The notes below the pieces were generated by a model, which was given only the letters and a program-made list of their open reading frames with translations, did not search any database and had not been told where the DNA came from. From the NCBI GenBank assembly GCA_965217775.1, contig CBDCJH010000002.1, positions 1,344,001 through 1,408,000 on the forward strand: a DNA stretch of 64,000 nucleotides. Direction: 5' to 3'. This document shows positions 1 through 64,000 of the stretch, piece after piece. Within the stretch, counting starts at the first letter, position 1. Every line of letters starts with the position of its first letter. The position numbers were made by a program, and so were the translations under genes. The stretch comes from Acidobacteriota bacterium (GTDB lineage Bacteria > Acidobacteriota > UBA6911 > RPQK01 > JAJDTT01).

Positions 1-411
1 CGTTCGCTGGTGTTGCGGATGACGCTGTCCGGACGTGGAGAGCTGCACCGTTTCCTGCGTCAACCCGGGTCCGTCGACGACTTGGCGGATGAATTGAAAC
101 GGGCTTCGGCCAACCTGCACCCCTTCGCCTGGTGTGAGCGGATCGAAGACCGCACGGCAGGGCCGTTCGATCGGAGCGTACGCCTTCGGGGATCCGATTT
201 CGTGGCGGATCTGCTCCGTCTCTGCGACCAGTCGAAGCAGGATCCCGAGTTGCTGGGACAACTTCGAGAGAGTCTCTCCGAGCTCTTTCATCATTGGAAA
301 TACAGGCGGTACTTGAAGGACGCTATTCCGGATGATCCGGCCCTGTGCTCGCTACTGGACGAGGCCGAGTCCATGGCCTTGAACCTGCTGATCGAGGACG
401 ACGGGTCGTGA
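1..411 (+). CDS. C-terminal part of an SbcD/YhaO-like DNA repair exonuclease (5' end outside window)
   Basis: Open frame from the window edge ('LRMTLSGRGELH...'); its stop overlaps the start of a YhaN-like ATPase, the usual yhaO-yhaN arrangement. Catalytic N-terminus not visible. Confidence 0.6.
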   Translation, partial: RSLVLRMTLSGRGELHRFLRQPGSVDDLADELKRASANLHPFAWCERIEDRTAGPFDRSVRLRGSDFVADLLRLCDQSKQDPELLGQLRESLSELFHHWKYRRYLKDAIPDDPALCSLLDEAESMALNLLIEDDGS

Positions 412-3400
412 GAATACAGGGGTTCCGGATCGAAGGCTTCGGCCGATTCGCCGACCACGCCGTCGGGCCTTTCGACCATCCCGTCACACTGATCTACGGC
501 CCCAACGAGGCGGGGAAGAGCACTTACCTGGCATTTATCCGCACCATCCTCTTCGGGTTTCCCCGTCGCCTTGGAAACCAGCACTACCCGCCGCTGTCGG
601 GTGGCCGTCACGGTGGACGAATCGATCTTGTCAGCGGCGACGGCAGTCGCTACTCGGTGCATCGAATCCAAGGCCGAGGCGCCGGGCCCGTCACGACCAC
701 AGGCGCCGGTGGAGAAAATCTCGACGAGAGAGTGCTGGCCCAACTTCTGGGACACCACAGCCGCGACGTCTTCGAGAGTGTCTTCGCCTTCACGCTCGAA
801 GAACTCCACAGTGGCGACCTGCTGGGGAAATCGAGCGTGAACCGCCAGATCTACAGTGCCGGCATGGGAGTCACGAAGCTCCCCGCGGTGATGCGGACGC
901 TCCAATCGGAGAGGGAAGCTCTGTTCCGCAAAGGGGGGAGCGTCAACCGGATCGCCCGTACGGCCCGAAAATTGGGTGAAATCGAGGCGAGGCTCCGAGG
1001 CATTGCGACCAACGCCGCAGCGTACGGTCGCCTCACGACCCGTCTCCAAGAGGTCGAGGCCAGACTGGTGGCCCTGAATCAGATCCGCCGTCACGGCCAG
1101 AATCGGCTCGACCGCCGGCGCCAGCTTCAGGATGCCTGGGAAGATTGGAACGACCTGATCACCATCGAGAGGCAGTTGTCCGAACTTCCGGCGATAGACG
1201 ACTTCCCGGCCGACGGCATACGCCGGCTGGAGGCCCTGGAGGAGCGGTTGAGGGGGGCAAGGCGGGAATACGATTCCGCCCGCACCAGCGTCGAGGAGGT
1301 CAAGTCGAAGACGACCGTCCGAATTGAGCATGACGCCATCGTCGACAGAACTGACGAGGTCCGGAACCTGGGGCGCCTCCGCGGGGCGTTCGACCAGTCG
1401 GTGCGCGATCTTCCCAAGCGGCAAGCGGAACTCGAGAACTACCAGAATGATCTGGCCAAGACCCTCCGGGAATTGGGACCGGATTGGGACCAACAGCGGC
1501 TGGACCACTTCGACCTCTCGCTCGCTGTCCGCGAGGAGATATCACGGCACGAGGAACGGCTGCGGCAGGCACGGGAGGGGTTGGGGCGTAGCGAGTCGGA
1601 TTTAGAGCAGGCGCAAGCCCGACTGAACGAGGCGTCCCATTCGGTGGAAAGAGCGAAAGAGGAGTTGGAATCCGCGCCCAGGCCGAAGTATGACGCAGCC
1701 GGGATCAGGCGGCGGCGAAATCAGATTCGAATGGCCAGGGTCCAGTTGGACCGGTATGCCCGGGAGGCCCAGCGTGCTGCGGACCTGAAGCGGCAACTGG
1801 ACGGTGTCTACCAGACGGGTTCTCCAAAGGCAGCGAGCGACATGAAGTGGCTCCCCGTCCTGTGCGCGGCGTTCGGCATCGCCCTGGCCGTGGCCGGAAC
1901 CATGGCCGGCGGGACGGTCTTGGCCATGGGCATGGTCACGAGCCTGTTCCTGATCGGCTTGGCGGTCTACCTCCATGTCCGAAACCGTTCCGATTCCGGA
2001 ATGGCGGAATCGCCGATTGCAGGTCCGATCCGCCGGTCGCTCGAAGCTGCCCGGCGGCGACTCGTGACCATACGATCCGAGCTGGATGAGACTGCCGCCG
2101 AGATGGGCCTCCGGGGGATCAATGAGTCCGTCCTCACCGGCGCCGAGGAGACGTTGGATGCGGAGAGCTCACGTCTCGTACAGTGGGAACGGCTGCGGGA
2201 GGTCTTGGATCGGGGCAAGGGGTCCCTGCAAAGGCGGGCGGCCAGGAAGGACGAAAAGGCCGAGAACGTCGAGCGGGCGCTACGGCGAGTCGACGCCGCG
2301 AAGCAGGCGTGGGAGGCCTGGCTCGGAGAGCGCAGTTTGCGGACGACCTTCAACCCGGAGGCCATGGGCGAGCTTCGAGGGCAGGTCGAACTGGGACGGA
2401 ACCAATTCTCCGAGGTTCGAAACTGGCGCCAACGGATCACGGCGATTCAGGAAGATATCGATTCATACACGGCGATGGTGGCGTCGCTGGCTTCGTCCTT
2501 CGAGGTCGAATTCGATCCCGGCGATGGTCAAGCGGTCGCCGCAGCGGCCGACACGTTGATCGATCTGCATGGACGGGTGGCGCAAAGGGTGAGGGATCGA
2601 TCCAACGCGGCTGACGACCTCCGGATGGCGGAGCGGGAGTTGCAGGAGCGGTACCAGCAACTGTCCGACGCCGAGGCCGAGATGGCTGGTCTTTTGCAGT
2701 CGGGGGGCGCCACGGATGCCGAGCACTTCAGGAGACGAGCCGAACGGTTCCGCCAGCGCACCGAACTCGGCGAGCGAAAGCGCGAGGTCGGGGGTCGGCT
2801 CCAGCGAATCAGCGGTCCGGGCGAGCATCTGCAATCGCTGGAGGAGAGACTCGAGAACACGGATCTTCAGTCGATCCTCGCCTGTATCAACGAGGTGCGC
2901 GACGAACTCGCCGAAGCCGACGAAGAGATCCAGACCCTCTCCACCGAACGCGGCGGAATCCGTAACGATCTGGACCGGCTCATCGGAGAGGAAGAGTCCT
3001 CAGGATGGCGAATGGAACGTCATCTGCTCCTGGAACAGATCCGGGGTCATGCCCGGGAATGGGTGATTCGCACGCTGGTCCACCGGCTGTTGGAAACGGC
3101 CCAGAACAAGTTCGAGAGGGAACGGCAGCCTGGCGTCGTCCGTCATGCCGAACGATTCTTCGGGCGGATCACCGGGGGCCGATACCCGCAGGTGTACGCT
3201 CCCCTGGGAGAACGGACGATCATCGTCACCGACGGTACCGGTCGCCGGAAGTCGCCCCAAGAGTTGAGCCGGGGAACTCGGGAACAGTTGTTCCTGTCGT
3301 TACGTTTCGGGCTGATCCGGGAACTGGGCCAGCGGACGGAACCGTTACCCGTGGTCGTGGACGAAGTCCTGGTGAATTTCGATCCGGACCGTGCATTGCG

Positions 3401-3530
3401 GGCGGCACGCGCCTTCGTTGAGTTGTCTCGGACCAACCAGGTCCTGGTCTTTACCTGCCACCCGACGGTGGTTGAATTATTCCAAGAGGCAGCGGGAGAG
3501 ATGAGCCCGGATTTGATCCGCGTTGGGTAG
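408..3530 (+). CDS. YhaN-like AAA/SMC-type ATPase with long coiled coil and central TM hairpin
   Basis: GTG at 408 gives 'MRIQGFRIEGFGRF', Walker A 'YGPNEAGKST', signature 'LSRGTREQLFLSLR', Walker B 'VVVDEVLVNFD', H-loop 'FTCHP'. Confidence 0.9.
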   Translation: MRIQGFRIEGFGRFADHAVGPFDHPVTLIYGPNEAGKSTYLAFIRTILFGFPRRLGNQHYPPLSGGRHGGRIDLVSGDGSRYSVHRIQGRGAGPVTTTGAGGENLDERVLAQLLGHHSRDVFESVFAFTLEELHSGDLLGKSSVNRQIYSAGMGVTKLPAVMRTLQSEREALFRKGGSVNRIARTARKLGEIEARLRGIATNAAAYGRLTTRLQEVEARLVALNQIRRHGQNRLDRRRQLQDAWEDWNDLITIERQLSELPAIDDFPADGIRRLEALEERLRGARREYDSARTSVEEVKSKTTVRIEHDAIVDRTDEVRNLGRLRGAFDQSVRDLPKRQAELENYQNDLAKTLRELGPDWDQQRLDHFDLSLAVREEISRHEERLRQAREGLGRSESDLEQAQARLNEASHSVERAKEELESAPRPKYDAAGIRRRRNQIRMARVQLDRYAREAQRAADLKRQLDGVYQTGSPKAASDMKWLPVLCAAFGIALAVAGTMAGGTVLAMGMVTSLFLIGLAVYLHVRNRSDSGMAESPIAGPIRRSLEAARRRLVTIRSELDETAAEMGLRGINESVLTGAEETLDAESSRLVQWERLREVLDRGKGSLQRRAARKDEKAENVERALRRVDAAKQAWEAWLGERSLRTTFNPEAMGELRGQVELGRNQFSEVRNWRQRITAIQEDIDSYTAMVASLASSFEVEFDPGDGQAVAAAADTLIDLHGRVAQRVRDRSNAADDLRMAERELQERYQQLSDAEAEMAGLLQSGGATDAEHFRRRAERFRQRTELGERKREVGGRLQRISGPGEHLQSLEERLENTDLQSILACINEVRDELAEADEEIQTLSTERGGIRNDLDRLIGEEESSGWRMERHLLLEQIRGHAREWVIRTLVHRLLETAQNKFERERQPGVVRHAERFFGRITGGRYPQVYAPLGERTIIVTDGTGRRKSPQELSRGTREQLFLSLRFGLIRELGQRTEPLPVVVDEVLVNFDPDRALRAARAFVELSRTNQVLVFTCHPTVVELFQEAAGEMSPDLIRVG

Positions 3531-3606
3531 ATTCCGGTCAAGTTTCCACGAAGGTCGGACAGGACCAGGTTCGGCAATCAGTGGAGGGTACTGGAACAGC
3601 GGTGAA

Positions 3607-3692
3607 CGTAGGGGCACCCCTTGTGGGTGCCCGCTGTCGCTCCTTGCTGATCGGCCCGGGCAGGGCGACCACACACAAGGGTCGCCCCTACG
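3607..3692. repeat. Inverted doublet of REP-like hairpins
   Basis: CGTAGGGGCACCCCTTGTGGGTGCCCG (3607-3633) and inverted AGGGCGACCACACACAAGGGTCGCCCCTACG (3662-3692); GTAG foot plus hairpin, also seen near 30160-30230, 38323 and 47690-47717. Confidence 0.8.
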
Positions 3693-3701
3693 CTCATTCC
3701 T

Positions 3702-3920
3702 GTGAAAACCGTGAAAACCGGGTTGACATTGGGTGTCCGCAACTTGTTCAATGTTGTTCCCGACGAGAACACAGTTGGACAGTCGCGGAGTGGGCGACTC
3801 GAAGATTCCGCTGGCAATTTGATCATCGACTCGCCGGGCATCTTCGTCTTCTCGCGCCGGTCTGCCCCGTTCGGCTTCAACGGTGGATTTCTCTACGCTC
3901 GCTACAGTGTTCGGTGGTAA
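3702..3920 (+). pseudogene. Orphan C-terminal fragment of a TonB-dependent receptor
   Basis: 'LTLGVRNLFNVVPD...APFGFNGGFLYARYSVRW*' resembles the last barrel strands of a TBDR with terminal aromatic residue; no upstream barrel coding sequence. Confidence 0.7.
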
Positions 3921-3958
3921 CCAATTGCAAATGTGAACGTGGAACGGAGTTGAAGCAG

Positions 3959-4792
3959 ATGAAGAAGAAGATCGCATCTCTCGCCATTTTGGTGTTCGGA
4001 TTTCAGGGCATGGCAGCAGCCCAGGATTCCATCTATTCGGCATCCGGAGATCTCGTCTTCGCCAGCAAGTACATCTGGCGCGGGCTGCGAGCGACCAATG
4101 ACTGGAGCCTGCAGCCGGCGATGACCCTGGGAATCGGCGGCTTCTCCGCCAATGTCTGGGGGACGATGGACCTGACCGCCGTAAACCCGGGCGATGCCTT
4201 GCCGATCCAGCCTGGTGACGGGCTCAAGGGGAAGTTTTCCGAAGTCAATTACGTCTTTTCCTACGATCACTCTTTTGAAGGCGCCACGGTCAGCGCGGGC
4301 ACCATTATCTATGTCTTTCCCGAACGGTCGGCTTCGCTGCCTGGGACCACCGAGATCTACGGAGGAGTGAGCCTGGATTCGGTGCCTCTGGCTCCTTCGT
4401 TTACTCTCCATGTGGATATGGACGAGAGCCAAGCCGGCGGTGGAAGCGCCGGACTGTACTTTCTTATCGCAGCCGGACACAGTTTCCCGCTCCAGCACGA
4501 CGTCCTGACCAGTTTCGACTTGTCCGCAACCGTGTCGCTCGTAAACGCCGGGTACACTGATTTCTTTTATAGTGTGAGTTCCGGCGGTTTCCATGACGCC
4601 AATATCACGGCGACCCTTCCCTTCACCATCAACGACAACTGGTCCGCCGGGGTTTTCGTCACCTATAGCGGCCTCATCGGCCAAGCGATTCGAGACAGCC
4701 AGTTGCAGGACCCGCGGCAACCAGCGAAACCTAGCGGCGCCTATCTGGCAGATACGCTCTGGGGTGGTTTCAGCCTGAGCGTCTCGTTCTAG
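3959..4792 (+). CDS. Outer-membrane beta-barrel protein (TIGR02001/Gcw_chp-like putative porin)
   Basis: Signal peptide MKKKIASLAILVFGFQGMAAA, motif 'SKYIWRGL...SLQP', terminal Phe 'GFSLSVSF'; GGAG RBS upstream. Confidence 0.75.
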   Translation: MKKKIASLAILVFGFQGMAAAQDSIYSASGDLVFASKYIWRGLRATNDWSLQPAMTLGIGGFSANVWGTMDLTAVNPGDALPIQPGDGLKGKFSEVNYVFSYDHSFEGATVSAGTIIYVFPERSASLPGTTEIYGGVSLDSVPLAPSFTLHVDMDESQAGGGSAGLYFLIAAGHSFPLQHDVLTSFDLSATVSLVNAGYTDFFYSVSSGGFHDANITATLPFTINDNWSAGVFVTYSGLIGQAIRDSQLQDPRQPAKPSGAYLADTLWGGFSLSVSF

Positions 4793-4822
4793 TCGTTGGG
4801 CGCTGAACCGAATCGTATTGCG

Positions 4823-5010
4823 ATGCAGTTACCAAGGGTTGTGTTGCGCGCCGTCAGCGGCGTTCTGGCGGCCGTGGTTCTCATCGGCATGGTGGCCGGG
4901 GCCGGGGCGCAGCCACGCCAGTCCCGCTGGTACGTGGGCGGAGGGGCCGGGGTGAACTGGCCGTCCAGGATGGAGCAGGAGGGCCACAATCTGGATACCA
5001 CCTGCTATCC
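4823..5010 (+). pseudogene. 5' half of an outer-membrane beta-barrel gene interrupted by the integrated element
   Basis: Signal peptide then 'WYVGGGAGVNW...HNLDTTCYP'; continues in frame at 14743 when the att repeats are joined. Confidence 0.85.
4999..5010 (+). repeat. attL core (12-bp direct repeat CACCTGCTATCC)
   Basis: Identical to 14731-14742; lies within GGATA-N8-TATCC (4993-5010). Confidence 0.9.
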
Positions 5011-5116
5011 CGATCAGCCGCTCCTGATAATTGACCATTATGGGGGATAGCTTGGGGATTATCAAATTCTCCCCGGCCGCGGTGGATGGGGAACATGTCG
5101 AAGGGAGGACTAGAAG

Positions 5117-5542
5117 ATGAGTTGCAAAGGACGATGTTTGGTCAGAACGAAGAACCCACGAACGGCGGAGGAGTTGATAAATTTGAGGCTCGATGGCCTT
5201 TGGGTCCGAGAGTTTCTGTGGCCGATGCCAAAGGACGGCGGCAGCGCCCACATCTGCCGGTCCTGTTACAAAAAGGCAGAGGTCATGCCGCAAGACGACG
5301 ACGCCAGACGGTTACGCGAGAGAAGGCGCGCCGCAGGCGACGGTCGGCACTCTACTGGTGACAACCGGATCATCGACTTGGTATTGGGGATCTCCATGCG
5401 ACTGGAGATCTGCCGTATACCGGGTTTCGACTTCATTTACTTCTGTGAGTGGTGCGAAACTCAAGAACTTGGTCTGATCGCTGACACAGAGGCTCTGGAG
5501 CGGCTGCCGGAAGATTGCCACTTCAAGAGCATCTCCGACTGA
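5117..5542 (+). CDS. Cys-rich hypothetical protein (possible zinc-binding)
   Basis: Strong RBS AAGGGAGGA; CxxxC, CxxC (CRSC, CEWC) pairs. Confidence 0.6.
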   Translation: MSCKGRCLVRTKNPRTAEELINLRLDGLWVREFLWPMPKDGGSAHICRSCYKKAEVMPQDDDARRLRERRRAAGDGRHSTGDNRIIDLVLGISMRLEICRIPGFDFIYFCEWCETQELGLIADTEALERLPEDCHFKSISD

Positions 5543-6191
5543 CGCCTGCGGTGAACTAGCCCCTGTCACCGGAAAATGGTAAGGTGAGGGCCGAGTCGGA
5601 CAGGGTGCTACCACACTGGGACTTTCAAGCTAACCCCTTGCACCCTGTCCGTGTTCCATCTTCTGTCAGGGGTTCCAGATAGAATTCCCGGCAGCTTGAA
5701 AGTTCTATCTCGGGACATTTCCAACATCCTGGATAACAGCCTCAAGCCGCGTTCGTTTGCTGTGGTCCATGCGCGGGCCGGACGCTCGATCAAGGCGATC
5801 TCCAACAGCGGGATCGACGGCGTGACACGGGACCTTCAAATCACGCGCGGCAACCCCCACGCAACGGGTAAACAGGCTCGTGCCTGCCTCGAAGCTGGGT
5901 CCAGGGCCGGAGGGGTGGTGGGTACAGTGGCCACCATGGAAATGTGCTGGACTACCGCAAGCAGGCAACTCCTGAACTAGCGGGCTCAAGATCTAACAGG
6001 GAAGTCAGACGGGGAACGGTTCACGCCTCGCGCGTAGGATCTGAAGACCCCTCTGATTTTTCCGATCCGCCGTAGGCGGGGGAGGAGAAAGCAGACGGGG
6101 TTCCCTAATTGCAGTACCCAATCTTTCCCCCGGTATGGTCCTGGGGTTAGTCAAGGGAGAAGGTGTGGTCAGAGGAAAAGGAGATTGAGTC

Positions 6192-6398
6192 ATGGCTGAA
6201 ACACTGTCCACTGAATTGGAAACCCTCCTCAGGCAAGAACGCATGATTCGTGAGTTCGTGCTGTCCCTTGATGGCAGTGACTCATTCACCCGTGAGATTC
6301 GTGATTTGGCGGAGGGACACCGCGTGGAGCAACTGAAGTCAATCCGGGACAATATCGAGAAGCAGGCCCAACCTGTGGTGAAGGGTCCATGCAAATAG
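6192..6398 (+). CDS. Small helical hypothetical protein
   Basis: RBS AAGGAG upstream of ATG; 68 aa with amphipathic helical composition. Confidence 0.6.
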   Translation: MAETLSTELETLLRQERMIREFVLSLDGSDSFTREIRDLAEGHRVEQLKSIRDNIEKQAQPVVKGPCK

Positions 6399-6426
6399 GC
6401 ACCAGCCTAATTGCAGGGTGTAGAAC

Positions 6427-6750
6427 ATGACGTGGCGAAAGGAGTCCGACATTGTGGACAACTGCCGACGCTGTGACGCCACCCTAAGCGATGGCTGCCT
6501 CCCTTCTCCTTGCGGCAAGCTGGAAGGCGGCTCTCAGGATTCCGGGGCCACATTGTGCCCCACGTGCCGAATGCTCTACTTCAGGGAGGCGGGAAAGCGA
6601 TCCGGCAGGATACGGCGACGGTGGCGGGAGGATCGGGATATCGGGATCGCCCACTTCAAGAAGGAGGGGATGACGAATAAACGGATTGCCGAGATTTCCG
6701 AGTGTTCCGAGCGCACTGTCTACTACGCCCTCAAGCGTCTTAACATCTGA
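6427..6750 (+). CDS. Zn-ribbon plus helix-turn-helix DNA-binding protein
   Basis: CRRC...CPTC, then 'GKRSGRIRR...GMTNKRIAEISECSERTVYYALKR' (HTH pattern). Confidence 0.7.
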   Translation: MTWRKESDIVDNCRRCDATLSDGCLPSPCGKLEGGSQDSGATLCPTCRMLYFREAGKRSGRIRRRWREDRDIGIAHFKKEGMTNKRIAEISECSERTVYYALKRLNI

Positions 6751-6940
6751 TCCTGCTACAATGAACCCCGCTTGAATCCAGAGCAACCAGGTCTCCATAA
6801 CATGACCTTGGAGGCCAACCAGGGCCGGGTCCATAGCTATGCTGCGACCAGGCTCGGCCCTGATCCTTCCCTCCTTCCTTCCCATCCTAAAAAGAAGTAC
6901 CGTCACCGGTCTTTTTACTAACTTCCAAGTGTGTTGATCT

Positions 6941-7240
6941 TTGATCGAGGGATTCTGCACACTCGAAATCGTGAGGACTTCAATCGTCAAGCGATGGGGA
7001 CCACGGACCACGACGCCTTCCTACTGGGGGTCTGTGTTGAGACCGGAATGGATCGCGTCCATGCGAAGGCACCGTCTCCACGAGCAGACCCGGCGGATTG
7101 CCTTGCCCTTCCTGGACCGAAACCAACCCGGTGCGCCTCGTAGTCTGATGTCCACGGAAGAGGCGTGGCTGCGGCTCAAGACTGCCGACCAGCTCATCCG
7201 CAAAGGCATCACCGAGTCCAGCAATGGAGAGGCCCGATGA
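6941..7240 (+). CDS. Hypothetical protein (start uncertain)
   Basis: Its stop overlaps the next start as ATGA (7237-7240), suggesting translational coupling. Confidence 0.45.
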   Translation: MIEGFCTLEIVRTSIVKRWGPRTTTPSYWGSVLRPEWIASMRRHRLHEQTRRIALPFLDRNQPGAPRSLMSTEEAWLRLKTADQLIRKGITESSNGEAR

Positions 7241-7623
7241 GCGTCCGGATCGGGATGGTCAATGAGAAGGAGGTCTTGTCCTCCATCGACCGGGTCATGC
7301 CCCGCGTTGAGACGGAGCTGACCACGGCCTTGGACGACGGCTTAGTATCAGCATTGCATCACTCTGAGCGCCGTGTGCCGGAGCGCACTGGTGATCTCAA
7401 GAGCACGGGCCGAGTGACCAAAACAGAGAAGGTAGGTGGCACTATCCTACGTGCTGAGATCGGCTATGGCGGCAAGGCGGCATCGGGACGGCAGGTTAAC
7501 TACGCCATCGAGCAGCATGAGAGCGTTCACAGTTCCGGAAGGAAGTACCTGCAAACCGCTATGGAACGTGCGGATCTTCCCGGTCGACTCGACAAGGCGA
7601 TGGCGAAGGCGCTGGGACTATGA
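7237..7623 (+). CDS. HK97 gp10-like neck/tail-completion protein
   Basis: 'RVPERTGDLKST...NYAIEQHE...GRKYLQTAME' follows the gp10 family pattern (PVxTGxL...YA..xE...xxL.PA); GGAGAGG RBS. Confidence 0.7.
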   Translation: MSVRIGMVNEKEVLSSIDRVMPRVETELTTALDDGLVSALHHSERRVPERTGDLKSTGRVTKTEKVGGTILRAEIGYGGKAASGRQVNYAIEQHESVHSSGRKYLQTAMERADLPGRLDKAMAKALGL

Positions 7624-7744
7624 CGGCGGCACCGGGGCACATAGTCACCTTGGGGACCCCTGTCCGGCTCGATCCGGCCCAGCCGGGCGGCGGGGTGGGG
7701 GTCAGCATCGAGTGCATGGAAAACGTTTTTACGGAGAGCCTGAA

Positions 7745-9412
7745 GTGAGCCTCCAGCGATACGAAAAGCGTCCATGTGGGTATTCGAGGTGTTCCAACCG
7801 CTTCGACGTCGTTGTGGGCCGTCGTGGGCGTCGTCGTGAGTATTGTCAGGCATCGTGCCGGGTGGCGGCCTGGAACCTGCGTAAACGGACCCATGAACCG
7901 CAGCCTGTGAAGGTGAAGGTTCCCAAGGACCCGTTCAGTGCATTGTGTTCGTGGGCGAAGGACACACTACGAATCCCTCCTGGACATCCCTTGTCCGGGC
8001 AGCCCATGTCCATTCCCAGGTTCGCCAAGCCCTTCCTCAAAGATGCGCTGGACCCTTCCAAATCCGAGTGCGCTCTGGTTTTGGGAAGGAAGAACGCAAA
8101 ATCTGCCATCTGCGCTGTGATTCTCTTGGGGTTTCTTGTGGGTCCCGTTCGGGCACATGGCTGGCGAGCGGGAATCTGTTCCATCTCCAAGGCGAAATCC
8201 AGGGAGTTGCGGGACCAGGTGGAGGACATCGCCAAGGCATCGGGACTGTCCGAAGACATCCTCTTCCGGAGATCCCCTTATCCGGGGTCCATCGAATCGA
8301 GCACCGGCAAGGTGGAGATCCTTTCAAGTGAAGGTGGTGGAGGACATTCTTCTTCCTTCGACCTTTCCATCATCGACGAAACGGGATTGCTCAAGGAGAA
8401 GGACCGGGGACTGGTCAACAGCATGAGGTCGGCGACTTCGGCGAAGGACGGCAAGGTTCTTCATCTGAGCATCTATGGAGACTCTCCTTTCATTCCGGAG
8501 TTGATCGGGATGAGGCACGAGCCCTTCATCAGCGTTCACGTTCATCAGGCGGACGAGGGTGCCCGTCTCGATGACCCGAAGCAGTGGAAGAAAGCGAATC
8601 CGGGGTTGGGGACCATCAAATCCATCTCCTACATGGAGAAGGCGGCAAGGAGGGCCATGCTCACCCCAAGCGACGAGGCCCACTTCCTGGCTCAGGACAT
8701 GAACAGGCCGGGGTCTCCGGATCGGATGATGCTTTGTTCGCCGTCGGACTGGGAACGGTGTCGGGTTCCAGTTCTTCCCCCGCGTTCGGGTCCCTGCCGC
8801 ATGGGGGTGGACCTTGGGGGCAGTTCTGCCATGACCTGCGCGGTTCTGTGGTTTCCCGACACGGGCCGCATGGAGACCTATGGAGCCCTGCCGGGGGTGC
8901 CGTCGATCAAGCACCGGCAACGGAAAGACCAATCCCGCTACGATCTCATGTGCCGATCCGGGGAGTTGCAGGTCTATGCAGGACATCGAACCGTTCCGGT
9001 GGACAAGTTCCTCCGTTACATGGCGGATGTCGTAAAGGGGGAGAATCTGGTCTCCATCGGTTCAGACCGATACCGGGATGCTGAAACGAGGCAGTTCGTC
9101 GACCAATCCGGACTCCCGTGGTTGAGGAAGTGGCTGTGGAGAGGCACGGGAGCATCGGCCACGGCGGACGGCAGCCATGACATTCGATCTTTCCAGCGTG
9201 CGGTCCTGAACCAGGAGATCAAGCACGACGGCGGCCTGATGATGTCATCGGCCATCAGTAACTCCAGCTTGAGGTTCCGGAACAACAACCCGGCCCTGGA
9301 GCGTTCTGGCCCTGGTCGAGTCGATGCCCTGCAAGCGGGAGTCATTGCCGTGGGGACCAGCACGGTCAAGGTGGCGAGATCCAGTTGGCGATACCGGGGG
9401 CGGGTTGGATGA
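7745..9412 (+). CDS. terL: Terminase large subunit (HK97-type) with N-terminal Cys4 zinc-finger extension
   Basis: Walker A 'GRKNAKS', Walker B 'LSIIDETG', 'WKKANPGLG', nuclease 'GVDLGGSSAMT', C-terminal 'RVDALQA'; GTG start at 7745 after GGAG. Confidence 0.9.
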   Translation: MSLQRYEKRPCGYSRCSNRFDVVVGRRGRRREYCQASCRVAAWNLRKRTHEPQPVKVKVPKDPFSALCSWAKDTLRIPPGHPLSGQPMSIPRFAKPFLKDALDPSKSECALVLGRKNAKSAICAVILLGFLVGPVRAHGWRAGICSISKAKSRELRDQVEDIAKASGLSEDILFRRSPYPGSIESSTGKVEILSSEGGGGHSSSFDLSIIDETGLLKEKDRGLVNSMRSATSAKDGKVLHLSIYGDSPFIPELIGMRHEPFISVHVHQADEGARLDDPKQWKKANPGLGTIKSISYMEKAARRAMLTPSDEAHFLAQDMNRPGSPDRMMLCSPSDWERCRVPVLPPRSGPCRMGVDLGGSSAMTCAVLWFPDTGRMETYGALPGVPSIKHRQRKDQSRYDLMCRSGELQVYAGHRTVPVDKFLRYMADVVKGENLVSIGSDRYRDAETRQFVDQSGLPWLRKWLWRGTGASATADGSHDIRSFQRAVLNQEIKHDGGLMMSSAISNSSLRFRNNNPALERSGPGRVDALQAGVIAVGTSTVKVARSSWRYRGRVG

Positions 9413-9711
9413 AGCGGTTGCACTCTCGAGAAATGGGGCGCCTGAGACGGCGGCTTTACAAGGAGCAGCAGAACAGGTGCGCGAAGTGTGGGCTGTTGTT
9501 CTTGTTGAGGGAGATGGAGGTCCACCACGTTCAGCCACTCGCCGAGGGCGGAACCCACGACGACGATAACGTCCAGCTTTGGTGCCTGGATGACCACCAT
9601 GAGGCCACTCGATATCAGAACACCGATCCCGCCATTCGTGACCAGAAGAGAGACTGGCGGGTGTTTCTACGAACGGAAGAACAAAGAATCTTTAGGAGGG
9701 TTCGAGCATGA
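9409..9711 (+). CDS. HNH endonuclease (gp74-like packaging cofactor)
   Basis: 'CAKCG...EVHHVQPLAEGGTHDDDNVQLWCLDDH'; ATGA overlaps with terL and capsid genes. Confidence 0.9.
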   Translation: MKRLHSREMGRLRRRLYKEQQNRCAKCGLLFLLREMEVHHVQPLAEGGTHDDDNVQLWCLDDHHEATRYQNTDPAIRDQKRDWRVFLRTEEQRIFRRVRA

Positions 9712-10979
9712 CCACGAAACAGAAACTGGAACTCCGGCGGAGTGAAGTCAGATCCAGGCTGGCCGAGATCGCCGGTCTGGACGAGTTGACGGACGAGATC
9801 CGCACCGAGTCCAAGGCACTGGAAACCGAGTTTGCCGACTTGGAGACGAGATACAGGGCGGCTCTGCTTTCCGAGCAGGACAACGGCAAGCTGGACGAGA
9901 CCGATACCAAGGGCCGGAAGCTCCGGAGCTTGGTCAAGAGGGCATCCCTTGTGAGCTATCTCTCGGAGAGCGTGCGCCAGAACGAGGTCCGGTCCGGATC
10001 TGCGGAGGCGGAGCTCAGGTCCGAGTTGTTGGGTAAGAACGCCCAGCCCGGACAGGTCCCCCTGGCGGTGCTCGCTCCGGAGGTCGTGAAGGAACGGAAA
10101 CGGGAGACTCGCGCCACCGATACGGCTACGGATGTGGGGGCCATCGGAATTCCGAACCGGCAAAACCAGATCATCCGGAGGGTGTTCTCGCAGAGCGCCA
10201 CTTCGTTCTTGGGAATCAGAATGCCCAGCGTCGCAATCGGCGAAACGTCGTTCCCGTACCTGAGCGCCGGGGTCAGTCCTGCGATGAAGGCCAAGGGGGC
10301 GCGTGCGGATGCGGAGGCGGCCACCTTCTCGGCCGAGTCCGTTGGGCCAACCCGTCTCAGTGCCCGATACCTGTTGAGGGTCGAGGACCTGCACCGTCTG
10401 GCCGGTATGGAAAGTGCGCTCAGGGCTGATTTGCGCGGCTCCCTGAGTGAAAGCCTTGATGCCCAGACCCTTGTTGGCGACGGAGTCGCCCCGAACGTGA
10501 CCGGGTTGTTGTCTGAACTGCCTGCGGCTGCGGCAGCGGGTGCGGCGGAGTTCTCGTGGCAGGAGGCGGTGCAAGTGATCGCCGATCAGGTCGACGGAAA
10601 ATATGCCGCCGATCCGAGCATGGTCCGGATGCTCTGTGCGAGTGATTTGTACTCGAAAATGGCCATCCGATTGGTGGCGGCCTCCTCAAGCGGCTCAAGT
10701 GTGAGCGCGGCATCGAGGTACATCCAGGAAATCAGCGGCGGACTGCGAGTCAGCGCGAACATGCCAGCCGCCGACTCCAACATCTCCACGGTGCTGTTAA
10801 GTCGGATGGGACACGCCGGCGCTTTTGCCCCGATCTGGGGAAATTCGTTCGAGCTCATTCGCGACCCGTATAGCCATTCGGCCACTGGCGAGGTGGCTCT
10901 GACGGCGATCATTTTGTGGGCATTCGTGGTGCCCCGTGAAGACGTTTTCGCACTGCGGAAGCTGAGAATCGCGGTCTGA
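9708..10979 (+). CDS. Major capsid protein, HK97 fold, with N-terminal coiled-coil delta domain
   Basis: Coiled-coil N-terminus, 'LDAQTLVGDGVAPNVTGLL', 'LIRDPYSHSATGEVALTA...VPREDVF'. Confidence 0.85.
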   Translation: MTTKQKLELRRSEVRSRLAEIAGLDELTDEIRTESKALETEFADLETRYRAALLSEQDNGKLDETDTKGRKLRSLVKRASLVSYLSESVRQNEVRSGSAEAELRSELLGKNAQPGQVPLAVLAPEVVKERKRETRATDTATDVGAIGIPNRQNQIIRRVFSQSATSFLGIRMPSVAIGETSFPYLSAGVSPAMKAKGARADAEAATFSAESVGPTRLSARYLLRVEDLHRLAGMESALRADLRGSLSESLDAQTLVGDGVAPNVTGLLSELPAAAAAGAAEFSWQEAVQVIADQVDGKYAADPSMVRMLCASDLYSKMAIRLVAASSSGSSVSAASRYIQEISGGLRVSANMPAADSNISTVLLSRMGHAGAFAPIWGNSFELIRDPYSHSATGEVALTAIILWAFVVPREDVFALRKLRIAV

Positions 10980-10982
10980 GTC

Positions 10983-11405
10983 ATGCCGATCGGCATCTTG
11001 AGAGGTCCAGCCGGAGCCGGTAAGTCCCAGTGGTTCGACGAGAACGCCGAACCGGGCGACTTGTGGCTTGACATCACGGCAATCTGGGCCGCCGTCCGGG
11101 GTCTCGAAAGGGGTCCCGATGGTCGCTATCCGGTGCGCTTGGACGACGACCAGGGCCTACGAATGGCTGCCTATCTGAAGGCCACCGGGATCGCCTTTGC
11201 CGAGCGTGAGGGCCTGGACGGATGGGCTACGACCAGTTCATCGGCACCGGAGGCCGTGGAGCGGATTCGGGAGCAGGGGGCAACGGGTCGGGCGCAAACC
11301 ATAGATCCTGGTGAAGCCGTCGTTCGGCGCAGGCTTGCCGATCCCGACACCGGCGAGTTGGACCCTCAATGTGATTCCGCGCTGTTGCGTTGGTACAGCG
11401 TATGA
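10983..11405 (+). CDS. Small P-loop NTPase/kinase-like protein
   Basis: Walker A 'ILRGPAGAGKSQW'; 140 aa; ATGA overlap with the protease gene. Confidence 0.75.
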   Translation: MPIGILRGPAGAGKSQWFDENAEPGDLWLDITAIWAAVRGLERGPDGRYPVRLDDDQGLRMAAYLKATGIAFAEREGLDGWATTSSSAPEAVERIREQGATGRAQTIDPGEAVVRRRLADPDTGELDPQCDSALLRWYSV

Positions 11406-11851
11406 AGATTGTTACGAACGTTGAAATCCGGGAGTCGTCCAAGGGAGTCAAGCGGCTCCACGCCGTCCTCATCCAAGAGGGCCGAGCCTCCACTGGAGGC
11501 CGTTCGGAGGTGATCATACCCGGAGCAATCACATGGCCCGATGCCGGGATTTCTTTAAGGGCCGTGCATCGGGGTCCCGCCATAGGAGTGGCGCATCCGG
11601 CGAGGCATCCGAACGGGGAAATCAGGATTGCCACGTTAGCGACCGGTGCCGTGATCCAGGCTGTCGAGTCAGGCAAGACCGGCATGAGCATCGAGTTCAC
11701 GGCGCTTCGCGAGAAAACCACCAAAGGCGGAATCCGTGAGGTACAGGCTGCTTATGTGGATGCTGCCGCACTCGTGAGCAATCCCGAATATGAGCAGGGC
11801 CGGGCCGAGATCCGATCCCGGAAGCGGAGGTCACAGCTATGGCGACTCTGA
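11402..11851 (+). CDS. HK97-type prohead maturation protease
   Basis: 'EVIIPGA...LRAVH...TGMSIEF...ALVSNPEY' matches the His/Ser motifs of the U35 protease family. Confidence 0.8.
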   Translation: MKIVTNVEIRESSKGVKRLHAVLIQEGRASTGGRSEVIIPGAITWPDAGISLRAVHRGPAIGVAHPARHPNGEIRIATLATGAVIQAVESGKTGMSIEFTALREKTTKGGIREVQAAYVDAAALVSNPEYEQGRAEIRSRKRRSQLWRL

Positions 11852-12231
11852 GCCCCTGGCCCGAAAGTGTGGGAGACCGAAACGCGGCTCTCCGTGAACT
11901 GGAACGCCATCTTAAGTATCCCGAGATCGACATCGACATCGGGGAGGAACGGGAGCGGCTGGAACTGGTCGGGGAGGCGGCTTCGGCCCTGGTCGAGCGG
12001 TACAGTCCTGGAGCTCCACAACGTATTCGGGATTTGGCCGTCGTCAGGACGTGTCAATACCTGCTTGCCCGATCCGGTGCCAGCGTGTCCAAGGTGACGG
12101 AGGAGTTGGGGGACTGGAACCACACCTTGGAATTCATGCCCAGTATGGTTTCGGCGCTCCGGGCGTCCGGATCAATGTCCCTATTGAGTCCCTTCAAGAT
12201 CCGCAGGGCGCGAAAGGTGACGGCGGCATGA
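11839..12231 (+). CDS. Head-tail connector (gp6-like)
   Basis: 'AASALVERY...APQRIRDLAV...LLSPFKIRR' is a gp6/gp15-like pattern; located in the head cluster. Confidence 0.65.
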   Translation: MATLSPWPESVGDRNAALRELERHLKYPEIDIDIGEERERLELVGEAASALVERYSPGAPQRIRDLAVVRTCQYLLARSGASVSKVTEELGDWNHTLEFMPSMVSALRASGSMSLLSPFKIRRARKVTAA

Positions 12232-13304
12232 AGTGGCAGGGACGGGAGGTCGACTTCGGTTTACGTGAGACTCGATCCAGCGGGTACACGGACCGGTTGA
12301 CCCAGCTCCTGGTGAGTCAGGCATCCACCGTGACCGAGACCGATCCCTCCCGGACTGGCGCTCTGGAGGTCTGCGCCGGGATTTGGGGCCGCGCCTTCGC
12401 ATCCGTGAAAGTGGAGCCGCAGACGGCGGCGCAGGTGCTCTCTCCCAACGTCCTGAACTTGATCGGCCGCCAACTGATCCGACAGGGTGAAGTCCTGTTC
12501 CGGGTCCAGGTGGTCAATGGTCAGCGCGTCCTGACCCCTTCGAGCGCCTGGGATGTCTCGGGAGGCGCGGACCCGTCCACATGGAGATTCACATGCTCTT
12601 TCAGCGGACCCGACTCCGAACAGGAGGCTACGCTGGAGTGGGACGAGGTGGTTCTGCTGACCTGGGCCACCGAGCCTGGAGCGCTCTACCGGGGCCTGGG
12701 ACCGCTTGAGGTGGGAGACTTGACCGGATCCCTGTGTGGGTCCTTGGAGAAGTCCCTCAGCAGCGAAATGGCGACGCCCAACGGATACTTGCTGACGGTC
12801 CCACAAGTGGACGAAGTGCCGGATGACGAGACCGATCCACTCGAAGATATGAGGGCCGATTTGAAGGGGCTCGACGGCGGTCTTTCATTGGTCGAAACGA
12901 CTCAAGGCGGGGGCGGCGAAGGCCGGGTAGCGGCTCCGGCGCGGGATTGGGTTCCGTCCCGGCTCGGTCCGTCTCCTCCCAAGGCGTTGTGCGACCTGCG
13001 CGAGGATGTCCACAGGACGGTCTTGTCCGCCTGCGGGATCTCCCCGGCGATGGTCGGCGGGCGTTCGGACGGAACTGCAAGGCGAGAAGCCTACCGAACA
13101 TTTGCGCATCTGTCCTTGACCCCAATGGGCCGGATGGTTGCAGCGGAACTGGCGGACAAGCTGGAGATCCCTGGCCTTCGATTCAACTGGTCGAACCTGA
13201 TGGCGGGAGACATCACAGGCAAGGCGAGGGCGTTCAGGAGCTTGGTTCAGGGCGGCATGGACGTAGCGAAAGCCGCCAGCCTCTCGGGGCTGATGACGGA
13301 TTGA
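12228..13304 (+). CDS. Phage portal protein (HK97-like, 358 aa)
   Basis: 'LIRQGE', 'YRGLGPL', 'VLSACGISPAMVG', 'F..LSLTPM...ELADKL'; ATGA overlap with the upstream gene. Confidence 0.85.
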   Translation: MKWQGREVDFGLRETRSSGYTDRLTQLLVSQASTVTETDPSRTGALEVCAGIWGRAFASVKVEPQTAAQVLSPNVLNLIGRQLIRQGEVLFRVQVVNGQRVLTPSSAWDVSGGADPSTWRFTCSFSGPDSEQEATLEWDEVVLLTWATEPGALYRGLGPLEVGDLTGSLCGSLEKSLSSEMATPNGYLLTVPQVDEVPDDETDPLEDMRADLKGLDGGLSLVETTQGGGGEGRVAAPARDWVPSRLGPSPPKALCDLREDVHRTVLSACGISPAMVGGRSDGTARREAYRTFAHLSLTPMGRMVAAELADKLEIPGLRFNWSNLMAGDITGKARAFRSLVQGGMDVAKAASLSGLMTD

Positions 13305-13442
13305 CGATAAACCCGCAGACCAGGACATGACGCTGGCAGCGGGCCGTCACTTGAAGATACACAGGTGATGGAAAACTCCCCGGTCGTGGGAACGGCGGGG
13401 AGTGAGTCAGGTTGTCCATGATGAGTTCGACCTGACAACAGT

Positions 13443-13471
13443 GGGGCGGGTGCTTCGAACACGCCCGCCCC
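13443..13471. terminator. GC-rich hairpin between convergent portal and integrase genes
   Basis: GGGGCGGG...CCCGCCCC stem; no clear U-tract. Confidence 0.35.
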
Positions 13472-13656
13472 ATCTTCCTCCCCCGCACGTAAGGGACCCT
13501 GCCCCATGGTTGGCCGGGCGTAGACTACCGGTGTCGGAGTGCACCCTACGTCCGCCACACGATTCCCTGGCCATCGGCGGCCCGTGCTGTCCTGGAGGTG
13601 TCAAAGCCATACCTGAGGACCCTCGAAACGCTCAGGCGCTCCTCTTGACTGGGCTT

Positions 13657-14640
13657 TCAGTCATCTTCCATGAACCGCGCGACGGCGTTCTTCTTGGCCC
13701 GTTCTCCCGAGACGTAATGGACGACCATCGCCGGACTTTTCCAGCCGCCGATCTCGGCAACGTCTTGCAAGCTAGCTCCCCGCCGCGTCAGTTCTTGAGC
13801 ACATCCTCTCCGCAAGGAATGGCCTCGGACTCGTTTCAACTCCACCCCGGCCTGCCGGGCGCGGACCCGGATAATGCGGCGCACGGTGTCGGTATGCAGA
13901 TCTTTGTCCAGAACGTTCGTGTTGGTGCAAGGACGGAAGAGCGGCCCGGTCTGGATTCGGGCTCTCTTGATCCACGCTCGCAGCAGCCGGGACGCGCGTT
14001 TCGTCAGGTAGCCATTACGTCCCGATCCCTGCGGGTCCGTCTTGCTCCGGCGGACGACGATCAGCGCCGATCCGTCCGCTTGAAAGGACACGTCTTCGAT
14101 TTCCAGGGCGCAGAGCTCACCGATCCGCAGGCAGCCGTCGTACATGACGCTGAGCAAGGCGGCGTCCCGGGTCCCCCAGAGCGGCCGGAACGTGGACTCG
14201 ATGATGGCCGACCCCACCATCTCCCGGACTTCATCGGCGCTCAGTCCCCGAGCCAGCTTGGTGCCCCGGTTCCAACCTTCTTTGGAGACGATACCGAGGA
14301 CTTCCTTGGTCTGCTCTCCAACCGGATCCAGCTCGTCTTTGGCCCTGGACCGCCATCTCGCGGCGTTGACGATCCCCCGGACGCTGGCCGGGGCGAGGCT
14401 GTCCGCGTCGAAGCGATGCTCGCAATACTCGGCCAGCAGGTCGTCGGTCAGATCACGACCTGCCAACCACTCGTCCAGTTTTCTCCAGACGTTTCGATAG
14501 GTTCGGCGGGAATTGGCGCTCAGCTTGCGGAGCTTGCGCCGGTAGCGGATGTCAGCCCGTGTCTGCATGACTGGTGTCCTTTCGGGTTCGGGTTCCCGTA
14601 CCGCGCGGCAGGCCGGGGTGAATTGAAGGATTCGTGCCAT
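13657..14640 (-). CDS. Cre-like tyrosine recombinase/integrase
   Basis: Catalytic R ('RDAALL..GCLRIGEL'), K ('RRSKTD'), HxxR ('GHSLRRG'), W ('GGWKS') and Y ('MVVHY'); RBS GAGGAGG upstream of the ATG at 14640. Confidence 0.92.
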   Translation of the reverse strand: MARILQFTPACRAVREPEPERTPVMQTRADIRYRRKLRKLSANSRRTYRNVWRKLDEWLAGRDLTDDLLAEYCEHRFDADSLAPASVRGIVNAARWRSRAKDELDPVGEQTKEVLGIVSKEGWNRGTKLARGLSADEVREMVGSAIIESTFRPLWGTRDAALLSVMYDGCLRIGELCALEIEDVSFQADGSALIVVRRSKTDPQGSGRNGYLTKRASRLLRAWIKRARIQTGPLFRPCTNTNVLDKDLHTDTVRRIIRVRARQAGVELKRVRGHSLRRGCAQELTRRGASLQDVAEIGGWKSPAMVVHYVSGERAKKNAVARFMEDD

Positions 14641-14730
14641 GTGTAACCTCCTCGGTTGCCCTCTACCTATCTCTTTCACCAAAACGAAAACGATCGAGGG
14701 CATTATTTTTTGAGGAGCGGTCTCGGAGAG

Positions 14731-14742
14731 CACCTGCTATCC
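14731..14742 (+). repeat. attR core (CACCTGCTATCC)
   Basis: Identical to 4999-5010; about 90 bp upstream of the integrase start. Confidence 0.9.
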
Positions 14743-15583
14743 GGACGAGGACTGCGATCGTCTACCTGGCGGCGGACCGCCAGGCTACCGCTGGCGCTAT
14801 GATGTCGAAGGGAAGAACGGAACCGCGTACGAGTTTTCCGTCGGCCGCAGGTTCAGCCATCTCCGAGTGGAATTTTCGGTCACCCGGCAGAAGAACGACC
14901 TCGAATCGGACTTTTCCGGGATCAGCTACGTGGACGGATCCCCCATCCTCTCCATCGAAACCGACCTTCAGGCGGAAGGAAGTTCCTCGGTCGGGGATCT
15001 GATCGCCCGCACGCTGTCGTTGAACCTCTACTATGACTTTCCGATGGCGTCGAATCGCTTTGCGCCTTATCAGCCCGTGGCAAAAGTCATCACGGCATTC
15101 GACCGTCCCTGCATCCCGGCGGACGGCGTTGCGATTCGGGCACATACTCCCGGTATGCACCCGAATCGCGCCTTGTCCGGCGGGCGCAGGAACGGTCTCG
15201 GTGCTCGCGGGACTTTCACCACGGACTGTTATGTCGGCGCAGGACTGGGGGCTTCCTTTGTCGAAGTGACCGATCTGTTTTATGAGAGCTCGTACAGCGG
15301 TCCCGGCGGGCCCTACGATCCTCCCTTGGAGTTTTACTCCAGTCGGACCAACGAGAACCTGTCCGATACGATTCTGGCGAAACACCTGTACGTCGGCGTC
15401 GACTTCGGATTGAGTGAAAGGACGCTGTTGGGCGTGAAGTTGTCCCACCTGCGGATGGGGGACTTCGCGGCCACGGGGGGCTACGACTTCCATCCGATCC
15501 CGGGATTGACCAGCGAGACCCGGTTCAGCGGCATGAACCACTGGTTGCTGGGGCTCACCGTCAAGTTGTTGCTCGGCCGCTGA
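14743..15583 (+). pseudogene. 3' half of the interrupted outer-membrane beta-barrel gene (contains in-frame MITE)
   Basis: 'TCYPDEDCDRLP...LRVEFS...LNLYYDF...FAPY[MITE]YVGAGLG...LYVGVDFGLSERTLLGVK...WLLGLTVKL', an OmpA/OmpW-like barrel pattern. Confidence 0.85.
15071..15228 (+). mobile_element. 158-bp MITE, copy 1 (TSD TTAT)
   Basis: 18-bp imperfect TIRs CAGCCCGTGGCAAAAGTC / GACTTTCACCACGGACTG; TTAT at 15067-15070 and 15229-15232. Confidence 0.9.
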
Positions 15584-15631
15584 CCGGCAAACACCGACCT
15601 GGAACCAATCTGGGCCGTGCCATACCCGTGG

Positions 15632-16447
15632 TCAGAGTTCCAGCTTGCCCTCGAAGACCATATCCTTGAGCTTGAACTTCTTGGCGACCTTACGACCCAT
15701 GAGCCGTGTGATGAACTCGATGTTCTTTTCCTTCACGATGATGGGGTTCGACGTGGGGCGGGGAAAGACGAAGATCAACTCGAAGCCGGACTGGCCGGTT
15801 CGCGCGTTCAGAAGATTAACCTGTTCCTTTCTCATCTGAACGGCCTGAAGAGAAATGGGCTCGCGGCCCTTGACCTTGAGGAAAGATTCGGACCTGAGGC
15901 GTTCGATGACCGCCTGCCGCCGATCGGGGGGAATCCTCGTCATGCGGGCGGGCAGTCCGGAGACGCCGATGATGAAGTAGTTCTCTTCCGGAGCCAGGAG
16001 TTCGGCCAACTCGGCCGTCGTCTCGGCCTGATCTCCGAACCGGGCTCGAGCGAATGCCTGCTTGATGGGCAGGGCGCTGTACCATCGCAGCGTCAGATTG
16101 ATGGCCGGGGGAAACCCCCGTCCCATTCCACGACCGCCAAAGCCTCGCCCCCCGCCTCGACCTCCGCCACCTCGACCTCCGCCGCCTCGACCCCCACCCG
16201 TGCCTAAGCCGCGCCCCGACCGGTTGGGCCCGTCGCGACGACCCGTGCGCATGGTGGTTCCAGTGACTCCCGGGCGCCGCTGCAAGCTCACGGTCAGCTC
16301 CTTTGCCCAGGGGGACTTGTTGAGCATCCGCATCACTTCCTTCTCGGACCAGTCGGAGTACGCGGATTCCTTCCAGAATTTACGGGGCCAGACCGGGGTC
16401 GTGGTCAGCAACAGGATGCAGGAGACAAGCAGGAACGATTTCCTCAT
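15632..16447 (-). CDS. Secreted hypothetical protein with RGG-rich insert
   Basis: Signal peptide, 'FWKESAYSDWSEKEVMRMLNKSPWA', Gly/Arg tract, C-terminal 'FKLKDMVFEGKLEL'. Confidence 0.75.
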   Translation of the reverse strand: MRKSFLLVSCILLLTTTPVWPRKFWKESAYSDWSEKEVMRMLNKSPWAKELTVSLQRRPGVTGTTMRTGRRDGPNRSGRGLGTGGGRGGGGRGGGGRGGGRGFGGRGMGRGFPPAINLTLRWYSALPIKQAFARARFGDQAETTAELAELLAPEENYFIIGVSGLPARMTRIPPDRRQAVIERLRSESFLKVKGREPISLQAVQMRKEQVNLLNARTGQSGFELIFVFPRPTSNPIIVKEKNIEFITRLMGRKVAKKFKLKDMVFEGKLEL

Positions 16448-16482
16448 GGGCTAACCTCGTTTCTCAGGCGACGGCCACGAAT

Positions 16483-18570
16483 TCAGACCCCATCCGGAAC
16501 GATCTGGAAGTCCTCAGCCAGACGGTGCCGCTGGGATGCGGCGAAGCGCACCTCCACCACAATTCGATATTTGCCGTGGCCGAGTTGTTGCAGCGGGAGC
16601 CGTGCATTGACGCTGGACGCACTTTCCAATCCCCCAGGAAGGGCCTTCCAAACTCCTTCGTATATCTTCCCCCCCGCGGCGTTCAGAATCAAGATCCTGT
16701 ATTCCCCGTCACCGTCATCGGCGGTTTCCACCTGACCGTGCAGGTAGAGGGTTTCGTGCCGGTGAAAGCGAGCCCCGACCCGGGGAATGAGAACCCGGGC
16801 TCCGATTTCGAGGGGATTGGCGATCTCCGTCACCTGCTTGCCCGTCTTGATCCGGTAGCGGGATTGAGACGCCGATTCCTCCAGCTTTCCGGCCAACACC
16901 AGGGAGCTGGACTGAATTCTCCCGCGCGTCGGAAGGTCCAATCGATGGTCCATTTGGGACAACAGTCCCGACCGGTTGTCCCGGAGCAGCACCCGAAGCA
17001 CGTATCGACCAGGTTCCAGGACCAGAAGGTTCTGGTAGACGAAACGGGTGTCCTTCTCCCCCTCCTGGCGCCGGCGGATCTCCACCCGGTCCCGGAGCCC
17101 GGCCCGAGCCACGTCCTGCAGGTCGCGCGCCAGGATGATCACCTCCAGGTTGAGCCGTCCTGACTCGTCGAAGGACGGGAATTCGGCTCGATCGAATGCC
17201 GCCAGGACGGGAACCCGGTACCGCCCCTCGAAATCGGGGAAGTACTCCGCCGAGATCTCCACCGGGAATTCGATCTTGGGGGCACCCTCCAGGACGGTCT
17301 GGAGCAGCTTGAATTCCTTTTCGGGAGTGCTCAGGGCGGCGTAGGACTTGTCCGCATAGTAACCCTGGCGGTAGGCCAGACGGATCCTGGGGCGGCTGAC
17401 GGTTACCTCGACCTTTCGGAACCGTCCGTCGCTGGGAGGAGTGGGAGCGTAGTAGCCGAGCAGGTAGTAGTGGCTCGAGTCCTCCTGGGCTCTGCGGAAG
17501 ATCTTTCCCAGGTCGTTGTCGTCCAGGAGCACCGCACCGCCGGTTTCGGCGGCCAGGGTGATCAGCCCCTCCCGCGACTGACTGAGCCGGACCAGTTGGT
17601 TGAGGTCCGCTCGGCCCGTGAAGATGCCTTGTCCTCCTCCCGAGCGGTGGGCACCGCCCCCGGGGGCAAGGGCCACCAGTCCCCGGGCGTCGACGGAATA
17701 GATGCTGATATTGGCCCGATTGCAGAGATCGGCGGTCCAGCGGAGCTGGTCGTCGTTCTCGATGCCCCGGCTGGTGAGTCCGGCAGAGAAGTACACCAGG
17801 GCCTTCCGTCCGGGAACGTCGCGGAAGGCATCGGCGATGGCCTGAATGGCGCTGAGCTGATGGTTGCTCTCGAACAGAGCGAATTCGGTCTCGTCGGCCA
17901 GAAACTCCCCGTCGGCGGCCGCATCCGAATCTTCATCCGGCAGCGAGACGTCGGTTTCCCGATCCTGTTGGGAGAGGCGTCCCAGAGCCTGGGACAATTC
18001 CCTGGAATCGGACGTGAAATCCACCAGAAGCTCGAGTCCCTGGTCGTATGCCAGGACGGCAACGGCGTCTTGCGGCGTCATTTCCCGGTCCAGGAATCGG
18101 AGAGCCGACTCGCGCATCATCCGCGAGTCCTGGATGTTGGCGTTGGAGAAGTTGAAGAGGAGGATCAGGTATCGCTTCTCCGGCGTGGCCGGAAAGTCCG
18201 ACTCCGGTTCGGAAGTAACTGTCGTCGGAGGAGGCTCGGGCAGGCCCCGGCGGACGGTGACGCGCTCGCTGGTGAGCGGCAGGAAGACTTCTTGGAAGTA
18301 CCCGATCTTCTGGGAGATTCCCTCCTCAAGAAGGGTAAAATCCTCCGATTTCAGATCCCGGACGGGCCGGCCCTCGGAATCCCGGACCTGGACGTCCACC
18401 AGAATCAGGTTGGTCCTCACGCGGAAGCGGACGGGGGAGTCCTGGCTCCACAGGCAGTGCCAAGCCAAAACGCAGACCATGGCGGAAGAAACCATCCGGG
18501 CCGGGTGCCGGGCTTTGGGCGCGGGCCGTCTCGGAAGATCCCTGTTTCCAGTTCTGGCAAGTAGCTTCAT
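16483..18570 (-). CDS. VWA-domain protein of the Acidobacterial (TIGR03436-like) type
   Basis: 'FRVRTNLILVDVQVRDSEGRPVRDLKSEDFTLLE', 'PGRKALVYFSAG', 'LAAETGG', 'YYLLGY...DGRFRKVEV'; start uncertain. Confidence 0.85.
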   Translation of the reverse strand: MKLLARTGNRDLPRRPAPKARHPARMVSSAMVCVLAWHCLWSQDSPVRFRVRTNLILVDVQVRDSEGRPVRDLKSEDFTLLEEGISQKIGYFQEVFLPLTSERVTVRRGLPEPPPTTVTSEPESDFPATPEKRYLILLFNFSNANIQDSRMMRESALRFLDREMTPQDAVAVLAYDQGLELLVDFTSDSRELSQALGRLSQQDRETDVSLPDEDSDAAADGEFLADETEFALFESNHQLSAIQAIADAFRDVPGRKALVYFSAGLTSRGIENDDQLRWTADLCNRANISIYSVDARGLVALAPGGGAHRSGGGQGIFTGRADLNQLVRLSQSREGLITLAAETGGAVLLDDNDLGKIFRRAQEDSSHYYLLGYYAPTPPSDGRFRKVEVTVSRPRIRLAYRQGYYADKSYAALSTPEKEFKLLQTVLEGAPKIEFPVEISAEYFPDFEGRYRVPVLAAFDRAEFPSFDESGRLNLEVIILARDLQDVARAGLRDRVEIRRRQEGEKDTRFVYQNLLVLEPGRYVLRVLLRDNRSGLLSQMDHRLDLPTRGRIQSSSLVLAGKLEESASQSRYRIKTGKQVTEIANPLEIGARVLIPRVGARFHRHETLYLHGQVETADDGDGEYRILILNAAGGKIYEGVWKALPGGLESASSVNARLPLQQLGHGKYRIVVEVRFAASQRHRLAEDFQIVPDGV

Positions 18571-18591
18571 GGACACTCGGGGACCTCGGCG

Positions 18592-21500
18592 TCAGAACAT
18601 GAATCTCAGGCGCAACTGGATCCGCCGCATCTCGGAGACCGATGTGATCTGTCCGAACCCGCGGGAGTTCACGATGGTGTTCAATCCAGTGTAGTTGACA
18701 TGATTCAAGAGGTTGGTGGCCTCGGCCTGCAGGATCAGCCGCATTCCTTCGCCTCCCAGCGGGATGGACCGCGCCAGGTTCAAGTCGATGGTCCAGGATC
18801 CCGGACCCTGGATGGTGTTGCGGCCCGCGTCCCCAAAACTCCCCGGATCGGGGAGACGGAATGCCGCGGTATTGAACCAGGCTCCGGTGGAGCGTTGGGA
18901 AGCGGGCAGCATGACGGAAAGTCCGGTCACGCTGGCCCGCTCACTGGCCTGGGAGGCGCTGCCGCTGTTGTTGATCTGATTGCCCAGCACACGGGCTGTC
19001 AGGAAGCGGCCGCTGTTGACCGTGAGACTCGTGTTCAGAAACCAGTTGCTGAAGATGGAACTGAGGATTCCCCGGTCCCGGAGCCAACGGTGGCGGTCTC
19101 CGAAGGGGAGCTCATAGAAACCGCCCAGCCGCAGGCTGTGGCGCCGGTCCAAGTTGGAGGGTCCCCACTCCGATCGCAAATCGTCGTCGTTCTGGGCCAC
19201 CACCCGTCCTCCCCCTGAGAGCGTGGCCGCGTTGTCCAGCGACTTGCCGTACTCGTAGCGGAGGTTCAGCCTGAAGCCGGATCGGACCCGTCTCACCGCC
19301 AACACCTGGAGGCCGTGGAAATAGGAGGAGGCCCCCGGAGTCAGGAACAGGAACTGGGCCGTGTCGCTGATCCGCAGGATTCCTTCCCGGAGCCGGTTGG
19401 GGGCTCGCAGCAGTTCCAGACCCGTCCCCCGGGAGCCGGCATATCCCAGGCTGAGGAAGAAGTTGCGGGGGAGCGACTGCTGCAAAGACAGGTTCCAGGT
19501 TTGCACCGTGGCCAACCGGAAGTGGGGGTCCACAGCGTAGGTGTTGGGGACTTCCTCCTCGAGATTTTCGGAAAACGCCGATTCGATGGGGAGAAAATCT
19601 TGTCCGGCCACCGTTTCTTGAATCGCGAATCCGAAGGGGGGCTGCGAGATCAGCTCTCCGGCCAGGGCGGTGTAGGACTCCTGGGGATGGAAGACTCCGT
19701 AATTGGCCCGGAGAACAGACGCCGTTCGGCCGGATCTGAGGCGGAGGGCCAGCGCGACTCGCGGGGCCAGGTTGTTGCGGTCGTCCCGGATCAGCGCTCG
19801 CGGAACGATTCCCGAATAGGGTCCCTGGCTTCCTGGAAATACGGTCGCCGCCGCCTGGAACCCGGGGGCCACGTCCAGATTGGCCATCCGGTCGTACAAT
19901 TCTTCCCAGGGCGCCACGTATTCGTAGCGGAGACCCCACTGGAGGGTGAGCCTGGAGTGAATCCTCCAGTTGTCGTTGATGAAGAGGGAGTATTCCGGCG
20001 CCCTCAGGTAGTGGTCGCTGTTGCCATATTGAATCCGGCTGCTCTGGGCCCGGCCGAGCAGGAAGTCGGCAAAGTCGTATCCGGTCCCCGCCACGGGCCG
20101 GCCCGAACCATAGGCGCTGGTGGCAACTCCGGCGAAGACCTGGACCCCCGCGCCTTCCGGGTTGCCCAACTGATTCCGCCGGTTCCAGGCCATCTCCCCG
20201 CCGATACGGAAATGGTGTCCCGCAAAGGTCAACTGGAGAGAGTCGCTCACCGAATGGGTCTCCCGGACGTTCACGAAGGAGCTGCCGTCGGAAAGGGACG
20301 TGTAATTCGTGAATTGAATCTGGGGGAGCCCGAAGTCGATGGGAGCCGTCGACGTGTTCCGGATGCCCAGATCGGAGCTCACGTTGGTTTGAAAGGCGAA
20401 GGGGTTGAGCCGTCGGCTCCGGTTCCGGTTCCAGCGGACGCGCACATTGTGCAGAAGCCCTCCGGCGGTGGTCTGGACCAGGTTCAGGGACAGGTTCTGC
20501 CCCCGTTCGCTGCGTTGTCCGTAAAGCGCCGGAAAGGTGTTGAATTCATCGCGATCGTTGCGGTTGAAGCTGTAGCCTCCCAGCAGTCGCAGGGAGTCGG
20601 AAAGGGAGTGGAAGATCCGGGAATTCAGCCGGTTTCCGGCAATGCCCAAGGGTTCCAGGTTCAAGTAGTTGAGGTAGGGATCGGAACGGTTGGGGAGGGG
20701 AAAGAAGGCGAGCAGGGATTGGGAAACGGGATTGAGCCGGCCGCTGGGAAGCGATGCCCCCCCGTAGGCTTGACCGCTGGAGGGATCGAATATTCGGACC
20801 GGTTCGCCGGCCAGAGGGCCGGATCGATAGGTGGTTTGGGAGAAGTCGCCTTGCCGTTCCGCGGCTGTGGGAACCGATGCGTATTGGGTTCGCAGTTCAT
20901 CTCCCCAGTTGGTGTTGAAGTCGACGAAAAAAAAGGAACGGCGGCGGCCGAAGAAGGATCCCCTCGACGAGTTGTCCTGCCGGGTCAGTGGGCCGCCTGC
21001 GGACACACCCGTGTTCCACGAAATATAGTCCGGATCCGGCGTTTCTCCCCCGTCCAGCGAATAGGGTTTCGCATCCAGCGCCGAGCCGGAGAATCCCATG
21101 GTAACGGCGCCCTGAACCCGATTCACTCGGCCACCGGCGATCCGGGCTCCCCGGAACCCGCCTCGTCCACCGCGCCCCCCGCGGCCCATGACGGCGCCCA
21201 TGATCTGACTCTCGCTGGCGCCGAATCCGCCTCCCTGGCGGAGTGACGCGCCTTGGATCAGCACCTCTTCCCTGGTCTCCTCCAGAGTCCTCTCCTGGGC
21301 CCCGACGCCCTGTTGAGCACCGATACGGATTTCTTCGAAGGGATCGTCGTCGAAGGAATTCTGGCGTCGCTGGCCGCGTTGTCTGGTCGGGGCAGGTCTG
21401 GCCTCGCCCTGGAAGAAGTCCTTCTCGAACTCCAGGCCCCATTGGTACCCCTTCCACGACTGGGAAGTTTCGAGCTCGATTCCTCCTCCGAAACCCATTC

Positions 21501-22221
21501 TGGCGCCGCCGCCTCGACCTCCGGGGCGATCCCCTCTACCAAAACCACCCCCGCGACCGAACCCGCCCATGGTGACTGTGGCTGTCTGAGATCGGGGCAC
21601 GGTGATCCCCTGGTTGGGGTCAGGAGCCAGATCCAGAGTCAGGCGGGCGTCGCTGATGAAGACGCCGGCCGAGAAACGCATCCGGACCCGTAACGGCATG
21701 GAAGTCTCCGGGTCGATCCAGATGCGGGCCTCCCGAACCTTCAACCCACGGATCTTTGGCTCCGTTTTCACCTCCACGGCCCGCCGCTCGTCGATCTGCG
21801 CCGGACCGATGACCTTCGCCTTCCTGAGGAAGTCCCGAGAGGTCAGAATGTCGAGCCCCTCCAGCGGACCGAGCGCATTCATGAAACGTCTGCCCCGGCC
21901 GCGGCGCGACGAGGGGTCCATGGGTCGACCATTGCGGCTCAGGCTCAAGATCTCTTTCTTGAACTCCTCCGTGCCGCCCAGGTAGTGGCGTTCCCGGGAA
22001 TCGAACCGCTGGTTTCCGAAGGGCGTGTTGGCTACGGTCCGGTTTTCAACCTCCACCGAATAACCCGATAGCAGCTCCTTTCTGAGCTCAAGCACACGAG
22101 CGAGGCGCTGCAGGAGGTCCGGGTCGGGAGCTCCGGAGCAGGGAATCAGGCAGAGCAGCGACGCCACCGCCGGAATGATCCAACGGTGGCGCCGCTTCCG
22201 GGGGGAAAGGTGTCGCATCAA
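18592..22221 (-). CDS. TonB-dependent-receptor-like barrel with an N-terminal LolA-like domain and RGG-rich linkers
   Basis: Barrel motifs 'SVPTAAERQGDFS', 'DRNNLAPRV', 'FGDAGRN..GPG', 'RRIQLRLRFMF'; N-terminal part 'ARIWIDPETSMPLR' is LolA-like. Confidence 0.8.
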   Translation of the reverse strand: MMRHLSPRKRRHRWIIPAVASLLCLIPCSGAPDPDLLQRLARVLELRKELLSGYSVEVENRTVANTPFGNQRFDSRERHYLGGTEEFKKEILSLSRNGRPMDPSSRRGRGRRFMNALGPLEGLDILTSRDFLRKAKVIGPAQIDERRAVEVKTEPKIRGLKVREARIWIDPETSMPLRVRMRFSAGVFISDARLTLDLAPDPNQGITVPRSQTATVTMGGFGRGGGFGRGDRPGGRGGGARMGFGGGIELETSQSWKGYQWGLEFEKDFFQGEARPAPTRQRGQRRQNSFDDDPFEEIRIGAQQGVGAQERTLEETREEVLIQGASLRQGGGFGASESQIMGAVMGRGGRGGRGGFRGARIAGGRVNRVQGAVTMGFSGSALDAKPYSLDGGETPDPDYISWNTGVSAGGPLTRQDNSSRGSFFGRRRSFFFVDFNTNWGDELRTQYASVPTAAERQGDFSQTTYRSGPLAGEPVRIFDPSSGQAYGGASLPSGRLNPVSQSLLAFFPLPNRSDPYLNYLNLEPLGIAGNRLNSRIFHSLSDSLRLLGGYSFNRNDRDEFNTFPALYGQRSERGQNLSLNLVQTTAGGLLHNVRVRWNRNRSRRLNPFAFQTNVSSDLGIRNTSTAPIDFGLPQIQFTNYTSLSDGSSFVNVRETHSVSDSLQLTFAGHHFRIGGEMAWNRRNQLGNPEGAGVQVFAGVATSAYGSGRPVAGTGYDFADFLLGRAQSSRIQYGNSDHYLRAPEYSLFINDNWRIHSRLTLQWGLRYEYVAPWEELYDRMANLDVAPGFQAAATVFPGSQGPYSGIVPRALIRDDRNNLAPRVALALRLRSGRTASVLRANYGVFHPQESYTALAGELISQPPFGFAIQETVAGQDFLPIESAFSENLEEEVPNTYAVDPHFRLATVQTWNLSLQQSLPRNFFLSLGYAGSRGTGLELLRAPNRLREGILRISDTAQFLFLTPGASSYFHGLQVLAVRRVRSGFRLNLRYEYGKSLDNAATLSGGGRVVAQNDDDLRSEWGPSNLDRRHSLRLGGFYELPFGDRHRWLRDRGILSSIFSNWFLNTSLTVNSGRFLTARVLGNQINNSGSASQASERASVTGLSVMLPASQRSTGAWFNTAAFRLPDPGSFGDAGRNTIQGPGSWTIDLNLARSIPLGGEGMRLILQAEATNLLNHVNYTGLNTIVNSRGFGQITSVSEMRRIQLRLRFMF

Positions 22222-22841
22222 TCCTTCTCGTAGACCAGTGTATGGTCCATGTCACCTCGGGGCGTCCTCAGCGTCACCGACGCGGTCAGGGTCTTGCCGT
22301 CATCCGCAAGGGTCCACCGGGTCTTCTGCTCGATCCTGAAGCTGCCCCGGGGAGTCTCCCGCTCCTGAATCTGTTTGACTTCCAGTTTGGAGCCCTTCCA
22401 TTTGGCCTCTATGGTTCCGGTGCCCCAGGGGGAGGAGACTTCCTGCGCTCCGGCGCCGGGCTTGAGGGTGATTTCCCTGGAGCCGCCTCGTCCTCCCTCC
22501 TGGACGACGATCAGAGTATCGCCATCCTGGCGCACCGAGATCCGAGAAGGCATCATTCCGCCGCCCCGACCGCCGCCGCGCCGGCCACCCCGAAAACCAC
22601 GATCTCGATCACCGTCGCGCCGACCGCCCCCGCCGCGGCCACCGCCACGAAATCCGCCGTCTCGCCCGCCGCCGCGGCCTCCCCCTCCGCCGCGGCCGAA
22701 ACGGGGCATCTCACTCTTGTCCTCGTTCAGGGTCCAGTCGCCCGAGAGGTTCGGGGTCTCCTCGGCGCGGGAATAAGTCCCCGCCCAGATCAGTACCAGA
22801 ACCGCAGCGAACAATGGAATAATCTGTCCCTGTCGTGACAT
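22218..22841 (-). CDS. Secreted lipocalin-like beta-barrel protein with RGG-rich insert
   Basis: Signal peptide, 'PNLSGDWTLNEDKS', long GGRGG tract, 'WTLADDGKTLT...LVYEK'; GGAGG RBS. Confidence 0.75.
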   Translation of the reverse strand: MSRQGQIIPLFAAVLVLIWAGTYSRAEETPNLSGDWTLNEDKSEMPRFGRGGGGGRGGGRDGGFRGGGRGGGGRRDGDRDRGFRGGRRGGGRGGGMMPSRISVRQDGDTLIVVQEGGRGGSREITLKPGAGAQEVSSPWGTGTIEAKWKGSKLEVKQIQERETPRGSFRIEQKTRWTLADDGKTLTASVTLRTPRGDMDHTLVYEKD

Positions 22842-22904
22842 ATCGTATTTACCTCCGGTTGCCGTCTGTTCCCGTGGTTGTCTCAGTCGCTGTCACCGAT
22901 TCAT

Positions 22905-22929
22905 TACGGGAGCGGGTCCCCTTTGTTTC
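22905..22929 (-). promoter_or_regulatory. Putative ECF-sigma promoter GAAAC-N16-CGTA
   Basis: Minus strand reads GAAAC aaaggggacccgctcc CGTA, 64 bp upstream of the 22841 start; matches the SigW-type consensus. Confidence 0.55.
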
Positions 22930-22993
22930 GTTCCGAGGCGTCTCCACCGGTTTGACCGGTTCCGGGGGCCGGTGTTATTAGAGAGCCGCGCTC

Positions 22994-25330
22994 ATGACCC
23001 CGGAAATCGGTTTTCTCTTTGTGCTTCTGGCGGTCATGGCCTACCTGTTCCTGACCGAAAAGCTTCCTGTCGATCTGACGGCCTTCCTGGGCCTCGTGGT
23101 CCTCACGTTGGTGGGATACGTGACGCCGGCAGACGCTTTCACCGGATTCTCGTCTCCGGCGGTGATTACCATGATGTCGGTCTTCATCGTCAGTGCTGCG
23201 CTCTTGCACACCGGCGTGGCCGATCGTGCCGGGGGGTTCATCTATACGCTCGTTGGGAGCCGGGAGATTCCCCTTACCGTGATCCTGATGGCGATTGCGG
23301 GATTGCTTTCCGCGTTCATGAACAACATAGCGGCGACGGCGGTTCTCATGCCGGCCGTCGGCAGCATCGCCTACCGGAGCGGGATTCCTCCTTCCAGACT
23401 CTTCATGCCTCTCGCCTTCGGGGCCATATTGGGAGGAACCACGACCTTGGTCGGTACGCCTCCCAATATCCTTGCCGGGACCATAATGCGGGAACGGGGC
23501 CTGGAGCCCTTCGGGCTGTTCGACTTCACTCCCGTCGGCTTGGCTCTTCTGGCGGCCGGCATCCTGTTCATGGTGACCCTGGGCCGAAAGTTGCTGCCCC
23601 GGCGCGAAATGGGACCCGTCACCAGCGAGTCGTCTCATCTGTCCCAGGTCTATCAATTGCACGAACGGTTGTTCTCAGTCCGGATTCCTCCCCAATCCCG
23701 GCTGGATGGAATCTCTCTGGGAGAGTCACGACTGGGGACCGCCCTGGGGATCCAGGTCGTCGCCATATTGCGGGGCGGCAGGAAACGGCTGGCCCCGGAA
23801 CCGGCCACGTTCCTAAGGGGTGGGGACATGCTGCTGGTGGAGGGAAACCGGTCGGATCTGCAAGATCTGATGAAAGTCCGGGACTTGAAAATTCAGCAGA
23901 CCACGGCAGGCCAGTTGCCGCGGCCGGTCAAGGGGGTGACGGGGGTTCGGCTCCGTTTGTCGGACGATTCTGACCTGCTGGGACGGAATCTGCGGGATGT
24001 ACGTTTCCGGAAACGCTTCGATGCCGTCGTGGTGGCCATCCATCGGGGTGACGAATATCTGAAGGATGACCTGGCGAGAAGGACGCTGCGGAAAGACGAC
24101 GAGTTGTTGGCGCTGGGGGCTCGTGCCCGGCTGGAGAGACTGCGGTCCCGGAATGCCCTGCGGGTGAAGGAAGTGGGATTGTCCGTGCTGAGGAACGTAT
24201 GGGATCACCTCTCTGTGATCCGGGTTTCCAAGGGATCCGCCTTGGTAGGCTCAACGGTCGGCAATAGCCGGATCGGCGAGTTGGCGGGTGTCACCGTGGG
24301 CGCCATCATCCGTGGAGGCATGACCCATTTGGGGGTGTTCGCAGATGCTGAGATCCGGGAAGGCGACGGGTTGTTGGTTTCGGGGAATGCGGAGGAGATC
24401 GTGCGCCGTCTCGGGACGGGAGATGTGGAACTCAATCCGGGTGTCGGAGGAATCTCCCTTGAAACGGACGACGTGGGTCTCGCCGAAGCCGCACTCGCGC
24501 CGCGCTCGTCTCTGGTGGGCCGCACCCTCAAGGAAGTGAAGTTCCGGGATCGATTCGGCCTTCAGATCCTGGCCGTCTGGCGAGAAGGCCGGCCCATCCA
24601 TTCGGGATTGGCGGATCTTGCCTTCCGTTTCGGAGATGCGGTGCTGCTGCAAGGACCCTGGGACCGGATTCGAAATCTTGGGCTGGACCCCGACCTGGTC
24701 CTCTTCTCGAGAATAGAACGCCGTCCTCGGCGAACTCACAAGGCGCCGTACGCCTTGGCGGGGTTGTTGGTGATGGTGGCCATGGTGGTCAGCGGCTTCC
24801 AGCCCATCCACGTCGCGGCGTTTACGGCGGCGAGCCTGGTTCTTCTGTTCGGAACCCTGACCATGGAGGAGGCCTACCGCGCCATCGAGTGGAGAGCGAT
24901 CTTTCTGGTGGCGGCGGTATTGGCGTTCGGATCCGCTATGGAGCACACGGGGGCAGCGTTATTGCTGGCCAATACCGTAACCGGATTGGCGGGTCCCTGG
25001 GGTGAATATGGGGTCCTGGCCACGTTGGTGTTGCTGACGAGCCTGATGAGCCAGGGCCTCGACGGCGCTCCCGCGGTGGTGCTGCTGGCGCCGGTCGCTT
25101 TGAATGCGGGCGCCCAACTGGGGCTTGACCCGCATACGGTCATGATGAGCGTCAGTCTGGCCGCATCGGCTGCTTTCATGACGCCGTTCAGCCACAAGGC
25201 AAACCTCCTGGTGATGGGAGCAGGCGGCTATCGAACCATCGACTACATCCGGGTCGGTACGCCACTGACCGTGGTGATTCTGATTCTTTTGGTTCTCCTG
25301 GTACCGATCTTCTCTCCCCAGGGGTTGTAA
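22994..25330 (+). CDS. SLC13/CitMHS-family permease with TrkA-C (RCK_C) domains
   Basis: 'SAFMNNIAATA', 'GGTTTLVGTPPNI', repeated TrkA-C segments, 'AFMTPFSHKANLLVMGAGGY'. Confidence 0.9.
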   Translation: MTPEIGFLFVLLAVMAYLFLTEKLPVDLTAFLGLVVLTLVGYVTPADAFTGFSSPAVITMMSVFIVSAALLHTGVADRAGGFIYTLVGSREIPLTVILMAIAGLLSAFMNNIAATAVLMPAVGSIAYRSGIPPSRLFMPLAFGAILGGTTTLVGTPPNILAGTIMRERGLEPFGLFDFTPVGLALLAAGILFMVTLGRKLLPRREMGPVTSESSHLSQVYQLHERLFSVRIPPQSRLDGISLGESRLGTALGIQVVAILRGGRKRLAPEPATFLRGGDMLLVEGNRSDLQDLMKVRDLKIQQTTAGQLPRPVKGVTGVRLRLSDDSDLLGRNLRDVRFRKRFDAVVVAIHRGDEYLKDDLARRTLRKDDELLALGARARLERLRSRNALRVKEVGLSVLRNVWDHLSVIRVSKGSALVGSTVGNSRIGELAGVTVGAIIRGGMTHLGVFADAEIREGDGLLVSGNAEEIVRRLGTGDVELNPGVGGISLETDDVGLAEAALAPRSSLVGRTLKEVKFRDRFGLQILAVWREGRPIHSGLADLAFRFGDAVLLQGPWDRIRNLGLDPDLVLFSRIERRPRRTHKAPYALAGLLVMVAMVVSGFQPIHVAAFTAASLVLLFGTLTMEEAYRAIEWRAIFLVAAVLAFGSAMEHTGAALLLANTVTGLAGPWGEYGVLATLVLLTSLMSQGLDGAPAVVLLAPVALNAGAQLGLDPHTVMMSVSLAASAAFMTPFSHKANLLVMGAGGYRTIDYIRVGTPLTVVILILLVLLVPIFSPQGL

Positions 25331-25334
25331 AAGG

Positions 25335-25874
25335 ATGTCCGATAGAGATTCGCGAACTCGATTGACGTGGCTGCTCCTGGCTCTGCTCACCACGCTGAGC
25401 CTGGTCCTGGGAACTCTCATTCTGAACGGCGCCAGGAGCCATTGGGGACCCATTGATCATCCTCAGTTCCCGACCATGCAACGCAGCGGCTGGAGTTGGG
25501 AGAACGATGATCCTCTCTTGGCCGGTGTCTGGCTGGCCGGGACGCTGCAGATCGCCGTGTATCTCTGCCTCCTGGGTCTGGGTCTGGCGGGACGAAAGGG
25601 ATTGGGCCCGCTACGGGTTCCCCTGTTGCTGGGAGGCCTCCTTCACGCCGGAATCTTTTCCTGGATGATTCTGGCCCACCTCTTTCCGATCGCCCCTTCT
25701 CTCTGGTCCTTCCCGCCGCCCACGGTGGTGATGGTGTTCTTCCTCTGGATTCTGCCCCCCTTCTATTTCGTGATCCTGTACGTCGTGGCCTTCGACCGGT
25801 GGATCCTGAACCATGAGAGTCGCCGGCGCTTTCGGGAACTCCTCCATTCCCGGAGAGGGAAGGGATCGGAGTGA
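25335..25874 (+). CDS. Hypothetical 4-TM membrane protein (possible SSS partner subunit)
   Basis: Four hydrophobic segments; stop overlaps the symporter start. Confidence 0.6.
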   Translation: MSDRDSRTRLTWLLLALLTTLSLVLGTLILNGARSHWGPIDHPQFPTMQRSGWSWENDDPLLAGVWLAGTLQIAVYLCLLGLGLAGRKGLGPLRVPLLLGGLLHAGIFSWMILAHLFPIAPSLWSFPPPTVVMVFFLWILPPFYFVILYVVAFDRWILNHESRRRFRELLHSRRGKGSE

Positions 25875-27355
25875 TGGACCCCTCCCGAAGCTCGGTGATC
25901 CTGGTCTTCGTGGGCCTGTACATGGGAATGTGCGTCGCAGTCGGCCTGTGGGCCCTGAGCCGGACGCGCTCCACTCGGGATTTCTTCATGGCGGGGCGCG
26001 ACCTGGGCATCTGGGTCACCGGCCTGGCCGTCTTCTCCAGCACCATGAGCGGATTCGGGTTCGTGGGGGGACCCGGTCTGGTCTATCGGATGGGAATGAC
26101 GTCGGTCTGGATGGTGATGAGCATCCCCCTCGGATACGTTCTCTGTTTCGCCCTGCTGGCCAAACGGATTCGGCTGCTTGCGGAACTCAGGGAACCAGTC
26201 TCGCTGCCCGATGCGGTGGCGGCCCGGTACGGCAGCGAGGGATGCCGTTTCCTCGCCGCTCTCGCCATTCTCCTCGGTGTGATGGGGTATCTCGCAACCC
26301 AGATCCTGGCAATGGCGACGGTGCTCAGGGACCTGGTGGCGGGCGCCGGCTTGGGCGATTTCAGCATGGAGGCGTGCGTCGCCTTCTCCTGTGCGGTCCT
26401 GGTCTTCTATTGCGTGACGGGCGGCATCATCGCTTCGGTCTATACGGACCTGGTACAGGGCCTGGTCATGGTGGCCGCCGCCGTCCTCGTCTTCCTGGCC
26501 ACCGCCAACGTGGCTCCTGGAGGCTGGAGCGGGATCGTCTCGTCCATAGCGTCCGACGACGCCGGTTCCATGAGCCCGTGGGGCACAATGGGGGCGTTCC
26601 AGGGACTCTCCTGGTACCTGCTCTTCATTCTGGGGGTCTCCGGTCAACCCCACGTGGTGACCAAGATGATGATGAACCGGCGGATCGAGGACGCCAAATA
26701 CATCCTGCCCGTCTCCGCACTCGGGTACGCCGTCTCCGCGCTGCTCTGGATCAGCATCGGACTGGCCATGCGTGCTCTGGTGATCCAAGGCATTCATCCG
26801 GAACTTCCGGGAGCCGATTCCGCCGCTCCCCAATTCCTGGCTCACTACGTGCCCCCGGTTCTGGCCGGCATCGTTTTCGCGGCCCTCTTCGCGGCCATCA
26901 TGTCGACGGCGGACGGCTTCCTCAACATCGGCGCCGCAGCCGTGGTCCACGATATTCCGCGGGCGCTCCGGGGATATTCGCTGGAAAACGAGCTCTTCTG
27001 GGCCCGGACAGCCACCGTGATCATCGCCGCCGTGGCTTCTGTTTTCGCCCTCTACAGCGGCGATCTCGTGGCCATTCTCGGAGCTTTCGGCTGGGGGACC
27101 TTCGCGGCGGCGCTGGTTCCGGTTGTGGCCCTGGGATTGAACTGGAAGCGGGCGACGGCCCTGGCGGCCAAGATGGCGATTCTGGTCAGCCTGATCATCA
27201 ATTTCGCGTTTCGACTGCTCGACGTCCAAATCCCGTGGGGCATCGATCCCGGCGCGATTTCGCTGTTGGTTTCGCTCACCCTGTTCGTCGGTATTTCACT
27301 GGCTTCCCCACCGCCGGTGCTGGATCCGGACATCGAACGGTTGCTGGACACGTAG
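25871..27355 (+). CDS. Sodium:solute symporter (PutP/PanF-like)
   Basis: 'DFFMAGRDLG', 'SGFGFVGGPG', 'GGIIASVYTDLVQG', 'AAIMSTADG'. Confidence 0.92.
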   Translation: MMDPSRSSVILVFVGLYMGMCVAVGLWALSRTRSTRDFFMAGRDLGIWVTGLAVFSSTMSGFGFVGGPGLVYRMGMTSVWMVMSIPLGYVLCFALLAKRIRLLAELREPVSLPDAVAARYGSEGCRFLAALAILLGVMGYLATQILAMATVLRDLVAGAGLGDFSMEACVAFSCAVLVFYCVTGGIIASVYTDLVQGLVMVAAAVLVFLATANVAPGGWSGIVSSIASDDAGSMSPWGTMGAFQGLSWYLLFILGVSGQPHVVTKMMMNRRIEDAKYILPVSALGYAVSALLWISIGLAMRALVIQGIHPELPGADSAAPQFLAHYVPPVLAGIVFAALFAAIMSTADGFLNIGAAAVVHDIPRALRGYSLENELFWARTATVIIAAVASVFALYSGDLVAILGAFGWGTFAAALVPVVALGLNWKRATALAAKMAILVSLIINFAFRLLDVQIPWGIDPGAISLLVSLTLFVGISLASPPPVLDPDIERLLDT

Positions 27356-27456
27356 GAGGAGGAGTGAGAGAAGACGATGTGTCGACAGGAATGGAAGGGC
27401 TCGGTCGGGCTTCCGCCTTGACCGGTCGCGGGAGGGCGGCTAGGCTCCCGGGTATC

Positions 27457-29604
27457 ATGAACAGAACATTCCGAAAAACATCACTCGCTATCTTTTTCTG
27501 CCTGCTGACGGTGTCTTTGAACGGGCACGAGGGACCTCCCAACACCCTGGTTCCGTTCACAGCCCCTGACTTTATCGGGGATCCGATCATCGGCCGCCAG
27601 CTCTCCGATCTGGCCGAGTTCTCCATCCATCTCTTGCAATGGACCGAAACCGACCGGAGCGTGGCGAAGCTGCAGCGAGCCCTCAAGGGCAAGGTCGGAA
27701 GTTTCTACCGGCGCTGGAACGGCACCGCCACCGAGGCTCCGGAGTTGGAGGAGATTGTCCGGTTCACGACCGAGAGTTACGAATCCCTCACCTGTCCCCA
27801 GCTCACCAAGATCGAAATCGGTTCCGCCGTGACCCTGCTGGAGGCACCCGAGAAACTGGATCTGCTGGGATTCGGAGGAACCGAGATTCCGGTGATCGTT
27901 CGAAACAACAGCCCGAACCAGGCGTCAGTCACCATCGGTTCCGGTTCCGAAGACGTGGAAGTGGAACCCAGGATAGTCCGTCTGAGAGGCGGGGAGACCC
28001 TGGGTGTCTGGCTGATCGTCTCGCCCATCGGGCCGGAGGCCTCGGAACTGGTGCTCAGGTTGGATGCGGGTGCCGTCAGGGGACGGGTTTCGGTCCCGGC
28101 GCAGGTGAGGAATATGAGTCTGCTGCGGGTCAAGGTGGTGGATGAATCGGGTCTCGAGACGCCCGCCCGCGTCTATCTCACCGGTGCCGACGGGAAGCGC
28201 CATACACCCGACGAGATCATTCCCCGCATCACCAGCGCCGACTACGGTCAGCCCTATGGCGGCGAATACTATTTCTACACCGACGGTGGTTTCTCCTTGA
28301 GTCTGCCCCAGGGCGAGACCCAACTGGAGGTGATCAAGGGATTGGAATACGCGCCCCTCAGAAAGACCTTTCAGATGCCGGCGTCCGGTCAGACGGAGAT
28401 CGTGGCCCGTCTGGATCGGCCCTACAACATGGCGGCCAAGGGGTGGTTCTCGGGCGACACCCACATCCACCCCAACCTCTTTTCCGACACCCGGATCCAG
28501 CCTCGGGACGTGCTGCGGATCACCAAGGCCGAAGATCTGAACGTGCCCCACCTTCTGGCCTGCAACGACACCGACGGATTCATCACCGACCTGGTGTATT
28601 TCGAAGGGAAACCCAACCGTCTCTCGGAGAAGAATTACATCCTCTACTGGAACCAGGAGATGAGAAACCTGAGAGTCTACGGTCACATGGCTTTTTTGAA
28701 GCTCAAGGAATTTGTCCACCCCTCCTATGTCGGATGGCCCCGGACCGATCACCCTTACGACTATCCGCCGAATCACGATTTGGCGGCTGCCGCCAAGCAG
28801 CAGGGAGCGGCCGTCATCCAAGTGCATCCGGGGTTGCCCCAGGAATACCCGGTGGACATCGCCCTGGGAGTGGTCGACACCATCGACGTCATGTGCCAGG
28901 GGAACGAGGAGAAGAACACGGCGGATTGGTACCGGCTTCTCAACTCCGGATTCAGGTGTGGGATCTCGGCGGGGACGGACTGTTTCCTGAACGTCCCCTA
29001 CCACTTGCTGGCGGGAGCCGGCCGGGTCTACGTCAAGACCGGGACCCGGCTGACCTATGACAAGTGGATCCAGGCCTATCTCGAGGGCAGGAGCTTCGCT
29101 TCCAACGCTCCCCTCGTCGAATTCAGCGTCGACGGCAAGGGGGCGGGGGAGGAGGTCCGCTGGAGTTCCGGCCCCCGGACGGTGCGCGTCGAGGCCCAAG
29201 CGGTATCCCACGTCCCCATGCAGACCATGGAGGTGGTGGTCAACGGAAAGCCGGTCTTTACGGTGGAGGCCACCGGCGGAGGCACGCGGGCGAGCTTGTC
29301 ACATGATATCCAATTGGACGAAAGCGCCTGGATCGCCGTTCGGGTCCGGGGCGAAGCTCATCGCCTGGTGCCCAACGACACCGAACTCTACGCCCACACC
29401 AGCCCGGTCTACTGCTATCGGGACGGATCCCGCATCCATTTTCGGGAGGATGCGCTCTATTTCGTGGAGCAGATCGACCGTCTGGTGGAGCGAGTCGACC
29501 GCAACGGGGTCTTCAAGGATGCGGCCCAGAAACAGAAGGTCGTAGACCTGTTTCGCAAGGGTCAGGACGTCTACCGCAAAATCGCCCGCGAGGCGACGCG
29601 GTAA
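27457..29604 (+). CDS. CehA/McbA-like (PHP-fold) metallohydrolase, secreted
   Basis: 'GWFSGDTHIH', 'GHM', 'VHP', 'WYRLLNSGFR..SAGTD', 'GRSFASNAP', 'AHTSPVY'; signal-like N-terminus at 27457. Confidence 0.8.
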   Translation: MNRTFRKTSLAIFFCLLTVSLNGHEGPPNTLVPFTAPDFIGDPIIGRQLSDLAEFSIHLLQWTETDRSVAKLQRALKGKVGSFYRRWNGTATEAPELEEIVRFTTESYESLTCPQLTKIEIGSAVTLLEAPEKLDLLGFGGTEIPVIVRNNSPNQASVTIGSGSEDVEVEPRIVRLRGGETLGVWLIVSPIGPEASELVLRLDAGAVRGRVSVPAQVRNMSLLRVKVVDESGLETPARVYLTGADGKRHTPDEIIPRITSADYGQPYGGEYYFYTDGGFSLSLPQGETQLEVIKGLEYAPLRKTFQMPASGQTEIVARLDRPYNMAAKGWFSGDTHIHPNLFSDTRIQPRDVLRITKAEDLNVPHLLACNDTDGFITDLVYFEGKPNRLSEKNYILYWNQEMRNLRVYGHMAFLKLKEFVHPSYVGWPRTDHPYDYPPNHDLAAAAKQQGAAVIQVHPGLPQEYPVDIALGVVDTIDVMCQGNEEKNTADWYRLLNSGFRCGISAGTDCFLNVPYHLLAGAGRVYVKTGTRLTYDKWIQAYLEGRSFASNAPLVEFSVDGKGAGEEVRWSSGPRTVRVEAQAVSHVPMQTMEVVVNGKPVFTVEATGGGTRASLSHDIQLDESAWIAVRVRGEAHRLVPNDTELYAHTSPVYCYRDGSRIHFREDALYFVEQIDRLVERVDRNGVFKDAAQKQKVVDLFRKGQDVYRKIAREATR

Positions 29605-29622
29605 AGTCTCCCGTTCGAAGGC

Positions 29623-30018
29623 TCAACCCTTCTTGTCGAGGCTCCAGATTCCCGCGCCCCTGGCCGCGATGTACAGAAAGACAAAGGCGTAGATGGCGGC
29701 CAACTCGCCCTTGTTCTGGATCGGCCACAATTCGTGAGGCTGATGGGCCACGAAGTAGGCAACGGCCATCTGACCGCTGGAGATGAAGGCGGCCCAACTG
29801 GTCAGGAGTCCCACGGCGATCAGAAGACCTCCCACCAGCTCGACGATTCCGGCCAGGCCCATGAGGCTGATCAGGGGCGCCGCCGCACCCGATTCACCCC
29901 CCACGCCACCGAAGAGGCCCAAGACCTTCTGGGCTCCATGGAAGGCGAACAAAAAGCCGGAGACGATCCGCACCAGAGCATAGGTCTGATTCGAGTACTT
30001 CGACAGGATACCTTGCAT
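29623..30018 (-). CDS. DoxX family membrane protein
   Basis: 'RIVSGFLFAFHGAQK', 'ELVGGLLIAVGL', 'MAVAYFVAH', 'GAGIWSLD'. Confidence 0.88.
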   Translation of the reverse strand: MQGILSKYSNQTYALVRIVSGFLFAFHGAQKVLGLFGGVGGESGAAAPLISLMGLAGIVELVGGLLIAVGLLTSWAAFISSGQMAVAYFVAHQPHELWPIQNKGELAAIYAFVFLYIAARGAGIWSLDKKG

Positions 30019-30121
30019 AAACACCCCTTGATAAAAAGAAATTAGTGTAATCTACTACCGGATTCTCTGCCCGGCGCCAACCGAATCGAATCATACCAAA
30101 TCAAGGAAACGGGAAATGGTT

Positions 30122-30328
30122 CCTTAATCTCGAATTCTTGTACAAATTGACGAAGAAGAATCGGTAGGGGCTCCCCTTGTGGGCGCAAATAGACGAAGAA
30201 TTATACGTAGGGGCGCCCCTTGTGGGCGCCCTCTTCGGTCCAAACTGGAGCAAAACGCGGCCAATAGAAGGTCCGGCGGGTGGAAAGCCGCTCCGTCGAA
30301 GAAGTTTTGGTTCCGGCAACGCCGGGTT
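30122..30328 (+). repeat. REP-containing dispersed repeat, copy A (internal ~43-bp tandem duplication)
   Basis: CCTTAATCTCGAATTCT...GTAGGGGCGCCCCTTGTGGGCGCCCTCTTCGGTCCAAA...GGTTCCGGCAACGCCGGGTT; homologous to 38281, 45218 and 47589. Confidence 0.8.
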
Positions 30329-30445
30329 CCTCAGGACTGTATGCCGTGGCGACTTTCGCCATGGACTGTTATAGTGCGCGCCCTGTTGGACGGGCGGATG
30401 GAAGCCGCTCGTTGGGGCCCTCTGATTGACGGGGCCGGAAAGGAC

Positions 30446-31228
30446 ATGATGTTGCAGAATCGGGTCAAGAAACTTCTGGCGGAGGGCAAGGCGGCATGGG
30501 GATCGGCCCTTTCGGACGCTTCCGAATTGATGGCCAAAGCCACCCTCAAACAAGGCATCGACTTCCTCTGGATCGACACCGAGCATCGACCCTTCGGGAT
30601 CAACGAAGTCCAATTGGTGCCCATGATCTGCCGGCTCGAGGGCCGGGACGCCCTGCTGCGGGTCCCCAATCTGGATCCGGGCCTGATCAAGAAGGGCTTG
30701 GACATGGGTTGCAGTTGCATCATGGTGCCGCAGGTGGACAATGCGGAGCAGGCCCGGCTGGCCGTTGAGTATTGCAAGTATCCTCCCGAGGGGAATCGGG
30801 GGGTGGGTCCGGTCTGGCCGATGCTGTTGGATGTGAATATCAACGACTATCTGGAGTCGGCCAACCGGGAGACCTGCGTCGTGGTCCAGGTGGAGACGGC
30901 GGAGGGCCTGGCGAACCTGGAGCGGATCGCCGAAGTCGAGGGAGTCGACGTGGTGTTCGCCGGTCCCGCCGACATTTCGGCATCGTTGGGTCATCTGGGG
31001 AACATCGGTCATCCGGAGGTTCAGAAGTGCCTGGAGGGCTTTCCCGCCCGCGCAGCCGCCTGCGGCAAGCCCAGCGGGATCACATTTCCCGGTTTCGACG
31101 ACTGTTGGAGAGCCTACGAACAGGGCTACCGCTTCATCAATGCCGGCAACCTCATGCATTTCGGCCAAGTCGGCCTGGGCGAGTGCCTGAACCGACTGCG
31201 GGAACTGGAGCTCTCCGCCTCCGGCTGA
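30446..31228 (+). CDS. HpcH/HpaI aldolase family protein
   Basis: 'DFLWIDTEH', 'LLRVP', 'KYPPEGNRG', 'VQVET', 'FAGPADISASLG'. Confidence 0.9.
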   Translation: MMLQNRVKKLLAEGKAAWGSALSDASELMAKATLKQGIDFLWIDTEHRPFGINEVQLVPMICRLEGRDALLRVPNLDPGLIKKGLDMGCSCIMVPQVDNAEQARLAVEYCKYPPEGNRGVGPVWPMLLDVNINDYLESANRETCVVVQVETAEGLANLERIAEVEGVDVVFAGPADISASLGHLGNIGHPEVQKCLEGFPARAAACGKPSGITFPGFDDCWRAYEQGYRFINAGNLMHFGQVGLGECLNRLRELELSASG

Positions 31229-31249
31229 ACCCCACCATTTCGGAAACCT

Positions 31250-32335
31250 CTACCACGTCCGAGTGGTTGACGCAGGGGTGGTTTCGGGCCCGGTCTGCGG
31301 TTGAGCGCCATCAGATGCGGGCATTTTCGCAGACGCCTCGACCGTTCCTTTGGGCTGGGTTGCCAAATCGGAGAACCCCTGTTGCAACCTACGGTCCAAG
31401 ACGGGCAGGCCGATTGCCAGCACGACGCTGACCGCCAGCCCGATGGCGGCCTTCCCCACGTCCTTTCCGGCGAGCAGGATCGATTCTGAAATCGTGCGGT
31501 GTCTGAGCCGGAAGGCCAACGCCAGCTCGCGGCCCGCCAACAATCCCAGAAAGACCCAGGTCGTGCTCATGGGGATATTGGACATCTCCTTGAAATACAG
31601 GAGGATGGACGCATAGATGAAATCGATGAGGGTGGCCACGCGGATATCAGTCGTATTGGTCTTGGAGGTGACGATTCCCTGAATCCGGCCCCCCCGATTC
31701 TTGAAGATGATGGCGTGAAGGACCAGCATGACGATGGCCGCAAAAATCAGCACCCCGACGTCTGCCGTGCGCGGCAGATAGACGAAGATGTTGGCCAGAT
31801 CCTGGATCAGCCACTGGCTCCACAAAAAAGCGGTCGCGGCCCACTGCAATACGACGAAGTAGGGCCTGGGAGGACGGTCTTTCGTCGCCATGAAACGCGA
31901 TTCAAGAAGGTTGGCGACGATCAGGTAGATGACGAAACCGACTCCGATGGCGACGCCGTAGCCCAGCAGAGATTTGGTCAGGATCTTCAGCAGATTCGTG
32001 GGGGCGAACACCGTGAGCACGAGAAACGTGGTGCTGACCGGCACTCCGAATCGGGTCAGCAGCAGGATGAACAAGGGAGGAATGGCGTGCAGCCAGGTAA
32101 TGCCTCCCGCGGGCTCCGGAAACTGCTCCAGGCGCCCGTAGGCGATGTCGCCGTCGTTCGTCAGCCATCCGTACACCAGAACCGCCAGAAGTATCAGGCA
32201 GGCGTAGATCCACAACACCCACCAGGGACGGCGAGAGTTGGAGCTGAGAAACGTCCCCAGGGTCTGGATGGCGTCGTTGGCCACGATGGAATAGGCCGCC
32301 AGGATAAACCCGACGAGCATGAACATTTCCGTCAA
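31250..32335 (-). CDS. Multi-pass membrane protein, distantly PiT-transporter-like
   Basis: 'YSIVANDAIQTLGTF', 'PVSTTF', 'QDLANI', 'PMSTTW': duplicated ND/PxSTT motifs as in PiT; TTG start with AAGGAG RBS. Confidence 0.65.
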   Translation of the reverse strand: MTEMFMLVGFILAAYSIVANDAIQTLGTFLSSNSRRPWWVLWIYACLILLAVLVYGWLTNDGDIAYGRLEQFPEPAGGITWLHAIPPLFILLLTRFGVPVSTTFLVLTVFAPTNLLKILTKSLLGYGVAIGVGFVIYLIVANLLESRFMATKDRPPRPYFVVLQWAATAFLWSQWLIQDLANIFVYLPRTADVGVLIFAAIVMLVLHAIIFKNRGGRIQGIVTSKTNTTDIRVATLIDFIYASILLYFKEMSNIPMSTTWVFLGLLAGRELALAFRLRHRTISESILLAGKDVGKAAIGLAVSVVLAIGLPVLDRRLQQGFSDLATQPKGTVEASAKMPASDGAQPQTGPETTPASTTRTW

Positions 32336-32560
32336 TAGAAACGCTCCTTTCCCCGCTCCCCAGCTTCTCCTTCGAAGGCCATTATTTCGTTCATCATCGG
32401 ACCTGCCGTGCCGATAGTAGCGGAGACTCTCCCAAGAATTCACGCGGGCGCGCCCGTGGGCCCGGACTATCGATCCCGAATGAATGGACGCCAGTCGTTC
32501 GCCGGTTGAGTTTTCGCTTTTCGGTGTGTCAGTCTGAGTCTCTCATGGAGGAGACTGGAA

Positions 32561-33673
32561 GTGCCTGAAACAGTCGTACTCTGGGGGCCGCCGGACCTGG
32601 ACGGATCCCCCGAAGGGACCGAGGACAGCCGCCTCTTGTCCGCATGGATGATGAAATGCGCCGATCATGGCGTCACCAAGATCATTGACGGCAGCGCCAG
32701 GGTCCTGCCGGCAGGCGAGCGGACGTTAGCGCGCGCCCGGGCCGCGCACCAGGCGGGGATGAAATTCGACACCTATGTGGACTACAACGGCTTTCCCCGG
32801 CACGGCAGCGCGCGGATGACGTACGGGTGGTCCCTCGACTTTCTGCGGCCTCCCGTGACTTCGGCTCAGGCTCGAGAGATTCTCGACCGGCACCGGCCCA
32901 TCTATCACGGTCCCTATGTCACCACCGAGATGTCCGATTTCGCAGTTCGACATCCCGAATACCGGAGTCTGACCCGCAGCCGTTCCTATGTGCTGGAGCC
33001 GGGACAGGATCTCTACCTGAGCGCCTCGTTTCCCGAGGTGCGGGATCACCAGGCCCATCTGTTCGTCGGTGCCCTGGAGGTGACCCGCGCCGACGGGCTT
33101 CAGGTCGAGTTCGTGTTGGGGAATGAAGACGAAAACGGGGTCGTGCCCTACGGCTACGAGGACCGCACCGTATCCGAGTTTCGCGCCAAAGTCGGCAAGG
33201 ATCCGTTCGACCTGCCCAACAACGACCCGGATTGGATGCAGTTCCGCGCCGACTATGTCACCTTGTTCCTCTCGGAAGTCCGGGCGAAGATCAAACGGTC
33301 TTCACCCCAGGCGGTTTTTTCGACCACCATCATCGCGGGGGACCCGGAGGACTACATCAAGGTGTTGCAGGACTGGCCGGCGTGGATCGAGAAGGGTCTG
33401 CTGGATGAATTCTACCTCTGGTTCAGGACCGACTCGGATCTGAAGGCGGTCCAGCGGCAGGTCCGGCACGCCGTGGACGTGGCCGCCGGCCGCGTACCCG
33501 TGATCGTCGAGCTCTCCTGCTATCACCCGGGAAGCTTTCAGGATCCGGACTCCATGTTGACTGCCGGCAAGATCGCGGTCGACAACGGAGCCGCGGGGAT
33601 CGGCATCTACCGGAGCCATGCCGTCCAGCAACTGAACTTCTGGCCGGTTCTGGAAGCCCTGAGCAAGATCTGA
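32561..33673 (+). CDS. GHL10-like glycoside hydrolase (TIM barrel)
   Basis: 'HPEY', 'PEVRDH...ADGLQVEF', 'DWMQFRADYVT', 'QDWPAWIEKGLLD'; GGAGGAG RBS. Confidence 0.7.
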   Translation: MPETVVLWGPPDLDGSPEGTEDSRLLSAWMMKCADHGVTKIIDGSARVLPAGERTLARARAAHQAGMKFDTYVDYNGFPRHGSARMTYGWSLDFLRPPVTSAQAREILDRHRPIYHGPYVTTEMSDFAVRHPEYRSLTRSRSYVLEPGQDLYLSASFPEVRDHQAHLFVGALEVTRADGLQVEFVLGNEDENGVVPYGYEDRTVSEFRAKVGKDPFDLPNNDPDWMQFRADYVTLFLSEVRAKIKRSSPQAVFSTTIIAGDPEDYIKVLQDWPAWIEKGLLDEFYLWFRTDSDLKAVQRQVRHAVDVAAGRVPVIVELSCYHPGSFQDPDSMLTAGKIAVDNGAAGIGIYRSHAVQQLNFWPVLEALSKI

Positions 33674-33767
33674 AATGGGGGGACGTCGACCGGGCCCGCG
33701 GCAATTCAGGCGCACGGCGGGTCCGGAACTGTTCCTCCGGAGTCCCTTTGCGCGGTTCGGCGTCCGG

Positions 33768-35285
33768 GTGAAGACAGGCCGCCTCTTCGGTCCCCTGGTA
33801 TCTCTTTTCCTGGTTTTTGTTTCTCTCCTCGGGGCAGGGAACCATCCCGTCGAGCTGGGCACCCGGCGCGAATTGATGCTGGACGACACCCTGTTCGAGA
33901 CGATTCGAGACCTGGAGTTCCGTCAGCACTCCCCTCGTGACGCCGAAAAGATCCTGGATCTGGATGCTCCATGGGAGGGCCGGAAATACCATGGCTTCAC
34001 CGTCTGCGGTTACCCGGTGGTGTTGGAGGACGGGGGCGGATTTCGCCTCTATTACGCCTCCTATCTGGGACTGCGTTTCGAACCCAGGGACCCCGAGATT
34101 CAGTTCACCTGCTACGCGGAAAGCAGTGACGGGGTGACCTGGAACCGAGTCCGGCTGGGCCGGGTTGAATTCGAGGGATCGACCGACAACAACATACTGC
34201 TCAAGGGAAGGGCTTCCCACAACTTCGCTCCTTTCATCGATACGCGCCCCGGAACCCCGCCCTCGGAACGATATAAGGCCGTCGGGGGAAACCCGGAGGC
34301 CTATGTCTTCGCCTCCGCCGACGGACTCGAATGGCGCAGGCTCAAGGAGGAGCCCATCCTGGACGGCGAGGAGCCGGCCTTCGACCGCTACGGGGCGATT
34401 CGTTGGGGAATGGATCCAAGCCGCAGAAGGGCGATCCTGGATTCTCTCAACGTCAGCTTCTGGGATCCGGCGAACCGCCGGTATGTCCTGTTCTTTCGGG
34501 CCTATCTGCCCTGTTTGTCCCGGGATGGAAGGCGCCGGCTTCCCGAGACCCGATCGGTGATGCGCGCCACTTCACGGGACTTCCTGAATTGGGAGAACAT
34601 CGAGCCGATCGAGTATGGGGAACCGCGCCGGGAATGGCGGCACTCCCTCTACACCAGCGGGCTGAAACCCTACCATCGGGCGCCCCACCTGATACTCGGG
34701 TTCCCCCTGCGTACGGCTCCCCGCAAGCCCTTCCACGGCACCTCCTACGGTCTGAGCGAGACAGCCTTCATGTACAGCCGGGACACGCGAAACTTCGTCC
34801 TGGTGGACGAGCCTTTCCTGCGCCCGGGGCGCGACCCCGGGAACTGGAGCAAACACGGAAACCTCATGGCCTGGGGCATGCTGCAGACGGCGCCCGACGA
34901 ACTCTCCTTCTACTACCTGCAGCACGACCATCAGCCGGACACCTTCATTCGGCGGGGTGTGCTTCGCGTCGACGGCTTCCGGTCCCTTCACGGCGGCGGT
35001 TACCCGGGAGGGACGGCGATCACTCGTCCTCTCGTCTTCCAGGGAACCCGGCTGGAGATCAATGCCGCCACCGGAGCCGGAGGCGGCATCCGGATCGCCA
35101 TTCTGGATGCGGCCACGAAGCGGCCGGTTCCAGGGTACGAGTCCAGCAAGGAGTTCTATGGCGACGAGATTCAGCACTTCGTCGAATTCGGTGAAGGCGG
35201 GAATCTGGCGCCCCTGTCAGGAAAACCGATCCGGCTCCGTTTCGAGATGTACGAAGCGGATCTTTACTCCTTGAAGTTTCATTGA
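33768..35285 (+). CDS. Secreted beta-propeller glycoside-hydrolase-like protein (GH32/43-like)
   Basis: 'CYAESSDGVTW', 'ASADGLEW', 'ATSRDFLNW' repeats, 'LRVDGF', 'ADLYSLKF'; start approximate. Confidence 0.7.
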   Translation: MKTGRLFGPLVSLFLVFVSLLGAGNHPVELGTRRELMLDDTLFETIRDLEFRQHSPRDAEKILDLDAPWEGRKYHGFTVCGYPVVLEDGGGFRLYYASYLGLRFEPRDPEIQFTCYAESSDGVTWNRVRLGRVEFEGSTDNNILLKGRASHNFAPFIDTRPGTPPSERYKAVGGNPEAYVFASADGLEWRRLKEEPILDGEEPAFDRYGAIRWGMDPSRRRAILDSLNVSFWDPANRRYVLFFRAYLPCLSRDGRRRLPETRSVMRATSRDFLNWENIEPIEYGEPRREWRHSLYTSGLKPYHRAPHLILGFPLRTAPRKPFHGTSYGLSETAFMYSRDTRNFVLVDEPFLRPGRDPGNWSKHGNLMAWGMLQTAPDELSFYYLQHDHQPDTFIRRGVLRVDGFRSLHGGGYPGGTAITRPLVFQGTRLEINAATGAGGGIRIAILDAATKRPVPGYESSKEFYGDEIQHFVEFGEGGNLAPLSGKPIRLRFEMYEADLYSLKFH

Positions 35286-35301
35286 GTCGCAGAGTTCCGG
35301 C

Positions 35302-37680
35302 CTATCGCTCCAGGACCATGGCCTTCCGGACCAATTGGACGAACTCGCCTCTGTGGCCGTGAGGATCGTCTCCGGTGGAGTCCCGGGCCCAATCCAGGAC
35401 TTCTTGCAGTGTGGCGGTTCCCCGGTGAGGCGAGTCGCGAAGAATCATGCCGAAGGCGGCCACGGCGGAGGCGAACCGGAAATCGGGCAAGGCTTCCTTG
35501 AAGCCGGCGGCGGACCCGGTGTGAGTGAACTCCAATAGCCGGCTCTCGGCCTGATCGGGCGGCTTGTAGCGGATCTTCAGCGTGAGCCACTCATTGGCAT
35601 TGCCGGCCCGATTCGGTTCAGGAGGAGTCTGATATTTGAGGGGATCGACGCCGGCAACCGGATACGCGGTCCCGGCGGGAACGATCTCGTACAGGACAGT
35701 CACCTGGTGGCCGGCTCCGATCTCACCGCCGTCCCGGCTGTCGTCGTTGAACTCCTCGTCGCGTAACGCCCGGTTCTCGTAACCGATCAGACGGTAGGAA
35801 TCGACCCGGGCCGGATTGAACTCGATCTGGATCTTGGCGTCCTTGGCGACGGTGACCAGAGTCGCTCCCATTTCCCGGACCAACACCTTCCGCGCCTCCT
35901 CCAAGCTGTCGAGATAGGAGAAGTTGCCGTTTCCCCGGTTGGCCAGGGACTCGAGGACGGCGTCCTTGTAGTTGCCCGTTCCGAGACCGAGAACGCTCAG
36001 GAAGATTCCACTGCGGGACTGCTTCCGGATCAATCGGATCAGGCTTCCCTCATCCGTCATGCCCAGGTTGAAGTCCCCGTCCGTGGCCAGGATCACCCGG
36101 TTGGTTCCGCCGGGGATGAAGTGGGCCGCGGCGGTAGCGTAAGCGTCGCGGATTCCAGCCTCCCCGTTGGTGGGACCGCCGGCCATGATGTACTCCAAGG
36201 CTCGGAATATTTCCTCTTTCCGATCACACGGCGTCGAGGGAAGGACCACCGCGGACTCTCCGGCGTAGGTGACGAAGGCGACCCGGTCCTTTTCCCCCAG
36301 GTTCTTGATCAGAAGCCTCATGGCCCGTTTCAAAAGAGGCAGCTTGTTGGCGGGCCGCATCGACCCGGAGACGTCCAGGAGGAACACGAGGTTGCTGGGA
36401 GGGCGCTGCGCGGGATCGATGGCCTCGGCTTGGATCCCGATGCGGAGCAGCAGATGTTCCTCCTTCCAGGGAGCCTGGGCCAGCTCCATGAGGGCGGAGA
36501 CGGGATGCTCTCCGCTGGGCGCGTCGTAGGCGTAAGAGAAGTAGTTGACCATCTCCTCGATGCGGACGCCATCCCTCGGAGGAAGCGAACCCTGGCGGAG
36601 AAAACGGCGGACGTTGGCGTAGGACGCCGTATCCACATCGATTCCAAAGGTGGAAAGGGGATTCCGGCTCACCTTCTGGAACGGGTTCTCCTCCTGATAG
36701 CGGTAGTCCTCGGTGCTGGACCGGCTGGGGACGGGTGCCGGTGCGGCCGGTAGCTCGTCGAGGCGGGCGCGCACCTCGACCATTGGCTGAAATGGAACCG
36801 ACGGTCCCAAACGCGACCTTCCGCGGTGAGGAAATCGCTCCCCAATGATTCCCCCGGGGAGCACCTGGGACTCGACGATCCTCGCTCCCGGGATTTTCCG
36901 AGCCTCAAGAACTCTCCCTTCAGGGTAGGCCGGGGGCTCGATTACTTTTGCTTTGGCATAGGAGATCCGGGAAGAACTGGATTCGGCGACTGAGGTCACC
37001 GTCTCCGCGGGTAGACCCATCTCAACAACGACGTCATGATCCGGCTCGGAGCGGGATGGCGACGCGGTAGGAGGATCAGCCGGTGCTGGAACTGCCGGGA
37101 GCGAGGACCCGGAGGTATCCTGGCGGGCGGAAGGCTCCGGTGAAACCTTCTCTACGACCGTGGGAACGCTTTGCACTGGTTCTTGCGGCGGTGCGACGGC
37201 AGCGGGACCGGGACTAGCCGTTTCATGGACTGTTGTTGTGAGTCCTGCCATGTCCGACGGGGCTTCGCCGGCGGGAGATGCTGGCTCCCGGAGACGGGCT
37301 GAGAGTGGTAACTCTTCCGTCTCCTGAAGGAAGAGGATCGCAGTGGAAACGACGACGGTTGCCGCGGCGGCCGTCGCCAGGCCCACGGGAAACCACCAGG
37401 ACCTGTTCCGAGGGCGACCCGATCGCCGCAGTTTCCACCAGCGTGGACGTTTGCCCAGATTGGCCAGTTGGTGGGGACTGAGGGAGGGAACAGGTTCCTG
37501 CTCCAACTCCAATCGGATCAGCTCCCCGGTGGCTCGCAGCGATTCCACTTCCCGTCTGAGTTCGGGAGACCCTCGCAACAGGGTCTCCACCGCCTCAATT
37601 TCCTTGGCGTCGGTCAGTTCCCCCAGGGCATAGGCCGTCAGTCTGGGGTCTTGGCCCGGATCTTGGGAATCTGTCTTCAT
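35302..37680 (-). CDS. Anti-sigma-like N-terminus + TM + Pro-rich linker + YfbK-type vWA/DUF3520
   Basis: 'RLTAYALGEL', TM segment, 'STFGIDVDTASY', MIDAS 'LDVSGSM', 'LATDGDFN', 'YRLIGYENR'. Confidence 0.85.
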   Translation of the reverse strand: MKTDSQDPGQDPRLTAYALGELTDAKEIEAVETLLRGSPELRREVESLRATGELIRLELEQEPVPSLSPHQLANLGKRPRWWKLRRSGRPRNRSWWFPVGLATAAAATVVVSTAILFLQETEELPLSARLREPASPAGEAPSDMAGLTTTVHETASPGPAAVAPPQEPVQSVPTVVEKVSPEPSARQDTSGSSLPAVPAPADPPTASPSRSEPDHDVVVEMGLPAETVTSVAESSSSRISYAKAKVIEPPAYPEGRVLEARKIPGARIVESQVLPGGIIGERFPHRGRSRLGPSVPFQPMVEVRARLDELPAAPAPVPSRSSTEDYRYQEENPFQKVSRNPLSTFGIDVDTASYANVRRFLRQGSLPPRDGVRIEEMVNYFSYAYDAPSGEHPVSALMELAQAPWKEEHLLLRIGIQAEAIDPAQRPPSNLVFLLDVSGSMRPANKLPLLKRAMRLLIKNLGEKDRVAFVTYAGESAVVLPSTPCDRKEEIFRALEYIMAGGPTNGEAGIRDAYATAAAHFIPGGTNRVILATDGDFNLGMTDEGSLIRLIRKQSRSGIFLSVLGLGTGNYKDAVLESLANRGNGNFSYLDSLEEARKVLVREMGATLVTVAKDAKIQIEFNPARVDSYRLIGYENRALRDEEFNDDSRDGGEIGAGHQVTVLYEIVPAGTAYPVAGVDPLKYQTPPEPNRAGNANEWLTLKIRYKPPDQAESRLLEFTHTGSAAGFKEALPDFRFASAVAAFGMILRDSPHRGTATLQEVLDWARDSTGDDPHGHRGEFVQLVRKAMVLER

Positions 37681-38240
37681 CGAATCGTCCTCGAGGCTGC
37701 GGCGGCCGGCTCGGAGTGCCTCTCCAGCTCGGCGCGCACCTTTTTCACAGCGGTATGGATGAGATAACCGACGTTGCTCACCGAGATGCCGACGGTGGCG
37801 GCGATCTCCCGGTAGCTGAGTCCGTTCTGAAACTTCAGCCGCAACACCTCCTGCTCCCTGGGGGGCAGGCTCTCCAAGGCCAGGAGAACACGGCTCAGGG
37901 TCTCCTGCCGCTCCAACAATTGTGCGGGTCCGGGCGCAGCGCTGGCCGGTTCCAGGTTCCAGGTCCCCGTCATCCGGTTCATCCGATTCTCCTTGCGCAA
38001 CACGTCCAGGGCCCGGTTCCGGCAGACGGTGAAGAGCCACTGGGGCAAGTGTCCCTCGACCTTTTGCCTCTTCTGTTTCCAGAGGCGCAGAAAAGTGTCC
38101 TGGACCACATCCCGGGCGAGGTCCAGGTCACCGGTGAGGTGCGCGGCGTATCGGACCAGCGGACCCTGATAGGCATCCAGAACGGATCGCATCCAATCGG
38201 CCTCCTCCAGCGTTCGAGAATTGGTCCCGGAATTGGTCAT
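37677..38240 (-). CDS. ECF sigma-70 factor
   Basis: 'ARDVVQDTFLRLW', 'WLFTVCRNRALD', 'LSYREIA'. Confidence 0.92.
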   Translation of the reverse strand: MTNSGTNSRTLEEADWMRSVLDAYQGPLVRYAAHLTGDLDLARDVVQDTFLRLWKQKRQKVEGHLPQWLFTVCRNRALDVLRKENRMNRMTGTWNLEPASAAPGPAQLLERQETLSRVLLALESLPPREQEVLRLKFQNGLSYREIAATVGISVSNVGYLIHTAVKKVRAELERHSEPAAAASRTIR

Positions 38241-38280
38241 CCTCTATGAGGGTAACGCTCGAGTCGGGATTTTCTTAGGT

Positions 38281-38449
38281 CCTTAATCTCGAATTCTGGT
38301 GCAAATTGACGAAGAATCTTTGGTAGGAGCACCCTTGTGGGTGCTCTCTTCGGTCCAAGGCGGAGAAAGACGGGGCCAGACGAAGAGTCGGCGGCTGGAA
38401 AGCCTCCGCTCCGGCAAAGAAATTATGGTTCCGGCTACAGTGGGTTAGG
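38281..38449 (+). repeat. REP-containing dispersed repeat, copy B
   Basis: CCTTAATCTCGAATTCT...GGTTCCGGCTACAGTGGGTTAGG. Confidence 0.8.
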
Positions 38450-38488
38450 AAAATGCGGCTAAACGACGTCTTGCGGAGGCGGCCGCAA

Positions 38489-38965
38489 TCAGTGACCGGT
38501 CCGGCCCTGCAGGAGGTCCACCGCGTGGGGTAGCAATTTGAGGACCGCTTCCAGAGATTCGACGGCCCCCTTGGGGCTGCCGGGGAGACAGAGGATCAGG
38601 GTCTGGCGGCGAGCTCCGGCCAGGGAGCGGGACAGGGCGGCAAAGGGAGTCTTCTTCAGGCCCTCCAGGCGCATGAGTTCCGCCAGGCCCGAGGCCTCTT
38701 TGGCCAGAAGAGGCCGCACTGCCTCCGGTGTGACGTCTCTGGGACCGAGTCCGGTTCCACCCGTCGTGACCAGGAGGTTGGTGTCGCCGGAGTCGCTGCA
38801 AGCGAGAACCTGTTCCTGAATGTCGGTCATCTCATCCGGGACGATGCGGTTCGCGGTCACTTCCCATCCCGCCGCCCGGAGCTGCTTCGCCAGAGCCTGT
38901 CCGGAAAGATCGGGCCTGTGGCCGTGAAAGCACCCGTCGCTGATGGTCAAAACGACGGCCTTCAT
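38489..38965 (-). CDS. mog: Molybdopterin adenylyltransferase (MogA/MoaB family)
   Basis: 'VLTISD', '[16 protein letters not shown]', 'LPGSPKG'. Confidence 0.9.
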
Positions 38966-39375
38966 GCGCCGTAACCCTCAATCCAGACCTCTCCGTCCTC
39001 GTAATGTTCCTGCTTCCAGATGGGGACCGAGGTCTTCAGCGTGTCGATGGCGAACCGGCAGGCCTCGAACGCGTCCGCTCGATGGGCCGAAGCGACGGCG
39101 ATGAAGACGCTGCTCTCTCCGATCTCGAGTCGCCCCGTTCGATGGACGATGGCCAATCCCTGAAGCGGCCATCTCTCCAGGGCCTGCTCGCGGATCTTGG
39201 CCATCTCGGTCTTGGCCATTTCCGGGTAGGCCTCGTAGAAGAGATGGGTGACCGACTTGCCCCGGGCGTGATCGCGAACGATTCCGTCGAAGGTGACCAC
39301 CGCACCCGCCTTGGGAGAAGCGACGGTGCGGACGACCTGGTCCCGATCGATGGGAGTCGTGACGAGCTCGATCAC
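38962..39375 (-). CDS. moaE: Molybdopterin synthase catalytic subunit
   Basis: '[11 protein letters not shown]', 'YEAY', 'HRTG', 'SAHRADAF', 'PIWKQE'; GTG start. Confidence 0.92.
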
Positions 39376-39626
39376 GCGGCTCCTCCGCTGACAGGGGGGA
39401 AGAAGGCGATCTCGTCCCCTGACGAAACCTCCTGTTCCCAATCCGTGTATTCCTGGTTGACGGCTACCAGGAGCGCCTTGCGATAGCGCTCCAGGCCCGG
39501 ATACTGGTGCACCAACCGGCGGAAGACTTGGCGCGCCGTGTTGCCCGGAGGGATCGAGTCGAGGAGTATTTCGGACTGGCCCACGACGTCCCGGAGAGAG
39601 GCGAACAAGCAGATCTTGACGACCAC
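39372..39626 (-). CDS. moaD: Molybdopterin synthase sulfur carrier
   Basis: 'LFASLRD', 'AVNQEY', 'FFPPVSGG' followed by AA. Confidence 0.9.
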   Translation of the reverse strand: MVVKICLFASLRDVVGQSEILLDSIPPGNTARQVFRRLVHQYPGLERYRKALLVAVNQEYTDWEQEVSSGDEIAFFPPVSGGAA

Positions 39627-39805
39627 GGAAGCAGTATAGCAGCCGCACCTTAAGCCGGGGATGAGCGTCAGGAAAGACCTGAAAAGGGCACTGAACGCTC
39701 TCGTGAAGATACCCCTTCAGTCGCCTTTCCTCTACTTCAGCAGGATCCGGACCCGACCGGATATCTTGGCGACTTTCGCCTGGGACTGATAAGATCGCTG
39801 GTCTG

Positions 39806-41113
39806 ATGAAGAGGGCGCTGGGCCTGCTATTGCTCCTCTCGACACCCGTTGTGCAAGCGGAAATCCTAAAGGTCGAGATCGACGGGCCCATCGATCCCAT
39901 CACCTCCGAATTCATCACTTCCGCCATCGACCAGGCAGAGGCTTCGAATGCCGAATTCCTCTTGATCCGTCTGGCCACGCCGGGCGGCCTGGGCATCTCC
40001 ATGCAGGAGATCATCCAGAGCATCCTGAACTCGCAGGTTCCCGTCGTCTGCTTCGTAGCTCCCCAGGGCGCCCGCGCGGCGTCTGCGGGCTTCTTCATCC
40101 TGCTCTCGGCCGATGTCGCCGTCATGGCTCCCGGAACCAATACGGGGGCGGCGCATCCCGTGTTCCCCTTCGGCATGGAGAACAAGATCATGCTGGAGAA
40201 GGTGAAAAACGACGCCGTGGCCGGTTTGAGGGCGATCGTCCAACAGCGGAAGCGCAACTACGATCTGGCCGAGAAGGGGGTCCTGGAGAGCAAGTCCTAT
40301 ACCGCCCGAGAAGCGCTGGAGGGCGGCCTCATCGACTTGGTGGAGGATAACGAGAGCGCACTGATGGCGACGCTGCAGGGAAGGCAGATCCAGCGTTTCT
40401 CCGGAGCCTCGCAGGTTCTGACGACCGAAGGACAGGATATTCGGGTCGTCGAGATGACGTTCCGCCAGAAGATTCTCAGTTCCATCGCCAATCCGAACGT
40501 TGCTCTCATCCTGGGCGTGATCGGCCTGTTGGGTCTCTACCTGGAGTTTTCGAACCCGGGCCTGATTCTCCCGGGCGTATTGGGAGGGATCAGCCTGCTT
40601 CTGGCTCTTCTCGGATTCTCGTTGCTTCCGGTGAACTACATCGGGATTCTACTCATCCTCCTGGCCCTGGGTCTGTTCGTGGCCGAGGTCACGGTCCAGG
40701 GATTCGGGATTCTGGGCGCCGGAGGAACCGTCGCTATGCTTTTGGGCATCCTGTTTTTGGTGGACTCCCCCTTTCCCGAGCTCCGAATCAGCTTCGGGTT
40801 GGCCTTGGCGGTCGCCATTCCCTTCGCCTTGATTGCCATCCTTCTGCTGCACCTGACCGTGAAGTCGGTGCGATTGAAAGTCACGACCGGGACGCGGGGT
40901 ATGGTGGGAAGTTTTGGCGTGGCTCAGACCCCCATCGAGGCGGATGAAGGTCGAGTTCTGGTTTTGGGAGAACGATGGAAGGCCGTGTCGGCGACATCCA
41001 TTCCCCAAGGGACCAGAGTCAAGGTGGTGGGGGCCAAGAATCTGGTCCTGGTCGTTGAGCCCTACGCCGGGTCGGGAGTATCTTTGGCGATGGCTACTGA
41101 GGAAGAGGGTTGA
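39806..41113 (+). CDS. nfeD: NfeD membrane-bound serine protease
   Basis: 'TPGG', 'RAASAG', 'APGTNTGAAHP', TM bundle, C-terminal OB domain. Confidence 0.9.
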   Translation: MKRALGLLLLLSTPVVQAEILKVEIDGPIDPITSEFITSAIDQAEASNAEFLLIRLATPGGLGISMQEIIQSILNSQVPVVCFVAPQGARAASAGFFILLSADVAVMAPGTNTGAAHPVFPFGMENKIMLEKVKNDAVAGLRAIVQQRKRNYDLAEKGVLESKSYTAREALEGGLIDLVEDNESALMATLQGRQIQRFSGASQVLTTEGQDIRVVEMTFRQKILSSIANPNVALILGVIGLLGLYLEFSNPGLILPGVLGGISLLLALLGFSLLPVNYIGILLILLALGLFVAEVTVQGFGILGAGGTVAMLLGILFLVDSPFPELRISFGLALAVAIPFALIAILLLHLTVKSVRLKVTTGTRGMVGSFGVAQTPIEADEGRVLVLGERWKAVSATSIPQGTRVKVVGAKNLVLVVEPYAGSGVSLAMATEEEG

Positions 41114-41173
41114 CCGACCCGAATCGATTTATCCGAATTCAGTGCGGGTCTTCCCGCGACAGTGGAGGTTTCC

Positions 41174-41971
41174 ATGTTTGACGCTATTCCATTTTCGACA
41201 ATAGTGCTGGTTGGCATCGGCATTCTCTATGCCCTCTCGGTCGTCAATGTTTTGAGGGAGTATGAGCGAGGAGTCATCTTCCGTCTCGGAAGACTCCTGC
41301 CCGAGTCGAAAGGCCCCGGATTGATCCTGGTTTTCTGGCCCATCGACCGCATGGAGCGGATCAGTCTGAGGATGGTGGCCATGGACGTCCCGGCCCAGGA
41401 CGTCATTACCATGGACAACGTCTCGGTCAAGGTCAACGCCATCGTCTATTTTCGAGTCATCGAGCCCAACAGCGCAGTCGTGTCCGTGGAGAACTACCTG
41501 TACGCCACCTCCCAGCTCGCCCAGACGACCCTGCGCTCGGTCCTGGGCCAAGTCGAGTTGGATGGCTTGCTGAGCAAACGGGAAGAGCTCAACGATCGGC
41601 TGCAGTCGATCCTGGATCAACATACGGATCCCTGGGGAATCAAGGTTTCCCTGGTCGAGATCAAGACCGTGGATCTTCCGGCGGAAATGCAACGGGCCAT
41701 GGCCCGGCAGGCTGAAGCCGAGCGGGAACGGAGAGCCAAGATCATCCATGCCGAAGGTGAGTTCCAGGCGGCGGCACGCCTGCGGGAAGCGGGCGCCACC
41801 CTTTCCACGGAGCCGGTGTCGCTGCAGCTGCGTTATCTGTCGACTCTCTCTGAGATCGCCACCGAGCAGAATTCCACCATCGTATTCCCCCTTCCGATGG
41901 ACCTCCTGTCTCCCCTGATGCAGATGGCCAAGAAGGCCGGGGGTCAGAGTGGCGGTGATTCCGAAGCTTGA
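41174..41971 (+). CDS. Stomatin/slipin SPFH-domain protein
   Basis: '[12 protein letters not shown]', '[10 protein letters not shown]', '[17 protein letters not shown]', 'LQLRYL'. Confidence 0.93.
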
Positions 41972-42509
41972 TTGGAGAGAGATAGTTCATCTTTATGGGC
42001 TGACTCTCCTGACAGTAACTGGATTCTTCCTCCTCGGCCTCTACGTGGGGCGCAGTTTCCCTGTCGAGGTGGAGCCGACGCGTTTGACGGCACCGGCAGG
42101 GATCGGCTCCTCCGGTTCCGAAACGAAGCCTCGGTTGGAGTTCTACGGGCGTCTGAATGACCCGACGACCCGGGGTGCGGATGCACCCGGCGCCAAGACT
42201 TCTCCCCTTCCGATACCGGACGCAACGGGCGCCGGCGCCCTGAGCAACGCGCATGTCCCGCCATCAGGCGCAGGCCGTTTCACCGTTCAGATTGCCGCCA
42301 TGGAGCGGGAAGCGGAGGCGCGGAAGGAGTTGATGCGAGTTCAGTCCCGGGGATACTTGGCCGAGATACGCCGCCTGGGGACAAACGATCGTTACTATCG
42401 GGTCTGGGTCGGAGACTTCCCCACCAAGGAGCAAGCCGACCATTTGGCCGACCGATTGTACGAAGACGGGTTTCCTACGTTCGTGCGAAGCATGTCCGAT
42501 TCCCCATGA
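41955..42509 (+). CDS. SPOR-domain cell-division protein
   Basis: N-terminal TM, 'FTVQIAA...YYRVWVGDF'; start uncertain. Confidence 0.8.
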
Positions 42510-43996
42510 AAGGCCGGACTCTGCGTCCGCTGGTCTCCGGGATCGGGATCTGTCTGGCCTTCCCCGGATTTTCTCTCTACCCCCTGGCGTGGGTCGCGCT
42601 GGCGCCCTACCTGCAATTTCTCCTGGAGACCAGCTCCCGGCGGCGGGTTCTGGCGGGACATCTGATCTTCTCGTCCCTCTATTTCGGCGGAGTCCTCTAC
42701 TGGATTCCGCGTGTCCTGGTCGAGTACGGCAATCTGGACTGGTTCACGTCCGCTCTCATCTTCGGGCTCATGGTCCTGGTGCTGGATCTGTTCCTGCTTC
42801 CTTTTTCCCTCCTGACGCACGCCGTGGCCCGAAAGTCCGCAAGCATCGCTCTATGGTCCGCCCCTGGCCTTTGGATCTTGACCGAGCTGCTGCGTAACTA
42901 CTACACCGTAAACGGATTTCCCTGGGCGTTGGTGGGCCAGACCCAATTCCCCTACCGCTGGATCGTCCAGGCGGCGGATCTGAGCGGCGTCTACCTGATC
43001 TCGTTTCTGGTGCTGCTGGGGAATGCAGCTCTCGTGGCGCTGTTTCGATACGGGAGTTGGAGAATTCCGATCGTTTTCGCAATCTGCTTCACGGGAGCCA
43101 ATTTGTATGGGTTGTACCGTTGCCATTTTTGGACTCCGCCCCCCGGTCCGAATCTACGCGTCGCGCTGGTGCAGCCCAATGTCGGGCTCTTTGCCGATCG
43201 CCGGCACTATGCCGAGAAATACTTCGATGAGCTTCCCCGGCACTATCGGAAGGCGGTTGAAGAAGGCGTCGACTGGGTGATCTTCCCGGAGGCCCAGAAC
43301 CCGTACCTGCTTCAGACGAACTCCGAATTTCGGGCATTCTGGCAACGTCAGGTCCGGACGGCGGGGGTCCCCCTGCTGCTGAATGTCACCTCGATCGAAC
43401 CGCCTCCCTCCACCCGCTATTTCAACAGCGCCTATCTCCTGGAGGGCGGGGAAGCGGTCTCCTACCGCTACGACAAGATTCACCTGGTTCCCTTCGGGGA
43501 GTACGTTCCGATGGCGGAGTGGCTTGCATTCGCCACACCCCTGGTTCAGGAGGTGGGCGGGTTCCATCCGGGGCGGGAATATGTCCTGGGTCAGGTCTCC
43601 GGAGTCCGGTTTGCGACGCTGATCTGCTTCGAGGGGATTTTCCCCGAGTTGGCGCGAGACTTTGTCCGGAACGGGGCGGAAGTCCTGGTCAACATCACCA
43701 ACGACACCTGGTACGGCGCGACGGCGGCTCCAATGCAACACTTTCAGTTCGGGGCCTTTCGAGCCATTGAACAGCGCCGTCCCCTGCTGCGCTGTGCCAA
43801 CAGCGGGTACTCGGCCCACATCGACGCCACGGGCGCCGTTCGAAGCCGGACCGATCTCTTCGAGGAGGGACTGCTGGTGGACACGGTTCATTCGAGTTCC
43901 TACCGGTCCGTTTACTCCCGGGTGGGGGAATGGATTAATATGTTTCTGGTCGGTTTGGCGCTTCTCGGTCTATTCTTTCCTCGGAGACGGCGATAA
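42506..43996 (+). CDS. lnt: Apolipoprotein N-acyltransferase
   Basis: 'GFPW', 'VQPN', 'FPE', 'YDKIHLVPFGEYVP', 'ICFE', 'NITNDTWY'. Confidence 0.93.
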   Translation: MKGRTLRPLVSGIGICLAFPGFSLYPLAWVALAPYLQFLLETSSRRRVLAGHLIFSSLYFGGVLYWIPRVLVEYGNLDWFTSALIFGLMVLVLDLFLLPFSLLTHAVARKSASIALWSAPGLWILTELLRNYYTVNGFPWALVGQTQFPYRWIVQAADLSGVYLISFLVLLGNAALVALFRYGSWRIPIVFAICFTGANLYGLYRCHFWTPPPGPNLRVALVQPNVGLFADRRHYAEKYFDELPRHYRKAVEEGVDWVIFPEAQNPYLLQTNSEFRAFWQRQVRTAGVPLLLNVTSIEPPPSTRYFNSAYLLEGGEAVSYRYDKIHLVPFGEYVPMAEWLAFATPLVQEVGGFHPGREYVLGQVSGVRFATLICFEGIFPELARDFVRNGAEVLVNITNDTWYGATAAPMQHFQFGAFRAIEQRRPLLRCANSGYSAHIDATGAVRSRTDLFEEGLLVDTVHSSSYRSVYSRVGEWINMFLVGLALLGLFFPRRRR

Positions 43997-44083
43997 GGCG
44001 TCGCCGCAAATTCTGATCGAACCGCACCGTCCGGAAAGCGCCATCGCCCGAATCCGTACGCCAGACATTGGGAGGCTGTAGCC

Positions 44084-45212
44084 ATGGACGATATTCAGGA
44101 ACGCTATCGGGATCTCAGGAACAGGATCGGCAACCTCTGGGAGTATCTTTGACGTCGAGGCCAAGGAAAAGGAATTGGGACAAATCGAGGAGGTGATCTC
44201 GGACCCGGCCTTCTGGACCCGGACCCAGGAGTCCCAACACGTTCTCCGCCGCCGCCGTTACTTGCACCGGAGCCTGGAATTATCCCGGAAGTGCGGGAAC
44301 GGTCTGGAGGACCTGGAGGTGTTGATGGAGCTGGGGAGGGAGGGGGAGGACGTCCTCGACGATATCCGGCAACAGGTGCGGGACCTCGAGGAACGGCTCT
44401 CCAAGGCCGAGTTGAACACGCTTCTCTCAGGCCGGGACGACGCCTGCAACGCCATCGTCACCATCCATCCGGGCGCCGGTGGCACCGAGAGTCAGGATTG
44501 GGCCCAGATGTTGATGCGCATGTACCTGAGATGGACCGAAAAGCGGGGCTACAAAACCCAGATCGTGGATTTTCAGGAGGGTGAGGAAGCCGGGATCAAG
44601 TCGGTGACGTTCCTGGCTCAAGGAGACTATGGGTACGGATACCTGTTGGGTGAGATCGGTGTCCATCGCCTGGTGCGAATCTCTCCTTACGATGCCGCGG
44701 CCAGGCGCCACACCTCGTTCGCCTCGGTCTTCGTCTCACCCGAGATCGACGACAGCGTGCAGGTTGTCATCGACGAGAAGGATCTCAAGATCGACACTTA
44801 CCGGTCCTCCGGTAGCGGCGGGCAGCACGTGAACGTCACGGATTCGGCCGTCCGCATCACCCATCTGCCGACGGGAATCGTCGTGCAATGCCAAAACGAA
44901 CGGTCGCAACACCGGAACAAGGACACGGCAATGAAGGTCCTCAGGGCCAAGCTCTACGACTACGAAATGGAAAAGAGACGGAAGGAACTGGATGAAGTCG
45001 AGGACTCCAAGGCCGATATCGCATGGGGCAGCCAGATTCGTTCGTACGTGCTGCACCCCTATCGTCTGGCCAAGGACCACCGGACCCGGATTGAGATCGG
45101 GGACGTGGATTCGGTACTGGACGGGGGAATCGATCGCTTCATCGAAGCCTTCTTGAAACGGCGCAGCCGAGAGAAGAGCCGGCGCGGAAGGATTACGAAT
45201 TCCGGATCTTGA
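44084..45212 (+). CDS. prfB: Peptide chain release factor 2 (programmed +1 frameshift at 44147-44153)
   Basis: ATG 44084 ... GGGAG TAT CTT TGA C, then +1 frame with 'GAGGTESQDW', 'ISPYD', 'GGQHVN'. Confidence 0.95.
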
Positions 45213-45217
45213 AGTCG

Positions 45218-45328
45218 GGGCGCCCTCTTCGGTCCAAAGCGGAGCAAGACGGGGCCCGAAGAAGAGTGGGCGGCTGGAAAGCCGCGGTTTCGGAGAAGAC
45301 AAGTTGGTTCTGGATATACTGGTTTAGG
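45218..45328 (+). repeat. REP-containing dispersed repeat, copy C (5'-truncated)
   Basis: GGGCGCCCTCTTCGGTCCAAAGCGGAGCAAGACGGGGCC...GGTTCTGGATATACTGGTTTAGG. Confidence 0.75.
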
Positions 45329-45336
45329 GATGTGTA

Positions 45337-46071
45337 GTGAAAGTAGAATCTGAACCTCCGGAGAACCCAATACCGGAGGAATCTCCGGAATCCCAAGATC
45401 AGGTCCCGGTCGAAGAGTTGCGGGAACAGGCCCGTAGACTCCGGGTGGCGGTTCGAAGGGACAGGACGGACGCGTCCGATCCATCCGATCCGTCCTTCCT
45501 CGGCAAGATCCTCTATCTGGTGTTCTTCATGGGGGTCATGGGAAGCACCATCTATCTCCTCATGTTCCCGTCCGTCCGACAGGAGTTGGTTCTTCAGGTT
45601 TCGGAACTGTGGATTGCGGCTGCCCGCGACGTCACCCGGTCCCATATCTATCGGCTGCCGCCCCCACCTCCCAAACCCGCCGACCAGAAGGTGGTCTTTC
45701 AGGCCCCGGTCCCGGTCGTGTCCGGTTCGAATGTGCCGGAGAGTGCAATAACCTCATCCGGGGCGACGCCTAGCGACGGTCCCCGCCAGGCCCAGGCTCT
45801 GAAAAAGACTCGAGACTCCGAGACGGCCTACGGGCTGCTCCTGAAACAGTCGGCCACCGCCAAGGATCTTACCGAGGGAAAGATTCCCGGACAGGCGTTC
45901 AAGGAGTGGAGATTGGTGAAAGACGATGTTCCCGTCTTGTGGATCGATCTCGTCGCGACCCCGGAGGCCGGTCCGGAAATCCACTTTATCTGGTCGGTGG
46001 ATCTGGAGAACCGAACCGTGACCGCATTGAGCCAGGCGGCACGAGACCTGGGGCAGCCCGAGTCCAATTGA
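45337..46071 (+). CDS. Hypothetical single-TM protein
   Basis: One TM segment, Pro-rich linker, small C-terminal domain. Confidence 0.6.
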   Translation: MKVESEPPENPIPEESPESQDQVPVEELREQARRLRVAVRRDRTDASDPSDPSFLGKILYLVFFMGVMGSTIYLLMFPSVRQELVLQVSELWIAAARDVTRSHIYRLPPPPPKPADQKVVFQAPVPVVSGSNVPESAITSSGATPSDGPRQAQALKKTRDSETAYGLLLKQSATAKDLTEGKIPGQAFKEWRLVKDDVPVLWIDLVATPEAGPEIHFIWSVDLENRTVTALSQAARDLGQPESN

Positions 46072-46108
46072 CCTTCACTGGTAGCCTGCGCCGCAGAAAT
46101 TGATCTAA

Positions 46109-46266
46109 CAGCCCGTGGCAAAAGTCATCACGGCATTCGACCGTCCCTGCATCCCGGCGGACGGCGTTGCGATTCGGGCACATACTCCCGGTATGCACCC
46201 GAATCGCGCCTTGTCCGGCGGGCGCAGGAACGGTCTCGGTGCTCGCGGGACTTTCACCACGGACTG
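46109..46266 (+). mobile_element. 158-bp MITE, copy 2 (TSD CTAA)
   Basis: Appears identical to copy 1; CTAA at 46105-46108 and 46267-46270. Confidence 0.92.
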
Positions 46267-47562
46267 CTAATGCGAAAGCGGTGAATCGGTGGCGGAGTCG
46301 GTTTGGGTTCCCGTCCGCCCGACACTGGGATAACGCCGCCGGAGTTCGCGGGCCAGAACCCGTCCCGTGATCCGGTTCCCCTCGCTGGTCAGATGAGCGA
46401 AGTCGAAATAGAGTTCCGATCCGCCGGCTTGCCGCAGATCGTGAGATAGATCCAAATACGGAATCTGTCGGGATCGACATTGTTCGATGGCTCGATCCAT
46501 CAGCTTACGGGCAAATAGGGCATGCTCCGGAGCGTCTTTCAGGAATACGAAACGGGAGGGAACCAACATGAGGAGAAACGGAATCCGGTCTCGCTCTAGA
46601 AGATCCCGGGTGCCTTCCAAGGCCCCGAAAAGCCTGCTCCAACCGGAGTCGATCCGATACCGATCCAGGAGAAACTTTTCGTAACCCATGGCGTAGTAGG
46701 TCAGCCCCCGGGTGCTGTGGAACGGTTCGGTGGGCCTGATTCGGTACAGAGATTCAAGTATTTTGCGAAGTAATATCGTGTAAGTGTAGGTTTTTTCGTA
46801 GAAATAGGGTCCTCGAGACCAAGTTCCCAGAAGCTGGCCGTCCCAACTCACAACGTATCGGCCTCCACGGACCGATCTCGGGAGACCGGCGTCGACATCT
46901 GACGACCAGCCGAGCAGAGCCTCGTCGGTCACGTCGTTGCAGAGTTCAATCTGGACCAATACCAGATCGGGGTTCAGTGCGAGACCTTCCTGATGGATGT
47001 AGGCTGCGTAACCGGAGGGGCTGTAGCCTTGCCCGGACGCGTTGACGACCCGGAAGCGGAAGGCCCCCGGTGATTTATTGAGTTCCCGCTGCAGAACTTG
47101 TCCGTAGCGGTCCTGGGACGGGACGCCGAGGCCGAATCCGATGGAATCCCCCAGTGAGAGGATACGGAATTCGCCCTCCGGGGGGACGGGGTCCAGTGGT
47201 GGCTCGTCCCGGAAACCGTGGGCGTTGGTGATGAAGGGTATGTCCCACATGACGCCTTCGTAGTCTCCCCTCAGGCGGACGGGCAGGTACCCGGTCTCCT
47301 CGGCGTGATCGCGAGGTTCCGCAGATTCCCCGAGAAAGGAATGGCGGAGCCAGAATTCGGTTGCGAGCAGAATCAGGAGGGCCGGAAGCCCGAAGAAGAT
47401 CAAAGCCAGGAGAAGGAGTCGACTTCGCAATTTGTTTCCTGCCTCAGCCGGTGGGATTTCAGACTTGGAAGTCAGTTTTCGGTACCGGATAGTCAAGATA
47501 GGGCTTCCATAGGAACGATTCAAGGTAGCCGGTCGCGGCCGTCTGACCTCCGGCCGACGCAA
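46267..47562 (-). CDS. SGNH/GDSL hydrolase family protein
   Basis: 'NAHGFRD', 'LGDSIGFG', 'NASGQGY', 'NDV', 'DFAHLTSEGN'; start uncertain, probably downstream of 47562. Confidence 0.85.
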   Translation of the reverse strand: MRRPEVRRPRPATLNRSYGSPILTIRYRKLTSKSEIPPAEAGNKLRSRLLLLALIFFGLPALLILLATEFWLRHSFLGESAEPRDHAEETGYLPVRLRGDYEGVMWDIPFITNAHGFRDEPPLDPVPPEGEFRILSLGDSIGFGLGVPSQDRYGQVLQRELNKSPGAFRFRVVNASGQGYSPSGYAAYIHQEGLALNPDLVLVQIELCNDVTDEALLGWSSDVDAGLPRSVRGGRYVVSWDGQLLGTWSRGPYFYEKTYTYTILLRKILESLYRIRPTEPFHSTRGLTYYAMGYEKFLLDRYRIDSGWSRLFGALEGTRDLLERDRIPFLLMLVPSRFVFLKDAPEHALFARKLMDRAIEQCRSRQIPYLDLSHDLRQAGGSELYFDFAHLTSEGNRITGRVLARELRRRYPSVGRTGTQTDSATDSPLSH

Positions 47563-47588
47563 GCGCTTCGGGAAACTTCCCTCTCATT

Positions 47589-47717
47589 CCCAACCCGGCG
47601 TATCCGAAACCGAAATGTATCCGCCGGAACGGCGGCGTTCCAGCTCCCGGACCTTCGATTGGCCGCGGTTTGCTCCGGTTTGGGCGGAAGAGGGCGCCCA
47701 CAAGGGGCGCCCCTACG
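47589..47717 (-). repeat. REP-containing dispersed repeat, copy D
   Basis: Reverse complement reads CGTAGGGGCGCCCCTTGTGGGCGCCCTCTTCCGCCCAAACC...GGATACGCCGGGTTGGG. Confidence 0.8.
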
Positions 47718-47757
47718 CCGTCCGGTGGGCGTCAGCAGACGTTGATAAGATCCGGTC

Positions 47758-49482
47758 ATGACACGCACGTGGACATTGCGGGAGCCGGAGCCCGAGGCGG
47801 TTCGGGCTCTGACTTCCGAGCTGGACGTATCGGCGCTGACGGCTCGCCTGCTGGTAAACCGCGGCATCCAGGATCCGGATGAGGCCCACCGTTTTCTCCA
47901 TCCCCGCTTCGAGAATCTTCATGACCCCTATCTCATGAAGGACATGGACAGGGCGGTCCCGCTCATCTGGCGTGCTCTGGAAGGGAAGAAACGGATCGTG
48001 GTCCACGGCGACTACGATGTGGACGGGATCACCTCCAGCCTGATCCTGAAACGGGCACTCGAGATGCTCGGTGGCCGGGTCGCCATCCATATCCCCAGAC
48101 GGCTCAAGGACGGATATGGAATTCAAACCGAGTTCGTGGAACGGTGCCACCAATCCGGGGTGGGGCTGTTGGTGACCTCCGACTGCGGAATTCGAGCCTT
48201 CGAGGCTTGTGGCCGGGCGAGCGAGTTGGGCCTCGACGTTCTGGTGTGCGATCATCACCTGCCCTCCGCAGAACTTCCTCCGGCGCGAGCCATCCTCGAT
48301 CCACACCGTGCGGACTGTCACTACCCGGACCACAACTTGTCCGCGGCCGGCGTCGTTTTCAAGCTGGTGCAGGGACTCTTCGAAAAAGCCGGGCGGGCTC
48401 GGATACTGCCCCATTTCCTGAAAGTCGTGGCCTTGGGAACCGCGGCCGACATGGTGCCGCTGACCGGAGAGAACCGAATCCTGGTCAAACTGGGGTTGGA
48501 AGGTCTGGCCCAACCGCACAACGTGGGCCTTCGGGCCCTGCTGGACGGCGCCGGGGTCTCCGGAGAGGTGGGGCTCAACGACGTGGCCTTCAAGATCGCT
48601 CCCCGCATCAATGCCGTAACCCGAATGGGGGGCGGCCCCGAGGTATTGGATCTTTTCAATACCCGCGACAGGTCACGGGCCCAGGCGATCGTCCGGGACA
48701 TGAACTCGAAGAACCGGGAGCGTCGGCGGCAGGAAGAGGCGATCCTGGAGGAGATCCATGAGTGGGAGCGTAGCCGGCCGGAATTGTTCCGGAAGACCTT
48801 CATCGTCCTTGCCGGAAAGGACTGGCACCGGGGCGTGATCGGGATCATCGCCTCGAGGGTAGCCAGGCGTTTCTTTCGCCCCACGCTGGTGTTCTCGATC
48901 GGGGAATCCGACTGTCAGGGCTCGGGGAGGAGCATACCCGGCTTCCATCTGTTGGAGGCATTAGAGGGGTGCGGCGATCTCCTCGATCGATATGGGGGGC
49001 ATGCGCAGGCAGTGGGTTGCGCCATGGAGGGAAGCGATTCTCTGGAGGACCGCCTCCGGAGCCTTTCGGATCGTCTCGATTCCCACGCCCGGCTCGTGCT
49101 GTCAACAGAGGATCTGACGCCCCTGGTCTCATTGGACTCCTATTTGAGGGCGGAGCACCTTTCGTTTTCGCTGTACCGGGATATCCAGCGGCTCGCGCCA
49201 TTCGGGGTCGGGAATCCGGTTCCCGTCTTCGCCACGAACGGGTTGGACGTGACCGGCGGTCCCTGGGTATTGAAAAACAGGCATCTGAAGATCCGTCTGG
49301 GCGCCAACGGAGCCGGTGTGGACGCGATCTGGTGGAAGAACGGGGATGCCGCTGCTACCATACCGAGAGGATCGAAGATCGATGTGGCCTATACCTTGAA
49401 TCGAAACGAGTACCGGGGCGTGGAGAGTCTGCTCATGACGGTCCAGGATCTTCGCACGCACCCGATCTCGTCCGATTCCTGA
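47758..49482 (+). CDS. recJ: ssDNA exonuclease RecJ
   Basis: 'GDYDVDG', 'DGYG', 'DHH', 'GSGRS', 'GGHAQA', 'PFGVGNP'. Confidence 0.95.
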   Translation: MTRTWTLREPEPEAVRALTSELDVSALTARLLVNRGIQDPDEAHRFLHPRFENLHDPYLMKDMDRAVPLIWRALEGKKRIVVHGDYDVDGITSSLILKRALEMLGGRVAIHIPRRLKDGYGIQTEFVERCHQSGVGLLVTSDCGIRAFEACGRASELGLDVLVCDHHLPSAELPPARAILDPHRADCHYPDHNLSAAGVVFKLVQGLFEKAGRARILPHFLKVVALGTAADMVPLTGENRILVKLGLEGLAQPHNVGLRALLDGAGVSGEVGLNDVAFKIAPRINAVTRMGGGPEVLDLFNTRDRSRAQAIVRDMNSKNRERRRQEEAILEEIHEWERSRPELFRKTFIVLAGKDWHRGVIGIIASRVARRFFRPTLVFSIGESDCQGSGRSIPGFHLLEALEGCGDLLDRYGGHAQAVGCAMEGSDSLEDRLRSLSDRLDSHARLVLSTEDLTPLVSLDSYLRAEHLSFSLYRDIQRLAPFGVGNPVPVFATNGLDVTGGPWVLKNRHLKIRLGANGAGVDAIWWKNGDAAATIPRGSKIDVAYTLNRNEYRGVESLLMTVQDLRTHPISSDS

Positions 49483-49551
49483 CAACCTCCGGCGCACGTC
49501 GTCACGGGCCCGTGAACGATCCCTTTCGGACTGCATCAAACCGGACTCTCT

Positions 49552-51909
49552 ATGCGTCCCCGTTCCCTCAAGCTCATCCGGCTGGTTCTGATAGTGGTGC
49601 TGGTGACGGCCATGGGAGCCGTGGTCTGGAGCTTTCTGACCAGGCGTGACGCACGGCCGCCCTTGGTGCGGGAACGGCTGCTCTCTCCCGAGGTGCAGCA
49701 GCAGAGCACCGAGTTCGAGCATACGGAGCACAAGGAAGGGCGAACGCTCTACAAGGTGGAGGCCGGGACCAGCACCCAGACGGTCAAGAATATCCATCGT
49801 CTTTTCGGCGTGAAACTGACTCACTTTGGTCCGGACGGAAACGCCACCGAAGAGATCTCGGGAAACGAAGCGATCTACCGGGTCGTTGATGGTGGGATCG
49901 AGTTCACCGGAAAGGTTCGAATCGAACTTTCGGATGGGACCACGATTGAAGCGGATCGTCTGAAGGCCGACTTGGCCCGTAATGTGGTGGCCATCGAGGA
50001 AGGTTTTCGCTTCGAAATGGAGAAGCTTTCCGGTCACGGCCGATCACTCAGCTATGAGATCCGGCGGAGCCGGCTTCGGGTCGACGAAGAGTTCGAACTG
50101 AATATCACTCAAGGGAGGGATCGGCTCCAAGTCACGGGTTCAAGGGCTTTGTACGATTTGGAGGATCGCCGGGTCGATCTCTTGGACGGAGCTCGCATCC
50201 GAGGTCCGCAGGGAGACTTGACTGCCGGGTACGTCCGGGTTTTTCTGACTGAAGACAGGGGCGTGGAGCGGATGTTCACCTCGCGTAGTGTTCGTCTGGT
50301 CCTGGATTCGGGCCGGTCCTTCAGCGGCGAGTCCATCCATCTGTTCTCCGACTCCGCAGAAGGGAGGATCGAACGCTTCTACGTCTACTCAGGCAAAGCC
50401 ACTCCGGAATCTCCCGAGCAGCGGGCTGTATACGAAGACCCCGAGACCTATTTGGAGGCGGACCGAATCGACGGCTTGGCCGGGGTTTCGGGTTCGGATG
50501 AGACTCTGTTTCTGGCGCACCGGCGTGTCGTCGTCCGCTCCCGGACTCTGGGTCTCGAAGAGGGGCGTGGCGACCGGTTGTATGCTCGCCTGAGTCATGA
50601 GCATCAACGTCTCAAGTGGTTGGAGATGAGGGGAAAAACGTCACTGGTCGGACGTCTTCGAGACCTCGATGATTCTCGGGAGTCCATTCAGGGAGACCTG
50701 CTGGTTCTGGATCTCGGCCCTGACGGAGTCCCGGATCGTGCGACCGTTTCAGGGAATGTGGTGGCTTGGTCCCGAAGCGGAAACGGGGCTTCGGCTCGTC
50801 TTCAAGCAGGACGAATGGACGCGTTCTACCGGGCTGGAGAACTGAGGCGGGTCGTTGCCACGCAAGATCCGATTCTGCGCCAGCAGGTTCCCGAAGGGGA
50901 ACGGACAGTGGAGTCGAAACGCATGGAGGCTGTCTTCAAGGAGGGGGGCGTGCTGAGTGTTGCGGCCGTGGGCGACGTCCATTGGGCCATGAACTCGAAA
51001 ATGAAGCGGCGAGACGGAGAAAGCGGGAGACTCGATCTTGGATTCATTCGCGAGCAACTCCAGGAAGCCCGAGGGGAGGGCCGGGTGGTCTATCGGGAAG
51101 AGAGCCCTGAGGGCCGCCTCACCCTGAGCGCGAACAACGCGGCGTATGACGCGGGGTCGGACCTTTTCTCCTTTTCGGACCCGGAAGGTGCGCATCTGTA
51201 TTACTCCAAGAACTCGATGGAAGGCACGGGTGTAGTGGAGTCGCGGACTCGGGCGGACGTTTTTCAAGTGGACGCGGACCGGGAAGAGCTGTCGGCACGT
51301 GGGGGTGTCCAAACCATCTTCAGTCGTCCCGGAAAAGAACCGGTCGTGATACAGGCTGAAAGTCTGGTGTTGGACTCCGGTGTCAAATCTCTGTCCTACG
51401 CCGGAAATCCGAGGATCCTCCGGGAGTCTCACCTGATCCAGGGAACGATGATTCGCTTGGACTCCGTCGGCGAACGGCTGGAGGTTCAGGACGTGGACAG
51501 CACCTTTTGGGAGCCTGGGGGAGCTTCGGGCCGCAAGTGCCGGATCCAGGCGCCCGAGCTTGTCTATCAGCGGAATTCCGGAAAGGCGGCCTACAGGGGC
51601 GGCGTCCGGATGGAGTCCGGTGACTTCAAAGTGGAATCCTCCCATTTGGACCTTCTGCTGGAAGATTCGCCTTCGAGCACGATTCGGAGCATCGCCGCGG
51701 GGGGTGAGGTCGAGATCCGGGAGGGGGATCGATGGGCTCGCGGAGACCAGGCGGTGTATCATCCCCGGGAGGGTCGCGTGGAGTTGACCGGAGAGCTCGC
51801 CGAGGTGGTGGAGCCGCTCCGCGGCAGCGCCTCCGGTCGGAGGGTGACTTTGTTCGTGGGAACCGACAAGATCGTGATCGATCAGCCGGCCTCCCTTCCG
51901 GCGCCGTGA
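49552..51909 (+). CDS. lptC: Long LptC/LptA-like LPS export periplasmic beta-jellyroll protein
   Basis: N-terminal TM, repeated OstA-like segments ('ARGDQAVY', 'ASGRRVTL'), upstream of lptB. Confidence 0.75.
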
Positions 51910-52000
51910 CCCGTGCTCAACGGGACTCGCCGCGGCCTGCCAGGGCTCGATACAGTCTTGTTTTTCCATTTCAAATTGCCAAGGGGGCATTCTGGACAAG

Positions 52001-52720
52001 GTGCTTGAGGCGCGGAGCCTCTGTAAGTCATATCGGAGCAGGGAGGTCGTCGGTGAAGTGAGCCTCACCATCTCATCGGGTGAGGTCGTGGGTCTGCTGG
52101 GCCCCAACGGCGCCGGAAAGACGACCACCTTCTACATGATTGTGGGATTGCTGGACCCCGACCGGGGTGAAGTCTTCCTGGACGGCGAGGACATTTCTCC
52201 GTTGCCCATGTACGTTCGGGCGCGAAGAGGGATCAGCTATCTTTCCCAGGAACCTTCCGTGTTTCGCAGGCTTTCGGTGGAGGACAATCTGTACGCCATC
52301 GCCGAAACCCTGGATCTCCCTCATGGTGAATCGGACCAGTTGGTCAGCGAATTGTTGGAAGAATTCGGCATCGCGGCATTGCGGGATCGTCCGGCCTACA
52401 CCCTTTCCGGCGGTGAGAGACGGCGTCTGGAAATTGCACGCGCGCTGGTCATCCGGCCCGATTTCATCCTGTTGGATGAGCCCTTCGCCGGAATCGATCC
52501 CATCGCCGTGTTGGATATCCAACGCATGGTCTCCCGACTCCAGGCGCGGAGAATAGGGGTGCTGATCACCGATCACAATGTTCGCGAAACGCTTCGGATC
52601 ACCGATCGGGCCTACATCATCACGGAGGGGAGAATCTTTCGATCAGGTACCCCGGATCTACTCTCCTCCGATCCGGACGTGCGCAAAGTTTACCTGGGAG
52701 ATCACTTCCAGCTATACTAA
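52001..52720 (+). CDS. lptB: LPS export ABC ATPase
   Basis: '[13 protein letters not shown]', '[13 protein letters not shown]', 'DEPFAGIDP', '[10 protein letters not shown]'. Confidence 0.95.
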
Positions 52721-52731
52721 TTTGGAGTGCC

Positions 52732-54177
52732 ATGAGTCGACGCGCTCAATTGAAACCCTCCCTGGTTCTTGGCTTGTCGCAACGGCTGGCCATCACTCCG
52801 TCGCTCCTCCAGAAGATCGAGCTGCTCTCCGTCAATCAGTTGGAACTCTCCGAGATCCTCCAGCAGGAGTTGGAAGAGAACCCCTTGTTGGATGAGATCT
52901 CGGATCACTTCGAAGCCGGACCGGAGGTTTCGGAACCGACCCATGAATCGGAGCAGGACGCGGGTCCGCTCGAAGAAGGAAGCCGTCTGGAGGACCTGGA
53001 CTTCGAATATTTCTTCGGAGATTACCTGGGTTCGAGTTACGAGCGGCAGGAGTTCGAACCCGTAGAACAGAAGGCTTCGTTCGAGCAGTTTCTCTCGTCC
53101 GCCGATTCTTTGTTGGATTACCTGAATTGGCAGTTGAATCTGAGTGGCATCGATTCGGACCTGCGAGAAATCGCCTATTTCATCGTGGGCAACCTGGACG
53201 AGGATGGCTACCTGACCCTCACCTTGGAGGAGATCTGCCAGCAGCTGCAGGTTTCTGCCCAGAGTGTCGATGCCGCGCTGGCGGCGGTTCAGGCCCTCGA
53301 CCCGGTGGGCATCGGGTGCCGGGACCTGCGCGAATGTCTTCTGCTACAGGCCAGAGCCGCAGGCCTGGAAGACTCTCTGGTCGGCGCGCTGATTCGGGAC
53401 TGCCTGCCGTTGATCGAAGCCAGAAATATCTCCGGAATACTGAATCGTCTGGCCTGCGACGCGAAGGATCTGTCCCGCGCTCTGGAGTTGATTCGAAGCT
53501 TTTCGCCGCGGCCGGGCCAGAAATATGCCGCTGCCAAACCCGTCTACGTCCGGCCGGACGTCCATATTCGAAAAGTAGAAGGCGAATACCAGGTCAGCCT
53601 CAACGACGATGGCTTGCCCAAGCTGAGAATCAACCGTTCCTACCGTAGGCTGCTTCGCAAGAACGGCGTCTCCAAGGAAACCAAGAGCTTCATCCGCGAG
53701 CGATTTCGGTCAGCCATCGAGTTGCTGCGAGGGGTGGATCAGCGGGAGAAGACCATCTTTCGAGTTTGCCGAGTGATCATCCGGCAGCAGCACGATTTCA
53801 TGGAAGCCGGCATTCGGAAGTTGAAGCCGTTGTTGATCAAGGATGTGGCCGATGAACTGGGGGTTCATCCGTCCACCATCAGTCGCGTCGTGGCCAACAA
53901 GTATGCTCACACCCCGCAGGGCGTGATGGAACTACGCCGATTCTTCTCCGTGGGCGTGGCGCACGCCAACGGAGAGAACGTTTCCACCATGCAGGTGAAG
54001 GACCGGCTCGGAACCCTGATCCGGCAAGAGGATCCCAAGAAGCCCTTGTCCGATCAGAAACTCACCAACCTGTTGAACCGGGATGGGATCCGTATTACCC
54101 GCCGCACCGTCGCCAAGTACCGGGATCAGATGAGAGTTCCCGGGTCGCTCGCCAGAAAGAAGGCGAATCTGTTGTAG
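52732..54177 (+). CDS. rpoN: RNA polymerase sigma-54
   Basis: 'EENPLL', 'HPSTISR', RpoN box 'RRTVAKYR'. Confidence 0.95.
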   Translation: MSRRAQLKPSLVLGLSQRLAITPSLLQKIELLSVNQLELSEILQQELEENPLLDEISDHFEAGPEVSEPTHESEQDAGPLEEGSRLEDLDFEYFFGDYLGSSYERQEFEPVEQKASFEQFLSSADSLLDYLNWQLNLSGIDSDLREIAYFIVGNLDEDGYLTLTLEEICQQLQVSAQSVDAALAAVQALDPVGIGCRDLRECLLLQARAAGLEDSLVGALIRDCLPLIEARNISGILNRLACDAKDLSRALELIRSFSPRPGQKYAAAKPVYVRPDVHIRKVEGEYQVSLNDDGLPKLRINRSYRRLLRKNGVSKETKSFIRERFRSAIELLRGVDQREKTIFRVCRVIIRQQHDFMEAGIRKLKPLLIKDVADELGVHPSTISRVVANKYAHTPQGVMELRRFFSVGVAHANGENVSTMQVKDRLGTLIRQEDPKKPLSDQKLTNLLNRDGIRITRRTVAKYRDQMRVPGSLARKKANLL

Positions 54178-54334
54178 CAGTCCGTGGTGAAAGTCCCGCG
54201 AGCACCGAGACCGTTCCTGCGCCCGCCGGACCAGGCGCGATTCGGGTGCATACCGGGAGTATGTGCCCGAATCGCAACGCCGTCCGCCGGGATGCAGGGA
54301 CGGTCGAATGCCGGACGACTTTTGCCGCGGGCTG
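54178..54334 (-). mobile_element. MITE, copy 3 (157 bp, inverted; flanks GTAG/GTAA)
   Basis: Near-identical reverse complement of copy 1; begins right after the rpoN TAG stop. Confidence 0.9.
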
Positions 54335-54380
54335 GTAACCCTCAATTCCCACCGGGAGGGCCGCAGGCGAGGCGTGAACC

Positions 54381-55373
54381 ATGCAGAATCATTCCGTGCC
54401 CTCGGTGACCGTTCGACAGTTCCACGAGTCCATGGATCCGACCCTGAACCTGGCACTGGCCTCCAGCGCGGCCGGGTTGGACAACTCCATCACGTCTCCC
54501 AGAATTCAGAAGTTGGGCTTGGCCCTTTCCGGATACACGCGCTATCTGCACCGGGGACGAGTGCAGTTCGTCGGCCGCACCGAGATCTACTACATGGAGG
54601 AGTTGTCCCCGGAGCACCGCCGGAAGGTTTTTGCCGACGCCTTCGACGTCGGACTCTGTTGCGTCCTGGTGACGACCGGATTGGCGCCGCCACCGGATTT
54701 TTTGGCCGAGGCGGAGAAGACGGCGACTCCGGTCCTCACGACTACGGCGCTCAGCTCCCAGGCCATCGTTGAGGTCACAGCGAATCTGCAGGAGCATCTG
54801 GCCCTCACCCAGACCATCCATGGGGTTCTGGTGGAACTCCTGGGACTTGGGGTGCTGCTGGTGGGGGAGTCGGGAATCGGAAAGAGTGAATGTGCGCTGG
54901 ACCTGATCCTGAGGGGCCACCGTCTGGTCACCGACGATCTGGTCGTATTGAAGAGGTATTCGGGCGACAGCCTGGTGGGGTCCGGTCCTCCGGATGCGCC
55001 CTTCCACATGGAACTGAGGGGCTTGGGCATCATCAACGTCAGGGATCTGTTCGGGATCTCCGTGCTGAGCCCCGCACGTCCCGTCGACCTGGTGATCCAA
55101 CTGGAAAAATGGCCGGAGCGGGAGACCCGGGACCGTTTGGGACTGGAGGAAGAGAAGTATCGCGTACTGGGAGTGGATCTTCCGTTGATCACGATTCCGG
55201 TGGCGCCCGGACGGAACCTGGCGACCCTGGTGGAGGTGGCCGTCAGAATCCAGAAATTGAAGATGCAAGGATATAATCCCGCGCTGGAGTCGATTCGCTT
55301 TCTGGAAAGGCGTATTCAAGTACCCTGGGATCGAGGAGAGCAACCCCGAGCGGGGGATCGAGACAATGAATGA
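54381..55373 (+). CDS. hprK: HPr(Ser) kinase/phosphorylase
   Basis: 'HGVLV', 'GESGIGKSECAL', 'LVTDD', 'MELRGLGIIN', 'PGRNLA'. Confidence 0.95.
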   Translation: MQNHSVPSVTVRQFHESMDPTLNLALASSAAGLDNSITSPRIQKLGLALSGYTRYLHRGRVQFVGRTEIYYMEELSPEHRRKVFADAFDVGLCCVLVTTGLAPPPDFLAEAEKTATPVLTTTALSSQAIVEVTANLQEHLALTQTIHGVLVELLGLGVLLVGESGIGKSECALDLILRGHRLVTDDLVVLKRYSGDSLVGSGPPDAPFHMELRGLGIINVRDLFGISVLSPARPVDLVIQLEKWPERETRDRLGLEEEKYRVLGVDLPLITIPVAPGRNLATLVEVAVRIQKLKMQGYNPALESIRFLERRIQVPWDRGEQPRAGDRDNE

Positions 55374-55785
55374 CACGGGTCGGCCCCATATCGGAGGACT
55401 GGTCGTCACTCACGGGAGACTGGGCCATGAACTGGTCGCCGCCGCGGAGATGATCGTCGGAGAGATTCCCCACATCCTGCCGGTCTCCATTGGGTGGCAC
55501 GACGACGTGGATCGGTCCCGGGAGGAGATCGAGGAAGCCATCAGCACCCTGGACCGTGGCGGCGGAGTCATCATTCTGACGGACATGTTCGGAGGGACGC
55601 CATCCAATCTCACCCTCGCCTGGTTGAAGAAGGGAGCGGTGGAAATCGTCACTGGGGTCAACCTTCCCATGATCATCAAGTTGGCCAATCAGACGGGGAA
55701 GGAGGACGTGAGCGAACTCGCGCGCCGGGTCCTGGAACAGGGGCAGAAACACATCGCGTTGGCCAGCGGGTTGCTGGGGGAATGA
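55366..55785 (+). CDS. PTS EIIA (mannose/fructose family)
   Basis: 'VVTHG', 'TDMFGGTPSN', 'GVNLPM'. Confidence 0.92.
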   Translation: MNDTGRPHIGGLVVTHGRLGHELVAAAEMIVGEIPHILPVSIGWHDDVDRSREEIEEAISTLDRGGGVIILTDMFGGTPSNLTLAWLKKGAVEIVTGVNLPMIIKLANQTGKEDVSELARRVLEQGQKHIALASGLLGE

Positions 55786-56057
55786 TGCGGCGGGTCGTGC
55801 AGATCCGGAATCGTCTGGGGTTGCACGCTCGGGCGGCGGCCAAGCTGGTGAAAACGGCGTCCCGCTATGACAGCGACGTCAAGCTCTCACGGGTCGGTGG
55901 GTCCCAGCAGATCGACGGCAAGAGCATTCTGGGCATTCTCTTGTTGGCCGCCTCCTACGGCACCGAGCTGGAATTCACGGTTCGCGGGTCCGACGAGATC
56001 GAGGCCGCCGAGGCCATAGAGAGTCTGGTCAGGAACCGCTTTGGTGAGAAGAAGTGA
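55782..56057 (+). CDS. ptsH: HPr phosphocarrier
   Basis: 'NRLGLHARAA' (His15), 'DGKSILG' (Ser46). Confidence 0.92.
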   Translation: MMRRVVQIRNRLGLHARAAAKLVKTASRYDSDVKLSRVGGSQQIDGKSILGILLLAASYGTELEFTVRGSDEIEAAEAIESLVRNRFGEKK

Positions 56058-56128
56058 AATCGCAGGGGTGATCAACGGGATTCGCTCCTGATAGGAAGAC
56101 CCGGGTCTTTGCTGTATTTTTGAGGGAC

Positions 56129-57928
56129 ATGGTGGAGAAGCTGCAACCCAACGAATCCGGCCGGAGACTGGTGGGCACACCCCTCTCTCCGGGAATCGGA
56201 GCTGGAAGAGCGTATCGGATCGAGCAACATGTGCCGGACTTCCATCGGCTACATCTTTCTCCGGCCGAAGCGCCGCGCGAGTTGGAGAGGCTGCAGGAAG
56301 CCCTGGCCAAGTCCCGAGACCAGTTGGTACGGATCAAGGAACGATTCGAGCAACAACTGGGCAAGGAACACTCCTACATCATCGATGCCCATCGGCTGAT
56401 CCTTGAAGATCAGGAATTCCTGGACCAGATCCGATCCAAGATCAGGGATCATCTGTACGGTCCCGAGCGGGCCGTCTGGGAGGCTACTGAGGAGTGGCTG
56501 GCCGTGTACCGCACTTTGACCGACCCCTTTTTCCGGGACCGTGGATCGGATCTGGAAGAAGTCGCGCGGAGGGTTGTTGCCAACCTGGGTGAATCCGGGC
56601 CGCCCCGCAGGGAGGAAGAACCATCCGAAGACCTGATCCTCGTGGGCTCGGAAATCGGACTCTCGGATCTGGCCAGTTTTCGTCTGAGCCAGGTCAAGGG
56701 ACTGGTCTCGATGCGCGGGGGACAGACCTCGCATATCACCATCATCGCCCGGGTGCACCGTATTCCGGCCGTATCCGGCGTTCGGGAGGTCGAGGGAACC
56801 ATTCGGACGGGTGATGAAATGATCGTCGACGGTTCCGAAGGTACCGTTCTGGTTCAGCCGTCGGCGGGAGAGCGCCACAATTTCCAGGTGTTGCTGCGGC
56901 AGGAGCAACGTCGGAGTTCCCAGTTGGAGGGGGATTCCAGACCGTCCCGTACGGCTGACGGGAGGGTGGTCTCGGTGCTCGCCAACACCGACATGGAAGA
57001 CGAAGCCACTGTCGCCTTCGGCCTGGGTGCGGAGGGTATCGGACTCTTTCGTTCCGAGTTCGTGTACATGGGTGAAAGGAGTGGTCCCGTCCGGTTCGAA
57101 GAGCAATTGACCATCTATCGGCGGTTGGCCCGATTGACCGGGCGGCGACCGGCCGTGATCCGGACTTTGGACATGGGAACGGAAGATCACCCTTACTTCA
57201 GCCGGCTGGCGGGCGGTGGACCGGTGTTGGGCCTCCGGGGAATTCGATTGAGTCTGGACCAACCCCATCTTTTTCGAGCCCAGGTGCGAGCCATTGTCAG
57301 TGCCCGTACGGAGGGAAACCTGCGGATTCTGCTCCCCATGATCTCGAGTGCGGACGAATTGGTCACCGCCCGCGAGTTGATTCGGGAAGTGGAGCGGGAG
57401 GTGTCCGAAGCAACGGGCATCGAGCCGGAATCGCCGATCCAGGTCGGCGCCATGATCGAGGTCCCTTCGGCAGTACTGGTTCTGGACGGAATCTGCCGGC
57501 ATGCCGATTTCGTGTCGGTGGGCAGCAATGATCTGATCCAGTTCACTCTGGCGGTGGACCGATCCAGCGACCTGCTGTCACCCCTTTTCAACCCCCTCCA
57601 CCCGGCCATCCTGAAGAGCCTGGAACGGGTTGCCCGCGTCGCGTCGGAGAACCGCATTCCCGCCTACGTCTGTGGCGAGGTCGCCGCGCAGCCACTCTAC
57701 GCGTACCTGCTCATCGGTATGGGTTTCCAACGGCTTTCCATGAATCCGTTCTCCATTCCGACGGTGAAGAAACGAATTCGAGAGATGGTCTACGAGGAAG
57801 CAAGGGAGCGAATTCGGGAGCTGTTGGAGTTCTCTACGATTCAAGAAGTCGAGAGCTTCGTAAAACGAGAGATGCCGTCGTGGGAAACCGTCGGGCAGGG
57901 ATCGGGATCCCGGTTCGTGAAGAGCTGA
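56129..57928 (+). CDS. ptsI: PTS enzyme I
   Basis: 'GGQTSHITI', 'GIGLFRSEF', 'LGLRGIR', 'MIEVP', 'GSNDLIQF', 'CGE'. Confidence 0.95.
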   Translation: MVEKLQPNESGRRLVGTPLSPGIGAGRAYRIEQHVPDFHRLHLSPAEAPRELERLQEALAKSRDQLVRIKERFEQQLGKEHSYIIDAHRLILEDQEFLDQIRSKIRDHLYGPERAVWEATEEWLAVYRTLTDPFFRDRGSDLEEVARRVVANLGESGPPRREEEPSEDLILVGSEIGLSDLASFRLSQVKGLVSMRGGQTSHITIIARVHRIPAVSGVREVEGTIRTGDEMIVDGSEGTVLVQPSAGERHNFQVLLRQEQRRSSQLEGDSRPSRTADGRVVSVLANTDMEDEATVAFGLGAEGIGLFRSEFVYMGERSGPVRFEEQLTIYRRLARLTGRRPAVIRTLDMGTEDHPYFSRLAGGGPVLGLRGIRLSLDQPHLFRAQVRAIVSARTEGNLRILLPMISSADELVTARELIREVEREVSEATGIEPESPIQVGAMIEVPSAVLVLDGICRHADFVSVGSNDLIQFTLAVDRSSDLLSPLFNPLHPAILKSLERVARVASENRIPAYVCGEVAAQPLYAYLLIGMGFQRLSMNPFSIPTVKKRIREMVYEEARERIRELLEFSTIQEVESFVKREMPSWETVGQGSGSRFVKS

Positions 57929-57986
57929 CCTCCCCGGATCATGACCGGTGCCGAATGGGGGTGAAACCACTTGGCGGTGAATCGCC

Positions 57987-58538
57987 ATGACCTCAGCAAA
58001 CCTGCTCACGTTGCTTCGCATCCTCTCGGTTCCGGTTTTTCTGGCGCTGGTGGTTTCCGGCGCCGTCGGAACCGCCCTGTTGGTTTTCCTTCTGGCCGGG
58101 GCGACGGATCTGTTGGACGGGCTGATCGCCCGGAAATTCGGGCAGCGGACCTCTTTGGGGAGGTTCCTCGATCCCCTGGCCGACAAATTCCTGATGGTCG
58201 GGGCTCTCGTCGTGCTCTCACTGGAGAACCCGGCTCTGGAGGTCCAAATACCCCAATGGTTGACCCTGTCGGTGGTGGCCCGGGACCTGCTTTTGGGAAT
58301 TGGCGCGCTCTCGACCTACGTCTTCACCGGCGCCAAGTCGTTTCCGCCGTCCCTCTTGGGAAAGTTGTCCACACTTGCCCAGTTCACGATCATCCTGGCG
58401 GTCCTGGTGGACAACCTGATCCCGTGGCGACTGCCGTTTCACAGCAGTCTTTTCGGTCTCACGGCGCTGCTGACGGTGGGCAGCGGTTTCCAGTACCTGG
58501 TCCGCGGCGCACGGATCTTTGCCTGTAATCGGGGATGA
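57987..58538 (+). CDS. CDP-alcohol phosphatidyltransferase (PgsA/Cls-like)
   Basis: 'ANLLTLLR', 'TDLLDGLIAR...GRFLDPLADK'. Confidence 0.9.
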   Translation: MTSANLLTLLRILSVPVFLALVVSGAVGTALLVFLLAGATDLLDGLIARKFGQRTSLGRFLDPLADKFLMVGALVVLSLENPALEVQIPQWLTLSVVARDLLLGIGALSTYVFTGAKSFPPSLLGKLSTLAQFTIILAVLVDNLIPWRLPFHSSLFGLTALLTVGSGFQYLVRGARIFACNRG

Positions 58539-58573
58539 ATCGTCTGCATTTGGGGAGTTGAATCAGATTCGTC

Positions 58574-59356
58574 ATGGAATTCCGCAACCTGAGGTTGGAA
58601 ATCGATTCGGGAGGAGTGGCCGAGCTCACCCTGGAACGGCCGGAGGTCCTGAACGCGTTGAACCAGGAAACGATTCGGGAGCTGGAGACGGCCTTCCGTT
58701 CCCTGGAGCGGAAGAAGGAAGTCCGCGTGGTGCTCCTCGCCGGCGGCGGGGCGGCGTTTTCCGCCGGGGCGGACATCCCTGAGGTGCACCGGTTGGACGC
58801 CGAGACCGCGCAGGCTTTCTCACGCCGGGGACATGCCGTCCTGAATCGAATCGAAGACGGCCCCAAACCGGTTGTGGCCGCATTGCGGGGCTTCTGCCTT
58901 GGCGGGGGCTGCGAACTCGCGCTGGCGTGTCATATTCGGATTGCGGCGACGGATGCTCGAATCGGATTGCCTGAAGTGAAGCTGGGCATCATTCCCGGCT
59001 ATGGCGGCACGCAGCGTCTGGCCCGGACCGTGGGGCGTTCCAAGGCCCTCGAGTTGTTGCTCTGCGGCCGGACCATGACCGCCCAGGAGGCCTTGCAGAC
59101 CGGTCTGGTGACTCTCGTGGTGGAACCGGACGAGCTGCTGCCCACCTGCAGAGCACTGGCGTCAAGGATCGCCGGGCTGGCGCCTTTGGCTGTAAGGTAC
59201 TGCTTCGAGGCCGTCAATCGGGGGTACGATCTGCCTTTGCAAGCCGGGCTTGCCCTGGAGACGGCCCTCTTCGGGCTGGCGTCGGGCACGGATGACATGA
59301 AGGAGGGGACCCGGGCCTTCATGGAAAAAAGAAAGGCCCGTTTCAAGGGCCGGTGA
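58574..59356 (+). CDS. Enoyl-CoA hydratase/crotonase
   Basis: 'FSAGADI', 'GGGCELALAC', 'PEVKLGIIPGYGGTQRL'. Confidence 0.92.
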   Translation: MEFRNLRLEIDSGGVAELTLERPEVLNALNQETIRELETAFRSLERKKEVRVVLLAGGGAAFSAGADIPEVHRLDAETAQAFSRRGHAVLNRIEDGPKPVVAALRGFCLGGGCELALACHIRIAATDARIGLPEVKLGIIPGYGGTQRLARTVGRSKALELLLCGRTMTAQEALQTGLVTLVVEPDELLPTCRALASRIAGLAPLAVRYCFEAVNRGYDLPLQAGLALETALFGLASGTDDMKEGTRAFMEKRKARFKGR

Positions 59357-59370
59357 AGCCGAAAGCCTGG

Positions 59371-59530
59371 CCGCCCGTGGCAAGAGTCATCACGGCATTC
59401 GACCGGGTCTGCATCGTGCGCGGACTGCGTTGCTCCTCGGTCACATACTCCAGGTATGCTCCCTCAGAGCGCCTTGTCCGGCGGGCGCAGCCCCGGTCCC
59501 GGTGCTGCGTGAGACTTTCACCACGGACGG
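59371..59530 (+). mobile_element. MITE, copy 4 (diverged, 160 bp; flanks CTGG/CTAG)
   Basis: CCGCCCGTGGCAAGAGTC...GACTTTCACCACGGACGG with diverged interior. Confidence 0.8.
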
Positions 59531-59566
59531 CTAGTCGTAGTAGACTGGGGTTTGGGAGAAACGAAC

Positions 59567-60040
59567 GTGAAGGAAATCACAGGACGTTTGGATGGCGCGG
59601 ATCTCAGGATCGGCGTGGTTGTCAGCCGCTTCAACGAGTTGGTCACCGATCGGCTTCTGAAGGGGGCGTTGGACCTGCTCGACCGGCTCGGAGTCCCGGA
59701 TGCGGGTGTGACCGTCGTTCACGTGCCTGGGAGCTTCGAAATCCCTTTTGCCGCCCGGAAACTGGCTTCCGCCGGGATCTGCGACGCGGTCGTCTGCCTC
59801 GGGACCCTGATTCGGGGAGAGACGGACCATTACGAGTACCTGGCTTCGCATGTGACCGGAGCCCTTTCGCGATTGGCGCTGGAGCAGGGCGTCCCCATCA
59901 CCTACGGCCTGATCACGGCGGATACCACGGAACAAGCCATCAATCGAGCCGGATTGAAGCATGGCAACAAGGGGGCGGAGGCGGCGTCCGCAGCCGTGGA
60001 AATGGCTGACCTGGCTCGTCAGAAGCTGGCGGACGGCTGA
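59567..60040 (+). CDS. ribH: 6,7-dimethyl-8-ribityllumazine synthase
   Basis: 'SRFNE', 'VPGSFEIP', 'IRGETDHY', 'GNKGAEAA'. Confidence 0.95.
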   Translation: MKEITGRLDGADLRIGVVVSRFNELVTDRLLKGALDLLDRLGVPDAGVTVVHVPGSFEIPFAARKLASAGICDAVVCLGTLIRGETDHYEYLASHVTGALSRLALEQGVPITYGLITADTTEQAINRAGLKHGNKGAEAASAAVEMADLARQKLADG

Positions 60041-60179
60041 TGCGCCCGGTGGACACGGGGAAGGGATACCCCTGTTGGCCTCCCGTTCCGTCGCTCAGAC
60101 CGGGGATGGCCTCCCGCGCGGTGCGAGACGATCAATCCCACTGCCTGGTGGGACCACTCCCCTCGTTCAGTAGATCGAT

Positions 60180-60599
60180 ATGAGCAGAAGGAGGGCCCGT
60201 GAATACGCCCTGCAGATGCTCTATCAGCAGGAGGTGACCCGGGACCCGGGCTCAGTAGTGGAGAGGTCCTTCTGGGACGCACATGCCGCGGCTGCAGCAG
60301 AGGTCCGCAGCTTCGCACGTCACCTGTTCGGGAAATCGCTTCAAGACCGGAGCAGAATCGACGCCCTGATCCGGCGCCATTGCGACAACTGGAGATTGAG
60401 GAGGATTTCGGCAGTCGATCGAAACGTGCTGCGCATGGGAATCGCGGAGTTCCTCTTCTTGGACACGCCCAAGGTGGTGGTTATCAGCGAGGCCATCGAG
60501 ATCGCACGAAAATTTGGGACCGAGCGATCGGCGGATTTCGTGAACGGTATCCTGGATGCCGTTCGGAAGGAACTGGACGGGGAAAGGGAGACCGGTTGA
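60180..60599 (+). CDS. nusB: Transcription antitermination factor NusB
   Basis: 'RRRAREYALQMLY', 'DRNVLR', 'FVNGILD'. Confidence 0.95.
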   Translation: MSRRRAREYALQMLYQQEVTRDPGSVVERSFWDAHAAAAAEVRSFARHLFGKSLQDRSRIDALIRRHCDNWRLRRISAVDRNVLRMGIAEFLFLDTPKVVVISEAIEIARKFGTERSADFVNGILDAVRKELDGERETG

Positions 60600-60660
60600 G
60601 GAGAGAGATGACGCACGCGGCGGGCCACGCAGAGGGGACCGGGGATTGGGGAGCGGCAAG

Positions 60661-62178
60661 ATGAGTTCCGGAAGCGAACTGCTCAACCGGCGGCTGGAGA
60701 AGCTGCGGAGCATACGGGCCGGCGGCTATGAACCCTATCCCGCCAACTACGACCTGACCCACGAAATTCCCTGGATTCTGGAGAGCTTCTCCCACCTGGA
60801 GGCGGCTGATCTGGAGGCCGCGCGGCAGAGAGTTCGAACTGCCGGCCGCATGGTCTCGATTCGGGGCCATGGCAAGGTCAGCTTCGCCCACTTGAGCCAG
60901 GGTGGAGGCCGGCTCCAGATCTACGTGCGGCGGGATCGGGTGGGACCCGGGGAACACGATCTGTTCCGGTTGCTGGACATCGGGGACTTTCTGGGGGTGG
61001 AGGGGGAGTTGCTGCGGACCCGTACGGGAGAATTGACCGTCTTCGCCGATTCGGTACAGTTGTTGTCCAAGTCGGTCCGGCCCCTTCCCGAGAAGTGGCA
61101 CGGCCTGGCCGACGTGGAAGTGCGTTACCGGCAACGCTATCTGGACTTGATGGCCAACCCGTGCGTGCGGTCCGTATTCGTCCGCCGCAACCGGATCATC
61201 TCGTTCCTCCGCCGCTTTCTCGAGGCCAGGGGGTTCCTGGAGGTGGAAACCCCCATGATGCAGGTCCTGGCGGGAGGTGCGACGGCCCGGCCCTTCAGGA
61301 CCTATCACGAAGCGCTGGGAATCCCGCTGTATCTGAGGATCGCGCCGGAGCTCTACCTCAAACGCCTCGTGGTGGGGGGGTTGGATCGGGTGTTCGAAAT
61401 CAACCGGAATTTTCGAAACGAGGGCGTGTCCACCCGTCACAATCCCGAGTTCACCATGTTGGAGTTCTACCAGGCCTACAGCGACTACGGCGATCTGATG
61501 GATCTGACGGAAGAGATGTTGGGGGGGCTGGTCCGGGAGGTCTGCGCAGGATTGGAAGTGGAGTACGGACCGGCGACCATCGACTTCTCCTCGTTTCAAC
61601 GGTACAGCATGGTGGATGCGATTCGTCATTTCTGGCCCGGGCCACAGGCTCCCTCGGCCGAGAACCTGATGGACTCCACCGGGCTGAAAACTCTGCTACG
61701 TGGACAGAACCTGGAAGCACCGGCGGGGTCGAGTTGGGATCGCATGCTGGGACTGCTGTTCGAGACGGTGGCCGAAAAGCACTTGATCCAACCCACGTTC
61801 ATCTATGATTTCCCGGCGCAGCTGTCCCCGCTCTCCAAGCGGAAAGCCGATGACCCGCGATTCACGGAGCGTTTCGAGCTGTTCGCCGGAGGTCTGGAGC
61901 TGGCCAACGCCTACAGCGAGTTGAACGATCCGGAAGAGCAGAGGCAGCGATTCCGGGAGCAGCTGATCGATCGGGAGCAGGGAAACGACGAGGCCCACGA
62001 GATGGACGAGGACTATGTTCGGGCCCTCGAGTACGGAATGCCGCCGGTCGCCGGCGAGGGAATCGGCATCGATCGGCTTGCCATGCTGCTGACCAACTCC
62101 CCCTCCATCCGGGAAGTGATTCTCTTTCCCCATCTCCGTCCGTCCCGAAGGGAAAGAGGCTCGCGGGATGAAGAGTGA
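60661..62178 (+). CDS. lysS: Lysine--tRNA ligase (class II)
   Basis: 'RYRQRYLDL', 'YLRIAPELYLKRL', 'FRNEG', 'HNPEFTMLE', 'GIGIDRL'. Confidence 0.96.
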   Translation: MSSGSELLNRRLEKLRSIRAGGYEPYPANYDLTHEIPWILESFSHLEAADLEAARQRVRTAGRMVSIRGHGKVSFAHLSQGGGRLQIYVRRDRVGPGEHDLFRLLDIGDFLGVEGELLRTRTGELTVFADSVQLLSKSVRPLPEKWHGLADVEVRYRQRYLDLMANPCVRSVFVRRNRIISFLRRFLEARGFLEVETPMMQVLAGGATARPFRTYHEALGIPLYLRIAPELYLKRLVVGGLDRVFEINRNFRNEGVSTRHNPEFTMLEFYQAYSDYGDLMDLTEEMLGGLVREVCAGLEVEYGPATIDFSSFQRYSMVDAIRHFWPGPQAPSAENLMDSTGLKTLLRGQNLEAPAGSSWDRMLGLLFETVAEKHLIQPTFIYDFPAQLSPLSKRKADDPRFTERFELFAGGLELANAYSELNDPEEQRQRFREQLIDREQGNDEAHEMDEDYVRALEYGMPPVAGEGIGIDRLAMLLTNSPSIREVILFPHLRPSRRERGSRDEE

Positions 62179-62246
62179 GAGGCAGGGCGTTGGCCGGGTT
62201 GTGCTCATTCGGAGTCGGTGAAAAGGCGACGAAAAAAGGGGCGTGA

Positions 62247-63473
62247 ATGCGTTTCGAGCTGTTTGTCGCCCTCCGGTATCTTCGAGCCCAACGCAAACAA
62301 GCCGTCATATCGGTCATCAGCATCATTTCCGTGGTCGGCGTTGCCGCCGGCGTGATGGCCCTCACCATCGCGTTGGCCCTGAACAATGGTCTGCAACGGG
62401 AGTTTCAGGCCCGCATTCTGGGGGCCACCTCCCATCTCAATCTCCTGCCCGCCCGGGACCGGGCGATCATGGGTTATCAGAAAATCGCGCGCACCCTGAA
62501 CGAGATGCCCCGGATCAAGAGCGTCGTGCCGACGGTCTACGGACAGACGATGTTGCGGATCGGTGCGAGACAGGGAGCGGCAATCCTGAAGGGGATCGGC
62601 GGAGACCCGAGCCGGCCGTCCAATCTGAGTGTCTCCATCATCGAGGGAACCACGGCAGGATTCCATGACGGCGGCAGGCCCTTTCCCATCATCCTCGGAA
62701 AGGACCTGGCGGGATCCCTGGGAGCGCTGGTGGGAGAACCGGTTCGGGCTTACGGGCTACGGGGTGAACTCTCGCCCTTCGGCCGCAGTGTTCGGGTCGG
62801 AAGTTTCCGGGTCATGGCTATTTTCGAGTCCGGTTTGTGGGAGTACGACTCCAATTGGGCTCTGGTGCCGCTGGCCGCCGCTCAGTCCTTCTTCGGTCTT
62901 TCGAAGGATCAGGCCTCGGCGTTGGAAATGCGCGTCGAGGACATCTACGCCGTGGACGGCCAGGCCAGGGCAGTGCAGGAGACGATGGGCGACGACTTCG
63001 CCACCAACACCTGGATCGAACTGAACAGGCCGCTGTTTTCAGCTCTGGAGCTGGAGAAACTGGCCCTGTTCGTCGCCATCGGACTCATCGTTCTGGTCGC
63101 TGCCCTGAACATTGTCAGCACCCTGACCCTCATGGTCATGGACAAGAACCGGGATATTTCCATCATCACCGCCATGGGAGGAACTCCTCGAACGGTCACC
63201 GTGGTGTTCATGCTCCAAGGCCTCATCATCGGACTGGGCGGCACCGGACTGGGCGGCATCTTGGGAGCGGTCACCGCCTGGTATCTGGATGCGTACCAGG
63301 CGATCGAGCTGGAACCTCGTGTCTATTCGATCCCCTACGTCCCCTTTCAGTTGAATCCGTGGGATCTCGTGGTGGTTTCGCTGCTGGCGATTCTCATCAG
63401 TTTTGCCGCCACTCTTTATCCGGCACGCGTCGCGTCCAGGCTGGATCCGGTGGAAGGGCTCCGCTATGAGTGA
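62247..63473 (+). CDS. lolE: Lipoprotein-releasing ABC permease (LolC/LolE family)
   Basis: 'FVALRYLR', 'VAALNIVSTL', 'TLYPA...[10 protein letters not shown]'. Confidence 0.9.
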   Translation: MRFELFVALRYLRAQRKQAVISVISIISVVGVAAGVMALTIALALNNGLQREFQARILGATSHLNLLPARDRAIMGYQKIARTLNEMPRIKSVVPTVYGQTMLRIGARQGAAILKGIGGDPSRPSNLSVSIIEGTTAGFHDGGRPFPIILGKDLAGSLGALVGEPVRAYGLRGELSPFGRSVRVGSFRVMAIFESGLWEYDSNWALVPLAAAQSFFGLSKDQASALEMRVEDIYAVDGQARAVQETMGDDFATNTWIELNRPLFSALELEKLALFVAIGLIVLVAALNIVSTLTLMVMDKNRDISIITAMGGTPRTVTVVFMLQGLIIGLGGTGLGGILGAVTAWYLDAYQAIELEPRVYSIPYVPFQLNPWDLVVVSLLAILISFAATLYPARVASRLDPVEGLRYE

Positions 63474-64000
63474 TCTTCTCAAGATCCGCGGCCTGTCGAA
63501 GTCGTATCGTTCCGGGCGGGAGCGACTGCGCATTCTCGTGGATTTGAAGCTGACGGTTGAGCCGGGGCAAATGGTGGCGATCACGGGAGCCAGCGGTTCG
63601 GGCAAGAGCACCTTTCTGCATCTGGTCGGGGGAATGGAGAGACCGGATTCGGGAAGTATTCTGTTCCAGGATCTTGAGATCACCGGACTGCAGGGGCGGG
63701 AGCTGGCCAGGTACCGGAACCGGACCGTCGGCTTCGTATTTCAATTCCACTACCTCCTTCCCGAGTTCAACGCCCAGGAAAACGCCATGTTTCCGCTGCT
63801 GTTGCGGGGGGCCTCCCACCAGGAGGCTTCCAAGCGGGCTGAAGCTCTTCTGGCGGAAGTGGGGCTGGGTGACCGGATGCGGCACCGGCCGGGCGAACTT
63901 TCAGGCGGTGAGCAACAGCGTGTCGCTATCGCGCGCGCCCTGGCGGGAGAACCCAGACTCTTGTTGGCCGACGAACCCACAGGCAATCTCGATCCGGCCA
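63466..64000 (+). CDS. lolD: Lipoprotein-releasing ABC ATPase (runs off the window; absent from the ORF track)
   Basis: Manual translation: '[14 protein letters not shown]...GASGSGKST...FVFQFHYLL...[15 protein letters not shown]...ADEPTGNLD'. Confidence 0.92.

Follow-up and report, generated by a model that had tools for sequence, protein, structure and literature searches.

The locus described here raises three questions: whether two short and similar sequences in the window (the whole 64-kb stretch of DNA that was analyzed) are the ends of an integrated element, on what kind of site the integrase encoded between them acts, and by what feature the circular form of such an element could be told from the integrated form. 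The original prediction had read the two sequences as attL and attR sites of loxP-like architecture served by a Cre-type integrase, and had proposed that a pair of inverted arms just inside the two ends allows attP to be distinguished from attB. The four motifs of this prediction (two cores and two arms) were all found to be present, at the coordinates listed below.

Attachment sites and the interrupted gene

The junctions and the gene that surrounds them were mapped as follows:

4796..5010, + strand: 5′ part of the target gene, from the open reading frame (ORF) list and collinear across the site with the intact orthologue of genome G006
4993..5010, no strand: attL core, with the same letters as the empty attB core of genomes G005 and G006
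4999..5010, no strand: left copy of the 12-bp identity block CACCTGCTATCC, placed by sequence and contig breakpoints
5011..14730, no strand: body of the integrated element, from the ORF list and Pfam, PHROG, and NCBIfam matches
14725..14742, no strand: attR core, which contains the right copy of the 12-bp block (14731-14742)
14743..15583, + strand: 3′ part of the target gene, in a frame identical to that of the 5′ part

The attL core, GGATACCACCTGCTATCC, consists of GGATA and TATCC on either side of an 8-bp spacer, and the attR core, GGAGAGCACCTGCTATCC, of GGAGA and TATCC around a spacer of the same length. The exact direct repeat is 12 bp (4999-5010 and 14731-14742); this 12-mer was detected only twice in the 64-kb window, both times at the element junctions, and its copies are spaced by 9,732 bp, a multiple of 3. 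Exchange of strands would have to fall inside this block. The frame that enters at 4796 continues past the repeat into the element and stops at 5050. When intact, as in the G006 orthologue (291 aa; L008 980-1855), the target gene product has a signal peptide and the repeats of an outer-membrane beta-barrel-like protein; neither the gene pieces nor the whole protein could be placed in a Pfam or NCBIfam family. The insertion point would correspond to codons ~62 to 66 of this outer-membrane-protein gene. The target gene was also found to bear a second insertion in the genome of the window.

The right flank was used as a DNA query against 40 relatives, 8 of which were other genomes of the same genus. 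In two of these eight (G005 and G006) the flanking gene was matched beyond a genus-wide repeat, and in both the gene was uninterrupted, with an 18-bp core of the attL type followed directly by the right flank of attR. We also examined Logan contigs of four public runs from two studies (X1 to X4) that contain the element; these are not counted as independent support, since they may include the source sample. The left-flank contigs stopped at 5010 in three of the four runs (X1, X3, and X4), the right-flank contigs began at 14731 in all four, and the contigs of the element itself started at 4981 (X1, X3, and X4) and ended at 14760 (X1 and X3). The contigs thereby branch precisely at the ends of the 12-bp block. 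Contig depth of the left flank compared with the element was 77.8 versus 15.6, 56.4 versus 8.35, and 45.2 versus 8.26 in X1, X3, and X4, respectively, a roughly 5-fold lower value for the element in a measure that does not equal the share of cells. This pattern of depth and branching fits a population in which filled and empty sites are both present, and the insertion looks to be carried by an apparent minority of the natural population. A branch expected of an attP circle was absent among the contigs, which drop rare variants, and the element contigs were unbroken from 4981 and to 14760. In run X5, coverage of the leader by a ~94% variant was found to reach at least 14705.

A chance repeat was considered as the origin of the 12-bp copies and was ruled out by the empty sites in the relatives together with the contig breaks. 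The same two lines of evidence bear out the assignment of 4993-5010 and 14725-14742 to attL and attR, and we hold it as nearly certain that these are authentic att sites, accompanied by a Cre-like integrase.

The integrase and its core site

Two features at the right end of the element define the integrase gene (int):

13657..14640, − strand: Cre-like tyrosine integrase of 327 aa, by Pfam, PDB sequence search, AF2, and Foldseek
14647..14653, − strand: int ribosome-binding site, GAGGAGG, 6 nt upstream of the ATG

The integrase has the catalytic set R172, K200, H274, R277, W300, and Y309, the Cre counterparts of which we take to be R173, K201, H289, R292, W315, and Y324. These columns were found to be invariant or almost so in alignment A1, and the R-E-K-H-R-W-Y set was retained in all eight of the sibling integrases described below. 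The identity to Cre is 20 to 22%; the alignment extends to the final residues of both proteins, with the RSKTD lysine of the integrase opposite the beta-hairpin lysine of Cre and the tryptophan of GGW opposite that of Cre. When the PDB was searched by sequence, the top matches were 17 Cre/Tre sequences (3.2e-13 to 5e-12, with 7rhy_A the best at 3.2e-13), and the lower matches included an archaeal XerC-like protein (7e-8), XerA (7e-7), and XerD (2e-4). An AF2 model was built from 19 sequences (pLDDT 87.5, pTM 0.78); in this model residues 1 to 22 are disordered (pLDDT <50), helices begin at residue 28, and five N-terminal helices (28-124) are followed by the catalytic domain. Foldseek ranked Cre/Tre chains throughout its top positions (TM 0.66 to 0.76 over 293 to 330 columns, both domains), the best being Cre 3crx_A (E 2e-13, TM 0.76 over 320 columns), with XerA (the next family, TM 0.45), XerH, and IntI (integron integrase) ranked below. 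No arm-binding domain was detected in the integrase, as PF00589 was its sole Pfam match and the N terminus of the AF2 model was disordered. Two claims of the original prediction are supported by these analyses (Pfam, PDB sequence ranking, alignment, AF2, and Foldseek): (i) that the integrase is of the Cre type, with its SKTD lysine and GGW tryptophan now aligned to Cre K201 and W315 within a Cre fold; and (ii) that it has no lambda-type arm-binding domain. By sequence and predicted structure, the integrase is a Cre-like, arm-less tyrosine recombinase with an intact catalytic set.

The family of this integrase was found to be large by exhaustive search, which gave 145 representatives at E ≤ 1e-30 and, at the looser cutoff of E ≤ 1e-10, 2,899, while a word-indexed protein search retrieved 22 proteins at E ≤ 1e-10. 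The sole relative of more than 50% identity was P0002, a 206-aa fragment that is encoded on a 9,517-bp contig and is 92 to 94% identical; the closest integrase whose DNA was compared is 40% identical. Close integrase relatives with DNA were absent from the genome contigs and viral contigs, and the metagenome contigs gave one weak match of 35 residues, which was left unused. Searches for the exact left-junction 27-mer in viral contigs and the right-junction 22-mer in metagenome contigs returned 0 matches. Paralogues of 31 to 40% identity were found in all eight other genomes of the genus, and an integrase match at E ≤ 1e-20 was found in 10 of the 76 genomes of the order.

The symmetry of the core was analyzed in all four att sites. 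The top-scoring dyad center was identical in attB, attP, attL, and attR and left CACCTG, or the 8-bp spacer that surrounds it, between the arms. The perfect core arms are 5 bp each; perfect inverted repeats of the form 5-N8-5 are found at 0.15% of the window positions. When the arms are taken as 11 nt, 7 of 11 positions match in attB and 6 of 11 in attP, and this 11-nt dyad was matched or exceeded by 20% (attB) and 59% (attP) of random windows, rates at which dyad symmetry was rejected as statistical proof of a lox-like core. Because the core dyad does not stand statistically above background, the overlap and the position of cleavage are inferred. The attP and attB sites are alike at 20 of 25 positions, with an identical block of 12 bp, and differ at the first base of the spacer. 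Cre cleaves with a 6-bp stagger within an 8-bp spacer, and by analogy the difference in the spacer would be compatible with a 6-bp stagger inside the 8 bp. Strand exchange may take place between short and imperfect inverted half-sites, in an overlap of 6 to 8 bp with which the block begins (CACCTG), and we infer that attP and attB are both small and mutually similar.

The similarity of this system to Cre/loxP of P1 (and to Tre) lies in (i) the two-domain integrase, whose N-terminal domain has five helices and which lacks an arm-binding domain; (ii) the Trp that takes the place of the second catalytic His, and the alignment of the C-terminal helix beyond the Tyr; and (iii) the inverted half-sites around an asymmetric spacer of 6 to 8 bp. 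Unlike loxP, which has perfect 13-bp arms and an identical partner, the element has 5-bp arms, and its attP and attB differ outside the 12-bp block; likewise, the element integrates into a chromosomal gene, whereas the Cre reaction is dimer resolution. The two ~13-bp near-perfect repeats and the identical partner of a lox-type target are absent from the sites of the element. With arms of 5 bp rather than 13, an attP that is not identical to attB, and a dyad at background level, the term "loxP-like" had to be given up: the core layout is generic for simple tyrosine-recombinase sites, to which the label adds nothing more.

There is also a likeness to the simple integrases. In PMC8138268 (citing Lunt & Hatfull 2016), the IntBrujita subgroup is given as arm-less ("simple") phage integrases, and a survey counted 27 phages with simple integrases compared with 410 with arm-binding ones. 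The integrase of the window has in common with these a core-binding and a catalytic domain, the lack of an arm-binding domain, and the integration of a phage-like element, and the difference from IntBrujita-type phages lies in the host lineage and the type of element. The system belongs to an already known kind, in which a small phage-like element is served by a simple tyrosine integrase.

Gene content and sibling elements

Between its ends the element was found by family match to encode, in addition to the integrase:

6427-6750: HTH gene (HTH_23)
7436-9412: large terminase
9385-9711: HNH nuclease
9708-10979: HK97-type capsid protein
12051-13304: portal

The ORF at 10983-11405 matched phrog_4581 in part, and six small ORFs had no family in Pfam, PHROG, or NCBIfam. 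Among the 14 element ORFs scanned against these three collections, no tail or lysis family was matched at the thresholds used. Neither a replication gene was recognized in the element nor, with security, a primase-replicase, an AlpA/MerR-type regulator, a small terminase, or a head-tail adaptor/connector. The capsid-forming PICI satellites, as described in PMC10085698, were used as the comparison set for gene content. Like these, the element is about 10 kb in size and integrative, encodes an integrase, HNH nuclease, large terminase, portal, and HK97-type capsid protein, and has no recognized tail or holin genes. It departs from the PICI described there in its gene order (terminase, HNH, capsid, three small ORFs, portal, and int) and in that several PICI core markers were not recognized, for which reason we call it satellite-like and not a PICI member. 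The gene content appears closest to that of the capsid-forming PICI satellites, and the whole can be described, from its genes, as an integrative phage-like element of 9.7 kb that encodes a capsid, is tail-less, and resembles capsid-forming satellites.

Relatives of the capsid protein were found in four of the eight other genomes of the genus, with seven in G006. Eight sibling loci were compared with the genome of the window (G000) by BLAST for the presence of empty sites; several of these share the layout of terminase, HNH, capsid, portal, and integrase. A search for direct repeats alone had yielded many chance repeats of 10 to 15 bp and was thus ambiguous, so the sibling junctions were set by the empty sites. 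Clean empty sites were present in G000 for six siblings (L045, L046, L047, L048, L049, and L050), with identity blocks of 10, 6, 14, 8, about 8, and 11 bp, respectively, and element sizes of 9.7 to 12.2 kb. The other two (L051 and L052), whose flanks are 179 bp and 4.3 kb apart in G000, were excluded from the att, arm, promoter, and fold counts. No core sequence was common to the siblings, which indicates that each sibling integrase has its own target. The upstream regions of 17 paralogues in the genus (34 to 40% identity) had neither the core nor the arms of the window; nine of these 17 regions were found to have a different conserved block in common.

As the siblings occupy six different sites, all of them empty in G000, the family has been moving within the genus. 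The sibling targets seem to lie within protein-coding sequence, as far as the flanks were read. Since members of the family insert within protein-coding genes and the insertion in the window is carried by an apparent minority, a role as gene-disrupting switches is possible. The analysis yields a mapped integrase/target pair, which consists of attL, attR, a natural empty attB, and the 12-bp exchange block, as well as six mapped sibling pairs of the same genus with different targets. Such integrase/att pairs offer starting material for building orthogonal recombination tools and for studying directionality in arm-less integrases.

The locus could also be read as a decaying prophage remnant, the att sites of which are fossils that the integrase no longer acts upon. 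The lack of recognizable tail, lysis, and replication genes is in keeping with decay, as is the second insertion in the target gene of the window's genome. This reading is countered by (i) the open frame of the integrase with all catalytic residues intact; (ii) the perfect state of both repeat copies; (iii) the assembly graphs, which branch at the repeat ends with an element depth several-fold under that of the flanks; and (iv) the siblings at six sites that are empty in G000. On balance we judge decay to be very unlikely. The explanation that we consider probable as a whole is that the window contains the att sites of a phage-like element, that these are used by its own arm-less Cre-like integrase, and that the state of the element is switched through its layout.

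Outward promoter-like site and outer arms

The features relevant to this switch lie just inside the two ends of the element:

5065 to 5037, − strand: sigma-70-like promoter site, TTGATA-17 nt-CATAAT, with 10 of 12 consensus matches
5018..5025, no strand: left outer arm, CCGCTCCT, which on the int-sense strand reads AGGAGCGG and is ribosome-binding-site-like
14712..14720, − strand: right outer arm, int-sense CCGCTCCTC, with AGGAGCGG on the top strand at 14713-14720

The promoter-like site of the window (1 found versus 0.2 expected from shuffles) faces outward at the integrase-distal end on the int strand, and comes to lie upstream of int solely in the circle. In seven elements, the promoter rule was run over the 120 nt that lie just inside the integrase-distal end. 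Using a consensus that may differ from that of the host, an outward promoter-like site on the int strand was found in five of the seven when the rule was strict and in all seven when it was relaxed, the −10 hexamer being 9 to 33 nt from the identity block in the latter case. The rates in control sequences were 0.8% (strict) and 1.3% (relaxed) for random 120-nt segments and 6.3% and 8.1% for GC-matched ones; binomial probabilities calculated for the promoter overstate the case, since the seven elements are kin. In none of the seven was a promoter-like site present in the host flank, or in the stretch that separates att from int. The hexamers and spacings vary among the elements, which points to a function that was kept rather than a sequence. 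Circularization would join the outward promoter to int. It is more likely that the circular and integrated states are told apart by this gene layout than by the arms, and the sequence patterns lead us to lean, with some reserve, toward a coupling of the promoter to int by circularization.

Promoter switching of this type has precedents. For ICEclc an outward promoter, Pcirc, is described that is fused upstream of the integrase gene upon excision (PMC5812530), and the same promoter switching is reported for ICEKp1, together with stem-loops in the int 5′ leader (PMC13023037). As in these descriptions, the integrase-distal outward promoter of the element would reach int only after the ends are joined. 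The differences are that ICEclc and ICEKp1 are large conjugative elements, as described there, while the case for the element consists of consensus matches and folds, and that the hairpin proposed below would draw its two halves from opposite ends of the element, which these descriptions do not include (PMC5812530, PMC13023037). By analogy, the state switch is likely of a kind known from conjugative elements, and the conserved outward promoter suggests that small, capsid-encoding, tail-less elements likewise use the cross-joint promoter strategy of those conjugative ones.

The outer arms lie 4 nt and 7 nt beyond the 5-bp core arms, about 13 to 24 bp from the dyad center, and because of these unequal offsets are 3 bp out of register. 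That they flank the core only in the excised circle, as had been noted, is true by geometry. Their proposed role in telling attP from attB found no support in the comparison, as the arms are out of register and a comparable pair was found in one of the six siblings (L045), with an 8-bp pair in none. How rare the arms are was found to depend on the yardstick. The chance of a perfect 8-bp inverted pair in two random segments is 0.4% for segments of 20 nt, 1.3% for 30 nt, 2.5% for 40 nt, and 6% for 60 nt, whereas 13% of random pairs score at least as high as the arms of the window in a local alignment over the 60-nt ends. Among the siblings, no perfect inverted pair of at least 8 bp was present within 40 nt of both ends (7-mers in two); L045 has an inverted pair of 14 nt with 2 mismatches at similar offsets (score 18, a level to which 4.8% of random pairs rise), and the scores of the other five are random-like (19 to 82%). 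With L045 the only one of six siblings to have a comparable pair, the outer arms are not a DNA feature of the family, and they are probably not a signal at the DNA level.

The arms also have a possible reading in RNA. The int-strand sequence of the right arm is CCGCUCCUC, which is complementary to the ribosome-binding site of int, GAGGAGG (14647-14653). Leader transcripts were folded with ViennaRNA, assuming a start ~7 nt past the −10 hexamer and ignoring kinetics. In the fold of the integrated type the right arm was predicted to pair with the ribosome site, with an unpaired probability of 0.13 (0.05 for the leader alone), which is about the 7th to 12th percentile of 250 ordinary genes of the window's genome at 0.05 to 0.13. 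In the fold of the circle type the left arm (AGGAGCGG) was predicted to pair with the right arm, and the ribosome site opened to 0.45. By comparison, six foreign left ends gave unpaired probabilities of 0.02 to 0.07, and 2% of 200 random 19-nt extensions reached at least 0.45. In L045, where the words differ (TGGAGGC and GCCTCCA), the unpaired probability shifted from 0.19 to 0.84, and none of 200 random extensions came as high; the shift was thus seen in two of the seven elements (the window and L045), and the other five showed none. According to these folds, the word CCGCUCCUC at the right end would mask the int ribosome-binding site in the integrated state, and in the circle the outward promoter would cause the mimic AGGAGCGG to be transcribed first, such that the mimic captures the masking word and the translation of int is freed.

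Three accounts of the outer arms were weighed against these results. The arms may be a chance match without function, with the core and the gene layout enough to explain the behavior of the element. The motif, its distance, and its length were all picked post hoc, the score of the window arms (16) is reached by 13% of the random 60-nt pairs and by some of the cross-element controls (n = 42), and five of the six siblings lack the arms as a family feature; on the other side are the 0.4 to 1.3% expectation near the core, the exact complementarity of the right arm to the int ribosome site, the relief of pairing by the cognate left end, which few random extensions reproduce, and the pair in L045, in which, independently, one word resembles a ribosome site and the other an anti-ribosome site. 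We regard chance as quite possible, at somewhat less than an even prospect. A second account holds that the arms are extra DNA-binding sites for integrase protomers or an accessory protein of the element, which assemble only on attP and so discriminate it from attB, attL, and attR. The additional recombinase-binding repeats beside the core of Tn4430, to which TnpI binds, are known to impose directionality, and the window has a perfect 8-bp pair near its core (0.4 to 1.3% by chance within 20 to 30 nt) with both arms inside the element and therefore brought together only in the circle, as well as a counterpart in L045 at similar offsets. The arms are, however, out of register by 3 bp and at or beyond a Cre-sized footprint; a pair of at least 8 bp is absent from all six siblings, five of which are random-like, and the pair of the window is equaled by 13% of random pairs over the 60-nt ends. 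Moreover, the 8-mer is not rare, with five occurrences over both strands of the window, and no third copy or arm-type array was found near either element end. We consider binding at the DNA level improbable.

If the arms function at all, then a role in RNA is the leading reading. The specific model, in which each outer arm supplies one half of an RNA switch and the switch forms solely in transcripts that run across the attP joint, is put forward tentatively and strikes us as rather unlikely; if true, translation would be the step at which the element senses its own topology. Within this reading, L045 follows the same three-part logic as the element of the window, spelled in other words.

Target gene and its neighbourhood

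The outer-membrane-protein gene that is split by the 9.7-kb element was examined together with the genes upstream of it, and the following features were located.

345-3530, AAA_27/SMC-type ATPase, 1,061 aa, upstream of the target gene
3581-4792, MipA-like outer-membrane protein, 403 aa, upstream of the target gene
15067-15228, 162-bp repeat, within the 3′ part of the target gene

Based on the genes upstream of the target (345-4792), the element was found to be inserted within a small outer-membrane-protein gene cluster. The 162-bp repeat is in frame, the open reading frame of the target gene stays open across it, and numerous copies of the repeat were detected in each same-genus genome searched. 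The orthologue of the target gene in one of these genomes (G006) is without the repeat. Furthermore, in all four of the public runs that hold the element, the higher-depth contigs skip the repeat, joining position 15066 to 15229 with four ambiguous bases. The repeat looks like a MITE-type insertion that is missing from most of the population.

Sibling elements in the genus

The genus was found to carry a family of capsid-encoding elements of ~10-12 kb with Cre-like integrases, represented by eight loci (L045-L052) in four same-genus genomes (G001, G003, G004, and G006); in G006 alone, seven capsid matches were detected. At six of the sites where siblings are inserted, the window's own genome is uninterrupted. 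As far as the flanks were read, the sibling junctions lie inside protein-coding sequence, and the sibling elements bear partial target look-alikes that flank the exchange block on both sides (e.g., L049).

Further features were identified in the siblings of G006. Two of them contain the same inserted segment of ~1.7 kb (L049, 3879-5652; L052, 10828-12600; oriented coordinates), which looks like an insertion sequence; in the genome of the window, several regions match it with 76-87% identity. A third, L050, has a short ORF between its att block (attR) and the integrase gene, preceded by a TATAAT word and equipped with a separate ribosome site; this ORF could encode an excision or regulatory protein, and it has no counterpart in the window's element.

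Related integrases and a diverged copy

Nine loci (L002, L018, L019, L020, L021, L024, L026, L027, and L030) encode integrase paralogues that form a second group, with 37-40% identity to the window integrase. Common to this group, across several genomes, is a conserved block of ~60 nt just upstream of the start codon; one member resides in the window's own genome (G000:C2:4142956-4143813). A diverged copy of the window's element is present in a run from a second study (X5); this copy corresponds to window positions 7357-14382, differs at 24 positions in one 426-nt piece, and has small indels in the integrase leader (14614-14705). It probably corresponds to P0002, the 206-aa protein fragment that is 92-94% identical to the window integrase.

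Follow-up and report, generated by a model that had tools for sequence, protein, structure and literature searches.

RESULTS

Structure of the insertion

The window, the whole stretch of 64,000 nucleotides that we analysed, carries a 9.7-kb insertion of 13–14 genes delimited by a 12-bp direct repeat. Four or five small regulatory or hypothetical ORFs precede a head module in the order gp10-like, TerL, HNH, HK97-type capsid, P-loop, S78-type protease, gp6-like and portal, with an integrase gene convergent to it. All gene functions given here are predictions. Initial annotation of the region had described five ATGA stop/start overlaps (7237, 9409, 9708, 11402 and 12228) and no visible frameshifts; each overlap is found at its position and no core gene requires a frameshift.

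The repeat, CACCTGCTATCC, is present in exact copies at 4999–5010 (attL) and 14731–14742 (attR), and is not a chance occurrence. It divides a host gene on the forward strand for an outer-membrane beta-barrel-like protein with a signal peptide, the 5′ part of which lies at 4823–5010 and the 3′ part at 14743–15583. Joining position 5010 to 14743 in silico removes the element and restores one open frame for this protein, in agreement with a comparison of orthologues. In two genomes of the same genus (L064 and L065) the host gene is uninterrupted, its frame being open over 298 aa in one and 307 aa in the other, and contains a single core (attB) flanked by the left arm of the window's attL and the right arm of its attR. 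The element entered the outer-membrane protein gene by site-specific recombination at the 12-bp core, and the earlier claim that both cores are intact holds. The 3′ part of the host gene has a separate in-frame insertion of a 162-bp repeat (15067–15228), which neither the orthologues nor the metagenome contigs have.

A complete tailed HK97-like prophage was considered and rejected: tail and lysis modules are absent between the att cores, and the host gene picks up directly at both ends of the element.

Head, packaging and integration genes

The predicted genes make up a complete HK97-type set for the head and its packaging. Besides TerL and an HNH endonuclease, it comprises a portal, a protease of the S78 type and a capsid protein to whose N-terminus a scaffold-like segment is fused; two head-to-tail joining proteins are encoded as well. 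These are the genes named in the initial annotation. TerL, HNH, capsid, portal and integrase are assigned by profile, the gp10-like protein and the protease through relatives, and the gp6-like protein by fold.

The first gene of the module (7237–7623, +) encodes an HK97 gp10-like neck or head-tail joining protein. Its assignment comes from a BLASTP match (5e-10) to a protein from related locus L017 (L017:7095-7520), which matches PF04883 (7.9e-8) and TIGR01725 (1.3e-5). In other members the same position is occupied by genes matching phrog_169, 'tail completion or Neck1' (L028), or phrog_442, 'head-tail adaptor' (L057, L059 and L060).

TerL (7712–9412, +) matches phrog_9 (1.4e-45) and, in its nuclease domain, PF20441 (1.3e-9). 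It probably starts at a GTG at 7712 or 7745, the frame being open from 7436. The protein has a zinc-ribbon-like N-terminal extension, CxxC...C..CR..A...KR, and this motif is also seen in L018 (one copy) and L014 (three copies). The nearest TerL proteins of cultured phages are ∼25–26% identical. The HNH endonuclease, the putative packaging partner of TerL, is encoded at 9409–9711 (+; PF01844, 1.7e-10; phrog_144, 1.7e-10), and an HNH gene lies directly 3′ of TerL in 17 of 19 loci.

The HK97-type major capsid protein (MCP; 9708–10979, +) matches PF05065 over residues 150–303 (3.3e-6) and TIGR01554 with 35.3 bits (cut-off 27.5); its N-terminal ∼140 aa look coiled-coil and delta-domain-like. It is followed by a P-loop protein (10983–11405, +) with the Walker A motif GPAGAGKS. 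The initial annotation had noted this gene only as a P-loop gene, and its fold can now be specified as polynucleotide-kinase-like: the AF2 model (pLDDT 91) has T4 polynucleotide kinase (2ia5/1ly1; E 1e-4, TM 0.64) and Pnkp1 (4xrp) as its top Foldseek matches. AAA_33 matches are weak. The protein also matches phrog_4581 (1e-7), a profile annotated as 'terS' that the HNH protein matches too. The P-loop gene was found in five related loci.

The predicted prohead maturation protease (11402–11851, +) is S78-like but divergent. It has no direct Pfam match, and is 35–62% identical to proteins from L025, L014, L017 and others, of which the L025 relative matches Peptidase_S78 (PF04586) above the cut-off (6.1e-5). 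More distant members from the iterated search match Peptidase_S78 at up to 8.4e-40 (L030). The following gene (11839–12231, +) encodes the gp6-like head-tail adaptor (AF2 pLDDT 80.6). Foldseek alone was not significant for this model, whereas of the first 15 rows from the wide VIA-align search, 14 were necks, adaptors or portals of phages or GTAs. The best folds were the Milano neck (Z 7.8), RcGTA 6tba_2A (Z 6.8) and HK97 gp6 3jvo_A (Z 6.8), scores within the Z range of 5–8 that, according to the tool, helical proteins can reach by chance.

The module ends with a compact portal of 358 aa (12228–13304, +; PF04860, 1.9e-12), the family profile of which recovers 1,931 representative proteins at E<=1e-30. 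The integrase, a tyrosine recombinase of the Xer/Cre type, is encoded on the opposite strand (13657–14640, −) and matches PF00589 (1.5e-22) and phrog_1 (2.2e-26). Of the NCBIfam models, XerA (8e-19) and XerD (8e-16) score best, all of them under the cut-off. Translation most likely begins at an ATG at 14640, preceded by an AGGAGG, rather than at 14733.

Small ORFs and missing functions

The ORFs upstream of the head module, all on the forward strand, gave few matches. The cysteine-rich orfA (5117–5542, 141 aa) is possibly not a real gene: Pfam, PHROGs and NCBIfam gave no match, the related loci contain no homologue, and Atlas returned a low recognition value with no lead. Two conserved hypothetical ORFs, also without a family match in Pfam, PHROGs or NCBIfam, have homologues in L017. 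These are orfB (5651–5980, 109 aa; L017:5528-5956, tblastn 2.8e-12) and orfE (6941–7240, 99 aa; L017:6697-7146, 1.8e-18); orfE, for which Atlas again gave no lead, adjoins the head operon, its stop overlapping the next start in the ATGA at 7237. Between them lies a gene (6427–6750) for a small DNA-binding protein with a cysteine-rich N-terminus and a C-terminal helix-turn-helix, matching HTH_23 (PF13384, 4.6e-6, above the cut-off) and an HTH DNA-binding protein family (phrog_3855, 6e-4). This protein could be a regulator.

The reported lack of tail, lysis and primase genes was upheld by the family searches. Tail, lysis and primase families gave no match among 15 ORFs (PHROGs), 18 ORFs (Pfam) and 14 ORFs (NCBIfam). 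The same three collections gave no match to AlpA/excisionase families in the window and none to primase-replicase among its ORFs, the largest unassigned of which is 141 aa. Nor was there a family match in the window for a canonical TerS.

Related loci in other genomes

The TerL–HNH–MCP–protease–portal order is kept in 22 of the 28 related loci. These come from at least five phyla, being found in genomes and MAGs of Acidobacteriota, Pseudomonadota, Chloroflexota, Gemmatimonadota and Thermodesulfobacteriota as well as IMG/VR contigs, and the predicted architecture is conserved across several phyla of soil and sediment bacteria. In none of the 25 loci scanned did a tail-category match fall within the stretch from the integrase to the distal end of the head module, and neither the window element nor the elements of these 25 loci contained a lysis-category match. 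The initial annotation had proposed a distinct satellite family in Acidobacteriota; a search for the same synteny across genomes and MAGs shows that the compact tail-less set does recur, but the family is not limited to that phylum.

Functions missing from the window copy are present elsewhere in the family. Excisionase/regulator genes of the AlpA-like phrog_66 occur in four relatives (L015, L016, L027 and L059), and primase-like genes in two (L062 and L028). The lack of recognisable AlpA and primase genes, reported for the window element, appears to mark its subgroup and not the family as a whole.

These loci bear directly on whether the element is a decaying prophage remnant, in which only the head half would survive from a tailed HK97-like prophage, its tail and lysis genes deleted and its mobility lost. 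The presence of head and packaging genes only is what such a remnant would look like, TerL is distantly related to that of HK022/HK97-type phages, and some relatives are plainly decayed: the MCP of L019 and the portal of L038/L046 contain a stop, and genes of L025 and L026 are split or partial. However, a compact set that is repeated in one and the same order by 22 of 28 loci from different phyla is not what independent deletions would leave. The core ORFs of the window element are all intact, with five coupled ATGA junctions, and tblastn of MCP and portal against 50,697 phage records gave no match, so that no cultured phage in this set has a detectable homologue of either. The dN/dS values for portal, protease, P-loop, adaptor, gp10-like and integrase genes were 0.13–0.52, with dS partly saturated, and the core genes appear to be under purifying selection. 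The exact att cores, the site that is empty in two relatives and the copies in different genes of one genome also argue against a remnant, which we regard as very improbable; the initial annotation had likewise argued against one, from tight coupling and intact ends. Of the findings that the latter had named as telling against a satellite, none was made: an origin by deletion from tailed prophages was not indicated, similar elements of ∼10 kb exist, and the small ORFs did not prove to be ordinary terS or primase genes.

Insertion polymorphism and target genes

In four public metagenome runs from two studies, contigs stop exactly at the core, the flank contigs ending at 5010 on the left and beginning at 14731 on the right. 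Element contigs terminate at 14760, which corresponds to the overlap of the assembly word length. The depth of the element contigs was 2–16, compared to 31–89 for the flank contigs, each value being one figure per contig and not a copy number. The breaks at the core and the lower depth of the element fit an insertion polymorphism. The empty-site joint was not among the joints listed for the four runs, and no attP or circular junction, packaged form or direct terminal repeat was seen.

The occurrence of the family is patchy, with 7/401 and 6/401 of the sampled genomes carrying it and up to four copies in some genomes. Several copies occupy different host genes, also within one genome. Three other elements, with inserts of ∼9.2–10.3 kb, split identifiable genes: L017 and L022 lie in an SSF transporter gene and L020 in a HlyD-family gene.

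All four resolvable targets are thus disrupted envelope or transport genes (outer-membrane protein, SSF transporter twice, HlyD-family), and carried and empty states coexist. This would suit an element that does not parasitise a helper but is co-opted by its host, either as an excisable, reversible envelope-gene switch or as a GTA-like producer of particles whose heads package other DNA. No preference can be read from as few as four targets, though, and the use of different sites in different genomes together with the patchy occurrence is the pattern of a mobile parasite. GTA clusters have tail genes and no integrase, are inherited vertically and package host DNA. A gene transfer agent as such was rejected on the grounds that the element has an integrase, att sites, an empty site in relatives, a patchy spread and no tail genes, and host co-option in either form seems to us quite improbable.

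Search for a helper in the host genome

The host genome is 97.9% complete and contains no match to the tape measure (PF10145), sheath (PF04984), Baseplate_J (PF04865) or terminase (PF03354 and PF03237) families; its PF20441 and PF05065 matches are solely those of the element, the latter being MCP. Any helper would therefore need to come from outside.

That no helper prophage was found in the host genome would also suit an autonomous minimal virus, whose heads would bear a portal and neck and lack a classical tail, and which would need no helper, its adsorption and lysis coming for example from host-derived or very divergent functions among the small ORFs. The four or five small ORFs without an assignment and the large size of the portal family are compatible with this, and the available account of small HK97-type genomes from metagenomes describes mostly tail-less examples below 11.6 kb (PMC13669383). 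Against it, the orphan ORFs total less than ∼500 aa and differ between close relatives, and are too small and unstable to supply adsorption, ejection and lysis. The retention of an adaptor and a gp10-like neck is most sensible if a tail attaches. We know of no precedent for an autonomous virus of this kind, and consider it unlikely.

DISCUSSION

Comparison with capsid-forming satellites

We favour as the probable explanation an integrated and recently mobile capsid-forming phage satellite, belonging to an undescribed, compact and minimal lineage that works in the manner of capsid-forming PICIs (cf-PICIs). Helper dependence, tail piracy and small heads are inferred, and the element most likely spreads by borrowing the tails of another phage. 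The cf-PICIs provide the precedent for such a lifestyle in the published accounts available (10.1101/2022.09.08.507074; PMC10085698).

The SatelliteFinder definition of cf-PICIs has 11 core components and forbids tails and holins. The window element has the integrase, TerL, HNH, portal, head protease, MCP and, by fold and homologue, the connectors (adaptor and gp10-like); neither it nor the elements of the 25 related loci scanned gave a tail- or lysis-category match. For the AlpA/MerR/Stl-type regulator the HTH_23 protein (6427–6750) is a candidate. For TerS there is the phrog_4581 match of the P-loop and HNH proteins, set against the polynucleotide-kinase-like fold of the former, and the additional zinc-ribbon-like motif of TerL. 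The primase-replicase is absent from the window element and present in relatives L062 and L028. As far as their description goes, cf-PICIs such as the prototype EcCIEDL933 are likewise integrase islands with MCP, protease, portal, connectors, HNH and TerL and without tail or lysis genes, and their excisionase/AlpA-like and primase genes are shared by other members of the window element's family. The window element itself differs in having no recognisable AlpA, primase-replicase or TerS, in its size (9.7 kb and 13–14 genes, where the cf-PICI medians are 14 kb and 19 proteins), and in its Xer/Cre-type integrase, which inserts inside protein-coding genes. The 'different order' noted in the initial annotation needs qualifying: the capsid–protease–portal sub-order is shared with proteobacterial cf-PICIs, as these are described (10.1101/2022.09.08.507074), and what differs is the lack of a recognisable TerS and the position of TerL and HNH, which precede the capsid gene here but follow the connectors in cf-PICIs. 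The cf-PICI survey found them in Proteobacteria and Firmicutes, whereas the present family occurs in Acidobacteriota and other phyla from which cf-PICIs were not reported.

The Streptomyces satellites MulchRoom and MiniFlayer also encode their own terminase, portal, capsid, adaptor and HNH, together with a scaffold, and have no obvious replicase in the available description; MulchRoom has a tyrosine integrase, as here (PMC10690885). By the same description they are unlike the window element in their length of 14–17 kb, direct terminal repeats, TerS and conventional terminase–portal–capsid order, and their helpers are virulent phages of Actinomycetota (PMC10690885). The HNH-requiring cos phages HK97 and HK022 share the HK97-fold capsid with a delta-like domain, the S78 protease, gp6-like and gp10-like proteins and TerL with HNH, the TerL of HK022 being ∼25% identical to that of the window. 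They are, however, full phages, ∼40 kb long, which also have TerS and modules for tail, lysis and replication, in the order terS-terL-portal-protease-capsid. RcGTA, whose adaptor gave one of the best fold matches to that of the element, likewise makes a small head of the HK97 type. The window element has no tail genes, while the RcGTA cluster is described as having them (PMC13669383).

'Twilight-zone' small HK97-fold genomes are likewise below 11.6 kb, have a capsid gene and are mostly tail-less, and a satellite lifestyle is one of the explanations proposed for them in the source as available (PMC13669383). The best-described groups lack portal and terminase and are encapsulin-like, which, by description, sets them apart from the genome-integrated window family with its portal, TerL and HNH (PMC13669383).

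Proposed life cycle

In the satellite reading, a helper-phage signal would lead the Xer/Cre-type integrase to excise a 9.7-kb circle. Replication would rely on helper or host functions, or on one of the small hypothetical ORFs. Capsid protein, protease and portal would form a small procapsid; judging from known satellite capsids, ∼9.7 kb would need a shell of roughly T=3 to T=4. TerL and HNH would cut and package unit-length DNA by a cos-type mechanism, as in HK97-like HNH-requiring phages, and the zinc-ribbon-like extension of TerL may give the DNA recognition that normally comes from a separate TerS. The adaptor and gp10-like protein would then close the filled head and offer a docking surface for helper-made tails, and helper lysis would free the particles.

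A bolder version of this proposal is rather unlikely, though worth stating. The family might be an ancient multi-phylum lineage and, at less than 10 kb, comprise the smallest self-encapsidating dsDNA elements known, having dispensed with a replicase and with TerS, which the zinc ribbon fused to TerL may replace. Such elements might knock out envelope genes that are possible phage receptors, and either dock on the tails of unrelated helpers or cycle tail-less. The available text of one source quotes a floor of 11.6 kb for tailed phages and P4 (PMC13669383).

Implications

The literature that we searched contains no description of such elements in Acidobacteriota or with the TerL–HNH–MCP–protease–portal order. 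Capsid-forming satellites have so far come from Proteobacteria and Firmicutes, with a separate family in Streptomyces. The insertions into envelope genes and the conserved polynucleotide-kinase-like gene within the head operon are further oddities that can be tested. If the satellite reading is true, tail piracy would reach abundant and poorly cultured soil phyla, and a minimal set of about nine genes in 6 kb would build, fill and close an HK97-type head without TerS. A 9.7-kb genome would also test the lower size limit of a self-encoded, portal-bearing capsid. Given the 1,931 representatives of the portal family, such elements may be a widespread means of gene transfer in soil and sediment that has escaped notice.

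The ends of the element and the interrupted gene

A repeat search identified CACCTGCTATCC as an exact 12-bp direct repeat with copies at 4999–5010 and 14731–14742, the two cores that the initial annotation had proposed as the ends of a 9.7-kb element. As a 12-mer repeated within 13 kb could occur by chance, the ends were checked in three ways. Joining position 5010 to 14743 in silico produced one continuous open frame, from the ATG at 4823 to 15583, with a signal-peptide-like N-terminus and the residues ...NLDTTCYPD/EDCD... across the joint (slash). A search with the 3′ part found uninterrupted orthologues in two same-genus genomes (frames of 298 and 307 aa; 81–92% identity). In L064 and L065, same-genus loci, there is a single copy of the core, with a left flank corresponding to the left arm of attL in the window and a right flank corresponding to the right arm of attR; these single-core sites are attB. 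The proposed ends are therefore real and exact, and the empty site in two sister genomes supports a recent insertion, independently of the metagenome contigs.

The product of the interrupted gene reads like an outer-membrane beta-barrel protein. The gene immediately upstream (3581–4792) may encode a second outer-membrane protein, its matches to MipA and Gcw_chp being weak. Rfam at gathering thresholds gave no match in the region 3000–17000, ARAGORN found no tRNA gene in the whole window, and promoter and terminator scans gave counts at or below shuffle expectation.

We noted an in-frame 162-bp repeat (54 codons) at 15067–15228, in the 3′ part of the interrupted gene, with further copies in the window at ~3600–3692 and 46106–46266. 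At least 40 copies in the genome are 99–100% identical (40 scored of 308 first-look candidates). Neither the orthologues in two sister genomes nor the metagenome contigs have the repeat, over which metagenome depth reaches 4,600–14,000. The repeat resembles a MITE-like element that is actively spreading. The metagenome contigs also skip 68–85 bp at 3600–3685, in the upstream part of the long ORF 3581–4792, where another short repeat seems to be present.

Gene content of the element

Direct family matches were obtained for five genes: TerL (7712–9412; phrog_9, 1.4e-45; PF20441, 1.3e-9), the HNH protein (9409–9711; PF01844, 1.7e-10), the major capsid protein MCP (9708–10979; PF05065, 3.3e-6; TIGR01554, above cut-off), the portal (12228–13304; PF04860, 1.9e-12) and, on the minus strand, the integrase (13657–14640; PF00589, 1.5e-22). 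The top NCBIfam models for the integrase were XerA, XerD and XerC, all under cut-off. These matches indicate a simple Xer/Cre-type recombinase, which the loose term 'Cre-like' used initially fits. Its start is most likely the ATG at 14640, which has AGGAGG upstream.

The ORFs named gp10-like, protease and gp6-like gave no direct family match and were tested through relatives or fold, and each name found support. The gp10-like ORF (7237–7623) matches 7095–7520 of the related locus L017 (5e-10), the protein of which matches PF04883 HK97-gp10_like (7.9e-8) and TIGR01725 (1.3e-5). The protease (11402–11851) shares 35–62% identity with proteins of seven loci; the member in one of them, L025, matches Peptidase_S78 above cut-off, and family members reached by iterated search match Peptidase_S78 at up to 8.4e-40. 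For the gp6-like adaptor (11839–12231; model pLDDT 80.6), Foldseek returned nothing significant. When the same ORF was compared with 48,161 chains by VIA-align, phage or GTA neck, adaptor or portal entries made up 14 of the top 15 rows. The scores (Milano neck, Z 7.8; RcGTA adaptor, Z 6.8; HK97 gp6, Z 6.8) are of a size common for helical models, so the assignment is based on the enrichment of one functional class among the top rows and not on the Z values alone. Profiles built from the adaptor and P-loop protein alignments matched no PDB sequence below E 0.1.

All five ATGA overlaps of the initial annotation (7237, 9409, 9708, 11402 and 12228) are present, and no ORF of the element matched a tail, lysis, primase or AlpA family in Pfam, PHROGs or NCBIfam, in agreement with the initial annotation. 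The small ORFs orfA (5117–5542), orfB (5651–5980) and orfE (6941–7240) have no family match in these databases; the ESM Atlas gave no usable lead for orfA itself or for the homologue of orfE.

A conserved family in several phyla

Of 401 genomes sampled from the phylum, 7 (the host genome, G000, among them) carry MCP relatives, as do three of the five other genomes of the genus; a single genome has up to four copies. Scanning genome contigs with a portal alignment located loci at 77% and 62% identity in 'MAG: Acidobacteriota bacterium' records, and also loci in Longimicrobiales, Rhodospirillaceae and Thermodesulfobacteriota MAGs. A Dehalococcoidia MAG provided a further relative, the only genome relative reached in single-protein searches, which found no viral relative. 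The same portal type is carried by six IMG/VR contigs of 5.5–16.7 kb; the four-sequence portal alignment that located these genome and viral contigs gave no match to metagenome contigs. A portal profile matched in 5 of 400 further Pseudomonadota genomes and, at E ≤ 1e-30, 1,931 representative proteins among 1.84 billion.

Comparison of 28 related loci by tblastn and iterated HMM searches showed that the order TerL-HNH-MCP-protease-portal is collinear in 22 (L014–L018, L020, L024, L026–L032, L036, L037 and L057–L062) and rearranged or decayed in six (L019, L021, L022, L023, L025 and L038). The adaptor is present in most of the loci, and a tyrosine integrase lies no more than a few kb away in nearly all. 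A connector gene (gp10-like, Neck1-type or adaptor-type) is found upstream of TerL in L017, L018, L028, L057, L059 and L060. The initial annotation had named three findings that would count against a satellite family, and none of them was made: full-length tailed prophages are not the closest relatives, the gene set is common to other ~10-kb elements, and none of the unassigned ORFs was recognised as an ordinary terS or primase gene. The element is a member of a conserved, previously uncharted tail-less family found in several phyla.

Opposite the integrase end, L017 (4751–5473) and L018 (4384–5094, minus strand) encode homologous ~240-aa proteins with no counterpart in the window. Their N-terminal segment is hydrophobic and they match no family; the gene may be an accessory one.

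Tail genes were sought with Pfam or PHROGs among the ORFs of 25 loci, leaving out L025, L038 and L031 (the last with no ORF outside the core). Tail-category matches occurred in only two of the scanned loci (L015/L040 and L059), in both cases beyond the integrase, that is, outside the element. The flanks of L014, L017, L018, L020, L022 and L024 are ordinary metabolic genes.

At L015 (15110–19553)/L040 (497–8917), the integrase end adjoins a truncated major-tail-protein gene (profile positions 86–158 of 376), after which come a tape-measure gene and large ORFs. The insertion site here may have been the tail region of a prophage, or of what remains of one. The L015 locus also has a second MCP-like gene (6234–7538) and a CI/LexA-like repressor. 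At L059 (11221–17359; Pseudomonadota), the adjoining opposite-strand cluster encodes a tail protein of 1,298 aa (phrog_4271, E 0), together with a tail assembly protein, a glycoside hydrolase and the C-terminus of a tape measure, and is similar to the distal part of an RcGTA-type cluster.

Insertion targets

Four insertion targets were resolved. Besides the outer-membrane protein gene of the window (4823–5010 and 14743–15583, rejoined frame), SSF transporter genes are split in L017 (4262–4606 and 14462–16090; insert ~9.8 kb) and L022 (4128–4892 and 13996–14943; insert ~9.2 kb, its homology breaks marked by a 20-bp imperfect repeat), and a HlyD-family gene is split in L020 (4414–4806 and 15111–16331; insert ~10.3 kb). 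A search of the ends of L017, L022 and L024 gave no exact repeats of 10 bp or longer. All four targets are disrupted envelope or transport genes; four cases are too few for a preference to be claimed. They suggest the idea that surface or transport proteins, potentially phage receptors, are lost upon integration.

Comparison with known phages and satellites

A tblastn search of 50,697 phage records with MCP and portal found no detectable homologue in any cultured phage; TerL is ~25% identical to HK022-type terminases. Among the TerL matches were 12.9-kb 'Ralstonia phage' records; L071, one of them, is not of this family, since its gene order differs (TerL-protease-...) and one of its ORFs, at 936 aa, has the size of a tape-measure gene.

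The element was compared with capsid-forming PICIs (cf-PICIs) by their published descriptions. In these, the definition of a cf-PICI lists 11 core components and bars tail and holin genes, the median size is 14 kb and the hosts are Proteobacteria and Firmicutes (10.1101/2022.09.08.507074; PMC10085698), and the proteobacterial order is capsid-protease-portal-connectors, then hnh-terS-terL (10.1101/2022.09.08.507074). Against these descriptions, the capsid-protease-portal sub-order is common to the element and proteobacterial cf-PICIs, whereas the TerL and HNH genes of the element lie upstream of the capsid gene. The 'different order' claimed initially is therefore only partly right, holding for the TerL/HNH placement. 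By the same descriptions the element is smaller and its host phyla differ; it also has no recognisable TerS, AlpA or primase, and differs in integrase type and in its intragenic targets. Because xis/AlpA-like and primase genes do occur in some relatives, the family taken together is nearer to the cf-PICI plan than the copy in the window. In the literature searched, we found neither this family described nor any capsid-forming satellite reported from Acidobacteriota; supplementary tables might list related elements.

Signs of activity and mobility

Compared with the nearest relatives, dN/dS was 0.13–0.26 for the portal, P-loop protein and protease and 0.39–0.52 for the adaptor, gp10-like protein and integrase, with dS high or saturated; the MCP and HNH pairs were saturated.

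Seven public sequencing runs from two studies contain the element, with no RNA data among the runs listed for it. We compared the assembled contigs of four of the seven. In these, flank contigs stop exactly at 5010 and resume exactly at 14731, and element contigs start at 4981 or 4988 and stop at 14760; the breaks are assembly-graph branch points at the 12-bp core. Contig depth was 31–89 for the flanks versus 2–16 for the element, contig depths not being copy numbers, and neither the empty-site joint (5010 to 14743) nor a circular joint was among the 15 of 22 joints listed for the four runs. The data are therefore read only as consistent with an insertion polymorphism, in which most genomes of the population that share these flanks would lack the element.

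No direct terminal repeat was found in the six IMG/VR contigs or in the related locus L026. Contigs of 8.3–11.7 kb carry 15 of 40 MCP relatives; these were rejected as evidence of free circular molecules because insertion polymorphism yields the same assembly result. The element is real, precisely bounded and recently inserted.

The TerL extension and the P-loop protein

TerL probably starts at the GTG at 7712 or 7745. Its N-terminal motif, CxxC...(Y/F)C..CR..A...KR (7712–7900), is present in one copy in the window and in L018 (~7408–7560) and in three tandem copies in L014 (~12300–12800, minus strand), these two loci holding the closest relatives of the window TerL. The motif is covered by no Pfam family and may be a DNA-binding module that replaces TerS.

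The top structural matches to the model of the P-loop protein (10983–11405; pLDDT 91) came from T4 polynucleotide kinase and bacterial Pnkp, in each case from the kinase domain (E ~1e-4, TM 0.6–0.68). Five elements from two phyla (L014, L017, L018, L020 and L062) conserve this gene, placed between those for capsid and protease. A polynucleotide-kinase-like protein has no obvious role within a head operon. The profile phrog_4581, annotated as terS, matches both the P-loop protein and HNH, as though some phages encoded the two as a fusion, and this shared 'terS' PHROG hints at an accessory role in packaging.

A proposed satellite cycle

Helper genes were sought with seven families, a set short of the full range of tail types. 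In the host genome (97.9% complete, two contigs), PF10145, PF04984, PF04865, PF03354 and PF03237 had no match, and the sole PF20441 and PF05065 matches were those of the element itself. As this search gave no sign of a resident helper, any helper would have to come from outside.

From the observed anatomy, insertion and family conservation, we infer the following cycle. The integrase would excise the element, and the capsid protein, with its delta-like N-terminal segment, would form a small head with the S78 protease and the compact portal. TerL and HNH would carry out cos-type packaging, possibly guided by the zinc-ribbon-like extension of TerL instead of TerS. The adaptor and gp10-like proteins would seal the head and join it to a borrowed tail, and the particles would be freed by the helper's lysis. 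A minimal capsid-forming satellite, functioning in the manner of a cf-PICI, is the most likely identity of the element.

Follow-up and report, generated by a model that had tools for sequence, protein, structure and literature searches.

The question raised by this locus is whether a phage-like element has split a single outer-membrane gene, and whether its excision could give the gene back. In the window, i.e. the whole 64,000-nt stretch of DNA that was analysed, positions 4823–5010 and 14743–15583 together make up a single outer-membrane beta-barrel gene that has been cut in two. The left half (4823..5010, + strand) comprises codons 1–62 plus 2 nt and encodes a putative signal peptide, strand 1 and the start of loop 1; its translation, which has the same residues as P0177 over the first 63, reads MQLPR...HNLDTTCYP and continues through 13 element-derived codons to a stop at 5048–5050. 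The right half (14743..15583, + strand) begins with the last base of codon 63 and contains a MITE, reading ...STCYPDEDCDRLP... in frame down to the stop at 15581–15583. An in-frame stop lies just 5′ of it (14711–14713), with no start codon between the two. The right half thus lacks both a start codon and a signal peptide, so that the gene is inactivated, as the earlier note had held.

Scripted joining of the two segments gave 1029 nt, comprising 342 codons plus a single terminal stop, and the product minus a 54-aa insert has 288 aa, of which 285/288 are identical to P0184 and 282/288 to P0003; the insert removed in the 288-aa form is the 158-bp MITE with its 4-bp duplication. The proposals that the element splits one beta-barrel gene and that precise recombination between the repeats regains its frame were thus borne out in silico, the joined frame being colinear with intact alleles. 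A tblastn search of the whole window with an intact orthologue recovered two pieces only, residues 1–65 and 58–288, confirming that the element brings no replacement half-gene. The window allele also carries A226V, a change at a residue that does not vary among the 14 homologues. Immediately upstream lies a gene for a MipA-like outer-membrane protein (3953..4792, + strand; Pfam MipA E 3.8e-05, 24.4 bits against a cut-off of 24.2), syntenic with the related locus L001; since it ends 31 nt before the ATG of the split gene, the two are probably co-transcribed.

The interrupted protein and the integration site

The reading of the product as a beta-barrel was upheld by family and fold comparisons. 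Pfam OMP_b-brl (PF13505) and Surface_Ag_2 (PF01617) each match 13 of the 14 homologues above cut-off, with P0003 scoring 40.0 bits (cut-off 28.7) and 27.9 bits (cut-off 22), respectively, while the window halves scanned separately against Pfam matched 0 families. The AlphaFold2 model of P0003 (pLDDT 77.6, pTM 0.71) is all-beta after an N-terminal helix, and Foldseek returned 80 PDB chains at E <= 0.001, the listed ones being outer-membrane barrels of 8–10 strands, headed by Legionella porin III, OmpA, Pla, NspA, OprG, OmpW and Ail; identity to the solved barrels is 6–14% and TM scores are modest (query-normalised <=0.49). By eye, the N-terminus looks like a signal peptide, with a hydrophobic run, basic residues and, ahead of Q30, an A-G-A motif; a helix is predicted at residues 3–24. 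In the structure predicted for the rejoined protein, the 54-aa insert forms a predicted disordered loop (pLDDT 26–38) and the flanking strands still form.

All 14 homologues (281–293 aa) are colinear across TCYPD, as expected of two halves of one gene, and C61, Y62 and P63 are invariant in all of them. Residues 52–82 hold 18 of the 49 invariant columns and are the most conserved segment of the protein. The insertion target is predicted to code for the tip of the first surface loop, the count of eight strands and the sidedness of the barrel being read from the predicted strand list, with the extracellular side assigned by rule. The protein resembles small barrels of the OmpA, Opa and OmpW type in its Pfam matches above cut-offs and its barrel fold with long strands; however, the surface loops of those proteins are usually variable, whereas loop 1 here has a strongly conserved motif, D-T-x-C-Y-P-x-x-x-C.

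The element ends on exact direct repeats of a 12-nt core, CACCTGCTATCC, which encodes T-C-Y-P (codons 60–63) and is identical at 12/12 positions between attL (4999..5010) and attR (14731..14742); the extended repeat is 18/21 identical (4993–5013 versus 14725–14745, repeat family D6). Other exact repeats of 11–13 nt are also listed for the window and a 12-mer by itself is unremarkable; we accept this one as the boundary because of its position, as the alignment to L001 ends on it. L001 (OZ241897.1), a syntenic Acidobacteriota genome, is colinear with window positions 121–5010 and 14725–25570 and is without the 9.7 kb; the alignments stop at 5010, restart at 14725 and overlap by 18 bases on the repeat. 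Its intact gene contains the exact 12-nt core. The search for intact orthologues therefore found both an empty syntenic site and intact alleles. The DNA missing at L001 (5011..14730) makes an element of 9,732 bp counting one core copy. Dyad symmetry around the core is weak (8/13) and is matched elsewhere in the flanks.

The MITE in the right half (158 bp, 15071..15228, + strand) has terminal inverted repeats CAGCCCGTGG / CCACGGACTG and a 4-bp duplication, TTAT, at 15067–15070 and 15229–15232, and its 54 in-frame codons separate Y172 from V173 in the 288-aa form. It is missing from L001 and from 14/14 homologues. Three further copies lie in the window at 46106–46269, 54175–54338 (minus strand) and 59373–59528, giving four short, non-coding copies per 64 kb with 84–100% identity; in alignment, their duplications are TTAT/TTAT, CTAA/CTAA, TTAC/CTAC and CTGG/CTAG. 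From this pattern, and from matches to the MITE peptide in proteins with PF01609, the parent may be IS5-like. The MITE entered the gene earlier than the element.

Gene content of the element

The integrase is a tyrosine recombinase of 327 aa, Cre/Xer-like (13657..14640, minus strand; Pfam Phage_integrase PF00589, E 1.5e-22), whose gene adjoins attR and begins at an ATG at 14640 with GGAGG before it; this 327-aa form is the one in the protein collection. Its best solved relatives are structures of Cre (E 3.2e-13), in which all six catalytic positions (R, K, H-x-x-R, W, Y) align with identical residues of the integrase. NCBIfam matches to XerA, XerD and XerC are all under their cut-offs. Just inside the left end lies a sigma-70-like promoter match, TTGATA-17-CATAAT (10/12; 5037..5065, minus strand), which reads outward across attL; by consensus match it is the only one in 3400–7500, with none in 13200–15700. 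In the circularised element, this promoter-like site would come to lie some 120 nt 5′ of the integrase start codon, where it may have a role.

The remaining recognisable genes are all on the + strand and form an unusual order, TerL–HNH–capsid–...–portal. They encode a small helix-turn-helix protein that is a possible regulator (6427..6750; Pfam HTH_23, E 4.6e-06), the large terminase (7436..9412; PHROG 9, E 1.4e-45; Pfam TerL_nuclease, E 1.3e-09), whose true start is probably downstream of 7436, an HNH endonuclease (9385..9711; Pfam HNH, E 2.1e-10), an HK97-type major capsid protein (9708..10979; NCBIfam TIGR01554, E 6.7e-09; Pfam Phage_capsid, E 3.3e-06) and a portal protein (12051..13304; Pfam Phage_portal, E 3.1e-12). 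The ORF at 10983–11405 has a weak match (E 1e-07) to a PHROG labelled small terminase, and the HNH protein hits the same PHROG. All recognisable genes of the element are full-length open frames. No tail, lysis/holin or replication gene was found among the 14 element ORFs scanned against Pfam, PHROGs and NCBIfam, several of which are matchless, and neither an excisionase nor a recombination directionality factor came to light. Searches of the same three collections for a primase-replicase, a clear TerS, a protease, a head–tail adaptor and a connector were negative, though divergence could hide them, and tblastn of the capsid against 50,697 phage records gave no match.

Occupied and empty alleles, and their interpretation

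The gene is split in five assemblies including the window, and 11 sequences read through the site (eight of 288 aa plus P0175, P0176 and P0186). The junction peptides P0200, P0199 and P0201 read ...TCY(P/S)DQ(P/S)LLI.... Two truncated right halves, P0178 and P0179, are paired with integrases P0191 and P0190 (contigs of 52,823 and 18,326 nt), and junction peptide P0201 with integrase P0189 (contig of 18,777 nt), this co-location of gene halves and integrases resting only on the contigs being equal in size. Over 184 aa, P0178 is identical to the element-free P0183, and P0179 is likewise identical to P0182. The window allele belongs to a separate, MITE-bearing haplotype, the element-free form of which is P0186/P0187; all four combinations of element and MITE are present in the population. 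The element integrases are 88–96% identical among themselves. Diverged variants of the element thus occupy two haplotypes that both also exist element-free, from which it follows that integration or excision has recurred. Judged from these alleles, the element is or recently was mobile and its integration site is polymorphic and recurrently used. The comparator genomes are all metagenome assemblies, and frameshifts such as that in P0186 may be errors; among relatives the gene is also truncated next to an IS3 transposase in L025 and frameshifted in L027 and L028. A check for related elements was negative in the 80 loci that hold homologues of the gene, none of which gave a tblastn match to the integrase, TerL, capsid or portal of a related element, and the element family is therefore seen only in this species-level lineage.

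We consider it probable that the locus records negative lysogenic conversion by a mobile phage-like element, possibly satellite-like, that integrated site-specifically into a beta-barrel gene. On this account a Cre/Xer-like recombinase inserted the 9.7-kb element at codons 60–63 of a 288-codon gene in an Acidobacteriota chromosome, with the crossover falling within the 12-nt core common to attL and attR; translation of the left piece stops 13 foreign codons on and its right-hand counterpart has no start, so that the protein is lost, and recombination between the cores would rebuild the frame exactly. The site lies in the best-conserved part of the gene, which is probably why the recombinase settled there. 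We infer that excision is still ongoing, that the loss of the protein matters and that the loop topology is as modelled. The earlier suggestion that excision could switch the gene back on stands as regards the frame, which is rebuilt exactly, but is doubtful for this allele, in which the MITE (54 aa) and A226V would remain; restoration is easier to envisage for the split alleles on other contigs that are free of the MITE.

That the element was mis-joined into the gene during assembly is scarcely credible. The source is probably a metagenome-assembled chromosome, as its closest relatives are, with the window proteins on a contig of 6,289,849 nt, but both ends of the element coincide with an exact direct repeat adjoining the integrase, the two halves remain in frame and four further assemblies show these junction peptides too. 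We also think it unlikely that the element is a fixed, defective prophage remnant, immobile in a dead gene that is fading as a pseudogene. Such a remnant would agree with the failure to find tail, lysis, replication and excisionase genes, with a capsid that has no relative among the 50,697 deposited phage records and with the MITE and A226V in the window allele; against it, the recognisable genes are full-length, the active site of the integrase is complete, the att cores are identical at 12/12 positions, and diverged variants at one site on different haplotypes that also occur empty need repeated integration or excision. The head-only gene set also fits a capsid-forming satellite (PMC10085698). 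Beyond the one helix-turn-helix protein there are no recognisable modules for regulation or replication, a point against our main account, since the element could be a decaying remnant.

Cre-like recombinases are able to run in both directions without accessory factors, which bears on whether the locus is a true phage regulatory switch (active lysogeny), in which a cue would drive excision without killing, the protein would be made and the element would later re-integrate. An insertion within coding sequence whose precise excision restores the frame, an intact recombinase, the presence of all four element/MITE combinations and MITE-free split alleles whose right halves have not decayed, being identical to those of intact alleles, all suit such a switch, and, as a lead only, the promoter match just inside attL would transcribe the integrase gene solely in the excised circle, favouring re-integration. 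Yet ordinary gain and loss would yield the polymorphism just as readily, the MITE and A226V at an invariant position suggest relaxed selection here rather than a maintained switch, and the other disruptions in relatives (P0186, L025, L027 and L028) fit a dispensable gene. We therefore hold a switch to be improbable, and a dedicated regulated switch is not needed for the data.

Small beta-barrel proteins are common as phage receptors, and the choice of target could in principle be adaptive, the protein serving as receptor for the particles of the element or for the tails of a helper phage, so that integration would give superinfection immunity. The target encodes the predicted tip of surface loop 1, within the most conserved segment, and the gene has been lost repeatedly in this and related lineages; but conserved sequence alone suffices as a reason for its use by the recombinase, and the extracellular side of the barrel is assigned by rule. 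We regard this adaptive choice as decidedly unlikely, and a phage-receptor or host-interaction role as pure speculation, the only hint being the conservation of the targeted loop, the highest in the protein. Longer still are the odds on a tail-less, capsid-forming Acidobacteriota satellite whose integrase has specialised on the codons of a receptor loop, the receptor being that of the satellite or its helper, and which would combine an on/off switch with superinfection exclusion. That proposal calls the targeted tip of loop 1 disulfide-bearing and the protein shared across several phyla. If it were true, integration would delete a surface receptor and excision would restore it in uncultured symbionts.

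Significance and comparison with known systems

Negative lysogenic conversion, our preferred reading, makes this a real but fairly ordinary gene knock-out by integration, with related strains keeping the gene whole. Its value lies in a natural site-specific knock-out in a poorly studied, uncultured phylum, for which the empty site, intact alleles and several independent occupied alleles are visible, in an attB/attP pair on which a Cre-like recombinase can be tested, and in a repeatedly lost outer-membrane protein family whose surface loop is unusually conserved. The head-only element may extend phage satellites to Acidobacteriota. If excision is conditional, this would be the first such surface-protein switch in this group; otherwise it is ordinary negative lysogenic conversion.

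The recombinase resembles Cre of phage P1 and the Xer family in its size (327 aa), with Cre as the best solved-structure match and the catalytic residues aligned, but the Cre alignment covers only residues 118–326 (E 3e-13), and the 12-nt identity core is without the clear 13-8-13 symmetry of lox. Among interrupted genes, sigK is rebuilt by precise excision of skin. The comK, spsM and sigK insertions are each tied to a defined programme (phagosome escape or sporulation), whereas none is evident here, and SP-beta relies on a serine integrase plus a directionality factor, in contrast to our element, which has a tyrosine recombinase and no such factor evident. The comK prophage of Listeria and SP-beta in spsM of Bacillus subtilis are alike in that a gene is interrupted and precise excision rebuilds the frame (PMC7397523, PMC5499854).

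The capsid-forming PICIs (cfPICIs) share with the element a length of ~10 kb, an integrase, a regulator-like HTH protein, HNH, TerL, portal and capsid, and the lack of tail and holin genes; they differ in the primase-replicase, clear TerS, protease and head–tail adaptor/connector that went undetected here and in the unusual gene order of the element (PMC10085698). The cfPICIs were reported mostly in Proteobacteria and Firmicutes (PMC10085698), and a full-text literature search for 'phage satellite' with 'Acidobacteri' returned nothing but one unrelated review.

The nearest parallel in outcome is given by the Sa3int prophages in hlb (beta-toxin) of Staphylococcus aureus, a case of negative lysogenic conversion or phage regulatory switch, the latter (active lysogeny) being defined by cue-triggered excision without lysis followed by retention or re-integration (PMC6597384). 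Sa3int prophages are complete phages with cargo genes and measured conditional excision that restores hlb (PMC6597384), whereas the element of this uncultured Acidobacteriota bacterium is a head and packaging module for which restoration of the frame is predicted in silico. The two nevertheless share a site-specific tyrosine integrase, an element inside the gene for a secreted or surface product with no substitute supplied, and carriage that is polymorphic among strains (PMC6597384).

The interrupted gene and its empty counterpart

The left half of the outer-membrane beta-barrel gene begins with an ATG at 4823, reads MQLPR...HNLDTTCYP to 5010 and, after 13 unrelated codons, stops at 5048–5050. 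The right piece (...STCYPDEDCDRLP...) stays in a single frame through to the stop at 15581–15583; it has an in-frame stop at 14711–14713, no start codon from there to the TCYP codons, and an earliest candidate start (GTG, 14867) whose product would have no signal peptide. Both boundaries of the 9,732-bp phage-like element share an exact 12-nt direct repeat, CACCTGCTATCC, at 4999–5010 (attL) and 14731–14742 (attR), lying in a wider stretch of 18/21 identity with a start-to-start spacing of 9,732 nt. A scripted join of 4823–5010 to 14743–15583 gave 1029 nt and 342 codons with one stop, at the end, exactly the coordinates and lengths that an earlier note on this sequence had put forward. Its proposals that excision, if precise, would restore the frame, here reproduced in silico, and that integration is a knock-out are both well supported. 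The element also supplies no replacement half-gene, as the note had held, since tblastn of P0003 (an intact 288-aa orthologue) against the whole window matched the two gene pieces only.

The 12-mer is not convincing by itself, because other exact 11–13-mer repeats are present within the same 11 kb; it is the comparison with relatives that places the insertion beyond chance. Intact orthologues, which the earlier note had suggested seeking in related genomes, were recovered with the right half: all 14 full-length homologues (281–293 aa) are colinear over the TCYP junction, within which C61, Y62 and P63 never vary. P0003 and seven other 288-aa proteins of its 90% cluster are near-identical to both window halves, and the rejoined protein minus its 54-aa insert matches P0184, an allele of this group, at 285/288 residues. 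The scan of species-representative genomes revealed a syntenic Acidobacteriota chromosome (L001, OZ241897.1) that is colinear with window 121–5010 at 72–82% identity and with 14725–25570 at 82–88%, the two alignments sharing an 18-base overlap at the repeat. As it lacks the 9.7 kb and its alignments meet on the repeat, L001 represents the empty site; it is also free of the MITE described below, and its intact gene contains the exact 12-nt core. In the flanks of the split gene, window 345–3530 upstream, a host gene, encodes a putative 1061-aa coiled-coil P-loop protein, and 16483–18576 downstream (minus strand) a 697-aa protein that by eye resembles VWA-related proteins, which are common in Acidobacteria.

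The exact core occurs at the equivalent gene position in four of the 80 fetched loci holding homologues (L013, 10195; L016, 10153; L024, 10153; L001, 10177), one of which is an Alphaproteobacteria assembly, and potential attB sites therefore exist well beyond the host lineage. Close full-length homologues (37–80% identity) are spread across L001–L028, whose assemblies are labelled Acidobacteriota, Gammaproteobacteria (including Candidatus Poriferihabitaceae and Candidatus Foliamicus), Alphaproteobacteria, Nitrospinota, Binatia and Latescibacterota; for three of these names the taxonomy was checked. Small surface barrels do not usually span so many phyla, and the distribution suggests that the gene may have spread horizontally among co-occurring bacteria. 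The idea that related elements target homologous outer-membrane protein genes found no instance here: tblastn of the element's integrase, TerL, capsid and portal gave no match in the 80 loci, which places no related element within 10 kb of any species-representative homologue. A word-index search for shorter relatives with the intact protein, limited by its index, returned two matches only, a C-terminal fragment and P0201 (a further junction peptide, from the same lineage as the window), and no trace of the element in more distant homologues.

The barrel, its predicted loop 1 and the MITE

Pfam found no family when the two window halves were scanned singly, and the assignment came via the intact homologues, of which 13/14 match OMP_b-brl and 13/14 Surface_Ag_2. 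The AlphaFold2 model of P0003, built from the 14-sequence alignment (pLDDT 77.6, pTM 0.71), has an N-terminal helix at 3–24 and strands only thereafter, and Foldseek matched it to 80 PDB chains at E <= 0.001, headed by Legionella porin III, OmpA, Pla, NspA, OprG, OmpW and Ail. The N- and C-termini of such barrels are usually periplasmic and their periplasmic turns short; by these rules, the strand list points to eight long strands, with probable loops at 58–76, 126–138, 195–206 and 254–264 and probable turns at 101–102, 162–168 and 232–235. The split site (residues 60–63) would then lie at the tip of surface loop 1, which is modelled at low confidence (pLDDT <50 at 59–66 and 69–72). Surface loops are usually the variable part of a barrel; in this family, conservation is highest in the predicted loop 1 and its flanks, with 18 of the 49 invariant columns falling in residues 52–82, among them two cysteines spaced six residues apart.

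The right half is further interrupted by a 158-bp MITE (15071–15228) with inverted ends of the CAGCCCGTGG type and a TTAT duplication on both sides, which lengthens the reading frame by 162 nt (54 codons) between Y172 and V173, probably at the periplasmic start of strand 5 by the predicted topology. When the MITE-bearing right half was folded, the flanking strands were kept (86–102 and 166–189, right-half numbering) and residues 106–163 were disordered (pLDDT 26–38), a weak prediction that the barrel might tolerate the insert. Further copies at 46106–46269, 54175–54338 (minus) and 59373–59528 (84–99% identity) bring the total in the 64-kb window to four, with 4-bp duplications. Of the 37 right-half search matches, 22 are unrelated proteins (a predicted integrase, transposases, TPR, sialidase-like and other proteins) that share only the MITE-encoded peptide, so the MITE is widespread and gene callers often read through it. 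It is abundant in this lineage, and ORFs often contain it in an open frame.

Alleles in the population: knock-out or switch

Exact look-ups in the protein collection provided the evidence on alleles. Junction peptides with an element-derived tail were found on contigs of 52,823 nt (P0200), 10,954 nt (P0199) and 18,777 nt (P0201), and truncated right halves without the MITE on contigs of 52,823 nt (P0178) and 18,326 nt (P0179). Integrases P0191, P0190 and P0189, 88–96% identical to one another, come from contigs of 52,823, 18,326 and 18,777 nt, the same sizes as those of the split alleles. If equal size means the same contig, the element occupies this codon in four more assemblies, which gives five split alleles, compared with 11 sequences in which the site is read through. 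Over 184 shared residues, both truncated right halves have an identical element-free counterpart, P0183 for P0178 and P0182 for P0179. The haplotype of the window allele differs from these and is common to the MITE-bearing P0187; P0186, on a contig equal in size to that of P0187, reads straight over TCYPDEDC. All four combinations of element and MITE thus exist among the alleles, which requires repeated integration, excision or recombination. These population alleles, the best available evidence, suggest current or recent activity of the element at this site.

The tail that the element adds to the left half varies by assembly (window 5011–5542; P0199, P0200 and P0201): the window tail ends ...DQPLLIIDHYGG before its stop, that of P0199 reads through into a 111-aa ORF family and that of P0201 is unrelated. 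Codon 63 of P0200 encodes S, not P. Cargo at the left end is variable, and the core has no fixed right end.

A regulated switch of the kind described for Sa3int/hlb and the comK prophage needs conditional, non-lytic excision (PMC6597384). A maintained switch of this kind at the split gene is unproven, and in this genome it is opposed by two features of the gene that excision would restore: it would retain the MITE, and it carries V at residue 226 (window 15398–15412; HLYVGVDF), where A is found in the 14 homologues and in every other member of the cluster (HLYAGxDF). The A226V change hints that constraint on the interrupted copy is relaxed. Relatives have, moreover, lost the gene by other routes, which also speaks against a maintained switch. 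P0186 has a frameshift; the homologue in L025 (10001–12892) is cut short after residue 122, beyond which lies unrelated DNA that includes an IS3-type two-ORF transposase (11574–11987 and 11975–12892); and the L027 and L028 copies are broken across two frames, although these four losses may partly be assembly errors. Taken together, they suggest that the surface protein is dispensable or counter-selected. Negative lysogenic conversion is the most parsimonious reading, with a recombinase that happens to act on a conserved sequence; the knock-out is possibly reversible, and its biological pay-off is unproven.

The element and known systems

The tyrosine recombinase gene (13657–14640, minus strand) abuts attR, and its ATG is preceded by GGAGG. 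Its closest solved relatives are Cre structures (E 3.2e-13), and the catalytic R, K, H-x-x-R, W and Y of Cre all align with identical residues. Lox-like dyad symmetry was sought around the core in in-silico attP and attB; the best was 8–9 of 13, not higher at the core than elsewhere. A sigma-70-like match at 5065–5037 (minus strand), just inside the left end, reads outward over attL and is the only one in 3400–7500, as judged by a consensus from which the promoters of the host organism may differ; in the integrated state, the integrase has no such match upstream of it. Circularisation would place the site about 120 nt before the integrase ATG, facing the gene, and the integrase might be expressed mainly after excision or entry, a suggestion that we offer as no more than a lead.

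The other named genes between the cores encode a small HTH protein, TerL, HNH, an HK97-type capsid and portal. Among the 14 element ORFs scanned, none matched tail, holin, lysin, replication or excisionase families, and six to eight had no name even with loose thresholds (Pfam at E <= 1; NCBIfam). A tblastn search of 50,697 phage records with the capsid gave no match, and an Rfam scan of 4700–15700 found no family. The head genes in 7165–13304 have an unusual order, running from TerL through HNH, capsid, a 140-aa P-loop-like protein and two unnamed ORFs to portal. The true start of TerL is uncertain, because its long ORF overlaps the ORF before it (7165–7623) by about 190 nt.

Capsid-forming PICI satellites combine an integrase with a head-only gene set (PMC10085698), and so does this element. 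Several genes that define those satellites were, however, not detected in it, namely primase-replicase, a clear TerS, protease and the head–tail joining genes. It may be a capsid-forming PICI satellite or, alternatively, a defective prophage. A full-text literature search on phage satellites in Acidobacteria gave only an unrelated review, and among the papers listed by a second search, on prophages that inactivate outer-membrane protein genes, no title or abstract presented a comparable case. Elements that interrupt genes and restore them upon excision are well known; what is new here is the host group, the outer-membrane target and the head-only element, together with a natural allelic series (empty, occupied and variant) that is unusually complete.
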